Below, piece by piece: positions 1 to 42,915 of a DNA stretch of 42,915 nucleotides. The stretch is from a virus (lineage: Duplodnaviria; Caudoviricetes): the IMG/VR virus record IMGVR_UViG_3300033480_000007, positions 1 through 42,915 of that record, one strand, 5' to 3'. Under the pieces are notes generated by a model. It did not search any database and was not told the DNA's origin. It worked only from the letters and a program-made list of their open reading frames with translations. A program made the position numbers and the translations under genes. Position 1 is the stretch's first letter. Each line of letters opens with the position of its first letter.

Positions 1-41
1 GTTAATTTGTTACGTGGTAATAAATCTAGGAGGGATAGAAA

Positions 42-467
42 ATGTCCGGTGTTAATTTAGTAGTTTTAGTTGGGCGTGTTGGTAAAGAGCCAGAAACAAA
101 ATACATGCAGAATGGAGATGCAGTTACCACGCTGTCACTGGCTACATCAGAAACATGGAAAGATAAGGATGGCGAGAAGCAAGAAAAAACTCAATGGCAT
201 AATCTTGTGTTCTACAGAAGGCTGGCAGAAGTTGTTGGTGAGTATGTACAGAAGGGTACGCAACTTTACATTGAGGGAAAGTTGAATACTCGCAAGTGGC
301 AGACAAAGGAAGGTCAAGACAGATATACCACAGAAATTATCGGAGAAAAAATGCAGATGCTTGGCGGCAAAAATTCATCCACAGAAGGCCGTGGCGATAA
401 TTCTCATCCGTCACAAACTAGGCCAACAACACAAGAAAACACATTTGATGATGATATTCCGTATTAA
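42..467 (+). CDS. ssb: Single-stranded DNA-binding protein
   Basis: [39 protein letters not shown]-fold motifs; acidic tail DDDIPY; SD AGGAGG upstream. Confidence 0.97.
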
Positions 468-470
468 GAC

Positions 471-499
471 TTGACAGAAAGATAAAAAGATGATACAGT
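471..499 (+). promoter_or_regulatory. sigma70-type promoter
   Basis: TTGACA-17 bp-TACAGT with TG extension. Confidence 0.6.
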
Positions 500-528
500 T
501 CTTGCGACAATCACCAATGGAGGGAATC

Positions 529-831
529 GTGAAAACAGCCAGCAAGGAAAATTCAGATCGGTTAGCCAAACTAACTGGAGCAAATTTAATACGGCAAGGA
601 TTGCAGACGCAAGAGCAAATTGTTTTTGCAAATCGTCAGGCAGCTACAAAGATATTACATGAGCGTGCATCAATTTTGAGTGCTTATGAAGGGTGTGATT
701 TTGGCGTTACTATTCATGGAGAGCATAAGCTTCAAGCTGCGCGTGATTTTTTTGATGCGGCAGTGCATCAGTGCATAGAGCTTGGCATAGATGTTGAGTC
801 AGAATTGCGAGGCAAGGGTTATTTACTTTAG
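529..831 (+). CDS. Hypothetical protein
   Basis: ORF 490..831; GTG at 529 preferred (GGAGGG SD, downstream of the promoter). Confidence 0.6.
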   Translation: MKTASKENSDRLAKLTGANLIRQGLQTQEQIVFANRQAATKILHERASILSAYEGCDFGVTIHGEHKLQAARDFFDAAVHQCIELGIDVESELRGKGYLL

Positions 832-843
832 GAGAGCCACAAA

Positions 844-1350
844 ATGAAAACTATTACCCTGCAACAACTCAAGGATGCTGATGCTTGCGCAAAGCAAGTC
901 CGGTTGTTTGAAAAAACCTTTGGCGGAGAAGTTGAAGTAACTGTTGGGGCTGCGCTGGAATACGCACATGTGTTTGATTTTGATTTTGCTGCGCATAATT
1001 TTCTGGAGCAGGCTGCATGGAAAGATTACAAGGAAGCAACGGATGATGCATGGAAAGATTACGATGAAGCAATGGCTCCTGCACAGAAAGCTTACAATGA
1101 AGCAATTGCTCCTGCACGGAAAGCTTACTATGAAGCAATGGCTGCTGCACGGAAAGATTACGATGAAGCAAAGGCTGATGCATGGAAAGCTTACAATGAA
1201 GCAATGGCTGCTGCACGGAAAGCTTACGAGGAAGCAACGGCTGCTGCACAGAAAGCTTACGATGAAGCAAAGGCTCCTGCATGGAAAGCTTACGAGGAAG
1301 AAAAGGCTGTGGCCTTTGCAACGGCTTATCTTAATCAACAGGAGAAATAA
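844..1350 (+). CDS. 11-residue-repeat helical protein, copy 1 (9 repeats)
   Basis: SD AGGAG; repeats xA[WRQ]K[AD]YxEAxA; near-identical paralog at 40790. Confidence 0.85.
   Translation: MKTITLQQLKDADACAKQVRLFEKTFGGEVEVTVGAALEYAHVFDFDFAAHNFLEQAAWKDYKEATDDAWKDYDEAMAPAQKAYNEAIAPARKAYYEAMAAARKDYDEAKADAWKAYNEAMAAARKAYEEATAAAQKAYDEAKAPAWKAYEEEKAVAFATAYLNQQEK
1012..1308 (+). repeat. 33-bp coding tandem repeat, 9 units
   Basis: Units such as gctgcacggaaagcttacgaggaagcaacggct. Confidence 0.95.
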
Positions 1351-1602
1351 ATGAAAACATCACAACCGTTCGCGGCAGCACAAAAGATTTTCGCTCTGTT
1401 GTATACTGCACTGGCTATGACAGATTTTACGCAAAAGTGCATTGCTATTGCAAACATACCGGGTTACAAATCACGAGGTCATGGAGGAAAACATATGCCG
1501 CATGCGCACTATGGCTTTGCTGGTTCATTGCGCAATCGTAGTTCAAATAATCCGCATCAAGGCAAGAAAGAATGCGCACGGCGCGTTGATCGCGGATACT
1601 AG
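1351..1602 (+). CDS. Hypothetical basic protein
   Basis: Start abuts upstream stop (TAAATG); SD AGGAG. Confidence 0.65.
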   Translation: MKTSQPFAAAQKIFALLYTALAMTDFTQKCIAIANIPGYKSRGHGGKHMPHAHYGFAGSLRNRSSNNPHQGKKECARRVDRGY

Positions 1603-1611
1603 GAGGTTATT

Positions 1612-2019
1612 ATGAGTGAACAGACAAAATTTCCGTGTAGGTGCAGTAAGTGTGGCGCACGTAAAACTCTTTCCACTAACCCGGAAGAATGTGTATTGAC
1701 AGATTTCGTACCTCAATGTAAATGCGGCTCAACTGCATGGCGTGTTGACCAGTACCGCATTAAAAAAGAATGGGGAGAGGAAAATACATGCCGGTGTGCA
1801 GGTTTGCAATATCCACACAAGCCTGGAAGTACTGGATGCATTAGTGTTGTACGTGCAAATCACGATAGGCATGTACCAGTAGTGGTAACACATGATGCAG
1901 ATCATGTGCTGATTGCTCCACCATCAGATAATCGCAGGCAGAGAACTTTCCCGCCAAAACCATCCATAGACAGGAACTCCACGCTATGCGATTGCCGCAC
2001 CAACTATAAGGCACACTAA
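1612..2019 (+). CDS. Cys-rich putative zinc-binding protein
   Basis: CRCSKC, CKC, CRC..YPH..GC motifs; SD AGGAGG. Confidence 0.75.
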   Translation: MSEQTKFPCRCSKCGARKTLSTNPEECVLTDFVPQCKCGSTAWRVDQYRIKKEWGEENTCRCAGLQYPHKPGSTGCISVVRANHDRHVPVVVTHDADHVLIAPPSDNRRQRTFPPKPSIDRNSTLCDCRTNYKAH

Positions 2020-2021
2020 TC

Positions 2022-3035
2022 ATGCATGAAACTTTGGAATGTAACGCACCAGTATCCACTCCTCACAAGATTGGAATGTCTACGCGAGATTATCGTGATC
2101 TGTTCATTTCTGATTTTGTACATCGCAGGCTAGAGTCTGGATTATCAACCATAGTCTACGATATTTTGGTGGAGGGAAACTTCGCTGGTGCGAGTAATTT
2201 CATGCGCAAGACATACGGAACGTCAACGATGTTCTGTGATGGTACGCGCAACATCATTGCAATATTGGATGGATTCCTGCTGGAGTGTGATTCATCTTAC
2301 GGCGGAATGGTGGAATTCAGGATACACGGCACGTTTGAGAAGATTGATGAAATAAAAGCTGTTATCTTGCGCGAATTTGAGGAAGCTACCATGCATATCA
2401 CTTGGATTTATGATACGCAAGGTAATGACACACGCATTAAATTGGACAGAACGTACCTGCCATGTACTGAAATGTACCCATTCTTGGATGATGAATCATT
2501 GCACGAGTATTACGATAGATTCAAAAAATCATCAGCGTCAATCTTGGTTCTGATAGGGCCTCCCGGCACTGGCAAGACAAGCTTTATTCGCGGCTTCTTG
2601 GCACATACAAATTCATCAGCTATCGTCACATATAATGAGGCCGTATTGAACAATGACGGTATCTTTGCGTCATTCATTAGTGGCAATTCAGCCACGATGG
2701 TAATTGAGGATGCAGATTTATTTTTGGGTTCTCGCACAGACGGTAACGGCATGATGCACAAGTTCCTGAATGTCGGAGATGGCTTGGTAACAACCAAGGG
2801 TAAAAAGCTGATCTTTAGCACCAATCTTCCAAATGCAGTTAATATTGATGCGGCACTATTGAGGTCTGGACGCTGTTTCGATATACTGCAATTTGATGCG
2901 CTAAATAAACAACAAGCGCAAGACTTGGCTCTAGCGATGGGTATTCATTACAATGCTGTTGACCGGCAAACCATTGCAGATATTTTGGCTGGTAAAAACC
3001 AGTCAATCAACAAAAAGAGTTTCGGATTTTGCTAA
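2022..3035 (+). CDS. AAA+ ATPase
   Basis: Walker A GPPGTGKT, Walker B MVIEDAD, sensor STN, IDAALLRSGRCFD arginine-finger region. Confidence 0.9.
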   Translation: MHETLECNAPVSTPHKIGMSTRDYRDLFISDFVHRRLESGLSTIVYDILVEGNFAGASNFMRKTYGTSTMFCDGTRNIIAILDGFLLECDSSYGGMVEFRIHGTFEKIDEIKAVILREFEEATMHITWIYDTQGNDTRIKLDRTYLPCTEMYPFLDDESLHEYYDRFKKSSASILVLIGPPGTGKTSFIRGFLAHTNSSAIVTYNEAVLNNDGIFASFISGNSATMVIEDADLFLGSRTDGNGMMHKFLNVGDGLVTTKGKKLIFSTNLPNAVNIDAALLRSGRCFDILQFDALNKQQAQDLALAMGIHYNAVDRQTIADILAGKNQSINKKSFGFC

Positions 3036-3068
3036 TAGGTCATTATTAATACATCATATGAACTAGAC

Positions 3069-3113
3069 TGGCTTGCTCCTACTCACTGGATGCCTCTGCC
3101 AGAATCACCTAAC
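3069..3113 (+). pseudogene. Remnant of a DUF551-like phage gene C-terminus
   Basis: Reads WLAPTHWMPLPESPN; THWMPLP is the typical DUF551 ending; no intact upstream gene body. Confidence 0.55.
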
Positions 3114-3197
3114 GATAAGTTGAGGGGGCGCACTATGACTGACGAACAAGAAACGAAACACGCTTTTGCGCGCTCCTGCTCGAACGCAGGGTTGGAC
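3107..3197 (-). mobile_element. Solo integron attC site (canonical top strand = minus)
   Basis: Minus strand: GTCCAAC-CCTGC-GTT(C)GAG...CTCAAC-TTATC-GTTAGGT. Confidence 0.85.
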
Positions 3198-3353
3198 AAC
3201 GCTCTCCAGATAGCATTTGTTCAGGGTGCCGCATGGTGGGAGGAAAGATCAACCGGCGGAACAATGTGGGCATCTGACCGCGACGACGCAGAGGCTGAGG
3301 CATTTGCCAAAATGTGCAATGGCACTCTTGGCAAGGTGTCCAACAAAGACTAG
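3135..3353 (+). CDS. Cassette-associated hypothetical protein
   Basis: ORF 3090..3353; ATG at 3135 with GAGGGG SD lies inside the attC. Confidence 0.55.
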   Translation: MTDEQETKHAFARSCSNAGLDNALQIAFVQGAAWWEERSTGGTMWASDRDDAEAEAFAKMCNGTLGKVSNKD

Positions 3354-3376
3354 GGGAGCCATGATAGCTCCCCTAG
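3350..3376. terminator. Hairpin between convergent early and lysis units
   Basis: CTAGGGGAGC-7 nt-GCTCCCCTAG perfect 10-bp stem. Confidence 0.65.
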
Positions 3377-3406
3377 ATGCATTTTATACACATGGCAGAT
3401 AGTACG

Positions 3407-3679
3407 TTACTGACACGACCTGATTGCAGCCTCTAGTTCACTCTCATATCCCTTCCGTTGCAATCTATCTGCACGCAGGGCATTCATTTGTTGCCAAATA
3501 AATTCCTCTCTTGTAACTCCAGCAGGCGGTTCAATTGACAATCCATCCACAGCAAAAGCTGGCTTGTCAATCTTCTGTATCACGCACGGAACAGACACAG
3601 GAACTTTTACCTGTGTAACGGCATTTGGTACGCTTGCGCACCCTGAGAGCATCATCAGTACCACAATAATTTTTTTCAT
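3407..3679 (-). CDS. Outer-membrane spanin lipoprotein (Rz1-like)
   Basis: MKK + hydrophobic stretch + LSGC lipobox; VKVPVSVPC; C-terminal Cys; end of lysis cassette. Confidence 0.75.
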   Translation of the reverse strand: MKKIIVVLMMLSGCASVPNAVTQVKVPVSVPCVIQKIDKPAFAVDGLSIEPPAGVTREEFIWQQMNALRADRLQRKGYESELEAAIRSCQ

Positions 3680-3681
3680 GG

Positions 3682-4134
3682 TCACACCTGTAGCTGACAA
3701 ATCATTCTGTCAAGATTGTACATAACACCAGAATAAGGCACTGGAAAAAACTTATACTGTGATTCTTTGAGATGTATAAGTTGCAACGAGACACCCTTTG
3801 TTGAAATTAAAATCGCATCAGTAACGGCAAAAGTTGCATGGATACAATCCAAGTCTATAATGATGGCAGTGTCTCCATAATCCTTTACTGACTTTTCAAG
3901 AGATTTGTTATGCGTGAATATCCAAGCAGATAAATATTTACCATCAAACTTAATATTTCCAGCATCAAGAAAATACTGATCGCCTTGTATTTCACCCAAT
4001 GCAATTTGTTCAGATTTGTCTGGTGCTGTCTCTGTTGCACTCAGCAAGTCATGCATAATATCATGCTCTGGCGCTCGGCTTGGAGCGCATCCACACAGCA
4101 CAAGCGCAAGCAATGCAGCAATCAGCGCCTTCAT
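3682..4134 (-). CDS. Lipoprotein of unknown function
   Basis: LCGC lipobox; ATGA overlap with the upstream gene. Confidence 0.7.
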   Translation of the reverse strand: MKALIAALLALVLCGCAPSRAPEHDIMHDLLSATETAPDKSEQIALGEIQGDQYFLDAGNIKFDGKYLSAWIFTHNKSLEKSVKDYGDTAIIIDLDCIHATFAVTDAILISTKGVSLQLIHLKESQYKFFPVPYSGVMYNLDRMICQLQV

Positions 4135-4517
4135 TTGGAACGCTCTTGTTCAAGTTCGTCACTGAATGCTTGGCTGGCATCCGAACATGCTCCAGAGCCT
4201 CCAGAATGCTGTTTGGCGAGTATCTGCTGCGCAGCTTGGTACTGACTACGTGCGCTCTGTTTGGCTGCGTCTACGGCCTTTGTAGCTGCTTCCTCGCGTG
4301 CTTTTGCATCGCTCTGTAGCTTGGATATGGCATCGTTCTGGTTTTGTACTCCAACCGTTAAATCTTTATTGGTTTGCTGGAGTGAGCCAATCGTATTATT
4401 CAGCGTGGCAATCTTTGATTGCTCCAGATGGATTCCAAGCGCCAAGCCAGCAGAAAATATCATGGCAACCATAACTGCCTTGATAATGCTCATATATGGT
4501 GTGATGGCAGCGAACAT
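4131..4517 (-). CDS. Inner-membrane spanin (Rz-like)
   Basis: N-terminal TM, coiled coil, Cys near C-terminus; downstream of endolysin. Confidence 0.75.
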   Translation of the reverse strand: MFAAITPYMSIIKAVMVAMIFSAGLALGIHLEQSKIATLNNTIGSLQQTNKDLTVGVQNQNDAISKLQSDAKAREEAATKAVDAAKQSARSQYQAAQQILAKQHSGGSGACSDASQAFSDELEQERSK

Positions 4518-4521
4518 ATTT

Positions 4522-4809
4522 TTACCTCTCTATAGGTGCATCGTTCTGCATCAGTTCAGACTCTGGTGTATATGTTGTATGCATATACTGCATGGTTCTG
4601 CGCTCTACGTAATCTTTCATTGCAATACCAAAAATTATTGCAGCAATACCACTGGAGAACCCAATATAATCTGGAGTGGTTGACACAAGGAATTTATACA
4701 GCATTTCGCAGCCAGCAACAATACCAATGGAGCGTGCCGCACATAGCGCACCTTTTTCATCTGTAACCGCATTATTAAAAAACTTAATTGTTCTGGTCAG
4801 CCATACCAT
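4522..4809 (-). CDS. Membrane protein, holin candidate
   Basis: Two hydrophobic segments; start MVWLT overlaps the endolysin end. Confidence 0.5.
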   Translation of the reverse strand: MVWLTRTIKFFNNAVTDEKGALCAARSIGIVAGCEMLYKFLVSTTPDYIGFSSGIAAIIFGIAMKDYVERRTMQYMHTTYTPESELMQNDAPIER

Positions 4810-5230
4810 CTCTAAACTCCGATTCTTCTGCGTGCCGCCTGCGTAACAATCCTGCCATATGTTTACCGCCTGCCATATCCCAACGCTCAAATTGCGCTGC
4901 TGCGCCAGCATAATCACCAGCATTCAATAAGCGCAAAAGCGTGGAGCCTCCAAGTGCGCCACGCCCTAAATTAAAATCGAAGTCCACTAAAGCATCAAAC
5001 TCACCTTGAGTGAGCGGTACACGGCACAGGACATTGACTGATTGGATGGCTAGGCTAATATCTTCTCGCAGCCATGCATCTGCCTGTTCTTGTGTGCATG
5101 ACATACCAAGATGTACGCCACTGGTATGACCATATCCTATAGTTGGAACACCAACAGAATCAAGATATGAAACAAGCCTGCATCCTTCAAATTCTTCCGT
5201 GAGTTTCATTCCAGCTTCTGAGTAATCCAC
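4784..5230 (-). CDS. Endolysin, GH24 lysozyme
   Basis: FEGCRLVSYLDSVGVPTIGYGHT catalytic E-x8-D-x5-T; FDALVDFDFNLG; GLLRRRHAE. Confidence 0.95.
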   Translation of the reverse strand: MDYSEAGMKLTEEFEGCRLVSYLDSVGVPTIGYGHTSGVHLGMSCTQEQADAWLREDISLAIQSVNVLCRVPLTQGEFDALVDFDFNLGRGALGGSTLLRLLNAGDYAGAAAQFERWDMAGGKHMAGLLRRRHAEESEFRDGMADQNN

Positions 5231-5412
5231 GCTTTAAATTCCTTGTATGTTATGCTTTCGCGTATCTGAATGTAATACCAGATAATTGCAAACAGTCCAG
5301 CTATTACAGTAATGGCGGCAGGTATCCATCCAAACAAGGATGATACGATTGTACCGGCTGTAGCCGCATTGGTAAGCTGCACTGCGGCAGGATGCAAGTT
5401 GTCCAAACTCAT
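5206..5412 (-). CDS. Holin-like membrane protein
   Basis: 68 aa with TM segment(s), directly upstream of and overlapping the endolysin. Confidence 0.6.
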   Translation of the reverse strand: MSLDNLHPAAVQLTNAATAGTIVSSLFGWIPAAITVIAGLFAIIWYYIQIRESITYKEFKAWITQKLE

Positions 5413-5437
5413 TTGATTCCCCTTTAAAATCCGTTCC

Positions 5438-5466
5438 ATTGTATCACAAACACAGTAAAATAGCAA
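5438..5466 (-). promoter_or_regulatory. Repeated promoter, copy driving lysis genes
   Basis: TTGCTA-17 bp-TACAAT with TGTGA before the -10. Confidence 0.75.
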
Positions 5467-5470
5467 GTGC

Positions 5471-8400
5471 TTACTTACTTAGTTGCGCATCCATTCTTTC
5501 TCGCTGCTCTGGTGTGGCTTTCTTATAAAACTGCTTGATTGCATTAGAATTTAACCTTGCACCCGGAGTAAGTTGGTGAGTAATCACTAACTTTATTTCT
5601 GATTGCGTCATACCGGCATTAGCCATTTGCAACACCGCAGCATCAATTTCGCCATCCTTAATTTTTTGATTGACTTCTGGCATTAAATCTGCTATAGCAG
5701 CACGGCGTTGACTATTGGCTGTGTACATCTCACCAACAGCAGGGCCTCCCGGCGCACCCTTGGAGAACGTAAGACCAAGTAACGGGCCAAGCACCTTGTA
5801 CGCATCAGTTTCATCTCCATTATTACCTGCCAAGTGCAATGCAGATTTCAATGCCTCAGTTGGTATCTGCTGTACCATAAAGTTCTTGACAACTTTTCCT
5901 ACATTGCGTACTGCTCCAGCTACGCCGGGGTCATCTGGATTGTAGACGCGCCTGCCGAATCCAAGATCATTGGTTGCTGTCTGTGTGATTGGGCGCAAAA
6001 ATGTACTCTCTTTGCGCTTTAGCATATCAAGTGGCTCTGTTGTCCAGCCGATGAATTCCTCACCAATTTTACCAGTTGGAAGGCGCACATAAATTCCTGT
6101 TCCGTTCTTGTCGTAATCGTATAACTCACGATTTTCTTTACCGGGTTCATTGGTTGATGTTGTGGTAAGACTAGCAGCACTATCCAATGGAGAATTTAAT
6201 ACTTCCAATGGATTCTCTTGCGTCTTGTGCAGCAGTTTGTTCATGCGTTCAACATATCCTTGCTCAATATCACTCAGGCTCTGGTCACGTTTCAGATAAT
6301 CAAACGTATCCTGCATCACAGAGTTCATGGCATACATCAGTCCAATATCAATAATGAATGCTCCTATAGCTTTCCTGCGTGCAATGTTCTTTCCTGCACG
6401 TAATGCCAAATCTCCGTAGTCACGTTGAATCTGCGCCTGTACATCTCGTGGCAATCCTGTAAATACGTCCTTCATCACACCCAAATTACCTATAGTGAAC
6501 GAGCGTGAGAAAAATGCCAGATTGGTAATCTTGCGCGACATATTTGACATTGATTCATTTGGCAGCGCACCAGCATAGCGATTAGCCATATGAGCGGCAA
6601 TATGTCCTGCTGTTCCAGCAGCTTGCTCCTGAGTCAATCCTTGCTTGAGTAACTTGGCTGTTTCCATCTGTTTCAGATTGACATAAATACCCATCTGCAA
6701 ATCAGCCACCCTATCCCATAACAAAGTGTTGTGCCATACATCACCAGCAGTGTCTATGCCACGCTTCACTGCATCTCCAGCACCTTCATGCAGCAACCCT
6801 ACTGCGCCTCCTATTGCCTTGGCTGTGAGGCTCCTGCCGGGTTTTAAATTAGGTTCTTCCATGATACCTGAAATATCTTGTAAGCCGTATCTGTGACCGA
6901 TTGGAACAAGTCCATATCCGATTGCTTCGCGCATTATTGCATTATCATGCTTGGCTACATTGCCCTCAAAATATACGCGAAATGTTGCTACCTTGCCGGG
7001 AAGCATGGGTAGCGCCCTACCAAACTCAACAGCATTGTGAATCAATGGCGAGTACATAATTACGGTCATTGTCTTACCCTTGAATTCCATCAGTGCTTGG
7101 TAAACTTTACCGCTTGACTCAGACATAATGGCTGTCAATGGGCCTTTCAAATCATCACGCATGTACAGTGGCACACGGTCAAATACCATCTCTCCATTTT
7201 GATCTGTGACTGGTACGTGTTTACCGTCCACTTCGGTCATGCGAGGACGGTATGTTTTGAATGCTGGATGGTCAAGCGTAAAGTATCCGGGCTGCGCACC
7301 ATCAGATATTAAGTCCTCACCTATATTTTTTCCAAGCTCACGTATCTGGTTAATCAATTCTCGTCCAGCTATGGCTCGCTCAAGCCTTTGCATCGCCATA
7401 GGCATTGCACGAATATCTCGCACGAGTGTTGCCTGTTCGCCAAACTTTCCTTTCATGGCTGCTTCTGTTTCGGAAGATGTAAGGTATTTGCGTTGCTTCA
7501 AGCTTGGAGAAGTAGTGGTAATATTCCGCCCAACTGATGCGCCAGTTTCATTTTGTCCTGTACGTGGAGGAATGGAATATTCACCATCATCACCAATCAT
7601 CACAGCCATGCGTGGAGTCCAGTATGGCAATCCTTCGCCTTTGAACATACCTGTATCCTTGGCGCGTTGAAGCAGTTCCTCTCCATATGCGTGCAACGTG
7701 TTCATGGTTTCGCGCTGGTCAGCAGGCAACCTATCTAGCCCTTTTCCTTTTGTACTCAGTCCTAGTTGCATTAGCACGTTCTGTTCGTCTGCCGCCTCCC
7801 ACATAGCTTGGCGCTGCTCTTGTGTGTATTCATTTTTTAACACAGCATCGAACCGGCTCCATTGCATTCTTGATGCACGGTCAGCATTAGCGTAATCCTT
7901 GGCAATGGCACGATACTTAGCAGAGCCAGCAGCCATAGGCATAACAGCCATCTGAAACTCGTTGACTAGAGCATCTTTCAAATCTGATGCGCGTTTTTCT
8001 GATGTTGTAAGCATGCCTAGTTTTGTGGATGCTTGTTCTTTAGGTTCAGATTGCACACCAATAGATTTATGAATGTTTGTGTTTGCAGCGTCAAACGTGC
8101 CACGGTTGCCTATGGCGGATTTTATTTGGGTGCGCTCAAAGGCGATGTAACTGTCTTTCGCGTTATCTTCCCTGAATTTTGTATAAGCCTCGTATGCCGC
8201 TTTATGCGCTTGGTACTCTGGAGTTTTTTGATCTTCTTGGTCGTATGTGCTTACCGGTTTTCCGCGCCGTCTCTGCGATTCGATCATAGCTTTAGTGGCG
8301 CGTGATTGCTCCTGCGCATACCTTTCGCCGCCAGCCACTTCACCAGTGTTGCGATACACTACGCCGTCATAGCCTTTTGATTGAAGAAACTCGCGGATGT

Positions 8401-11400
8401 CTTTGGTTGAGCTTAATCCTTTTTTTGACCATTCGGGGCCAATACGGACAGCATCATTTGGAAATAGTTCGAGTAAAGTTCCCTTTAGGTTATCGGCGTT
8501 CCAACTCCCAGCATCACGCAACCGCAATGGGTTTTTGATGGATAGATACACTGGAATCAATCGCGGATTGGTATAATCACTACCGAATTTATTGGTATAG
8601 CTCACACGGTCATTGGCTTGACCAGCATCACCAAAGTGAATACCAATATCACCGGGGCTGCGTTTGAAACTTTCAAAGTCTACCTCGGTTTGCGTTCCAT
8701 GATAAACCACCAGCGGCTTACCCTCTGCATCAACTACCTTGCTGTCACCGAACCACCGCTTGAATGCTGGCGTTTCTGTCTGGTTAATTTTGCTATATGC
8801 TGGCTCTATACCAACAGACTCAGTGCCACTAGCAGCCTCCATCTTTCCACTCGCCAAATCCTTCATATTGGATTTTGCCAGAGCAACATAATCATCAATA
8901 CTAAGGTCTTTCGCACCAAGCCAGATGTTGTTCTTGTACATCGCAGCACGCACGTTAGCCACCCACTGCTTGAGAATATTTACAACATGTTCAGGAAGTG
9001 CTTTCTGCGCCCAACCCCAAAATCCAGTATCAATGCGCGAATGGCCTGCTGTCTTACCCATCTTCATTGCTTCTTCTACAATGTAACTGGTTGCCTCAGA
9101 TGAGTTTCCAGTCTCTCCTGCTGCTTCCATGCGTGCGCGAACACGAGAGTATATATCACCAGTGCCTGAGTTAGATGATTTGCTGAATAACGGCAAGCCT
9201 TCTATCAATACCTGTTCGCGCAGTTCTGGGGTGATGGTGAAGCCTTGCTGTGCAGGCAAAGACTCAGCTGGTGGAGTTGGCACAACTTTTGCACCCTCGT
9301 GTTCTCTCGCAACTGCCCACGCTTGACTATCGTGGTCTGTTCGGAGAATTAGTTCACCTTCTGCCCCAAGTACGTCGAGCGTTCGTTGTTCTGTGGTTAG
9401 CGGAAGACTGACACTCTCAACTTTCACTCCACCAAGCTTCTTCAGAATATCATTTGCTACTTGCGGTACGATCTGGTCGTAGTAGCCTTTCATGCCTTCG
9501 CCGCCTACTTTTAGATCAAGGCCAGATAGCACTTTACTTTGCGCGTCATCGCCGCCAGAATGGCCTTCACCAGCCACAATCTTTTTGGCAACATCTTTTC
9601 CGACAACATCTTCAAGCTCGCTCTCGGAGAATATCTTCTTTGGCGTGGAGACGCGCGCACCGTTTTTGTCAGTGACAATCAGGTGGTATCCCTCTTCTTT
9701 GTAACCGTCTTCTTTGCGATATTTTACATAGTCAATACTATCAATTTGCTTGCTCAAGTCATATCGCTCTGCCTGTTGCTCGCCGGTAGTCCATGCGATA
9801 CGGTCAAAGCCGTTTTCACTCGCGTAGCGAATCATCCGTTTCAGTGCGAGCGCAGTCCATGATTTTGTGTCTGAGACAAAGGGAGCAGCAGGAACAGGAA
9901 CTTTGCGATTTGCTAAATCTAATTGAGTTGCGCCTTTGGTTGAACCAAATCCTTGGCGTTTACCTTGTTGCCCCCAATCAGATTGAATTTCTTCAATGAA
10001 GAGAACTTTGTTTCCGTTCGCTTCTGTGCGCTCGTTGAAGCGGATATGGGCGAGGATGTTCGGCTGGTCGTAGTGGGATGATTGGAATTGCTCAGATCGT
10101 TTCTGCTCCGTGTAGTTTGCAGCAACATCTGCACGTTCAGCGTGAAGCTCTTTATACCGTTCTGGTGTTGTATCTGAGCGACCCATCTCATCGGCTATAG
10201 TTTGTAGCTTTTGAGCCTTAGTCTGGATGCTCTTCGTGGCTGGCAACGTCAGCAGCAACTCGCGGTAGTTCTCGCCTCCGGGTAGCTGGTAACTCTCGAA
10301 TTTCACAGCATCACCAGTATCTGCTCCCGCGAGGTCGTAATTCTGCGGTGCTTCTCTATACGCTCTGCGCGCCTCACCCAAGGTGTCAAACCCTAGCAAG
10401 TCTGCACTCCTGAGTGCATTATCGAGTGCTTCTCCCTCTAGCTTACCGCCAAGTGTCACTTCCTCGACCCGTACTCCGCCTTGCTCAAGAAAGGCCACCA
10501 CGTCCTGCTTGCTGACTTTGCCCTGTGCTTCCAGCCAGTCGTTGATGCCAGACCAGTAAATCTCGTCCTTCTTCACGCCTAGCTTTGGAGCGTTTGAGTT
10601 CAGCCACAGCTTTAGGTTTTTTCCTGTGGTGAATAATTTATCAGGCGCTGAGTCTATTGCTTTTGCAAGCTGAGAGTATAGACCAAGCTCATTCTTTGAT
10701 ACGCTCTTTTGCATTGCACCAGTTTGATTTTCTACAGACTCCATCCCAAGCAAGCGCAAGCTATTCTCATTCAGTGCCTTGCTTTGTGGTGTGTTGTCTG
10801 CCATGTGCATTATTTCATGCAGCACAACAGCAGGAACATCATTGGAATTAATGCGGTCTGTATTTACAAAAGCAGTGCCAAGTTCAGGATGATAGAACCC
10901 ACTGGTGAATGTTCTATCACCAGTTGATACGTCTTTGCTCAATGGTACAACAGATGGAGTTATAACTTTCCATCCTTGCGAGTCGTTCTGGACTCTACCA
11001 CCATATTCAGATGCAATCCTGTGAGCGTCTGCTTCATCGCGTGCGCGAATTTCAGATAGCATGCCAGAGGATTTCTGTATGAATGCCTGATGTATGTCTG
11101 ATTCACCAAAACGCTGCGGATAGGTGATTTCACGAACATCAAAAATTTCAGATATGAACGGTTCGCCAGTGCGCTTCTTGCTGTATCCAAGCACAGAATC
11201 ATAACCAGCCTTACGCACTTCATGTGCTACAATATTTTCCTGAACGGCATACGGCAATGTGTTACCCATGCGGCTGTTATGCACAATCTCAGCAGCGTTG
11301 CGCTGGTCAGCACCATAGCGTTTTAGCATTTCACGCACGTTATCAATTTTTTGCGATGTGTCTTTGCCAAATCCAACCGTAGCGTTTAGAACATCATTGC

Positions 11401-14400
11401 GCATATTTCGATACGCACCTTTACCAAGCAAGCTATCATAAGCAGCCTCTGGTGCTTTCCCGCCAGTAGCTCCCTTAACAAATAATGGAGCGCGTAGCAA
11501 GGTTGTATCCTGATATTTTTCTGTTCCTCCGTATCCTGTTTTGCCTGTTGCGTAAAATTTTGCGTTAGCAGAACCAGTAGGCAAGTAAAACACGCCAGTG
11601 CGAATAGAGGTAGCACCTTCCTGCTCCGGTTTCTGAAAGCGCGTAACATTTAGCAATACGCCATGCTCTGTGATGGATGCGCCGGGAGTATTGGAAACTG
11701 CCTGCTTGAATTCTGGAATATCAGGAATCTTGGTTGTGATATTGGTTTTCATTGCCTGCGCAGGTGTAATGCTGTTCTGCACTGCATCTGCAATAGCTTT
11801 GCGCTCCATATCAACATCAGTGCCGTGCTTCTGCGCCATCATCTGCGCAGCACGGTCAATATTTGATTGCTGATCGCCAAATACCAGACCACCGCGCTTG
11901 CCTTGTGCTGCGCGTTCAAGCATCTGTTGTGCTGCTTTGCGCATGCCTGATGGCATGGAAGCAAGAGCTTTTGCTGGATTTGTATTGTGTGCGCGTTGTG
12001 CTGCAAACTGAGATTCTTCGCGTGGCAATACAGAGCGTTGCACGTCAGGCTTGACGATCTTTGCTGCATCACCAAGCAATACTGCGGCTCCATGTTTACC
12101 AAAGAATCCTTTGACATAATAACCATCAAATCCGTGGTCAAGTACCGCACTCTCAAACTTGTTACCACCATCCAGTGCAGGCGAAGGCAGCTTTAGTGGA
12201 TTGGTCGTTCCATCATACAAATTATTAAGTAGCACTGTATGTTTGACATATCCCACACCAGATTCCGGTATAACTCCTTTGCCTTCGTCAACATAGAATG
12301 CAATGCGATTTTTCAGGCGTGAATCACTTGTGTTCATCAGTCTTGCGCGTTCTGCACCGGGCATGCCAGTACCAAACTTGCTGCCTAGTATTTCTTCGCG
12401 TCTAACATTTGAGAAGTGTGTTCCGGTCATTGGAGGAACTTCGCCTGCCTTTAATGCCTCTGCTGTAGGGTGAGTTCCTTCTGGAGTCAAGAAATATTCT
12501 GGATTAAACGGCTTCCATTCATGCGCAGCAGGCCCGTATAGCTCTCCCTTGCCATGCACGATTTGCGCAATAGCTTGCTGCTTCAAGTCTGCACTGAATT
12601 TTGTTGCTTCTGCTGGCGTTAGTGGGCGCGATAGTGATGCAGAAAAAGTTTGCTCAGTATCTGATTGATGAATGGCGGAGCGCGTTACTTGCACGCCAAG
12701 CTTATCAAGTTCTGCGCGTACTTGCTGCTCAGTCAATGGTGGAGAATTTTCACCACCAACCTCAGTGGTGTTTAGTCCTACATTGATTAAATTTTCTTTG
12801 GCTTGTTCGCCAGCATTCCGGTTGCCTTCTCCGGTAGATTCATTCCCTTGCTGGCTGCGTTGAATTCCGCCAGTTTTTTGGCTCCCAACTTCTCCGGGTG
12901 CGCGTTCAGAAACGCCTGCTGCTTTCTGCTCTTGAATGGCATTTTTTTCTCCTATTGTGACTCCGGGAGGTTGCTCTCCACGTTCAGCACGTAATCCAAG
13001 TCTGGTTTGCTCAACTTTGTGCAACAACATCTTGGAGTCTGCTTCATGCAGTGTTGCCCCAAGTCCATAACTAAAACCAAGACCTTTTACGGTAATCTGC
13101 TTGCCGTTTACTGCTCCGGTAATGGTTGCATCTTTGAGTGCATCTTGAGCGCGATGTAACGCATTGGTAACGTCAGTGGCTGTATGCCCCTGTACAACCA
13201 ATTCATCACCACTCACATGATAGGCTTCTGGAGTTTCTGCGGATAGCGCACGCGCAACTTTTTGCAGCAATTCATCTCCTGCCGCATGCCCCATATTATC
13301 GTTAATCCACTTTAGGCTGTTTACGTCAATGGATGCTTGGATAGGGAGTTTTGTAGACCATTCGTATGCGCGATTATTTTTGATTCCGCTTTTTTGATTG
13401 AGCAGCAATGCATCATATTGTTCTTCCTGCGACATGGCGGCAATACGGGCGCGATTATCCAGCAATGCACGGCGCTCTGCATTGCGATGTTCTTCTGATA
13501 CAGCCTCATTATGATTGCGCCTGCCTGTCAGTTCGGAAGCAAGTCCGGTTCCTTGTATTCCGGGTTCTCCATTCTCAGGTAATCCGGTGGCGTGCTGAAC
13601 CGTGGCGTTTTCCTGTGCCACAGCGTTACCTTTTCCAGCAAGTCCATTATCTGATTGTACTGGTTCGGCGTTAGCAGCCACTCCGATGCTGGATTCTCCT
13701 GATTGTGCATGACCGCCAATTCCCTGAACAGCAGCAGTTGGTATTCCCTCTCCGTTATTATCTGCTCTAGGTACGCCTTGCGCAATATCTTCGGCTCGTA
13801 CATTTCCAGTTGCGTTGTCATTTTGCACCTCCTGTAACTTGCTTGTCGCTTCGTTAAGAATGGCTTGACTTGCCTGCGTTGCTTCATCTACGGTTTGTGC
13901 TGCATTTATTTTATCTGCTGTGGTAGCATCCAGTGCGCGTATGTCTTGCAATATATCAGAAACTGATGTGGTTGGCAAGGCTGGTTGAACGATCACTGGC
14001 TTGCGCATGAACTGTTGTAGTTTACCAGCACCAATACCAGCAGCCTTAAATGCCACGCCAACAGCACCAAACATGGCGGCAGTGTTACCAATCTGTTGTG
14101 GTTGTATGTTGCCTTCAAGAGCCTCAGTAGCAGCCTCGCCAGTAGCTCCTATCGCTGCTCCACGAGCAGCAGTTTCAGCAATCTTAACTGCGGCTCCAGC
14201 CTTGGCAACAGCAGCAGCCATTTTAGCTGGAGCGGCTTCCCATAATGCCGGGAATAATAACTCAGGGTCAGCAGCCAATCCTTTACCAAAACCAATTACC
14301 GCATCCAATGGGTGCGTAGCCAGTTGCTCACCCATAGCTTTCAGAGATTCAATCACTCCCGGCGTTTGTTGTTCTGGTGGTAATTGAGATTTTAAGAGCG

Positions 14401-14854
14401 CGTCAGTCTTGGCTATTTCATCTGGTGTCAAGGTAAGCTTTGCGGCTTCCTCACCCAATACTTTAGCACCACGTCCTAACCAGCCAGTAGCATAAAATGG
14501 CTGTTCTTCTGGTACTGGTTGCGCAGATTTAACTGGTAAAGCAGGAGTATTACCCAAAACCTGTTCGGTTTGATCTATGGCCTTCGCTGCTGCCTTTGTT
14601 GGGATGGCTGGCTCTGGTACTACGTTCTTGCCATTTGCGTTCGCCACAGCGTTGTATGCGTTGTTTACGGCTGTGTCCTGACCGGCTGGCGTAATGCTCA
14701 TGTCTTGATTTACGTCAATCTTTGGTGCGCGTTGCTGCGCAAGTTCTTCTGGAGATAAGAGCCAGTCAGACGGAACTTTTGCTGCAATATCTGCGCGAGT
14801 AGTGCCTTCTGGCACTCCTGTCAGAATTTTACCTGATGGTAATTGAATATCCAT
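5471..14854 (-). CDS. Giant polyvalent internal virion/ejection protein (GGDEF-like, SAM-lyase-like, ART-like x3, zincin, FIEEIQSD domain)
   Basis: 3127 aa at the end of the ejection-gene block; motifs INDNMGHAAGD/SGDEL, HEIMH, VVYHGT..GYDG..QIKSA. Confidence 0.85.
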   Translation of the reverse strand: MDIQLPSGKILTGVPEGTTRADIAAKVPSDWLLSPEELAQQRAPKIDVNQDMSITPAGQDTAVNNAYNAVANANGKNVVPEPAIPTKAAAKAIDQTEQVLGNTPALPVKSAQPVPEEQPFYATGWLGRGAKVLGEEAAKLTLTPDEIAKTDALLKSQLPPEQQTPGVIESLKAMGEQLATHPLDAVIGFGKGLAADPELLFPALWEAAPAKMAAAVAKAGAAVKIAETAARGAAIGATGEAATEALEGNIQPQQIGNTAAMFGAVGVAFKAAGIGAGKLQQFMRKPVIVQPALPTTSVSDILQDIRALDATTADKINAAQTVDEATQASQAILNEATSKLQEVQNDNATGNVRAEDIAQGVPRADNNGEGIPTAAVQGIGGHAQSGESSIGVAANAEPVQSDNGLAGKGNAVAQENATVQHATGLPENGEPGIQGTGLASELTGRRNHNEAVSEEHRNAERRALLDNRARIAAMSQEEQYDALLLNQKSGIKNNRAYEWSTKLPIQASIDVNSLKWINDNMGHAAGDELLQKVARALSAETPEAYHVSGDELVVQGHTATDVTNALHRAQDALKDATITGAVNGKQITVKGLGFSYGLGATLHEADSKMLLHKVEQTRLGLRAERGEQPPGVTIGEKNAIQEQKAAGVSERAPGEVGSQKTGGIQRSQQGNESTGEGNRNAGEQAKENLINVGLNTTEVGGENSPPLTEQQVRAELDKLGVQVTRSAIHQSDTEQTFSASLSRPLTPAEATKFSADLKQQAIAQIVHGKGELYGPAAHEWKPFNPEYFLTPEGTHPTAEALKAGEVPPMTGTHFSNVRREEILGSKFGTGMPGAERARLMNTSDSRLKNRIAFYVDEGKGVIPESGVGYVKHTVLLNNLYDGTTNPLKLPSPALDGGNKFESAVLDHGFDGYYVKGFFGKHGAAVLLGDAAKIVKPDVQRSVLPREESQFAAQRAHNTNPAKALASMPSGMRKAAQQMLERAAQGKRGGLVFGDQQSNIDRAAQMMAQKHGTDVDMERKAIADAVQNSITPAQAMKTNITTKIPDIPEFKQAVSNTPGASITEHGVLLNVTRFQKPEQEGATSIRTGVFYLPTGSANAKFYATGKTGYGGTEKYQDTTLLRAPLFVKGATGGKAPEAAYDSLLGKGAYRNMRNDVLNATVGFGKDTSQKIDNVREMLKRYGADQRNAAEIVHNSRMGNTLPYAVQENIVAHEVRKAGYDSVLGYSKKRTGEPFISEIFDVREITYPQRFGESDIHQAFIQKSSGMLSEIRARDEADAHRIASEYGGRVQNDSQGWKVITPSVVPLSKDVSTGDRTFTSGFYHPELGTAFVNTDRINSNDVPAVVLHEIMHMADNTPQSKALNENSLRLLGMESVENQTGAMQKSVSKNELGLYSQLAKAIDSAPDKLFTTGKNLKLWLNSNAPKLGVKKDEIYWSGINDWLEAQGKVSKQDVVAFLEQGGVRVEEVTLGGKLEGEALDNALRSADLLGFDTLGEARRAYREAPQNYDLAGADTGDAVKFESYQLPGGENYRELLLTLPATKSIQTKAQKLQTIADEMGRSDTTPERYKELHAERADVAANYTEQKRSEQFQSSHYDQPNILAHIRFNERTEANGNKVLFIEEIQSDWGQQGKRQGFGSTKGATQLDLANRKVPVPAAPFVSDTKSWTALALKRMIRYASENGFDRIAWTTGEQQAERYDLSKQIDSIDYVKYRKEDGYKEEGYHLIVTDKNGARVSTPKKIFSESELEDVVGKDVAKKIVAGEGHSGGDDAQSKVLSGLDLKVGGEGMKGYYDQIVPQVANDILKKLGGVKVESVSLPLTTEQRTLDVLGAEGELILRTDHDSQAWAVAREHEGAKVVPTPPAESLPAQQGFTITPELREQVLIEGLPLFSKSSNSGTGDIYSRVRARMEAAGETGNSSEATSYIVEEAMKMGKTAGHSRIDTGFWGWAQKALPEHVVNILKQWVANVRAAMYKNNIWLGAKDLSIDDYVALAKSNMKDLASGKMEAASGTESVGIEPAYSKINQTETPAFKRWFGDSKVVDAEGKPLVVYHGTQTEVDFESFKRSPGDIGIHFGDAGQANDRVSYTNKFGSDYTNPRLIPVYLSIKNPLRLRDAGSWNADNLKGTLLELFPNDAVRIGPEWSKKGLSSTKDIREFLQSKGYDGVVYRNTGEVAGGERYAQEQSRATKAMIESQRRRGKPVSTYDQEDQKTPEYQAHKAAYEAYTKFREDNAKDSYIAFERTQIKSAIGNRGTFDAANTNIHKSIGVQSEPKEQASTKLGMLTTSEKRASDLKDALVNEFQMAVMPMAAGSAKYRAIAKDYANADRASRMQWSRFDAVLKNEYTQEQRQAMWEAADEQNVLMQLGLSTKGKGLDRLPADQRETMNTLHAYGEELLQRAKDTGMFKGEGLPYWTPRMAVMIGDDGEYSIPPRTGQNETGASVGRNITTTSPSLKQRKYLTSSETEAAMKGKFGEQATLVRDIRAMPMAMQRLERAIAGRELINQIRELGKNIGEDLISDGAQPGYFTLDHPAFKTYRPRMTEVDGKHVPVTDQNGEMVFDRVPLYMRDDLKGPLTAIMSESSGKVYQALMEFKGKTMTVIMYSPLIHNAVEFGRALPMLPGKVATFRVYFEGNVAKHDNAIMREAIGYGLVPIGHRYGLQDISGIMEEPNLKPGRSLTAKAIGGAVGLLHEGAGDAVKRGIDTAGDVWHNTLLWDRVADLQMGIYVNLKQMETAKLLKQGLTQEQAAGTAGHIAAHMANRYAGALPNESMSNMSRKITNLAFFSRSFTIGNLGVMKDVFTGLPRDVQAQIQRDYGDLALRAGKNIARRKAIGAFIIDIGLMYAMNSVMQDTFDYLKRDQSLSDIEQGYVERMNKLLHKTQENPLEVLNSPLDSAASLTTTSTNEPGKENRELYDYDKNGTGIYVRLPTGKIGEEFIGWTTEPLDMLKRKESTFLRPITQTATNDLGFGRRVYNPDDPGVAGAVRNVGKVVKNFMVQQIPTEALKSALHLAGNNGDETDAYKVLGPLLGLTFSKGAPGGPAVGEMYTANSQRRAAIADLMPEVNQKIKDGEIDAAVLQMANAGMTQSEIKLVITHQLTPGARLNSNAIKQFYKKATPEQRERMDAQLSK

Positions 14855-15534
14855 TATTTCAGGCTACCCCATTGCACTACATTTGAAGGTGCTGGCGCTC
14901 CACCGCCAAGCATCCCTGTGCTTGGAGGCTGCTGACCGGGTAATGCATATGCAGCTTGTACTTTGGCCTGTGCGGCAGTTTGTGCATTTTGTATGCTGGC
15001 TCCAGAATAAAGACCGGCAGCAGCCACACCACGATTAGCCTGACCACCAGCAGCAATTTGTGCCACTACAGCATTGCCTACATTCTTGGCAGCAATACCC
15101 TGTAATTGTCCCTCCACTTTATCGGCAGAATTATTTTCCGAAGCTGCGGCTTTGAGTATTTCATCACCACCAATCCAGCCATTATTCATCAGCGCATTAC
15201 CAGCCGCTACCGTATTGTCTTTGAGCGTTGCAACTTTCCATCCAGCTTTGCGCATTGCTGGAGTAAGCTGTGATTCATCAGACACCAGTTTTTGTTGTGC
15301 TAAAATCTTTGGTACATCAGTGGCGAGAGTTTCTTGCATGAGTGAGCGCATCTTGCTAGTCATAGCAAATTGCCTGCCCATCTTTGCTTGGTCATACATA
15401 TTCTGTACTTCCATATGTGACAGCTCAAGATTCTGAGCCGCGATCTGCTTGTTGGCTTCCGTCACGTTTTTATCGTCAGCAGCACCAGCACCAGATGCAG
15501 CACCAGCCAATATTGTTCCCAACATACTTACCAT
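14854..15534 (-). CDS. Putative internal virion/ejection protein
   Basis: Ala/Gly/Gln-rich; podovirus synteny; 1-nt overlaps with neighbours. Confidence 0.6.
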   Translation of the reverse strand: MVSMLGTILAGAASGAGAADDKNVTEANKQIAAQNLELSHMEVQNMYDQAKMGRQFAMTSKMRSLMQETLATDVPKILAQQKLVSDESQLTPAMRKAGWKVATLKDNTVAAGNALMNNGWIGGDEILKAAASENNSADKVEGQLQGIAAKNVGNAVVAQIAAGGQANRGVAAAGLYSGASIQNAQTAAQAKVQAAYALPGQQPPSTGMLGGGAPAPSNVVQWGSLK

Positions 15535-16055
15535 TATACACCCCCTTGTGCAAGCATGCCTGACGGTTGAGCAGATGGTTGTGGCGCTGCCTGTGCAGAT
15601 TGTTGTTCTGGTTGGGCCTGACCACTAACATGCTGTCCGAACTTCTGGTTGAATTTACTTTGCAAAACAGATGCAAGCAAGTGCGTTGCATCTGCGAATA
15701 TTGCATCAGTTACTTGAGCCGTACCAGTTGAATTCAAAAACTCACATACCTTGGCAAGCAGTAATGTACCTGCCGGTATGAGTGCGCCCTGCGGCATAGT
15801 TCCTTTGCTTTGCTGGAATAACACAAGCATGATGTTAGCAATATCAGTACCAAGCGCACTACCAATGTCTTGCTTCTGCTGCATCTGCTGTTCAAATCCT
15901 TGCACCATTTGTTCATGTGTCTGCGATGAAAAAATCATATGCATCCCTGCGTGATATACACGCATAATTACAGTCTGGTCATTCGCTGGAAGCTTTGGTA
16001 AAATTTGCTTTTCCAAAGCCTGTTCGGTAATCGTTAAGTTGCTTAAATTGCTCAT
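15534..16055 (-). CDS. Putative internal virion protein
   Basis: Coupled ORF in ejection block; Q/P-rich tail. Confidence 0.6.
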   Translation of the reverse strand: MSNLSNLTITEQALEKQILPKLPANDQTVIMRVYHAGMHMIFSSQTHEQMVQGFEQQMQQKQDIGSALGTDIANIMLVLFQQSKGTMPQGALIPAGTLLLAKVCEFLNSTGTAQVTDAIFADATHLLASVLQSKFNQKFGQHVSGQAQPEQQSAQAAPQPSAQPSGMLAQGGV

Positions 16056-16771
16056 GCTGTCCTCACCATTGCGGTTGTCGTTGGAGCCGCCAACATTCCG
16101 GTAGCAGTTGGATGAATATTGATGTTACTTGGCAACGAATTGGCATTTGTCTTGGCTGTATTGTATACGCTCTGATTGAATGCTAATTGATCTGCGGCAA
16201 TCTGTGCTTGCGTATCAGATGTAGTACGCGCAGCAACGGCAGTGCCAACGCCTTGCATAGCACCAGATAACAAACTATATTTCTGCAATTGTTGATTTGC
16301 TGCTGTGGCTGCATCTGCGCCACCTACTTTGCTGGCTATATCAGACACAGCATTTCCAGAGACTTGTGCATTAGATACATTAGCTACTGCTCCGGTGGTG
16401 TCACCACCAGATGTGGCTGCACCAGTAAGCTGGTCTGTGATAGATGTAGTATTTGCAGAAGATGCTGCATTAACAACACCAGCACCTTGCGCTGCATCAG
16501 AAGTAAGGCCGAAATGCTTTCCTATATCTGTCATGGTTGGCATGTTGCCACTCAGTCCAGCACCCAATGTTCCAGCAGCACCAATAAGCGCACCAGCTTG
16601 AGATAAATCCTTGCTGCCAGTCAGCGCACCAACCGTAGATAACGCACCGCCAACAATCATAGCACCAGCCTCAATGGTGGCAAGCATGGTGGTTGCGGCA
16701 CTCAATGCCGTTAGGCCAGCCGCTACCTCTCCAACCCCTACTACTGCTGCAACTACAGCTACTGCTGGCAT
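16052..16771 (-). CDS. Putative DNA ejection protein
   Basis: Hydrophobic Gly/Ala N-terminus; follows the GNAT gene as in P22-like gene order. Confidence 0.6.
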   Translation of the reverse strand: MPAVAVVAAVVGVGEVAAGLTALSAATTMLATIEAGAMIVGGALSTVGALTGSKDLSQAGALIGAAGTLGAGLSGNMPTMTDIGKHFGLTSDAAQGAGVVNAASSANTTSITDQLTGAATSGGDTTGAVANVSNAQVSGNAVSDIASKVGGADAATAANQQLQKYSLLSGAMQGVGTAVAARTTSDTQAQIAADQLAFNQSVYNTAKTNANSLPSNINIHPTATGMLAAPTTTAMVRTA

Positions 16772-16773
16772 AA

Positions 16774-17223
16774 TTATTCCCCTTTGCTAAAACCCAAGAT
16801 ATGCTGATCGTACAGCACACCGTTTTTTAAAAATGACTTGGTGTTAATGCCAATATCCTTGAAGCCTACACGATGCGCCAAAGCTAATGCAAGTATGTTG
16901 TAAGCTGGCACATTAGTAATAATTTTTTCGCACCTAGAATTCTGAAATAACCAATCAATTGCCAGTCGCCCTGCACGCATAGCTTTACCCCTAGCTGATG
17001 GCAAAAGCAATGTATGAGATTCATAGCATACCGAATTGTGTGGGTGAGCCATAAACACACCAAGCAATCCTGTTTCATCATAAGCAGCAAGCCAGTATAT
17101 TTCATCGCGCATATCAGGAAAATATAAATCTGCTGACGGACTGTTATCATCTGACACATAATCATAAACTGGAACTATACAATCCCATACAAGCTGTTCG
17201 TCAAATGTGCGTGCAATTTTCAT
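16774..17223 (-). CDS. GNAT-fold protein (P22 gp14/DUF2824-like)
   Basis: YESHTLLLPSARG, N..ALALAHRVGF..IG, SFLKNGVLYDQ. Confidence 0.8.
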   Translation of the reverse strand: MKIARTFDEQLVWDCIVPVYDYVSDDNSPSADLYFPDMRDEIYWLAAYDETGLLGVFMAHPHNSVCYESHTLLLPSARGKAMRAGRLAIDWLFQNSRCEKIITNVPAYNILALALAHRVGFKDIGINTKSFLKNGVLYDQHILGFSKGE

Positions 17224-17234
17224 ATTATGTTTAA

Positions 17235-18407
17235 TTAACGGGTAGTACCATGCCCCCTACCTGCTCCGCCAGTAGTTGTCGTGCCGCCAGTAGTTGATGT
17301 GGTAGTTTTTGAGAAGTCCAAGCCTGACGTTAAGTTCAGATTATTGATTGAGCTAAACATGCTCAATCCGCTATTCAGTAATTGCACTTGTTGTGCAACG
17401 GCTGCTTGTTTGGTATCCGCATTCATCGTACTTGAATTTTGAATACTGGTAATGGCTTGTACTGTTTGTTGATAAAGCGCACCAGCAGATGAATTGGCCT
17501 GCATAAGCTGATTGTAATTTGCCTGTATTGTTGCAAGCTGTACCTTGTTGGCATTATCCAAACTGTTCAGGACGGCAGTATTCTGCGCATTCTGATTGGC
17601 TACGTTCACAGTATTTGTCTGTGTGGCATTGGATTGTGCAAGCTGCGCTGCCGTAGTAAATTGATTCAGTTCCTGCTGGCTAATCAGTCCAGCATTGAAC
17701 TGTGCTTGTGCGTTGGCTGCTGCCGCATTAGCCTGTGCAACCTGTGTGGCTGCTGCTGCATTGGATTGTGCTACCTGTGTTGCCTGACCGGCATTGTATT
17801 GATTTGTGCTTGTCTCTAATTGAGCCTGCTGAATGGCAGACGTATTAGCCGCTTGCGCATTGGCAAGCTCTGCCTGATTGGTAGCTTGTGCGTTCTGAGA
17901 ATTGACAGTGTTAATTGCGTTTACATCGCCAGTAGCAATTGGTATCGCGTTTTGCAATACTGCATTCTGTGCTGCACCAGCAGCCATAGTTGAATTCAAC
18001 ATGCCATGAGCATTGCTATACTCGTTCGCCATCGCTTCCGCACGCTGCATGATGGGGTCATTCTGCGAAATTATTTTATCTGTTTGGCTGCTCAGTAGTG
18101 TGGGGTCAACTACATTGGTTGAATTGGCATTGGTAGTAGCTCCAATCATTCCAGTAGATGCCTGTGCGGCCTGCGCGGTAGCAGCCTTCGCTTGTGTTGT
18201 AGCTGCTTGTGGTGCAGCAGCCAGAGTAGGCAATGCAGCCATAGCTGGCTTAACCGTAGATACCCAAGGCAAAGTACTGGTTGGGGTTACTACACCATTA
18301 TTAAATTGAGTTCCGCTTGGAGTAACAGTGCCAGAGTCTCCAATGATAGGCCCGGTATTGTCTGGTGTAATCTGATTGCGCGGTAAAGGCGTGTTTGTTG
18401 TTGCCAT
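17235..18407 (-). CDS. Ala/Gln/Asn-rich virion protein
   Basis: Low-complexity helical ORF downstream of the tail nozzle gene; own promoter. Confidence 0.65.
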   Translation of the reverse strand: MATTNTPLPRNQITPDNTGPIIGDSGTVTPSGTQFNNGVVTPTSTLPWVSTVKPAMAALPTLAAAPQAATTQAKAATAQAAQASTGMIGATTNANSTNVVDPTLLSSQTDKIISQNDPIMQRAEAMANEYSNAHGMLNSTMAAGAAQNAVLQNAIPIATGDVNAINTVNSQNAQATNQAELANAQAANTSAIQQAQLETSTNQYNAGQATQVAQSNAAAATQVAQANAAAANAQAQFNAGLISQQELNQFTTAAQLAQSNATQTNTVNVANQNAQNTAVLNSLDNANKVQLATIQANYNQLMQANSSAGALYQQTVQAITSIQNSSTMNADTKQAAVAQQVQLLNSGLSMFSSINNLNLTSGLDFSKTTTSTTGGTTTTGGAGRGHGTTR

Positions 18408-18431
18408 GAATATTCCCCTAATCCCTTGTAC

Positions 18432-18480
18432 ATTGTATCACAAATTGGCCTAAAAAGCAACCATGTTAGTGAGTGCTTAC
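18432..18480 (-). promoter_or_regulatory. Repeated promoter plus operator-like box
   Basis: TTGCTT-17 bp-TACAAT; GTTAGTGAGTGCTTAC at 18465-18480. Confidence 0.75.
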
Positions 18481-20546
18481 CTCTTGTTCCTGCGAGGCGT
18501 GTAATGCAGTATGGCATTGTCAATAGAGAATTGACGGAAGATTGCCGAGTTTGAATTGATGGATATTGCGACACACTCAGATGTACCATTCATCTCAATC
18601 TCTGGCGGATTAGATGCTACACCATCCCAATAAAAACTATCCCAAATAAACGCATCCCAATATGTTGAGGACAGATTGCTGTTGTACGTTGCGAAGGATG
18701 GCTGGAGTATAGTGTAATCACCATATGAAAATGAATAGCCAAAATCAAACTGGCAATATGCCGTGCTGCTTACTCCAAGCTGTGCGTGCCGGTAACGCTT
18801 CAATACCCTTGGAGAATTGGTGGTGTTATATCCCAAGGTAATATGTGCGCTGATAGCCAGCCCATCAAATGATGTTCCCATATCAAGCTGGTACACGAAG
18901 CCATTGTTACTTCCGAAGTAAGTCACTTCATCACCAGTGGATAGCTTCTCCTCAATGATGCATGTTACAGGATTTGGAAAGTACACTGGCATAGACCCGC
19001 CAATGATGGAACTTTGCAAGTATGCATTGGATGCCTGACCGTTGGTTATATATAACCCGTATCCATCACTAAAAAATAATCGGTATTGGCTTTTGCTTCG
19101 ATTCAGAGCAGAACCCACAGTCAATGCACGCTTCAATGGTATGAATTTGTTTACCTTGAATGTGATGGTATCAACAAGGAAGTTTCCATAATTTAGCGTG
19201 GTCTGCATATCAATCACGCCACGGTCATCAAACACGTATGTCTTGCTCATGTTCTGCGAGGTATAATGCAATGCTCCAGCGCCAGTATTCAACGGCACAA
19301 GCGTAAAGGTATTGGAGCCACTAAATCCAACACCATATAGAATGTATGTGTTATTGCGCGTGTACACGCCAAGAGCAGGACTTGATTGATCTCCCGGAAG
19401 TTCAATCAGATTGGTAACAGTACCGCCACAAGCAACAGCACCAGCACCGCTCAGTGCAGTATAATCATACGGCAGTCCGGGAGCGGATAATACAATGGAA
19501 GATAAGATAGCCCATACCGCATAATTCTTGTGTATGCATATGTGCTTCGGTGTGTCTGGTACGGTTGTGGTATGTAACTGAACAAGAATAGTTCCGTCAA
19601 ATTCAAAACCATAATTTACACCATCACAGCCATAGACTCTGGTTGTAGTTTGCGCACCAGAAAAATTACCTATAACAGTTTCAAACCTTCCTCCCGGCAA
19701 CATGGTAATTGCAGATTCAGCACCAGATAAAGTGAATGTGCTGGTAGCTGTGGTTGCAGCACCAGCAGAAAAGCTACCTCCGGACGGCGCAGAGATAATG
19801 AATCTGCCTGCCGCGCTGCCTGTCCACGCTCCACTTTCCAGCACCACGCGCTTAACTGTGGCTGTTACCCCACCTTGAGTGATTGTCTCGCCTTCTGCTG
19901 GTGCTGTAGTGCCAGCAGTAAATGATACTTCATCAAGATATGGTACTAGCGTCCATCCAGATGCAGAAGATTTGTACAGCGCGGCAGCAGTACCGCCAGC
20001 ATTGTTCCTGAATGCGTACACAACATCGTTGTACACGAACACACCAAGTATTGAACCTGAACCGGGTACAGCAGCAATGTGAGTGCGTTGTCTGTCTGCT
20101 GCTAGACCTGTATACGTTGCCACTTCTAATGCTGTAATAGATGCTGGAGCAGTAATGCTTGTGCCAACGGTTGACGCGCCAACCTTGATTGTTTCACCAA
20201 TGGCAAACGAACCAGTTACCTCAGAGCATACAATAAAATTAGAACCAACATACAGAACGTAGCCGGTTGCGCCAGATGAAAAACCTGTAATTGTATTGCC
20301 AACTACAGGAGTGGTTGAGAAAGCGTTTACATATACTAGCGTATATGTCTTGCTGGATGGTGCTGCATGACCATCATATCTTTCATATCCGGCGATACGC
20401 GCATACCCGCCAAGCAGCGAACACTCAAAGTTCAGCGCATCACGCGCTACACCCGTAGGTAGTTGCAGCAATGGCGTAATTTCATCCATGCCACCACCAA
20501 ACAAGATGGTGTCATACTTGATTGGAGGAAAGGAAGATTGCGCCAT
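18477..20546 (-). CDS. Tail nozzle/stabilisation protein
   Basis: 689 aa, beta-rich, GGMDE start, WDAFIWD near C-terminus; follows the adaptor. Confidence 0.7.
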   Translation of the reverse strand: MAQSSFPPIKYDTILFGGGMDEITPLLQLPTGVARDALNFECSLLGGYARIAGYERYDGHAAPSSKTYTLVYVNAFSTTPVVGNTITGFSSGATGYVLYVGSNFIVCSEVTGSFAIGETIKVGASTVGTSITAPASITALEVATYTGLAADRQRTHIAAVPGSGSILGVFVYNDVVYAFRNNAGGTAAALYKSSASGWTLVPYLDEVSFTAGTTAPAEGETITQGGVTATVKRVVLESGAWTGSAAGRFIISAPSGGSFSAGAATTATSTFTLSGAESAITMLPGGRFETVIGNFSGAQTTTRVYGCDGVNYGFEFDGTILVQLHTTTVPDTPKHICIHKNYAVWAILSSIVLSAPGLPYDYTALSGAGAVACGGTVTNLIELPGDQSSPALGVYTRNNTYILYGVGFSGSNTFTLVPLNTGAGALHYTSQNMSKTYVFDDRGVIDMQTTLNYGNFLVDTITFKVNKFIPLKRALTVGSALNRSKSQYRLFFSDGYGLYITNGQASNAYLQSSIIGGSMPVYFPNPVTCIIEEKLSTGDEVTYFGSNNGFVYQLDMGTSFDGLAISAHITLGYNTTNSPRVLKRYRHAQLGVSSTAYCQFDFGYSFSYGDYTILQPSFATYNSNLSSTYWDAFIWDSFYWDGVASNPPEIEMNGTSECVAISINSNSAIFRQFSIDNAILHYTPRRNKR

Positions 20547-20551
20547 GATGT

Positions 20552-21295
20552 TTATGCCAATGGTTGAGGCAGTTGAATATCTGGCAGTTGTTCATCTTCC
20601 AATTTTTTCATCAGTAGCTTGCTTGCTTTCGTGGCACGTTGAACAACCTCTGGCGCGGCCTCATAGTATCCATATTGTTCCAGCGCATACCAAACTAGCA
20701 GCATATGATACTTTGCAGGGAAAGCAGGATAGTCTGCATCAGCAGACATAAGAATCGGTGCTTTGTAATAAATTCCATCCACAGTGAATACATCATTTGG
20801 TGTCAACCCTAAAAGTAATGATCTGTTCGGAGCTACACAGATAGATACTGGACGCGCAGATGTTATGCGCTTGCTGCCAAAAATGTAATAGTCTCGAAAA
20901 TCTGTATAGCTCAGACTACCATCAAGAAAAGTCTCATTGCGAGTACCGGCAGAAGCAAGATAGATACGGAAGGATGAATCACCCGTAGTTGAGGTAAGTT
21001 TCCAACGCTGGAAGTCTGCCAAGCCAACGCTTGACGGCGTGGTGAATGTGGTTGTTGCTGGCGCGTATTCCTGTTGGCCCGCGATAGTGTTGAACACTAC
21101 ATCAGCCTCCATCCAGTTCCAATCATCACGCGCATTCTGAACGTCAAGATACGCCTGTGCAATCCAATCACACAGGCGTTTCCATTCTCCAGTAGCACCA
21201 ACTACGGTGGACTTTGCCGCACCACTCGTACCGCTTTCCTGTTGCAGCCGGGTAACGAGTTGCAGAAAAGTCATGTTACCAACAACGGCTCCCAT
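20552..21295 (-). CDS. Head-tail adaptor protein
   Basis: MTFLQLVTRL (alternative start 21274), DWNWM, FPAKYHMLLVWYAL motifs; synteny. Confidence 0.75.
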   Translation of the reverse strand: MGAVVGNMTFLQLVTRLQQESGTSGAAKSTVVGATGEWKRLCDWIAQAYLDVQNARDDWNWMEADVVFNTIAGQQEYAPATTTFTTPSSVGLADFQRWKLTSTTGDSSFRIYLASAGTRNETFLDGSLSYTDFRDYYIFGSKRITSARPVSICVAPNRSLLLGLTPNDVFTVDGIYYKAPILMSADADYPAFPAKYHMLLVWYALEQYGYYEAAPEVVQRATKASKLLMKKLEDEQLPDIQLPQPLA

Positions 21296-21300
21296 GACGT

Positions 21301-21798
21301 TTAGCCTCTAGTCAGAAGCTGGCGCAGCCATTCCTTGCCTTTTGGGTTATCATCTTGCAGTTGGAAAGGAAACTCCAGAGAGCGGTGCTGATTCAGTTCC
21401 GTTACGTCCTCACCAAGATTGTTCTTGCGCTGCTTGGTTGTGACACGAACCAACGGGCTGCACAAGCATTCCACAAACTTACGCTTGATTTTTGTTGGTA
21501 CGCCACGCTTGATAAATACTTGCTTGCCGTTGCATGATACTGGAACCGGGTCACGGGGGAACTCGCTGGTATCTTGCGCAATCGTAATTTCAACAATTTC
21601 TTCATTGAACTTCAATTGCTCAGTATAGTCTCTGTCAATGTCACCAGCCAGCACAACTTCCTCAGTCTCTGGTTGCAGAATCTGCGAAGTAACAAGATGG
21701 TCAATCTCTGCTACTGCGCTCGTGGTTTGCGTGCGCTCTGCCAAATCTTCCGTCTTGATATTTACTCTTGCTCTACGCACACCTTTTGTTTCAGCCAT
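21301..21798 (-). CDS. Conserved-type phage morphogenesis protein
   Basis: Start MAETK with AGGAG SD; PVSCNG..IKRG...RKFVE. Confidence 0.7.
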   Translation of the reverse strand: MAETKGVRRARVNIKTEDLAERTQTTSAVAEIDHLVTSQILQPETEEVVLAGDIDRDYTEQLKFNEEIVEITIAQDTSEFPRDPVPVSCNGKQVFIKRGVPTKIKRKFVECLCSPLVRVTTKQRKNNLGEDVTELNQHRSLEFPFQLQDDNPKGKEWLRQLLTRG

Positions 21799-21816
21799 TT
21801 TGTTTCTCCTGTGTGT

Positions 21817-21862
21817 AAAAAAATAACCGGGTAACTGCCATCTCGGGATAACAGCCCCGGTC
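21817..21862 (-). terminator. Rho-independent terminator
   Basis: CCGGGGCTGTTATC...GGCAGTTACCCGG followed by TTATTTTTT on the minus strand. Confidence 0.65.
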
Positions 21863-21965
21863 AAAGTGAAGGGTGTGTCTCTTGCCGAACACTTATCTCC
21901 ACACAAATCGCCGTGTTCTCACGGCTTGCTAGGCGGTTCTGATGCCGCCATTCCCATCCCAAGGA

Positions 21966-22463
21966 TTATGCTACTTGGGCGCGGTCAGGCAACGCCACAA
22001 TATCTTGTGTGGCGTATGTCATGCCTGTGGTATTCCAGTTGTCAGTTCCCGGCTGGAATGATGCGGCAACGAATGTAGAGCCTGCCTTGGCAATGATATA
22101 GGCCAACGGGCAGAAGTCGCTAGGCAGTTGCGGAAACTTGGGGGCAAAGTAAAAGTTACCGTGCGCATCCAATGTCTCAACCGAGCCTTGCACAGCTACA
22201 ACATCAGTGGTAGTTGCGCTGGAGCCTCCCAACACAAACACCGTACCTGTATTAGCCTTGGTCAATCCAACAAAATTCACACCGGTATTTGCATCAACCA
22301 CAGGGAATGTAGTGCCTCCAGTGATTGAATACACCTTGCCGTTTATAACATAAGGGCGTACTGCCGTGAATGCATATGTGATCGCACCACCAGTAATGCC
22401 GCTCAACCCCAACTTGCTCAACCCAACCGTGAGGCCAGCAATATCTTGTGCTTTTGATTCCAT
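21966..22463 (-). CDS. Capsid-accessory/decoration-like protein, paralog 5
   Basis: Clear similarity to the 22477 and 22981 ORFs (INGK, P.FP.LP.DFCP, WNTTGM). Confidence 0.7.
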   Translation of the reverse strand: MESKAQDIAGLTVGLSKLGLSGITGGAITYAFTAVRPYVINGKVYSITGGTTFPVVDANTGVNFVGLTKANTGTVFVLGGSSATTTDVVAVQGSVETLDAHGNFYFAPKFPQLPSDFCPLAYIIAKAGSTFVAASFQPGTDNWNTTGMTYATQDIVALPDRAQVA

Positions 22464-22476
22464 GTGTTTCTCTCCC

Positions 22477-22971
22477 TTACGCTACTTGAGGTTTATCTGG
22501 CAATGCGCCAATATTTTGGATGGCTTCTGTTACGCCTGTCTGATTCCACAAGCCTGTGCCAATAACAAATGGCGCAGCCAGTGTGCTACCCGCCTTAATG
22601 ACGATATATGCCATCGGGCAAAAGTCTTCCGGTAGAGCAGGAAATGATGGGGGTATCCTGAACGTGCCAAGCTCTGCATCAAGCTTTTCCACCGAGCCTT
22701 GCGAGGCTTGTACAGCCAATGCTGCATTAGACCCTACCACCACAACCGTACCAGTGTTTGCAGCAAGCAATCCCACGAATGGCAAGCCAGTTGTGGCATC
22801 CAGCGTTGGAAAGTTCTGCGTGGTTTTACTGGCAAAAGTATATGCTTTCCCATTTATAGCAAAAGGCGTAGCAGACGCAGAATAAGTGTGTGTTGCTTGT
22901 CCAGATATGGCTGTCAGCCCAATATTACCAAGAGCAACAGTTATACCAGCACAATCGTTAGCTTTTTCCAT
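22477..22971 (-). CDS. Capsid-accessory/decoration-like protein, paralog 4
   Basis: Same motifs as neighbours. Confidence 0.7.
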   Translation of the reverse strand: MEKANDCAGITVALGNIGLTAISGQATHTYSASATPFAINGKAYTFASKTTQNFPTLDATTGLPFVGLLAANTGTVVVVGSNAALAVQASQGSVEKLDAELGTFRIPPSFPALPEDFCPMAYIVIKAGSTLAAPFVIGTGLWNQTGVTEAIQNIGALPDKPQVA

Positions 22972-22980
22972 ATCGCCCCC

Positions 22981-23478
22981 TTATGCAATCTGCGGCAAAT
23001 CAGGCAGCGCGATAATGTCAACAACGCTATAACTCATGCCGGTTGTGTTCCATACCTCAGTACCGGGACGCGCAATCGTTGCCACAAATGTTGAACCTGC
23101 TTTTGCTACAATGTAAGACAACGGGCAGAAGTTATTTGGCAAGGACGGGAACTGCGGAGCGAAACGCAGATTACCTTCCGTGTCAAGTGCCACTACAGTA
23201 CCCTGTGCCGCCACGATAGTACTACCACCAGATTGCACACCAACCACATAAACAGTTGCCGTATTCGCCTTGGTCAAGCCAGAGAACTTAACGCCAGTGT
23301 TAATGTCAAGCGTTGGAAACGCCGTGGTGGTCTGACCAGTAAGCGTACCAGTCTTTCCGTTAATTGCGTAGTTTGTTGCCACGCTTGAGTAAGTTGTTGC
23401 AGCACCAGAGATACCGGACAGAGCCAGTACGCCCAATCCGATTGTGATACCTGCAACGTCAATTTGTTTGCATTCCAT
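22981..23478 (-). CDS. Capsid-accessory/decoration-like protein, paralog 3
   Basis: Same motifs as neighbours. Confidence 0.7.
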   Translation of the reverse strand: MECKQIDVAGITIGLGVLALSGISGAATTYSSVATNYAINGKTGTLTGQTTTAFPTLDINTGVKFSGLTKANTATVYVVGVQSGGSTIVAAQGTVVALDTEGNLRFAPQFPSLPNNFCPLSYIVAKAGSTFVATIARPGTEVWNTTGMSYSVVDIIALPDLPQIA

Positions 23479-23489
23479 GCTCGTTCCCC

Positions 23490-24008
23490 TTAGAGTTTCA
23501 TAGTCAGGTCAAATGCCCCAACCGTATTCACGAACACAGCATTTGGAGCCTTGGTTACATCATCCAAATTGGTTGTTCCGCCAACAAAGTCACCAGTGCC
23601 GGTTGGATTGATAACGACAAAGCCAAGCAATGCGCTACCAACAGGAGTAGCCGGGAATATAACCAAGTCCAAGCTTGCTCCGGCAGTACCCATAGCAGAC
23701 GTTACCGTACCTGCATTGTCAACGAAGAATGCAAATACATTGAACGCTGCATGCGCAACAGTACCTACCAATGCTGGAAGGTCTGCGGCTGCTGCAACAG
23801 CAACCAGCTTACCTCCAGCTACGCCAATCCACTCATTCACTGTGGCTGCTGTTGGAGATGCGCTACCGCCCTTGATAGCAATCCCGGCATCTGTTAATGA
23901 TTGAGAACTAAACCTGTCATATAGTGCTTTATACAGGGCCGTGAGAGCCACCTTCTGCGCGTTATCGTGGAAGGTGGCTGCGCTAGTTATAATAACTGGT
24001 GCTGACAT
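23490..24008 (-). CDS. Capsid-accessory/decoration-like protein, paralog 2
   Basis: Shares FNVFAFFVD.AGTVTSAMGTAGA with the 24018 ORF. Confidence 0.7.
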   Translation of the reverse strand: MSAPVIITSAATFHDNAQKVALTALYKALYDRFSSQSLTDAGIAIKGGSASPTAATVNEWIGVAGGKLVAVAAAADLPALVGTVAHAAFNVFAFFVDNAGTVTSAMGTAGASLDLVIFPATPVGSALLGFVVINPTGTGDFVGGTTNLDDVTKAPNAVFVNTVGAFDLTMKL

Positions 24009-24017
24009 AGTATCCCC

Positions 24018-24533
24018 TTAGATTGTCATAGTTGGGTCAAATGCACCAACTACGTTGTAATACTTCGTAGCCGGTATAACAGTAACGTCATCCAAGTCAG
24101 TAGAACCACCAGTAAAGGTTTGCGCGGTTGTCGGATTGACTGTGATAAATCCAAGCAGAGCCTTGCCTGCTGGCAATGGCGGGAATACAACCAAGTCCAG
24201 AGTTGCGCCTGCCGTACCCATCGCAGATGTAACCGTACCGGCACTATCCACAAAGAACGCGAACACATTAAACTGTGTGGCTGCTACAGTTCCAGACAGT
24301 GCTGGCATAGCCGTACCTGATGCTTTGTAAACCAGAACGCCGTTTGCTACACCAACCCAATTAGCTCCAGTCTTTGGAACTTTCTTGGATACTGTACCAA
24401 TGACCAAACCGGCAGAAGTAAGCGATTGCGAACTCATGCGGTCATACAGGGCATTAAACAGATTGATGAGAGCTACTTTCTGCGCAGTATCATGGAACGA
24501 TGCTGCTGATGTTGCGATTGTTGGTGCTGCCAT
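24018..24533 (-). CDS. Capsid-accessory/decoration-like protein, paralog 1
   Basis: Immediately after the major capsid gene; beta-rich. Confidence 0.7.
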   Translation of the reverse strand: MAAPTIATSAASFHDTAQKVALINLFNALYDRMSSQSLTSAGLVIGTVSKKVPKTGANWVGVANGVLVYKASGTAMPALSGTVAATQFNVFAFFVDSAGTVTSAMGTAGATLDLVVFPPLPAGKALLGFITVNPTTAQTFTGGSTDLDDVTVIPATKYYNVVGAFDPTMTI

Positions 24534-24551
24534 AATTGCTATCTCCTAAAG

Positions 24552-24579
24552 TTAGAAAGGGGCGGCTTTCACCGCCCCT
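24552..24579 (-). terminator. Terminator after the major capsid gene
   Basis: AGGGGCGG-TGAAAG-CCGCCCCT then TTCT. Confidence 0.65.
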
Positions 24580-24585
24580 GTTTCA

Positions 24586-25650
24586 TTACGCAGTTGTGCC
24601 GGTTTCAACAATCGCCACGTGGTCAGAGTTTGTGACCAGCGCGTTAAACCAGTTCTTTGCAGAGATGTAGCCACGCTGCCCGGCAGGGTCAGACTTGCTG
24701 ACTTGCCCCGGAAGCAACACGTTTGGCGATACACCATTCACACCGCTTGCATTCTTCATGGAAATTGAACCCCATGCATCAGCACCAGCAACAATGACTT
24801 GGTATACGTCAATGTTTACACCGAGGTTGGATGCGAGGCCTGTAGAGCCAACCGCCGCACCACCATCAAACACAGCAGGCAGGTCTGGAGAGGTCACGAA
24901 ACGCATACCTTCCACAGCACCAACTTCACCCGGAATGCGTGCAGCACCTTGCGCATAGTCCACAGCGTCCTTGAATTTTGGCAGGTCATAAATGTCCTGA
25001 TTCAAGTCAGTGTGAGCATACACCATAAAGGCAGCTTGCACTGCTACCGAGCCATACTCAACACCCGGTTTCAGGATGGAGGTAACTTGGTTAGCGTGGT
25101 GTGCCAACAGATACTTGACAACCTTGCGCAGCAGGGAAAGTGTGAGCTTTCCATTCACGGTGGCGCGGCTTGTGCCTGTACCAGCGTAGAACTTGTTGGT
25201 GCTGGCCTTGATAGCGCCGAAGCGAATCATCTCGCGTGCCAAACCGAGTTGCTGGCCTGTTTGCAGCTTGTACTCGGTAGGTACATCATCCTCGTATTGA
25301 TCTGCCATCTTATCGGAGAACCCGAACAGGATAACCAGTTCTTGCAGCGTCACAGGATAGTCCTGCGCGGTCAAACTAAGTGCGTTTGGTGTCACGCCTT
25401 CCGATGCAACATATTGCTGCACGAATGCATTGCCACGGTCAACAGCAGTGGTTGTTGGGAAAAACAAGTTTTCGTTTGTGGAATTAGCAGGAATCCAACG
25501 GCGGAACACAACGGTATCTCCTTTGTTCTTTGGTACATCTTTTTGAATACCGATGTTACCAGTTACTTCCTTGGGTTCTGCGTGCTTGAGAATCTGACCA
25601 AGCAGTTTGTTGATACGGCCCGGTTGCGATGCATAGTTCTGAAATGCCAT
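24586..25650 (-). CDS. Major capsid protein (N4-gp56-like family)
   Basis: PKNKGDTVVFRR, EGVTP, GEVGAVEGMRFV, SKSDPAGQRGY motifs. Confidence 0.88.
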   Translation of the reverse strand: MAFQNYASQPGRINKLLGQILKHAEPKEVTGNIGIQKDVPKNKGDTVVFRRWIPANSTNENLFFPTTTAVDRGNAFVQQYVASEGVTPNALSLTAQDYPVTLQELVILFGFSDKMADQYEDDVPTEYKLQTGQQLGLAREMIRFGAIKASTNKFYAGTGTSRATVNGKLTLSLLRKVVKYLLAHHANQVTSILKPGVEYGSVAVQAAFMVYAHTDLNQDIYDLPKFKDAVDYAQGAARIPGEVGAVEGMRFVTSPDLPAVFDGGAAVGSTGLASNLGVNIDVYQVIVAGADAWGSISMKNASGVNGVSPNVLLPGQVSKSDPAGQRGYISAKNWFNALVTNSDHVAIVETGTTA

Positions 25651-25673
25651 TTTGATGCTCCCTGTTCTTATTG

Positions 25674-26648
25674 TTATCGGGACTCGTTATATCCCTCAAG
25701 TTGTTCTTGTAATGCTGACTTCGTTGTGACCGAGCCTGACACGCCTTGTTGCTGCGCGGCTGTCTCTAGCCGGTGTGGTGTATGTCGTACCTGTCTCTTA
25801 GATGCCGCTTCCTTCGCATCAGCTTCCGCCTTGGCTTTCGCATCAGCTTCCGCTTTCAAATGTTCCTTATACGCACCAATCTTGTCAGAAAGAAATTCAA
25901 AATCCCAAGAGTTATAAAGCTTTTCACGGTCTGCATCAGTAAGGTTTTCCGACCACTTCACAAAGGCCGGGTTAAAGCCTGCGTCATTACCTGCTGCATC
26001 CTGCACGCGCACTACTGTGCGCCAGTCTTTATGTTCGCGGTTGAGCATTTTCAGTTCAAGTTTCTGTGTAGCCTTCGCCAATCTATCTTCAATTTCTTTG
26101 GCTGTGTCTACAACTTCGGCGGCTGGCTTACCATCATCCTGCTTGGGAGCCTTACCACCCAACTTGCTACCAAACTTGTTAAGAACACCGAGCATTGCCT
26201 TAGCAAATTCCGGTGAGTATTCCTTTTCAAGTTCGGCTACATCTTCCTCGGTCAGAGCAATCCCGGTTGTCTGGTTGGCTGACAGCTTATCTAATGCCTG
26301 CTGTATGCTTCCAAACTTTCCGTACACTTTGCTCAGTTCGCCCCTTACGGAGTCATACTGTTCTGCCTTCTTCAACAGTTCAGTAATCTGTGCTTCTGTG
26401 TACCCGGCAATTACTGGCTTTGCAGCTTGCGCTGCGGCCTCTGCTGCCTTGGTTTCTGCTTCCGCTTTCTCTTGTGCTTCTTTAGCTGCTGCATCATCTG
26501 TAACGGCTTGCGCGGCTGCTTCCGCTGTCTGCGCCGGTTCAGGTGTCGTATCGGCCCCTGAGAACCCTTCCATCTGTGCTGCTAGTGCTTCTTCTGGTGT
26601 GATCGTTGGTACAACTTCATCTTGCGATACATCATCTTGTTCAGACAT
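25674..26648 (-). CDS. Capsid scaffolding protein
   Basis: Acidic, Ala/Glu-rich, directly upstream of the major capsid gene. Confidence 0.65.
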   Translation of the reverse strand: MSEQDDVSQDEVVPTITPEEALAAQMEGFSGADTTPEPAQTAEAAAQAVTDDAAAKEAQEKAEAETKAAEAAAQAAKPVIAGYTEAQITELLKKAEQYDSVRGELSKVYGKFGSIQQALDKLSANQTTGIALTEEDVAELEKEYSPEFAKAMLGVLNKFGSKLGGKAPKQDDGKPAAEVVDTAKEIEDRLAKATQKLELKMLNREHKDWRTVVRVQDAAGNDAGFNPAFVKWSENLTDADREKLYNSWDFEFLSDKIGAYKEHLKAEADAKAKAEADAKEAASKRQVRHTPHRLETAAQQQGVSGSVTTKSALQEQLEGYNESR

Positions 26649-26859
26649 TTTTTACTTCTCCCCAAACGGCTTGTAAGTCATTGGTTGCTGCGTGTGGGCG
26701 CGAACGTCCACGATTCTTACCTGCAAGCAGGATAATATTTGTGATGGCTGATGTTATGGTCAGTGGTATCGCGCTGTCTGAGTGCGCAGCATACGTGGCT
26801 TTTATGGGTTGCTCAGAGCGTACCGGACAGCTTTGGCGGCTGCACAACCACCACAAATA

Positions 26860-27078
26860 TTATTCTTCTTCTGGTTGTTCTTCTTGTTTGTTACCTAGCT
26901 TTTGCAGTTCTTTCAATAACGCAATCTTGCCACGAATGAACTGCGTACCTTCCTCGGTTTGCTTTGGAGAATCATTACGGACACGTTCGCGTTGCAGCAA
27001 ATCTTCGTAGTGCTTCTGAATCTTTATCCACAAAGAACTATGCCGTTCCTGTGCAGTAAGTTCAAATTGATTTTCCAT
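26860..27078 (-). CDS. Small head-morphogenesis protein (Bbp19-like position)
   Basis: T.FIRGKIALLKEL motif; lies between portal and scaffold. Confidence 0.65.
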   Translation of the reverse strand: MENQFELTAQERHSSLWIKIQKHYEDLLQRERVRNDSPKQTEEGTQFIRGKIALLKELQKLGNKQEEQPEEE

Positions 27079-27085
27079 GTTCGCT

Positions 27086-27126
27086 ATTGTATCACAAGTT
27101 AAAGAAAAAAGCAAGTACTTACTAAC
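27086..27126 (-). promoter_or_regulatory. Repeated promoter plus operator-like box
   Basis: GTTAGTAAGTAC-TTGCTT-17 bp-TACAAT. Confidence 0.75.
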
Positions 27127-27146
27127 ATAAATATAGCATATTTAAA

Positions 27147-27175
27147 TTGACATAATCCGCATGTTTTAGTACAAT
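27147..27175 (+). promoter_or_regulatory. Divergent sigma70 promoter of a moron
   Basis: TTGACA-17 bp-TACAAT. Confidence 0.75.
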
Positions 27176-27215
27176 TAAATTCCGTAACACTAATCTATAT
27201 ACAGGAGATAACACC

Positions 27216-27452
27216 ATGAACGGAATTAATCAAATCAAAGCACAAAATCGTGCAGATACATTCAAGTATGTGTTTGAAGTACGCACTCCACATAACATTG
27301 AATCAGTCGTTGTGTTCAGCTGCTCTATGGCAAGCGCCACAGTTGACGCTAAAGCTGAATGCGCAAGGCTTGGATTGAATCCAGAAGAATTGGCGTTTGC
27401 CTATCTGGAAGAACCGCCTAAACCACAGCCATGTACCATTTTTCCATGCTAA
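27216..27452 (+). CDS. Moron hypothetical protein
   Basis: AGGAGA SD; own promoter; opposite strand to the head genes. Confidence 0.7.
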   Translation: MNGINQIKAQNRADTFKYVFEVRTPHNIESVVVFSCSMASATVDAKAECARLGLNPEELAFAYLEEPPKPQPCTIFPC

Positions 27453-27468
27453 ATCACTATGGCATAAC

Positions 27469-27585
27469 ATGGAACAAATTACCTACATACTTGACCGGAT
27501 TGATACGTTCATGCATCGCAACCAAGATGTTATACTTGGAGTAGCATGCGGAACAATCATCCTGCTTTTAATCATTCCACACTAG
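27469..27585 (+). CDS. Small membrane peptide
   Basis: 38 aa, C-terminal hydrophobic stretch VILGVACGTIILLLII. Confidence 0.4.
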   Translation: MEQITYILDRIDTFMHRNQDVILGVACGTIILLLIIPH

Positions 27586-27630
27586 GAGAGAAATATGTCT
27601 ATTTTGATTAACGCTAACCAAGCAAGGTAA

Positions 27631-30099
27631 TCACTTCCCAACAGGCGGAACCTGACTCAGCGATTGTCCGTCAGCAGCCTTGCCCGGAACTTGAACCTCT
27701 GGAGCAAGACTGGCTATCTTCAAAGCATGCGCGTTGTTGGCCTCATTCAGCCTATGCTCATGCCCTCTGGTAATGGCAGAATCAAGATGCTCGCTGTTCT
27801 TCATGGCTGTCTGCATCTGCAATGACTGAGCAGCAAGCTCTTTCTCTGTGTTCAGCTTCATCGTTGTCTGCGCAAGCTCTGACTTCACGTTGTCAATGTT
27901 GATGTTGCGCTGGTTGGCATAATTCAGCAAGGCAATCTCGCGCTGTATCTCAAGCTGCTTCATCTTGTAGTTTTCTTCTACAACAAGTTTCTGCTTCTCA
28001 ATTTCGTCATACGCTGCATCACGCTCTGTGCGTAGCTGCGTAGACTGCACAGCACCTTGCGCATGTATCTGAGCAGTTCGCTCCATAGTTTTCTCGCGCA
28101 TTTGCTCTGCCTTTAGTTGTGCATCAGCACGTATCTGCGCTGCCTGTATAGCCGGGTTCTGAGATTGCTGAGACATAGCCTGCATCTTCTGCTGGTATTC
28201 TTCTTCCGGTATCTGCCAGCTTGAAGGGTCAATCATCTCAGCACGCAGTGCATTGCTCATGGCAATGTACGGGTCAATTCCGTACTGCGGCTGGAGTGCA
28301 TTGGCAAGCATCTGGATAGAATACTGGCGCTCAATGTCGCGCTCTACTAATGCCTGAGAACCTTTTGCCTTGATGTTAAAATCTCCCTTTGCTTCTTCTG
28401 AACCATACATCAGAATCCACTCGTAGTACCTGCGAATGTGTGGAGTGGTCAAATCATCATCAACGCTGCGTGCCTTCATCCTGCGTGTTGCAGTGGCATT
28501 CTTGTTCAGCATCTGCATGCCGCCCACCGTGTCAGGTGCAGAGCCTTGCTGTCCCTGCATGAGCAGTGGCATACCAGTTACGTCCTCTGCCATCTTCTGA
28601 CCGAACTGGATAATGTTCATCAGTTCTTTTTGCAAGCTCGGTATCTGCGTAAATGAAATGGCTTCATTGATACCTAAACCATCTTCATCATCCATTTCCC
28701 AAAATGTCACTGAATTCAGGCTCCAATCCGAACTACCCATTGGCTTAATTTTACCCTTCTTGAATCCAATCTGGACACCACCAGATAACTTTGCATTGTC
28801 CATCATATTTCTGATACCACCATTAACCACGCGTTGAGCCGAACGCATGATGCGAGAGATACCATTACCATATGGCATGCCATCAATACGCTCCCATACC
28901 CAAAAGTCATACGGATATTCTCCTGAGTCAAGAGGGTTAAGTGCGGCCTTGATTACCGTATCATTGGCAAGAGTCACAATGCACGGGCATGCTTCAAGCT
29001 CGTTAATGCGCTGGAGTGCTTTGCTATCAGCAGCATCTTTCGTGTCTAAATTCCGGTCAATCTTGAGCGCCTTTATTTCATCGCGTGTCAGCATGCCGTA
29101 GTAGTACCATATCTCATACTTCTCTGCCGATGGAGTATCAGACGTTTGCTTGATAACAGAACCTTTCTTCGGCCCTTCCTTGATTACCTTGTCAATCTGG
29201 TCTGGTAAGTATCCCGGCAACTTCTTAAAATCCATAAGCTGCCTGCCATTGGCATGATCTAGCTCAAGGAAGTATCCACCGTTCTGTATATCCTCTCCGC
29301 ATGTTGGGTCTGGAAAACAATTCCATACCGAAATGCATTTGGAGATTGGGTCTGTCTTGATCTCAACCACCAGTGCAACCTGACCATCATTGCCTTGCAC
29401 TGTTTTCTTGTGGCGCTTGACAAATGGAAATGGGCCTTTCAAGACACACGTACCAATCTTGGCAGCATCATGGATTGCCTCACGTTGCTGTGCGTGCCAC
29501 TGACAAGCTACCAAATGGTCATCAATTTCATCTTGTGCTGCCTTGGCTGCTTTGGATGCAATGGCAATCTCTTGCTTGGCGAAGTCTCCTACAGTTGCCT
29601 GTACCGGCTGTCCTTGCGCATCAGTACCGTTAGCTGGAGTTGGATTGTTCTTGTGTGCATCAAGCTCCGGTATGTTGGACGGTTCAATAGAAAAACTACG
29701 ATCATCTGTTGGTGCGCCCATCTCTGAAATAGATGCAGCAGCAGAATCTACATACTGTCTGGTAATGTTGTAGAATATGCTTGACTTGTTTGCATTCTTA
29801 ATCTTGACATTGGATACTACGCCGCTTGGATGCATAGGCTTCATCGGCCTACCTTCGGAGCGGTTTGCATCATCTATGCCTTCATAGAATTCTTCATCTT
29901 CCAGCCACTGAGTTTCAATGCCAGATGCTGCGCGATACTTCACGGCTTCGTCACGCTTAGTCTTTACTGACTCGCCCAAAGCATCAATGAGCATCTGCTG
30001 CTTTATTTGCTGCGCTTCCTCAAGAGCGCGTACATCATCTGGCAAGTTCGCCGTTGCTTCTTCCGAGATGCGCTCTGAATTGGAATCGAATATTGGCAT
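27631..30099 (-). CDS. Portal protein
   Basis: 822 aa; GTCVLKGP, WNCFPDP, YPYDFWVWE..PYGNGI; long Gln-rich coiled-coil tail; position before scaffold and capsid. Confidence 0.85.
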   Translation of the reverse strand: MPIFDSNSERISEEATANLPDDVRALEEAQQIKQQMLIDALGESVKTKRDEAVKYRAASGIETQWLEDEEFYEGIDDANRSEGRPMKPMHPSGVVSNVKIKNANKSSIFYNITRQYVDSAAASISEMGAPTDDRSFSIEPSNIPELDAHKNNPTPANGTDAQGQPVQATVGDFAKQEIAIASKAAKAAQDEIDDHLVACQWHAQQREAIHDAAKIGTCVLKGPFPFVKRHKKTVQGNDGQVALVVEIKTDPISKCISVWNCFPDPTCGEDIQNGGYFLELDHANGRQLMDFKKLPGYLPDQIDKVIKEGPKKGSVIKQTSDTPSAEKYEIWYYYGMLTRDEIKALKIDRNLDTKDAADSKALQRINELEACPCIVTLANDTVIKAALNPLDSGEYPYDFWVWERIDGMPYGNGISRIMRSAQRVVNGGIRNMMDNAKLSGGVQIGFKKGKIKPMGSSDWSLNSVTFWEMDDEDGLGINEAISFTQIPSLQKELMNIIQFGQKMAEDVTGMPLLMQGQQGSAPDTVGGMQMLNKNATATRRMKARSVDDDLTTPHIRRYYEWILMYGSEEAKGDFNIKAKGSQALVERDIERQYSIQMLANALQPQYGIDPYIAMSNALRAEMIDPSSWQIPEEEYQQKMQAMSQQSQNPAIQAAQIRADAQLKAEQMREKTMERTAQIHAQGAVQSTQLRTERDAAYDEIEKQKLVVEENYKMKQLEIQREIALLNYANQRNINIDNVKSELAQTTMKLNTEKELAAQSLQMQTAMKNSEHLDSAITRGHEHRLNEANNAHALKIASLAPEVQVPGKAADGQSLSQVPPVGK

Positions 30100-30109
30100 G
30101 TTGTTTACC

Positions 30110-31798
30110 TTACTGCGTTAAGTGTGTGAGCAGGAGATTACTGAGTTGCTTCTGCCAGATGCGTACATTTCTAACTGGCCCATTCAATGCACCTACAGCA
30201 CCATTTACATCATTACCAATGGCTATGGTTGAACCAAATGTCAATGGGCCGGTATATGTGATATTGCTAACAGCACTACCATTCAAAGAAAATCCTGCTG
30301 CTGAATTACGCCAAGCAATAGCAGCTTTTTGTACGGAATTTGACGGTACTAATGGACTGCCATCGTCAACCCATACAAGACCATCATACAATGCAAGCTT
30401 ATGGTTCACGCCATCTAGTCCAAAAGGTATTGTAGCTCCCGGATAACTGGAGATGATGCGCTGGTACGCAACAGGGTCATTGGTTGCGGTATGCACAAAA
30501 TCAACCGCTATAGTACCTGTAGCACCAATATTATTTGCAGTGGGCAAGGTAAGTATTTCTGTGTTTCTTACCGCATTCGTTGCAACCGAAGGAATGGATG
30601 ATGTTGCAAATGGCCCATCCTCGAACTGAGCGCCCCATATGTCAAATGCATCTGCATTGGTGGTAATCTTGAATCCAACCTGCGCATTAAGCTGACTTGC
30701 ATTAAGCTGTACAATATTCCATCCAGCAGCCAAAGTCTGCGCGGTGTATGTAGCGCCTCCGTCTTGCGTCAAGCTGAATGCTCCAGTACCAGTAATGCGC
30801 TTTACCCATAGCGAGAATGTGCGGCTTGTGGCAGCGGCAGTGATGGTTTGGAATGCAGTTGCATTACCGGCAGAAGCAGTACATCTAGTGGCTGAATTTA
30901 CAATACCATCTGGCCCTGTGCTGGTCTTGGCTGTGGTCAGAGTTGTTTTGGCCCATACAGCATTTGTCAGGTCATTGGAATATGTCAATAGATTGGTACA
31001 TGCATATTCACTCAGGTATCCCAAACACCCTGATAATTTTGCTCCAGAACCTTCTGTGATGATACCGGATGCCACAGTATTGCCGTTGGCTGTATCAAAA
31101 TACTGCACACCATCCACTCCAGCACCGTGATAAGGTGCGCTCAATACACCCTTACTGACGAACTCAGACGGAACCTGAATAGCCTGACCATGCACATATT
31201 CCATCTGGCCTTGGAATATATCTACAGCATCACCAGATGTTGCAATCAATACACCAAGAGCATTTGAGCCTCCAGCTACCACAGATTTTACAGGCGTAGC
31301 AATGCGCTGCCATGACGTTGTAAGAACAGCCGTAATATCTGTTGCGCCATACGTGTCAGAGCCATCATATAAGCTTACTGTTCCAGTACCGGCATTCCTG
31401 CGAATCCATACCGAGTTTCTGATTGATGCTCCAGCCTTGGCAACTATTTCATCCAAGTGGTATCCACCCGGCCCTGTAGCTGTAAGGCGCAATGCATCAG
31501 TTCCACCAATCGGGTCAGCTATACCTGTAGTTGGTGTTACGCTGGCAGCAGTAAACCAGTTGCCGGGCTGCGAGTCAGATAGCAAATTCTCTACCCGTCT
31601 CGCTCCCTGAAAGCGCGGCTCTCCAGACAGAACAGCATTCAGCTTTTCAAAGTCCTGCTGGTAAGCTATCGTGGCCCGAGTGAATGTTGCTGAACCTACC
31701 GCTCTGGTAGGTAACAGGTCTTTAGTTAGCGGCAACAAAATACCCGGCGTGGGAACCTTGTTCTGCCTCTCCATCAGCAACCGGCGCATTGCTCTCAT
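30110..31798 (-). CDS. Fibre/spike-like protein with carbohydrate-binding (LamG-like) domains
   Basis: ATFTRAT, TNLLTYSNDL...W, IWGAQFEDGPFATS.IP, LNGPVRNVRIW. Confidence 0.7.
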   Translation of the reverse strand: MRAMRRLLMERQNKVPTPGILLPLTKDLLPTRAVGSATFTRATIAYQQDFEKLNAVLSGEPRFQGARRVENLLSDSQPGNWFTAASVTPTTGIADPIGGTDALRLTATGPGGYHLDEIVAKAGASIRNSVWIRRNAGTGTVSLYDGSDTYGATDITAVLTTSWQRIATPVKSVVAGGSNALGVLIATSGDAVDIFQGQMEYVHGQAIQVPSEFVSKGVLSAPYHGAGVDGVQYFDTANGNTVASGIITEGSGAKLSGCLGYLSEYACTNLLTYSNDLTNAVWAKTTLTTAKTSTGPDGIVNSATRCTASAGNATAFQTITAAATSRTFSLWVKRITGTGAFSLTQDGGATYTAQTLAAGWNIVQLNASQLNAQVGFKITTNADAFDIWGAQFEDGPFATSSIPSVATNAVRNTEILTLPTANNIGATGTIAVDFVHTATNDPVAYQRIISSYPGATIPFGLDGVNHKLALYDGLVWVDDGSPLVPSNSVQKAAIAWRNSAAGFSLNGSAVSNITYTGPLTFGSTIAIGNDVNGAVGALNGPVRNVRIWQKQLSNLLLTHLTQ

Positions 31799-32226
31799 TA
31801 CACACCACCACCAGAGATAGCCAGCGTACTTGATGCACCAGAACTATTTGCCTGTAGCTTGACAACCTTGAACCCGGCTACGTCCAGAACAAACCATCCA
31901 GTACCAACAGCCTGCGCCGTTAAGTTACCAGACGAATCAATCAGCACACCAGTTGGGCTAGTGAACTCACCAGCAGTACTCTTGATGGTGTTAAATGTCG
32001 CATCAAGTCCGTCAAAGCTAGCCTGAATCACAAAAGCAGCAAGTGCATTGGTTGCCACAGTCAGCTTGATTGCGATGCGCGACAACCCCTCTACATTCAG
32101 CGTGAATATGTCCTGCACACCGCTATTGTCCAAGGCATTAGCTGCCCCCTCGAACTGTGCAAAGATTGGCTTCTGCCCCTCTATACGCAGTTCCTGTGTT
32201 GCCTTTACCAATGTTGCTGCTGCCAT
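31798..32226 (-). CDS. Small beta-rich virion protein
   Basis: GGAGG SD; coupled to the fibre gene. Confidence 0.65.
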   Translation of the reverse strand: MAAATLVKATQELRIEGQKPIFAQFEGAANALDNSGVQDIFTLNVEGLSRIAIKLTVATNALAAFVIQASFDGLDATFNTIKSTAGEFTSPTGVLIDSSGNLTAQAVGTGWFVLDVAGFKVVKLQANSSGASSTLAISGGGV

Positions 32227-32301
32227 GTTACCTCCCTGAAAATCGTTATGTTAGTGAGTACTAACTATTAAATTACAATTCATTTACTGACAATCGTTCA
32301 T

Positions 32302-32397
32302 TTAATTGTCTTGTTTGGTTGTTTTGAACTCTCCGCTACCATCAGGCGCGGCAGGTGCGTGTGCCGCAAAGTAATCCAGCAATGTAATATCAGACAT
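32302..32397 (-). CDS. Short ORF or gene remnant
   Basis: MSDITLLDYFAAHAP..., 31 aa, GGAGA SD; DYFAA motif is common in phage small proteins. Confidence 0.4.
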   Translation of the reverse strand: MSDITLLDYFAAHAPAAPDGSGEFKTTKQDN

Positions 32398-32620
32398 TAT
32401 GTTCTCCAATTTAGTTATTGAGTATTACTTGACTACTCAGCCACCATTCACACCATGAACAAGCAGCGCATACTCGCGTATCAGTTCTTTCGTTGCCTTC
32501 TGTACTGCATATGCATATTCTTCATCAGCCGGTCTATCCTCTCCCATTTCCTCCATCATCACTTGCACAATATGTACAGCCTGCTATGATCTTGGAGCCA
32601 GTACATTACAGCCAATCCTG

Positions 32621-32857
32621 CTATTGTTTGTCGGTTACGCTTTTTGGTAGTGGCCTGAAATGAATAACATAGCCATCATTGTGCAGAACTACAGCTTGTT
32701 TCCGTGCCTGTGTGTTATCTGCAATTGCGCGATATAGCCTGTTGTCACTCTTGGCAATATCTGTAGCAGTGTCAATATCATCCAATAAGCCATACAGATA
32801 TTGAGCAACAGTATATAATTCATCATATGTTAGTAAGCACTCACTTTTACTGTTCAT
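32621..32857 (-). CDS. Hypothetical protein
   Basis: 78-aa ORF, LYGLLDDIDTATD. Confidence 0.6.
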   Translation of the reverse strand: MNSKSECLLTYDELYTVAQYLYGLLDDIDTATDIAKSDNRLYRAIADNTQARKQAVVLHNDGYVIHFRPLPKSVTDKQ

Positions 32858-32992
32858 GGCTCAACCTATTTGCATAATTCCTGATATAATGCGATGCAGC
32901 TAACGGAGAATGACACAGAAAGTACAGTGAATTGGCTGAACGCTGCTCAAACTCTGGCAATTCTTTATAACCCAACAAGCCAGCCAGTGAAT

Positions 32993-33187
32993 TCATCCAT
33001 GCAGCTTCTTTTGCATCCACGCTGTAAAGCTCCTAAAGGCATCAAGAGGCCACCTGATAACTGTCCATGTGGTAAGTACCGTCCAAATGGTCAACAACGC
33101 AGCCAATGCCACAACGCACACGAATATGCACACCATTAGCATCCAGCTAGACACCACCAACACACCACGTTTTATAGGCTCACACAT
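32993..33187 (-). CDS. Small membrane protein
   Basis: Long hydrophobic segment. Confidence 0.45.
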   Translation of the reverse strand: MCEPIKRGVLVVSSWMLMVCIFVCVVALAALLTIWTVLTTWTVIRWPLDAFRSFTAWMQKKLHG

Positions 33188-33208
33188 GATATGTTAGTAT
33201 GTACTTAC

Positions 33209-33535
33209 TTACAAGTACAGACATTCCGTAACAGACACAAGAATTGGCGCAGTAAGGTTCCAGATGAATGAGTGTGAATCCCAAGACTCAGGTAGCACGC
33301 CAGCATTCCAAGGCATCTCTGAACGCATGATTTTATGTGCAGCCATATATCTATCTTCTGCCTGCGCTATCTCGCGCCCAATGAAATAACCATTCACAGC
33401 TACAGACGCTATAACCTTACCTGCTAACTGATTACAAAAATATACACCAATCACCCAACCAAGCGCAGTAACTAAACCAGCAGCTACTGGATGAATAGCG
33501 TTGTACAGCGGAGTATTAAATTTAGAAGCTGTCAT
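33209..33535 (-). CDS. Membrane protein
   Basis: Hydrophobic segments, FIGREIAQAE; ATGA overlap. Confidence 0.65.
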   Translation of the reverse strand: MTASKFNTPLYNAIHPVAAGLVTALGWVIGVYFCNQLAGKVIASVAVNGYFIGREIAQAEDRYMAAHKIMRSEMPWNAGVLPESWDSHSFIWNLTAPILVSVTECLYL

Positions 33536-33732
33536 TGCAGTGTAGCCAGTTTAGCGCGAAGTGCAACAGCTTGTGCTTCCAAGCTTGCAAGGTAAGTAGT
33601 GTTGCCTAGAGTGGATTCCCGCATAACCCTCGGGCTGACTGACTTGGTATCTAGCTCAATAAGTTGTGCAATAATCAAGTCTCTTGCGGTAGGGGTGTAA
33701 ACATTATCACCAAACGGTTCTTGTGCGCTCAT
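33532..33732 (-). CDS. Fibre-associated chaperone-like small protein
   Basis: IIAQLIELD..S..R.MRE...LEAQAVALRAKL. Confidence 0.55.
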   Translation of the reverse strand: MSAQEPFGDNVYTPTARDLIIAQLIELDTKSVSPRVMRESTLGNTTYLASLEAQAVALRAKLATLQ

Positions 33733-33741
33733 AGTGGCTCC

Positions 33742-34212
33742 TTAAAGTGTGTACTTGTAGCGTAATATAGTTTTACCAGTCTCTCCAACAGAAGAGGCGT
33801 ACTCCAGTAAGCACGAAGTTTGAAAAGTAACTGGCTGGTCTTGTATCTGACACAGGTAGGTAGCAGCCAGAACCGCATTGCCCACTGCGCACTGACCTAA
33901 TGCAGCAGCCGTAACAGCATCTGTGGTTGCATCGAACACCACTACCCCGTCAAGAGTAAGTTTCAGTCTATGTGTGCGGCTTGTTGCATCATTGCTCTCT
34001 GCGGCTGCGATGTACAACACACCAGGCCCGGATAGATTGAGCACGGTTGTAAGTACCCCTGCGCTTAAAGCTCCGCTTGTGACTGCTTTAGCTCCTACTG
34101 CTGATTGATTTGTAGCGTTAGCCGTGTAGTGAGTTCCACCAGAACTAAAGTAACTAACTATAGACCTAGGAGTTCTTGGAGTACCTATGCTTTTTGCATT
34201 TATAGGATTCAT
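33742..34212 (-). CDS. Putative virion structural protein
   Basis: beta-rich; coupled to the upstream gene. Confidence 0.6.
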   Translation of the reverse strand: MNPINAKSIGTPRTPRSIVSYFSSGGTHYTANATNQSAVGAKAVTSGALSAGVLTTVLNLSGPGVLYIAAAESNDATSRTHRLKLTLDGVVVFDATTDAVTAAALGQCAVGNAVLAATYLCQIQDQPVTFQTSCLLEYASSVGETGKTILRYKYTL

Positions 34213-34658
34213 TACAGCGTTGCTCCGTGCGCAGTCACTCCAATGGCTGTAGTTGATGCAGTGGTTGTAATCGTGGTGGATACGTACAGCGCATGATTAG
34301 CAGGCAGAACCAAGTCATCATAGAGAGTATCAAGTTCAAATGATGGAACCGTAGTGCTTGGAGTTACTAGAGCAACAGTAATCTCTTTCACCATATGTGC
34401 TGTAGTTCCATCCCAATCCCATATACCAACCAATTGAGCAGCAGTAGGGGCAGTAATTGCAGTTGAAATTCCTTTTAGTGAAATCTTGCTAATCTTGCAG
34501 TCAGTAGCCACTGTAGGAACGCACACGACGATGTTTGCAGCAGCAAGGCCTGCTGTAGCAGTTGGGCCGCGAGTTGTGCAAGCGGTAGTACCTGTAAGGT
34601 CTGCATGACCAAGAACAGCGGCCTGTGCAGACATGATTGAATTTGCTGTATTTGACAT
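34212..34658 (-). CDS. Putative virion structural protein
   Basis: Thr/Ala-rich; start MSNTA follows the upstream stop. Confidence 0.6.
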   Translation of the reverse strand: MSNTANSIMSAQAAVLGHADLTGTTACTTRGPTATAGLAAANIVVCVPTVATDCKISKISLKGISTAITAPTAAQLVGIWDWDGTTAHMVKEITVALVTPSTTVPSFELDTLYDDLVLPANHALYVSTTITTTASTTAIGVTAHGATL

Positions 34659-34660
34659 TT

Positions 34661-35296
34661 TTATAATGCTCCATAAAGTAATTGAGTGATCTTCCATGCT
34701 CCAGCAGGAATTTGTGCAATACTTGTTATTGCGGCTGTTAAAGTTGTTTTTTTCAAAGTAAAACCAGTGGCACTATCCAAGATTAAAATTTCATCTGCAC
34801 CAACAGGTATTGCTTTGTTAGATGCTGCATGTACCGGAGCCGTAATGCCATTGTACGGATTAAGCAGAATTGCATCAGAACCACGTATATACACGTTGCA
34901 TACATAATTCACACCATAAATATCTCCAGCCTGTAAAGCACTCCCATCCGGGCGCAATAAATTCAACGCACCAATGCCATCCACATTCAAAGTAGCTGCT
35001 CCAGTATTAGCACCGGCTGCTTTAAATTGATAAAATTCATTTGCGAGATACGCAGTCAATGTAGGCGTAGATGTTGCAGTAATCGTATCAACACCAGCTA
35101 CCGCCAAGACACTTAATGCGGCAACCAGTGCATTACCAGCCTGATTAACGATCACATGATACTTACCCAATCCAGCCAGTGCCGGAAGCTTGGAAAATCC
35201 AGCCGTAATAGCATCTAGCTCATTACGTGCAGAAGCTGAATCACCAGTCTGTCCGTACTGAGGCCATGAGCCGTGATTGTAAAATTCATTACTCAA
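34661..35296 (-). CDS. Tail fibre N-terminal/anchor-like protein
   Basis: ANTGAATLNVDGIG..L..DGSALQAGDI fibre motif. Confidence 0.65.
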   Translation of the reverse strand: MSNEFYNHGSWPQYGQTGDSASARNELDAITAGFSKLPALAGLGKYHVIVNQAGNALVAALSVLAVAGVDTITATSTPTLTAYLANEFYQFKAAGANTGAATLNVDGIGALNLLRPDGSALQAGDIYGVNYVCNVYIRGSDAILLNPYNGITAPVHAASNKAIPVGADEILILDSATGFTLKKTTLTAAITSIAQIPAGAWKITQLLYGAL

Positions 35297-35420
35297 TTCG
35301 TTCCCCTTGATTGCTCCACATCATGCCGCACAATCCAACAGCTATAGCAATAATGATTTTACCTATTGAACCATCAACACCACCAACATGAGGTAGCATA
35401 TCGTATAAATTCAAAGATAC

Positions 35421-35456
35421 AAAAAACCCGGACAGCCATACCATGACTATCCCGGC
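35421..35456 (-). terminator. Terminator after the tRNA pair
   Basis: GGATAGTCAT-GGT-ATGGCTGTCC stem (G-U allowed) followed by GGG and T6. Confidence 0.5.
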
Positions 35457-35519
35457 ATAAAAATTATCGCTTGACACTTTATCCATTGCGTGTTACTTTT
35501 GTGCCTGCAAAGTATCTAT

Positions 35520-35597
35520 TGGTCAGAGTGGTATGATTTGAACATACGATCTCTCGCGTCCAAGGCGAGTGACTTAACCAGACTAGCCTACACTCTG
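35520..35597 (-). tRNA. tRNA-Pro(UGG)
   Basis: Acceptor CAGAGTG/CACTCTG, anticodon arm CTCGC-CTTGGAC-GCGAG, TTCAAAT loop, encoded CCA. Confidence 0.92.
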
Positions 35598-35599
35598 AA

Positions 35600-35674
35600 T
35601 GGAAGCGGGTATTGGAATCTAACCAATGACCTAGAGCTTATGAGGCTCCCGCGCTAACACTGCGCCAACCCGCT
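35600..35674 (-). tRNA. tRNA with CAU anticodon (Met or Ile2)
   Basis: Acceptor AGCGGGT/ACCCGCT, arm GGAGC-CTCATAA-GCTCT, encoded CCA; atypical T-loop TTAGATT. Confidence 0.8.
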
Positions 35675-35711
35675 ATATTTGAATGCCTAACCAAGCGCAT
35701 ATCTGAACGTG

Positions 35712-35752
35712 ATTGTATCACAAATCACGCAAAAAAGCAAGTACACACTAAC
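35712..35752 (-). promoter_or_regulatory. Repeated promoter driving the tRNAs, plus operator-like box
   Basis: GTTAGTGTGTAC-TTGCTT-17 bp-TACAAT. Confidence 0.75.
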
Positions 35753-35755
35753 TAT

Positions 35756-37105
35756 TTAATATCCTACACCACTATCATAAATTTCTGGTGGCTCGTAATC
35801 TGGAACTTCATCAGGTTTGTGCTTGGTCAATGATGGGAATAATGCATAAATACACCAGATTGCTGCATCAGCACGGTTAGGGGATTTATCACCATGATAC
35901 CCATGTGTAGTAAACCCAATCAATTCTTCCTCCAGTTCATGCATCTTGCCAACATGACGCACCTTACCTTGGAAATATAACGCGCTAACTGGTTCAGAAC
36001 GCACCACCTTTCCACGTGTGGCTGTGACCTTTTTGAATGGTACTCTTGGATTGGCTGCGCGAATAACGAATTTCACCATCGCACCACCATAGTTAGTTTC
36101 ACCAATCACAATGTCTGCGTCATGCTGTTCATAAGCATCTGTGGCTACCTTTCCCCACACGCCCGGCCCCGCCTTGACTGTACGATCTTCCAATATGTAT
36201 GCGTTACCATCCACCCCAAGACCAGCTATCACAATCCCTATCGCATCGTTGGTTTCATTATCAGTGTCATCTGCACCAGATGGGTCAACCCCAACAACAA
36301 TGCGCACCATATCTGGCAAATCATCTGCATCTAGGACACGGTATTTCTCAAAGTTATCTTCGTCAAATAATGCGTCTGGATTTGCCTCGCCAAATTCACC
36401 ATCACGGAAACGCCTGCGCTTGGCTGCACTAAGGCTATTCAATGTTTCAATATATCCACGTCCAAGATTATCCACGTTATCTGTTGGGTTCATCTGCATG
36501 GAAGTATAATCGTCTGGTGTGCGTAGCGGCCTGTTATCGTCAGGGTCTACCTTTTTAATAAATAGCTTGTAGCTCCAATGAGATTTTCGTGGAGGGTTTT
36601 CATCGTAAAACATTTTCAGGCGCATTTCTCGCTCTTGCTGACCTTCAATCTGTACGTTGACTTTTTGAGCTAGGCGTGTTGTAACTGTTTGTCTTGAATC
36701 ATTACTGATTTGGCTACATTCATTTAACAGTATCGTTACAAACTCTTTTCCCAAGACCTTTTCCGTCCTGTCTGCATCATCAAGACCAGCAAACCATAAT
36801 TCAGAACCATTAGGAAATTTCCAATAGTAATCCACCTTGTCAAGATGCCCACCAACATCAGGGAAGCATTCACGCATAACCTTGGGGAATGTATCAAGAA
36901 CGATAGCCTGCTTAATACGATTAAATCTGAATCCAAGTATTCCATGCCTAGAATTTGGTGCAAGCTGCGCCCTTGTTACGATAGCGCGAACAGCAAGGAA
37001 TGTTTTTCCAGACCGAGAACCACCATACAACAGAATGTGAGCAGCAGAACCAGCAAGCAGACGATTAGCCTCTTGCTGTTTTTTGGTTAAGCGGAATAAA
37101 GACAT
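35756..37105 (-). CDS. terL: Terminase large subunit
   Basis: YGGSRSGKT Walker A, ILLNEC Walker B, DENPP, RIVVGVDPS nuclease motif, SPNRADA. Confidence 0.95.
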   Translation of the reverse strand: MSLFRLTKKQQEANRLLAGSAAHILLYGGSRSGKTFLAVRAIVTRAQLAPNSRHGILGFRFNRIKQAIVLDTFPKVMRECFPDVGGHLDKVDYYWKFPNGSELWFAGLDDADRTEKVLGKEFVTILLNECSQISNDSRQTVTTRLAQKVNVQIEGQQEREMRLKMFYDENPPRKSHWSYKLFIKKVDPDDNRPLRTPDDYTSMQMNPTDNVDNLGRGYIETLNSLSAAKRRRFRDGEFGEANPDALFDEDNFEKYRVLDADDLPDMVRIVVGVDPSGADDTDNETNDAIGIVIAGLGVDGNAYILEDRTVKAGPGVWGKVATDAYEQHDADIVIGETNYGGAMVKFVIRAANPRVPFKKVTATRGKVVRSEPVSALYFQGKVRHVGKMHELEEELIGFTTHGYHGDKSPNRADAAIWCIYALFPSLTKHKPDEVPDYEPPEIYDSGVGY

Positions 37106-37175
37106 TATATGTGTTTTGTTCTATTCTAGTAATATGTCCGCATAAAAATTTATCCGGGCAGGTGCATAATACACG

Positions 37176-37388
37176 TTATACCGCTACCGTTTCATCGTTC
37201 TTTATCCATCTCCACACGTAGATCGTACTGGAGTTTTTGAATTTGATTGTGAAGCCTACGCGCCAGTCCAATCCGCAAGCCTTGATGTTGCACTCGACCC
37301 AATCTTTTATTTCCTGCTTGGTATTCTTGCGCTGTCCGCCGACATCTTGTTCTTGCCCATCAATTTGCGCCATCAATTTGTACCGCAT
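37176..37388 (-). CDS. Cassette 1 hypothetical protein
   Basis: MRYKLM with GGAGA SD; stop inside the GTTATAC core. Confidence 0.7.
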   Translation of the reverse strand: MRYKLMAQIDGQEQDVGGQRKNTKQEIKDWVECNIKACGLDWRVGFTIKFKNSSTIYVWRWIKNDETVAV

Positions 37389-37407
37389 CACATCTCCCAA
37401 GAAAATC

Positions 37408-37470
37408 GTATAACTCAGCGTTCGAGCGGGACGCTGGTGAAGCGCCGCGCCCCTCAACTAATCGTTAGGC
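37408..37470 (+). mobile_element. attC site
   Basis: GTATAAC-TCAGC-GTT(C)GAG...CTCAAC-TAATC-GTTAGGC. Confidence 0.9.
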
Positions 37471-37626
37471 ACCAATCCACACCAGCTCAGTGCCAAGCCA
37501 AAACAGGCTAATGTTCTTGCCCCATCTAACAACTTTCGGTGTCCACCTGAATTTCGGGTATCCACCAGAAAACAAAAGCCGTCCGTCAATCAGCACTTTG
37601 TTTCTCGTCCAGTCATGTATCTTCAT
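37465..37626 (-). CDS. Cassette 2 hypothetical protein
   Basis: MKIHDW, 53 aa; stop in core. Confidence 0.65.
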   Translation of the reverse strand: MKIHDWTRNKVLIDGRLLFSGGYPKFRWTPKVVRWGKNISLFWLGTELVWIGA

Positions 37627-37644
37627 CGTCAACCTTTCTGCCGC

Positions 37645-37702
37645 GCCTAACACGGCATTCAAGGCGGACTGCTTCGCAGCCGCTTAATTTTGTTCGTTAG
37701 AT
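37645..37702 (+). mobile_element. attC site
   Basis: GCCTAAC-ACGGC-ATT(C)AAG..CTGCTTCGCAG..CTTAAT..GTTAGAT, classic 59-base-element form. Confidence 0.92.
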
Positions 37703-37867
37703 ACTCGCCAAAATACCTTGGCAATCTCGTTTCGCATTCCCGCGCACAATGCATCCACACTTCGGCCATGATTTGCAGTCTTGCGGCTTGTGCGCGTCTT
37801 TTTCGTGCTGGTTGCGATGCGACGCTTTCTCGAATTCCTTGTCGCATTTTCGGCATTTGATAATCAT
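37697..37867 (-). CDS. Cassette 3 C2H2 zinc-finger protein (56 aa, not in the ORF track)
   Basis: MIIKCRKCDKEFEKASHRNQHEKDAH..., GGAGG SD, stop in core. Confidence 0.75.
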   Translation of the reverse strand: MIIKCRKCDKEFEKASHRNQHEKDAHKPQDCKSWPKCGCIVRGNAKRDCQGILASI

Positions 37868-37879
37868 CCCCGCCCCTCC

Positions 37880-37900
37880 GTATCTAATTCTGCGTTATGC
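37880..37900 (+). mobile_element. Collapsed attC
   Basis: GTATCTAA fused directly to TTCTGC-GTTATGC. Confidence 0.7.
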
Positions 37901-37933
37901 CCCCTATCACAGAGTGGCGGTTCGTTAAATTAC

Positions 37934-38026
37934 CTACACTTTGTTGATGCCTTCCCACCCTTTGTCAGTTACCCAGCTTGGGTCAATATCACCGCTACCG
38001 GCTCCAATGCTTGCGTCTCCGTCCAT
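37934..38026 (-). CDS. Cassette 4 peptide (30 aa)
   Basis: AGGAGG SD 8 nt before ATG; MDGDASIGAG... Confidence 0.5.
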   Translation of the reverse strand: MDGDASIGAGSGDIDPSWVTDKGWEGINKV

Positions 38027-38054
38027 AGTTCTCACCTCCTTCCCGCCCCGATGG

Positions 38055-38123
38055 GCATAACCTTACATTCGAGCGGGACTGTCCGATAAAAGCCTCGTCC
38101 AGCCCCTCAATTACACGTTAGGC
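38055..38123 (+). mobile_element. attC site
   Basis: GCATAAC-CTTAC-ATT(C)GAG-CGGGACTG...CAGCCC-CTCAAT-TACAC-GTTAGGC. Confidence 0.92.
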
Positions 38124-38237
38124 ACTTCTGATTACCCATCCAAAATGAGCCGGGTAAACTTTCGCTGCATCTTCGTATGACCGAAACTTAACTGTTTCGA
38201 CATATTTTCCGTGCTGGTAAATATCAAAGTATTTCAT
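38118..38237 (-). CDS. Cassette 5 peptide (39 aa, not in the ORF track)
   Basis: MKYFDIYQHGKYVETVKF..., AAGGA SD, stop in core. Confidence 0.65.
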   Translation of the reverse strand: MKYFDIYQHGKYVETVKFRSYEDAAKVYPAHFGWVIRSA

Positions 38238-38253
38238 TTCAAATCCTTTCCGT

Positions 38254-38337
38254 GCCTAACTTTACGTTCGAGCGTAGCGCCCGAAGCGTGGTTGTTGTTC
38301 AAAAATTTATACGCGCCCGCTCAACTTCTAGTTATGC
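38254..38337 (+). mobile_element. attC site
   Basis: GCCTAAC-TTTAC-GTT(C)GAGCG...CGCTCAAC-TTCTA-GTTATGC. Confidence 0.9.
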
Positions 38338-38556
38338 CCCATGATTCTTCGCCATTTCAAATGCCTGTTTCATGCACTCAACATATTCCGCCGCTTCCGA
38401 AATATCGCTGGGCAGGCAGGTGCTCGATCCTGTGTGCCACTTGCCGAAAATCTGGTTTGAGAGAGTGATAATTTCGCGGTCATTTACATACCCGGTAATC
38501 CGCGTCACCGCTTCGTTGCAGCTTTTCGTCACTTCAATTTTTATTGCCATTTCCAT
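38332..38556 (-). CDS. Cassette 6 hypothetical protein
   Basis: 74-aa ORF (ATG at 38550 fits the SD better); stop in core. Confidence 0.7.
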   Translation of the reverse strand: MEMAIKIEVTKSCNEAVTRITGYVNDREIITLSNQIFGKWHTGSSTCLPSDISEAAEYVECMKQAFEMAKNHGA

Positions 38557-38570
38557 CTCCCGTTAAAGGC

Positions 38571-38650
38571 GCATAACTACTCGCTCAACACCGCTCCACT
38601 TCGTTCCGCTCGGACACGCCTACGGCGTGCCGGTTATGTTGACGTTAGAC
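38571..38650 (+). mobile_element. attC site
   Basis: GCATAAC-TACTC-GCT(C)AAC...CACGCCTACGGCGTG-CCGGTTA..GTTAGAC. Confidence 0.85.
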
Positions 38651-38820
38651 GCCAATCTCGAACGCATGGAATACCAGCGCCCCGCCTTGCGTAGTTTGGA
38701 CGCGTACTTTCGCAGCCGCTCGGCGTCGTCCCGATGCACCCACTCTTGCACCGGCACCAGTCCCGCCTCGCGCTTGCGCTCTCGTTCCTGTTGCTTCCGC
38801 ACTGCTGCGGTGGCGCTCAT
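38620..38820 (-). CDS. Cassette 7 basic DNA-binding/antitoxin-like protein
   Basis: RKQQERERKREAGLVPVQEWVH pattern; ATGA coupling; reads into the attC. Confidence 0.6.
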   Translation of the reverse strand: MSATAAVRKQQERERKREAGLVPVQEWVHRDDAERLRKYASKLRKAGRWYSMRSRLASNVNITGTP

Positions 38821-39074
38821 GCCAGCAACCTCTTCAACGCTGCTACTTGCTTCTTCGCTTCGCGCTGCGCTGCCTTGTCGCCGTACTCGCAAATCAGTTC
38901 ATCGTTACTCTGATGCCCACCTTCAAAGAAACAGGAAAGCACATACTTGGCCTCGCTCAATATCTCTGCGTCCGTGTAGCTTTCTAGCTTCCGCTTATCG
39001 TCGGCGGCAATGTTCTGCAAACTCACTTCCAATTCCCGAATCTTAAGCGCTTTCTGCAAAATCGTCTGCTTCAT
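38817..39074 (-). CDS. Cassette 7 hypothetical protein
   Basis: MKQTIL with AAGGGG SD, downstream of the promoter. Confidence 0.7.
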   Translation of the reverse strand: MKQTILQKALKIRELEVSLQNIAADDKRKLESYTDAEILSEAKYVLSCFFEGGHQSNDELICEYGDKAAQREAKKQVAALKRLLA

Positions 39075-39103
39075 GGTCTGCCCCTTTATCAAGTTACAAA
39101 CCA

Positions 39104-39132
39104 ATTATAGCATGTGACATGTCACAAGTCAA
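39104..39132 (-). promoter_or_regulatory. Cassette-internal promoter with palindromic operator
   Basis: TTGACT-17 bp-TATAAT; TGTGACATGTCACA palindrome at 39113-39126. Confidence 0.85.
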
Positions 39133-39137
39133 GTGCG

Positions 39138-39225
39138 GCATAACCCGTCATTCCAGCGAACCGCGCCGAAGCGTGGCACGCTGTAGTTTAGTTGTCAGCG
39201 CGGTCGCTGAATTCAGGCGTTAAGC
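39138..39225 (+). mobile_element. attC site
   Basis: GCATAAC-CCGTC-ATT(C)CAGCGA...TCGCTGAAT-TCAGGC-GTTAAGC. Confidence 0.92.
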
Positions 39226-39231
39226 ACTGGC

Positions 39232-39444
39232 TTATTGATTGTATGGATATTCGAGTGCGCGTTTAACCGCAGCAAGCGTATTTTCTGCATTCTCGCGCTT
39301 GGTTTCCTCTGAAAGATGCTCTAATTGCAGGGACAAAAACATTTCTGTTATCTCCGCCGCCGAGTACGGCGTCCTCCCATCTTCCTTGCATAAAACTCGC
39401 TCACGCTCGTTTATGTAAATTACATCTGTTTTGTATTTCATCAT
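39232..39444 (-). CDS. Cassette 8 hypothetical protein
   Basis: 70-aa ORF filling the cassette. Confidence 0.65.
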   Translation of the reverse strand: MMKYKTDVIYINERERVLCKEDGRTPYSAAEITEMFLSLQLEHLSEETKRENAENTLAAVKRALEYPYNQ

Positions 39445-39467
39445 TCATCTCTTAGTTGTTGGTTCGT

Positions 39468-39554
39468 TCCTAACCCGTCATTCCAGCGAACCGCGCCGAA
39501 GCGTGGCACGCTGTAGTTCATTTCTCAGCGTTGACGCTGAATTCTGCGTTATGC
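39468..39554 (+). mobile_element. attC site
   Basis: TCCTAAC-CCGTC-ATT(C)CAG...CTGAAT-TCTGC-GTTATGC; left half identical to the previous attC. Confidence 0.9.
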
Positions 39555-39764
39555 CCCATAGTACGGGCAGTGGTCTTGAAATTCGGTCTTGCGGTTTATC
39601 CATCCATGCTTATTGTATGGATGGATTGCATGTATCCACGCCTTGCACGCCGGAAGTGGTGGCAGTTTATATTCGTAGGTGCATTTACCGTCGCCAGACG
39701 GATGCAATTTCCCAGCGTCGGTTTTCTTCCATTCCGCAAATTTGCAGCCTTTACAGTTTTTCAT
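39549..39764 (-). CDS. Cassette 9 Cys-rich protein
   Basis: MKNCKGCK...GKLHPSGDGKC; stop in core. Confidence 0.75.
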   Translation of the reverse strand: MKNCKGCKFAEWKKTDAGKLHPSGDGKCTYEYKLPPLPACKAWIHAIHPYNKHGWINRKTEFQDHCPYYGA

Positions 39765-39784
39765 TTCATTCTCCGTTAAAACCG

Positions 39785-39803
39785 GCATAACTTTTAGTTA
39801 GGC
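39785..39803 (+). mobile_element. Collapsed attC
   Basis: GCATAAC-TTTTA-GTTAGGC. Confidence 0.7.
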
Positions 39804-40022
39804 ACGGTTGTAATAAGTGCAGTGATCTTTCAAATCGCTGCGCCTGTTTATAAACCCACCGCATGGCTTGGGTTCGTTCGTCGTGTGCCAATACATGCTC
39901 GCCGGTAACGGTGGCAAGGTATAGACGAATGCCATTTTGCATTTACCATCACCTGACGGGTGCAATTTCCCCGCTGCTGTTTTCTTCCAGTCAGCGTGTT
40001 TGCAATCTGTGCAGTTTTTCAT
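39798..40022 (-). CDS. Cassette 10 Cys-rich protein, paralog of cassette 9
   Basis: MKNCTDCK...GKLHPSGDGKC; stop in core. Confidence 0.75.
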   Translation of the reverse strand: MKNCTDCKHADWKKTAAGKLHPSGDGKCKMAFVYTLPPLPASMYWHTTNEPKPCGGFINRRSDLKDHCTYYNRA

Positions 40023-40204
40023 TTCATTCTTCACCTATTCGCGGTTGGTTATGTAGCCTAAAGGCTCCTGCTTCCTGCTATCTTCAATCTGCTGGCGCAG
40101 AGATGCGTTCTCTATCTCTAATTGACGAGCAATTGCCACATCAACCACAGCAATATGATTGTCTATATAAAATAAACTAGCATCCGTGATTGGAGTTGTG
40201 TTCA

Positions 40205-40432
40205 TTATGCCCTCCAGACGAAAAACAGACTTCCATCTTCCTCAAATTTCTTAATCTCTCCGTGCGACACATTCTGCCAACACAGAGCGCCATCATTGGG
40301 TATGCCAGCCGCAATAAGCTGGTCAGTGATATACAGGTTCCATTCCATTACTGACTTGAATTTCTCACGGTCAGAACACGGAATGCATACGCTAATATCT
40401 GGTACGTGTTTGTTTTGTGCCATGTTCATCAC
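40205..40432 (-). CDS. Hypothetical protein
   Basis: 75-aa ORF abutting the upstream ORF. Confidence 0.55.
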   Translation of the reverse strand: MMNMAQNKHVPDISVCIPCSDREKFKSVMEWNLYITDQLIAAGIPNDGALCWQNVSHGEIKKFEEDGSLFFVWRA

Positions 40433-40642
40433 CTACGGAATAGTAACCACAACAATTACAGCAGTAACAATAATACGCCATATTGAGCCGTATTGCTGCA
40501 CCCTTCCAGAATACAATGACGCAACACAGTGCGCATGTTGTTCATTTTGTACTTCAACCGTTTTTTGTGATGCATTCAGCATGCGCACTACACATGGTAT
40601 CATCACTCTCATGCCATTATTGTAACATATAATATGTTGCAT
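40433..40642 (-). CDS. Hypothetical protein
   Basis: MQHII start with GGAGG SD, downstream of the promoter. Confidence 0.55.
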   Translation of the reverse strand: MQHIICYNNGMRVMIPCVVRMLNASQKTVEVQNEQHAHCVASLYSGRVQQYGSIWRIIVTAVIVVVTIP

Positions 40643-40675
40643 GACAACCTCCATTTGGTATTTTTCTGAGATTGC

Positions 40676-40745
40676 ACGGTACTACAAATCACATAAAAAG
40701 TCAAGTTAAATTTCTCTTGACATTTAAAAACTGCTATGGTAATGT
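40676..40745. promoter_or_regulatory. Divergent promoter pair
   Basis: Minus: TTGACT(40704)-17 bp-TACCGT; plus: TTGACA(40717)-17 bp-TAATGT. Confidence 0.5.
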
Positions 40746-40789
40746 GCGTCACATGAAAGATTGATTAACGTAACAAATGGAGCCACAAA

Positions 40790-41494
40790 ATGAAAACGAT
40801 TACCCTGAAACAATTAAAGGATGCTGATGCTTGCGCAAAGCAAGTCCGGTTGTTTGAAAAAACATTTGGCGGAGAAGTTGAAGTAACTGTTGGGGCTGCG
40901 CTGGAATACGCACATGTGTTTGATTTTGATTTTGCTGCGCGTAATTTTCTGGAGCAGGCTGCATGGAAAGATTACAAGGAAGAAACGGCTGCTGCATGGA
41001 AAGCTTACAATGAAGCAATGGCTCCTGCACAGAAAGCTTACAATGAAGCAACGGCTGCTGCACAGAAAGCTTACGATGAAGCAACGGCTCCTGCACGGAA
41101 AGCTTACGATGAAGCAAAGGCTGATGCATGGAAAGCTTACAATGAAGCAACGGCTCCTGCACGGAAAGCTTACGAGGAAGCAACGGCTCCTGCACGGAAA
41201 GCTTACAATGAAGCAACGGTTGCTGCACGGAAAGCTTACAATGAAGCAACGGCTCCTGCACGGAAAGCTTACAATGAAGCAACGGCTCCTGCACTGCAAT
41301 CTTACAATGAAGCAACGGCTCCTGCACAGAAAGCTTACAATGAAGCAACGGCTGCTGCACAAAAAGATTACAAGGAAGCAACGGCTGCTGCATGGAAAGC
41401 TTACAATGAAGCAACTGCTCCTGCACGGAAAGCTTACGATGAAGCAATGGCTGTGGCCTTTGCAACGGCTTATCTTAATCAACAGGAGAAATAA
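40790..41494 (+). CDS. 11-residue-repeat helical protein, copy 2 (15 repeats)
   Basis: Near-identical N- and C-termini to 844..1350. Confidence 0.85.
   Translation: MKTITLKQLKDADACAKQVRLFEKTFGGEVEVTVGAALEYAHVFDFDFAARNFLEQAAWKDYKEETAAAWKAYNEAMAPAQKAYNEATAAAQKAYDEATAPARKAYDEAKADAWKAYNEATAPARKAYEEATAPARKAYNEATVAARKAYNEATAPARKAYNEATAPALQSYNEATAPAQKAYNEATAAAQKDYKEATAAAWKAYNEATAPARKAYDEAMAVAFATAYLNQQEK
40958..41452 (+). repeat. 33-bp coding tandem repeat, 15 units
   Basis: Units such as cctgcacggaaagcttacaatgaagcaacggct. Confidence 0.95.
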
Positions 41495-41617
41495 ATGAAC
41501 ACACCAACAATACCAGTTACACAACCTGCATCACCTTGGAGTAAAATCGTACCGCTATCAAAGGTGGTTACACCAAAACCACCAGTAGTGCGAGTTATCA
41601 AGGGTAAGCAGTATTAA
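41495..41617 (+). CDS. Pro-rich 40-aa peptide
   Basis: TAAATG coupling with AGGAG SD; MNTPTIPVTQP... Confidence 0.35.
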   Translation: MNTPTIPVTQPASPWSKIVPLSKVVTPKPPVVRVIKGKQY

Positions 41618-42213
41618 GCAAGGTCAGCATCATCTTGGCTAATGATTACCTTACCTGCGTTGATGCTGACACCACCATCTTTCAACAATCCAAAATGACG
41701 CATGGCACGGTCTATGGCTTGTATTTTATCAAACGCTTTAAACTTACGCGTTTCTCCAACCACCTTCATACCAGTATCAGTTTTTTCTTTATCCAAATAA
41801 ACATCAATCCCTGACACGGCAGCAGCAGTATCATCATCCAATTCATCTACATTTTTTAGAGTGCCATCAGGATTGTACAGCTTTCGTATATCGAACTGCA
41901 CTATGGCGGCAAGTTGCTGCATCACACTGTCAGCAGTCAGATTAAATTTCTCCTGTTTGGATTCCATCTTTGCTTTGAGTTTTTCTTGAATATATGGCAC
42001 GCGCAGCAGATTACATGCGATAGCTGATGCTGTTTTTTCAGAATACCCGGCTGCAATAGCAGATGCTTTCCCGTTGCTCCATGTGTGACCTTTAGCCACA
42101 TATGCAGCTATGAATAAATCATAGCGCATCTTTGTAGACGCGCATATTTTTGCAGGCTCACCCGGAACTCTCTTGGCTCTCTTTGGTGGTTTAATAGTGC
42201 GCTTGTTTGTCAT
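41614..42213 (-). CDS. terS: Terminase small subunit
   Basis: FIAAYV..NGKASAIAAGYSEKTA..IACNLL HTH motif; LYNPDGTLK; DKIQAID...HFG. Confidence 0.9.
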   Translation of the reverse strand: MTNKRTIKPPKRAKRVPGEPAKICASTKMRYDLFIAAYVAKGHTWSNGKASAIAAGYSEKTASAIACNLLRVPYIQEKLKAKMESKQEKFNLTADSVMQQLAAIVQFDIRKLYNPDGTLKNVDELDDDTAAAVSGIDVYLDKEKTDTGMKVVGETRKFKAFDKIQAIDRAMRHFGLLKDGGVSINAGKVIISQDDADLA

Positions 42214-42315
42214 GATCGTCTGGTTGAGCTAAATATGATATGGCCCCGATAGACAGGCTGGTAAATATAATACCAACCAACAAACCAAGCAGGAATGCTA
42301 TCATCAGGCCAGCCA

Positions 42316-42528
42316 TTACAATTTCTCTACAGTTGTAGCAGATGGCTTGATGGTTGAACTGAGATGAGAACCTATTGACTCCGAATTCAGCATAGCCTGA
42401 TATTGCTGCGATGAAATACCGTGGTAGTTGTATTCTCCGCCATTCAAAAATCGCACGCGCAATATGTTCTGCTCAGGGTCATGGCCTATTGAATCAATGT
42501 TTGTTGACTTTACTTTCTTGAGATTCAT
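42316..42528 (-). CDS. KTSC-domain protein
   Basis: VKSTNIDSIGHD...LRVRFLNGGEYNY.GI....Y..ML.SESIGS. Confidence 0.9.
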   Translation of the reverse strand: MNLKKVKSTNIDSIGHDPEQNILRVRFLNGGEYNYHGISSQQYQAMLNSESIGSHLSSTIKPSATTVEKL

Positions 42529-42712
42529 CTTTTGGTTCCTCACGAATGACAAAATAAATACCATCACCAACTACCACTGTGGTTTTTTGATGCGGATTCA
42601 GCACGGATTTATCCAGAGACATTTTGCCTCCACCGTCCAGTAACGTAATACGTTCAACCACCAATTGATTCCGTGATTGACCATCCTGATTCTCTATCAG
42701 AATTTTTATCAT
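42494..42712 (-). CDS. Hypothetical protein
   Basis: 72-aa ORF in operon context. Confidence 0.55.
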   Translation of the reverse strand: MIKILIENQDGQSRNQLVVERITLLDGGGKMSLDKSVLNPHQKTTVVVGDGIYFVIREEPKDESQESKVNKH

Positions 42713-42714
42713 AT

Positions 42715-42915
42715 TTAGTCTTTCGTCAAGATGTGTCCGTCAGCGCCCAACAACCTGACATTCACATTATCATCAACAGTACCAGTATTACCAGCTGCAC
42801 CAGGTTCATCTTCTCGCCCTATATCAGAACCCCATTCTTCCTCACCAGCAAAAGCATTTGGTATAATCAATTCACCAGTTGGGCATAAGTCAACAATAAT
42901 GGCAGCAGCAAGTTT
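42715..42915 (-). CDS. Partial hypothetical protein (5' end outside the window)
   Basis: Open frame from the window edge: KLAAAIIVDLCP...ILTKD*. Confidence 0.5.
   Translation of the reverse strand, partial: KLAAAIIVDLCPTGELIIPNAFAGEEEWGSDIGREDEPGAAGNTGTVDDNVNVRLLGADGHILTKD

Follow-up and report, generated by a model that had tools for sequence, protein, structure and literature searches.

Integrons are regarded as bacterial devices and, lately, as stores of anti-phage genes. Sedentary chromosomal integrons, of whose integrases VchIntIA (PDB 2A3V) is an example, comprise IntI, attI, Pc and attC cassettes. CALINs, i.e. clusters of at least two attC sites that span a few kb and lack a neighboring integrase, have been reported in bacteriophages, 17 in 10,705 genomes, a frequency treated as low, and phage attC sites serve as IntI1 substrates in E. 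coli (Qi et al. 2023, PMC9892861). Here, we analyze a 42,915-nucleotide stretch of DNA from a virus of the Caudoviricetes (IMG/VR record IMGVR_UViG_3300033480_000007; hereafter the window), in which a first-pass annotation had described a cassette array with all its genes inverted.

Results

Between positions 37175 and 40062, seven attC sites, all on the + strand, separate ten units of 198-575 bp (Table 1), which bears out the annotated size range of about 200-575 bp. By the definition given above, the array is a CALIN. Conserved AAC/GTT ends and an R''-spacer-L''...L'-spacer-R' layout are present in the seven sites and in an eighth elsewhere on the contig. In six of the seven, as in the eighth, all nine canonical R/L pairs form and the bottom strand has an extrahelical G. 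The annotated count of seven full sites needs to be amended in one respect, i.e. six are intact, but the site at 38571-38650 (site 5) is degenerate and is predicted to be unable to adopt a recombinogenic fold.

The polarity of these sites makes + the canonical top strand, on which integron cassette ORFs usually lie. All 11 ORFs of the array are on the - strand, as first annotated, and every one violates the usual integron rule of a top-strand ORF upstream of its attC. For cassettes A, I, and J, this strand assignment is corroborated by homologs. The units have the structure by which a cassette is defined, running from TTRRRY to the G of their own attC with cores complementary across the unit. 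Indeed, when the left core is compared with the reverse complement of the right inverse core, 7/7 positions agree in six of the ten units, 6/7 in two, and 5/7 in two, and in 7/10 units the crossover TTA is complementary to the ORF stop codon. The label mirror-image integron describes the direction of the genes, but not the site polarity, the crossover point, or the attC traveling with its cassette, all of which are canonical. These observations support the view that the units are genuine attC cassettes with inverted genes. As for their products, PHROG and Pfam searches with the cassette B ORF gave no match, whereas the second cassette G ORF (G2) is possibly a ribbon-helix-helix regulator, judging by a weak match to phrog_536 (E 0.004) and a MazE-like Pfam match below cut-off.

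Table 1. Positions of the features in and around the array
Feature	Position	Strand	Remarks
Single cassette, end of plus-strand early genes	3107..3353	attC -, ORF +	Separate from array; attC 3107-3197; ORF 3135-3353
terL	35756..37105	-	phrog_979, E 7e-72; directly downstream of array
attI-like simple site	37160..37181	+	terL-side edge; predicted crossover G/TT at 37175/37176
Cassette A ORF	37176..37388	-	70 aa; stop on crossover core; cores 7/7 complementary; 11 homologs, 52-87% identity
attC site 1	37408..37470	+	56.2 bits; 9/9 canonical pairs
Cassette B ORF	37465..37626	-	53 aa; stop on core
attC site 2	37645..37702	+	41.4 bits; 93% identity over 56 nt to attC of phage locus L461
Cassette C ORF	37697..37867	-	56 aa, Cys/His-rich; stop on core; zf-C2H2 match below cut-off
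Collapsed attC	37882..37900	+	Inverse core fused to core, L boxes and loop absent; read from sequence
Cassette D ORF	37934..38026	-	30 aa; strong ribosome-binding site; cores 7/7 complementary
attC site 3	38055..38123	+	54.7 bits
Cassette E ORF	38118..38237	-	39 aa; stop on core
attC site 4	38254..38337	+	31.4 bits
Cassette F ORF	38332..38556	-	74 aa; stop on core
attC site 5	38571..38650	+	Degenerate L' box; 26.9 bits; just 6/9 canonical R/L pairs
Cassette G, two overlapping ORFs	38620..39074	-	85 aa and 66 aa
Promoter candidate (sigma-70-type) in cassette G	39104..39132	-	11/12 consensus matches; palindrome between hexamers
attC site 6	39138..39225	+	43.4 bits; bottom-strand fold z = -3.8
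Cassette H ORF	39232..39444	-	70 aa; cores complementary at 5/7 only
attC site 7	39468..39554	+	92% identity to site 6 over 74 nt
Cassette I ORF	39549..39764	-	~71 aa, Cys-rich; J paralog; stop on core
Collapsed attC	39785..39803	+	Two cores separated by 5 nt
Cassette J ORF	39798..40022	-	~74 aa; stop on core; widespread phage family, 58 homologs
Second promoter candidate, upstream of array	40619..40647	-	10/12 matches, extended TG
terS	41614..42213	-	phrog_51, E 2e-24

The sites stand out from the background. Our own attC scanner found six matches in 37100-40100, whereas 300 dinucleotide shuffles gave 0.037 on average and never more than 2. A covariance model trained on 69 bacterial attC sites, a check called for by the first-pass annotation, gave all seven sites 26.9-56.2 bits on the + strand and at most 15.2 bits on the - strand, although there is some circularity in this test, since a pattern taken from this array was the source of many of the training sites. 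A search of 35500-42915 with Rfam returned tRNAs only. Folding probabilities predicted for the six sites with all nine pairs are 0.008-0.68, and unconstrained bottom-strand folds are clearly better than shuffles in only one of the eight sites.

Decay has affected part of the array, which is probably fixed in place. Site 5 is degenerate, another two sites are collapsed, unit J is followed by no attC body but only by a decayed inverse core (40056-40062), the cores of cassettes G and H are imperfect, and G2 reads through site 5. The same features would be expected if the array were a fossil, i.e. real inverted cassettes that were assembled earlier or elsewhere, entered en bloc through homologous or illegitimate recombination, and are now immobile in this lineage. 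J-family genes elsewhere, which have no attC in 96/109 contexts, are consistent with decay into ordinary genes, and six runs from two studies contained no variant arrays and no usable joint indicative of excision or reordering, in contig-only data to which rare excisions are invisible. On the other hand, six sites keep all nine canonical pairs and 6/10 units have perfect cores, and we consider it rather improbable that the array as a whole is immobile.

The array had been described as co-oriented with terS-terL. It does lie on the same strand as both genes, but a plus-strand gene pair (40790-41617) intervenes between the array and terS, which makes simple readout from a terS promoter unlikely. 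The two promoter candidates listed in Table 1 are among eight across the region, which is no excess over shuffles (mean 9.8). No plus-strand promoter-like site (Pc) was found near the terL-side edge; the best candidates point the opposite way. Far from the array, the single cassette at 3107-3353 is inverted as well. Its attC scores 44.7 bits and is 85% identical to an attC in L461, its ORF starts inside the attC, and its complementary core (3338-3344) makes the cores 7/7. The polarity of attC therefore switches with gene direction inside a single genome, in this contig as in three others (G004, G006, and G490).

At its terL-side edge, 70 bp from the start of terL, the array ends in two inverted half sites 6 nt apart. 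This edge ranks first of 793 YAAC positions on two matrices, built from other phage array edges and from bacterial attI, with 7.6-8.3 bits. On the bacterial matrix, which rests on 28 automatically picked candidates, some of them probably wrong, it scores 7.6 bits and the runner-up 7.0. On a matrix of the attI sites of phage IntI, it scores -0.6, against a median near 17 for the members when left out one at a time, and a longer version of that matrix gives it just 7.4 bits. The edge appears to be attI-like, and these scores suggest a better fit to bacterial-type attI than to the attI of the phage IntI clade. Among array edges in general, 17/33 fit the bacterial matrix best and 2/33 the phage-IntI matrix, and a TA motif is present in 15/30 vs 3.5% in the background.

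With its closely spaced inverted half sites, the edge has a dif-like appearance. Sites worked by a small Xer-type tyrosine recombinase instead of IntI could have this look, and two records (G013 and G021) encode non-IntI tyrosine recombinases 2-3 kb from an array. However, identical edge geometry is found upstream of bona fide bacterial IntIs (19/31), the attC bodies of the array match those of bacterial IntI integrons, G013 has no evident attI-like site before its recombinase, and neither the window nor any of five related records gave a PF00589 match. We find a Xer-type enzyme very hard to reconcile with these findings.

Which IntI could have worked the sites? As annotated, a tyrosine recombinase is absent, with neither a PF00589 nor a TIGR02249 match in the contig. 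There is no intI beside the array, as there would be in a complete integron, and the array does not show the phage-IntI-type attI followed by intI that characterizes phage-encoded IntI integrons (as in L256-L282). Because the record is estimated to be 58% complete, a phage integrase could lie outside view. Some phages do encode such an enzyme. About 40 IMG/VR loci encode IntI, with 22/22 of those tested passing TIGR02249, and 24 viral IntIs form a clade with one bacterial long branch (support 99-100). In 21/39 of the viral IntI loci, attC lies upstream on the opposite strand, and in 0/39 upstream on the same strand. In 8/11 loci scanned, intI closes an operon, with a separate phage integrase following just after it, and phages with IntI show a regular intI-attC geometry. 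The same cassettes could thus be the work of a phage IntI encoded in the missing part of the genome, once encoded next to the attI-like site but since lost, or provided by a co-resident prophage. This layout would explain the inversion directly because the cassettes sit upstream of intI in a phage operon. Against it stand the poor fit of the edge to the phage-IntI matrix, the short distance from that edge to terL, the integrase-free contig, and the fact that IntI is found above cut-off in only 1/50 array-bearing viral records, 11 of which are at least 90% complete. We regard a phage IntI as unlikely, but as an option that deserves to be kept in mind.

A host IntI acting in trans, as proposed in the first-pass annotation, would be the likeliest motor of the array, because the edge resembles bacterial-type attI, the contig is without an integrase, and inverted cassettes occur in a bacterial integron; that some phages encode their own IntI qualifies this proposal. 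The bacterial example is the chromosomal integron of Methylomicrobium sp. Wu6 (L310/L540), which lies beside xdh genes and in which three cassettes adjacent to attI are inverted. A phage-type NTP pyrophosphohydrolase is the product of one of them, and one has an attC that is 90% identical over 80 nt to site 4, a site that is also 88% identical to an attC in phage locus L056. A terL search of 251 Methylomicrobium-family genomes found nothing.

The inversion is not peculiar to this contig. A single narrow attC pattern matched 64 IMG/VR loci, and polarity was counted in viral and bacterial arrays with a common search pattern and script. In viruses, 104/147 cassettes are inverted (45 loci: 31 inverted, 5 canonical, and 9 tied), whereas in bacteria 119/144 are canonical (45 loci: 38 canonical, 4 inverted, and 3 tied), a difference with a Fisher p of about 1e-20 on rows that are not independent. 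The ORF caller, which called 43/147 viral cassettes canonical, is crude. As an independent check of orientation, 27/138 bottom-strand ORFs match PHROGs vs 2/143 top-strand ORFs; the 27 include seven DNA methyltransferases and one Mom-like gene. Viral cassettes have a median length of 283 bp vs 454 bp for bacterial ones. Inversion thus predominates in the sampled phage arrays and is exceptional among bacterial ones. These counts bear on whether the inversion might be accidental, the array being either a fragment that the phage captured from a host chromosomal integron or host cassettes inserted by chance. Phages taking chromosomal integron segments have been described (PMC9892861), and the attC bodies resemble bacterial ones. 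Host arrays, however, are canonical, including the first cassette at 24/26 bacterial intI loci that could be called, whereas the cargo here is of phage type, with a J family that consists mainly of bare genes within phage operons and whose loci have inverted attC by 26:1. We give an accidental capture almost no credence.

Shared cassettes in other phages show where such units break. Among 202 cassettes compared, four pairs have at least 70% core identity and two are informative, both from other phages. In each, the right-hand attC is kept (96-97%), the left one is lost (35-41%), and the break falls exactly at G/TT, where the first-pass annotation expected breakpoints in related phages. The attC carried by shared cassettes in other phages is located upstream of their gene. 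Recombination geometry is therefore normal and the gene alone is flipped. As for cassette-precise indels in the terS-terL interval of relatives, which the first-pass annotation had suggested looking for, none of the eight closest-terL records (52-59% identity) has an attC match, which leaves no sister array to compare. In the array, the hairpin sequence is on the sense strand, and ribosome-binding sites and starts frequently overlap it. The hairpins would therefore be in the mRNA, as if they were selfish repeats or RNA elements (terminators or processing sites) between ordinary genes. But complementarity spans the gene instead of lying within the repeat (cores are 7/7 complementary across the cassette in 119/147 viral cassettes and within a site in just 30/147), and whole gene-plus-attC units swap neighbors at G/TT, which a self-moving repeat would not do. 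This makes repeats or RNA elements a highly implausible account.

Discussion

We consider it probable that this locus consists of ten attC-bounded cassettes with an attI-like end and bottom-strand genes, built by an integron integrase in trans, most likely a host chromosomal IntI. IntI would fold the attC bottom strands and excise cassettes as circles, which would be inserted next to terL, at the G/TT of the attI-like site. The array would be read by phage promoters located at its far end, for which 40647 and 39132 are candidates; since insertion has a direction fixed by IntI, these would read bottom-strand genes only. Host cassettes arriving in the array would be antisense, and host integrons that took up phage cassettes would have them facing away from Pc. 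With opposite coding strands, the phage and host pools would have sites and enzymes in common, but not expression.

Phages are likely to keep their own pool of swappable genes, which would be moved by a borrowed bacterial enzyme. More tentatively, phages might run a second, mirror-coded cassette economy, in which ordinary genes of phage operons are time and again turned de novo into bottom-strand attC cassettes and exchanged between unrelated phages via attI-like docking sites, by host IntI and a phage-specific IntI clade, in transcriptional insulation from host cassettes, including anti-phage ones. If so, J-type families, whose members occur both without attC and as cassettes with differing attC bodies, would render the origin of cassettes directly testable, host IntI activity could serve the virus, and a phage-side pool with reversed coding would mean modular swapping of accessory genes by phages. 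Gene families with and without attC are in any case material for studying cassette origin, and the cargo of related arrays includes DNA methyltransferases and a Mom-like gene. The number of IMG/VR loci matched by one narrow pattern suggests that phage attC arrays are far commoner than cultured genomes show.

Among known systems, attC clusters in phages have already been published (Qi et al. 2023), and a literature search found no account of the inversion. Like the array, those CALINs are attC clusters with small genes in phages without an integrase, and methyltransferases occur in the cargo of arrays related to ours. Unlike them, the present array ends in an attI-like site, and inverted genes are not mentioned in their main text (PMC9892861). 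On re-examination of the phages in that study, TJE1 proved canonical, M16-3 seems to be so as well (two weak matches), and MW202573, an example given there, is inverted, without comment in the paper; the covariance model gave no match in P12002L or in the initial 50 kb of H101.

With the sedentary chromosomal integrons of Beta/Gammaproteobacteria, the array shares attC anatomy, the extrahelical base, the G/TT crossover, core complementarity, attC families, and an attI-like simple site. It differs in that the phage genes use the bottom strand and have their stop on the core and not on the inverse core, the cassettes are shorter, and an adjacent intI is missing. Transcripts would extend from the far end towards attI, so that the newest cassettes would be read last. 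In attG insertion and SALINs, IntI in trans likewise seeds cassettes away from the integron, which by analogy could explain the single cassette at 3107-3353; these are ordinary cassettes in bacterial chromosomes, and the accessible text of the preprint predicts neither consistent inversion nor phage-type cargo (Loot et al., bioRxiv 10.1101/2022.09.11.507474). Finally, inverted-integrase integrons also deviate from the usual orientation but, according to the accessible part of that report (PMC13323075), it is the integrase that is flipped relative to attC there, whereas here it is the cassette genes.

Seven attC sites separate minus-strand genes in a tailed-phage genome

The window covers part of a tailed-phage genome; it is linear, with an estimated completeness of 58%. 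As the first-pass annotation had stated for the tyrosine recombinases, no tyrosine recombinase or integron integrase match is found in this whole 58%-complete window. The seven attC-like sites that it had placed on the plus strand were borne out, spanning 37408-39554. A scanner for R/L box pairing found 6 sites in 37100-40100, where 300 shuffles averaged 0.037. A covariance model trained on 69 attC sites from bacterial contigs scored all seven at 26.9-56.2 bits on the plus strand and at ≤15.2 bits on the minus strand, a test that is partly circular because many training sites came via a pattern derived from the window's array. Sites 1-4, 6, and 7 have all nine canonical pairs, and on their bottom strand a G remains extrahelical; the probability predicted for their recombinogenic fold is 0.008-0.68. 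Site 5 has six canonical pairs of nine. Unconstrained folds are unremarkable for all sites except site 6, and an Rfam search of the attC sites gave no match.

Cassettes are termed canonical when the gene lies on the attC top strand, as in bacterial integrons, and inverted when it lies on the bottom strand. The array comprises ten units (A, next to terL, to J, on the terS side) with 11 ORFs, every one of them on the minus strand as previously annotated, a reading supported by homologs of A (11 proteins) and of J/I (58 proteins). Each unit starts with a core that is reverse-complementary to the inverse core at its end, matching at 7/7 positions in six units, 6/7 in two, and 5/7 in two. In seven of the ten units the stop codon is complementary to the crossover TTA, and no attC body follows unit J. 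We consider it very nearly certain that the inverted cassettes in the window are genuine.

Features of the window, with the sites and genes of the array
Feature	Position	Strand	Remark
ssb and further early-type genes	42-3353	+	
Repeat gene	844-1350	+	33-nt (11-aa) repeats; paralog of 40790-41494, near-identical start
attC site 8	3107-3197	-	amid plus-strand genes; inverted again; perfect cores
3127-aa protein	5471-14854	-	ART-PolyVal ADP-ribosyltransferase domain and GGDEF-like domain
tRNA-Met(cat), tRNA-Pro(tgg)	35520-35674	-	immediately past terL
terL	35756-37105	-	PHROG search
attI-like edge	37160-37181		beside terL
attC site 1	37408-37470	+	
attC site 2	37645-37702	+	
Collapsed attC site	37882-37900		additional to the first-pass annotation
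Cassette D	37934-38026	-	30-aa Gly/Asp/Ser-rich peptide only; very strong ribosome-binding site
attC site 3	38055-38123	+	
attC site 4	38254-38337	+	
attC site 5	38571-38650	+	
Promoter candidate, cassette G	39104-39132	-	14-16 bp palindrome between hexamers
attC site 6	39138-39225	+	
attC site 7	39468-39554	+	
Cassettes I and J	39549-40022	-	tandem paralogs, 58% identical; each with two-codon mini-ORF over start codon
Collapsed attC site	39785-39803		additional to the first-pass annotation
Repeat gene	40790-41494	+	33-nt repeats; divergent, between terS and array
terS	41614-42213	-	PHROG search
KTSC-domain gene	42316-42528	-	upstream of terS
Portal, capsid, lysis genes		-	

Inversion is the rule for phage arrays

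A single attC pattern was searched, giving 64 loci in IMG/VR. In GTDB genomes it matched at least 157 rows (156 loci), 80 of these loci having flanks. Viral and bacterial cassettes were called with the same crude ORF caller, the call being the strand with the better ORF. This was the bottom strand in 104/147 viral cassettes and, among the matches listed, the top strand in 119/144 bacterial ones. By locus, inverted to canonical was 31:5 for viral arrays versus 4:38 for bacterial arrays among the matches listed. As an independent check, PHROG families were matched by 27/138 bottom-strand ORFs versus 2/143 top-strand ORFs, the former including seven DNA methyltransferases and one Mom-like gene. 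Inversion is thus the rule for phages. Individual self-promoted cassettes in bacterial arrays can be inverted; most inverted calls there probably reflect non-phage genes or mistakes by the ORF caller, since just 2/26 such ORFs matched PHROGs among the matches listed.

Replication, instead of expression, may be the cause of this polarity. According to the available text of PMC5371416, excision is higher when the bottom strand is the lagging-strand template. Several genomes carry both-strand arrays that are inverted on each strand, so polarity tracks gene direction. As for expression, two sigma-70-type promoter candidates, at 40647 and 39132, are both directed through the array to terL, in a region where the count of such candidates is not above chance. 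Because a plus-strand gene pair (40790-41617) separates terS from the array, these candidates are the likelier transcription sources, and the array would be transcribed from them. The second ORF of cassette G is regulator-like, and the palindrome in that cassette's promoter candidate may be its operator.

In other phages, units move with the attC upstream of the start codon

Perfect core complementarity occurs across the cassette in 119/147 viral cases versus within the site in 30/147. Four pairs among the 202 viral cassettes have ≥70% core identity; two of these pairs are informative and the other two non-discriminating. Breakpoints at G|TT, whose absence from related phages the first-pass annotation had listed among the results that would count against it, were found in other phages: in both informative pairs the identity sets in at the left-core TT and stops at the right-attC G, with right attC sites 96-97% identical and left ones 35-41%. 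Identity bounded in this way indicates that the gene is carried together with the attC preceding its start codon, the gene alone being reversed. A mirror geometry, with the left-hand attC accompanying the gene, was rejected because the informative pairs keep the right attC and not the left. As judged from these alignments, such units move as normal cassettes in other phages. One phage genome (G027) carries the same cassette twice (L039 and L375), with different neighbors and exact G|TT borders.

Contigs from six sequencing runs of two studies contained no usable joint for excision or movement of the array. A joint between 37469 and 38058 in run X5, with a 24-letter side and unidentified sequence between, was rejected as excision and taken for a further cassette flanked by similar attC sites. 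In contigs of X5 and X6, from the other study, attC bodies identical or near-identical to sites 2 and 5 (at 37640-37700 and 38571-38631) have different flanks, so one attC body serves different cargo. No attC was found in the eight closest terL relatives, and in blastn searches of 50,697 GenBank phages the whole array had no match and attC site 1 alone had one, judged to be chance.

Cassette cargo recurs as bare phage genes

No cassette protein of the window was assigned a function by PHROG, Pfam, or ESM Atlas searches. In IMG/VR, cassette F has no real relative and cassette A has one viral relative, without attC. The I/J family occurs as bare genes in phage operons in 96/109 contexts and, as judged by eye, as inverted cassettes with differing attC bodies in about ten; attC sites at its loci are inverted 26 to 1. 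In a poorly resolved J-family tree (72 columns) the cassette label is scattered, about 4 of 13 automatic labels being expected by chance. This tree would fit equally repeated cassette formation and repeated attC decay or loss.

A probable host IntI acting in trans and a phage IntI clade

IntI was above cut-off in 1/50 array-bearing viral records (50 of 58 distinct records examined), and a search with that lone viral IntI gave about 40 viral IntI loci. All 22 viral IntIs tested passed TIGR02249. In 21/39 loci, attC sites are located upstream of intI and opposite to it in strand, as are 65/69 covariance-model hits; cassettes at these loci were crudely called as inverted in 21 cases and canonical in 10. 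A separate phage integrase follows intI in 8/11 loci scanned. In a quick tree and a FastTree (the latter built without L355, the duplicate L353, the long-branch row L293, or any match <250 aa), 24 viral IntIs and one long-branch bacterial sequence form a clade with support of 99-100, which persists after adding best matches from 401 bacterial genomes, in a sample gathered by likeness to one query and therefore favoring clustering. These loci are phage integrons whose cassettes, attI, and intI would be read as one operon, an arrangement offering a simple origin for inversion. A second clade holds 7 viral IntIs (L284-L287, L290, L292, and L294) that lack a recognizable attI or array upstream. 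In L285, three attC sites follow intI on its own strand. A reverse transcriptase gene (L260:2347-3861), which precedes a co-oriented phage intI by about 4 kb, is possibly a diversity-generating retroelement relevant to cassette formation.

The phage-IntI attI consensus, the first test of the window's edge, failed (7.4 bits, rank 10 of 85,738), and no attI of this type was detected there with the corresponding matrix (-0.6 bits). Scored with a bacterial attI matrix, the edge takes first place of 793 with 7.6 bits, inside the range of real members. Its motif occurs at 15/30 phage array edges versus 3.5% background, and upstream of bacterial IntIs in 19/31. Viral array edges best fit the bacterial attI type in 17/33 and the phage-IntI type in 2/33. 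The edge of the lone cassette carrying site 8 (3107-3353) scores poorly on every attI matrix.

The xdh-flanked chromosomal integron of Methylomicrobium sp. Wu6 has three inverted cassettes adjoining attI, among them one for a phage-type NTP pyrophosphohydrolase and one whose attC is 90% identical to window site 4. Unlike in Wu6, the first cassette is canonical at 24/26 callable bacterial intI loci. The window's terL had no match in 251 genomes of the Methylomicrobium family. A host IntI would handle the window's cassettes, acting in trans; we lean toward this reading, with part of the array still mobile. The 58.5-kb provirus G490 (L544-L546) has no PF00589 match; it holds four attI-like edges and, in both-strand arrays, about 31 attC sites. 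G490 shares with the window the attC types of sites 2 and 8, a J-family cassette, and, in a 2667-aa protein, a stretch matching the 3127-aa protein. No claim is built on the unpublished genome G128.

Comparison with described phage cassette arrays

In the literature searched, mostly outside subscription papers, we found no description of phage cassettes being inverted or of an IntI clade in phages, nor is there one in the available parts of PMC13323075, PMC11551772, PMC8876359, PMC8352920, 10.1101/2022.09.11.507474, and 10.64898/2026.09.14.751636. The accessible portion of PMC9892861 already reports CALINs in phages and shows IntI1 acting on phage attC sites. The TJE1 array described there is canonical on re-examination. 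MW202573 (L254:2069-3738), a CALIN example in the same portion, is inverted, with attC on the minus strand and annotated genes on the plus strand; the accessible text does not comment on this, and the figures or Dryad annotation file may show orientation. The array in the window is a real CALIN with an attI-like end, and it belongs to a phage variant of the cassette system of integrons that is apparently undescribed.
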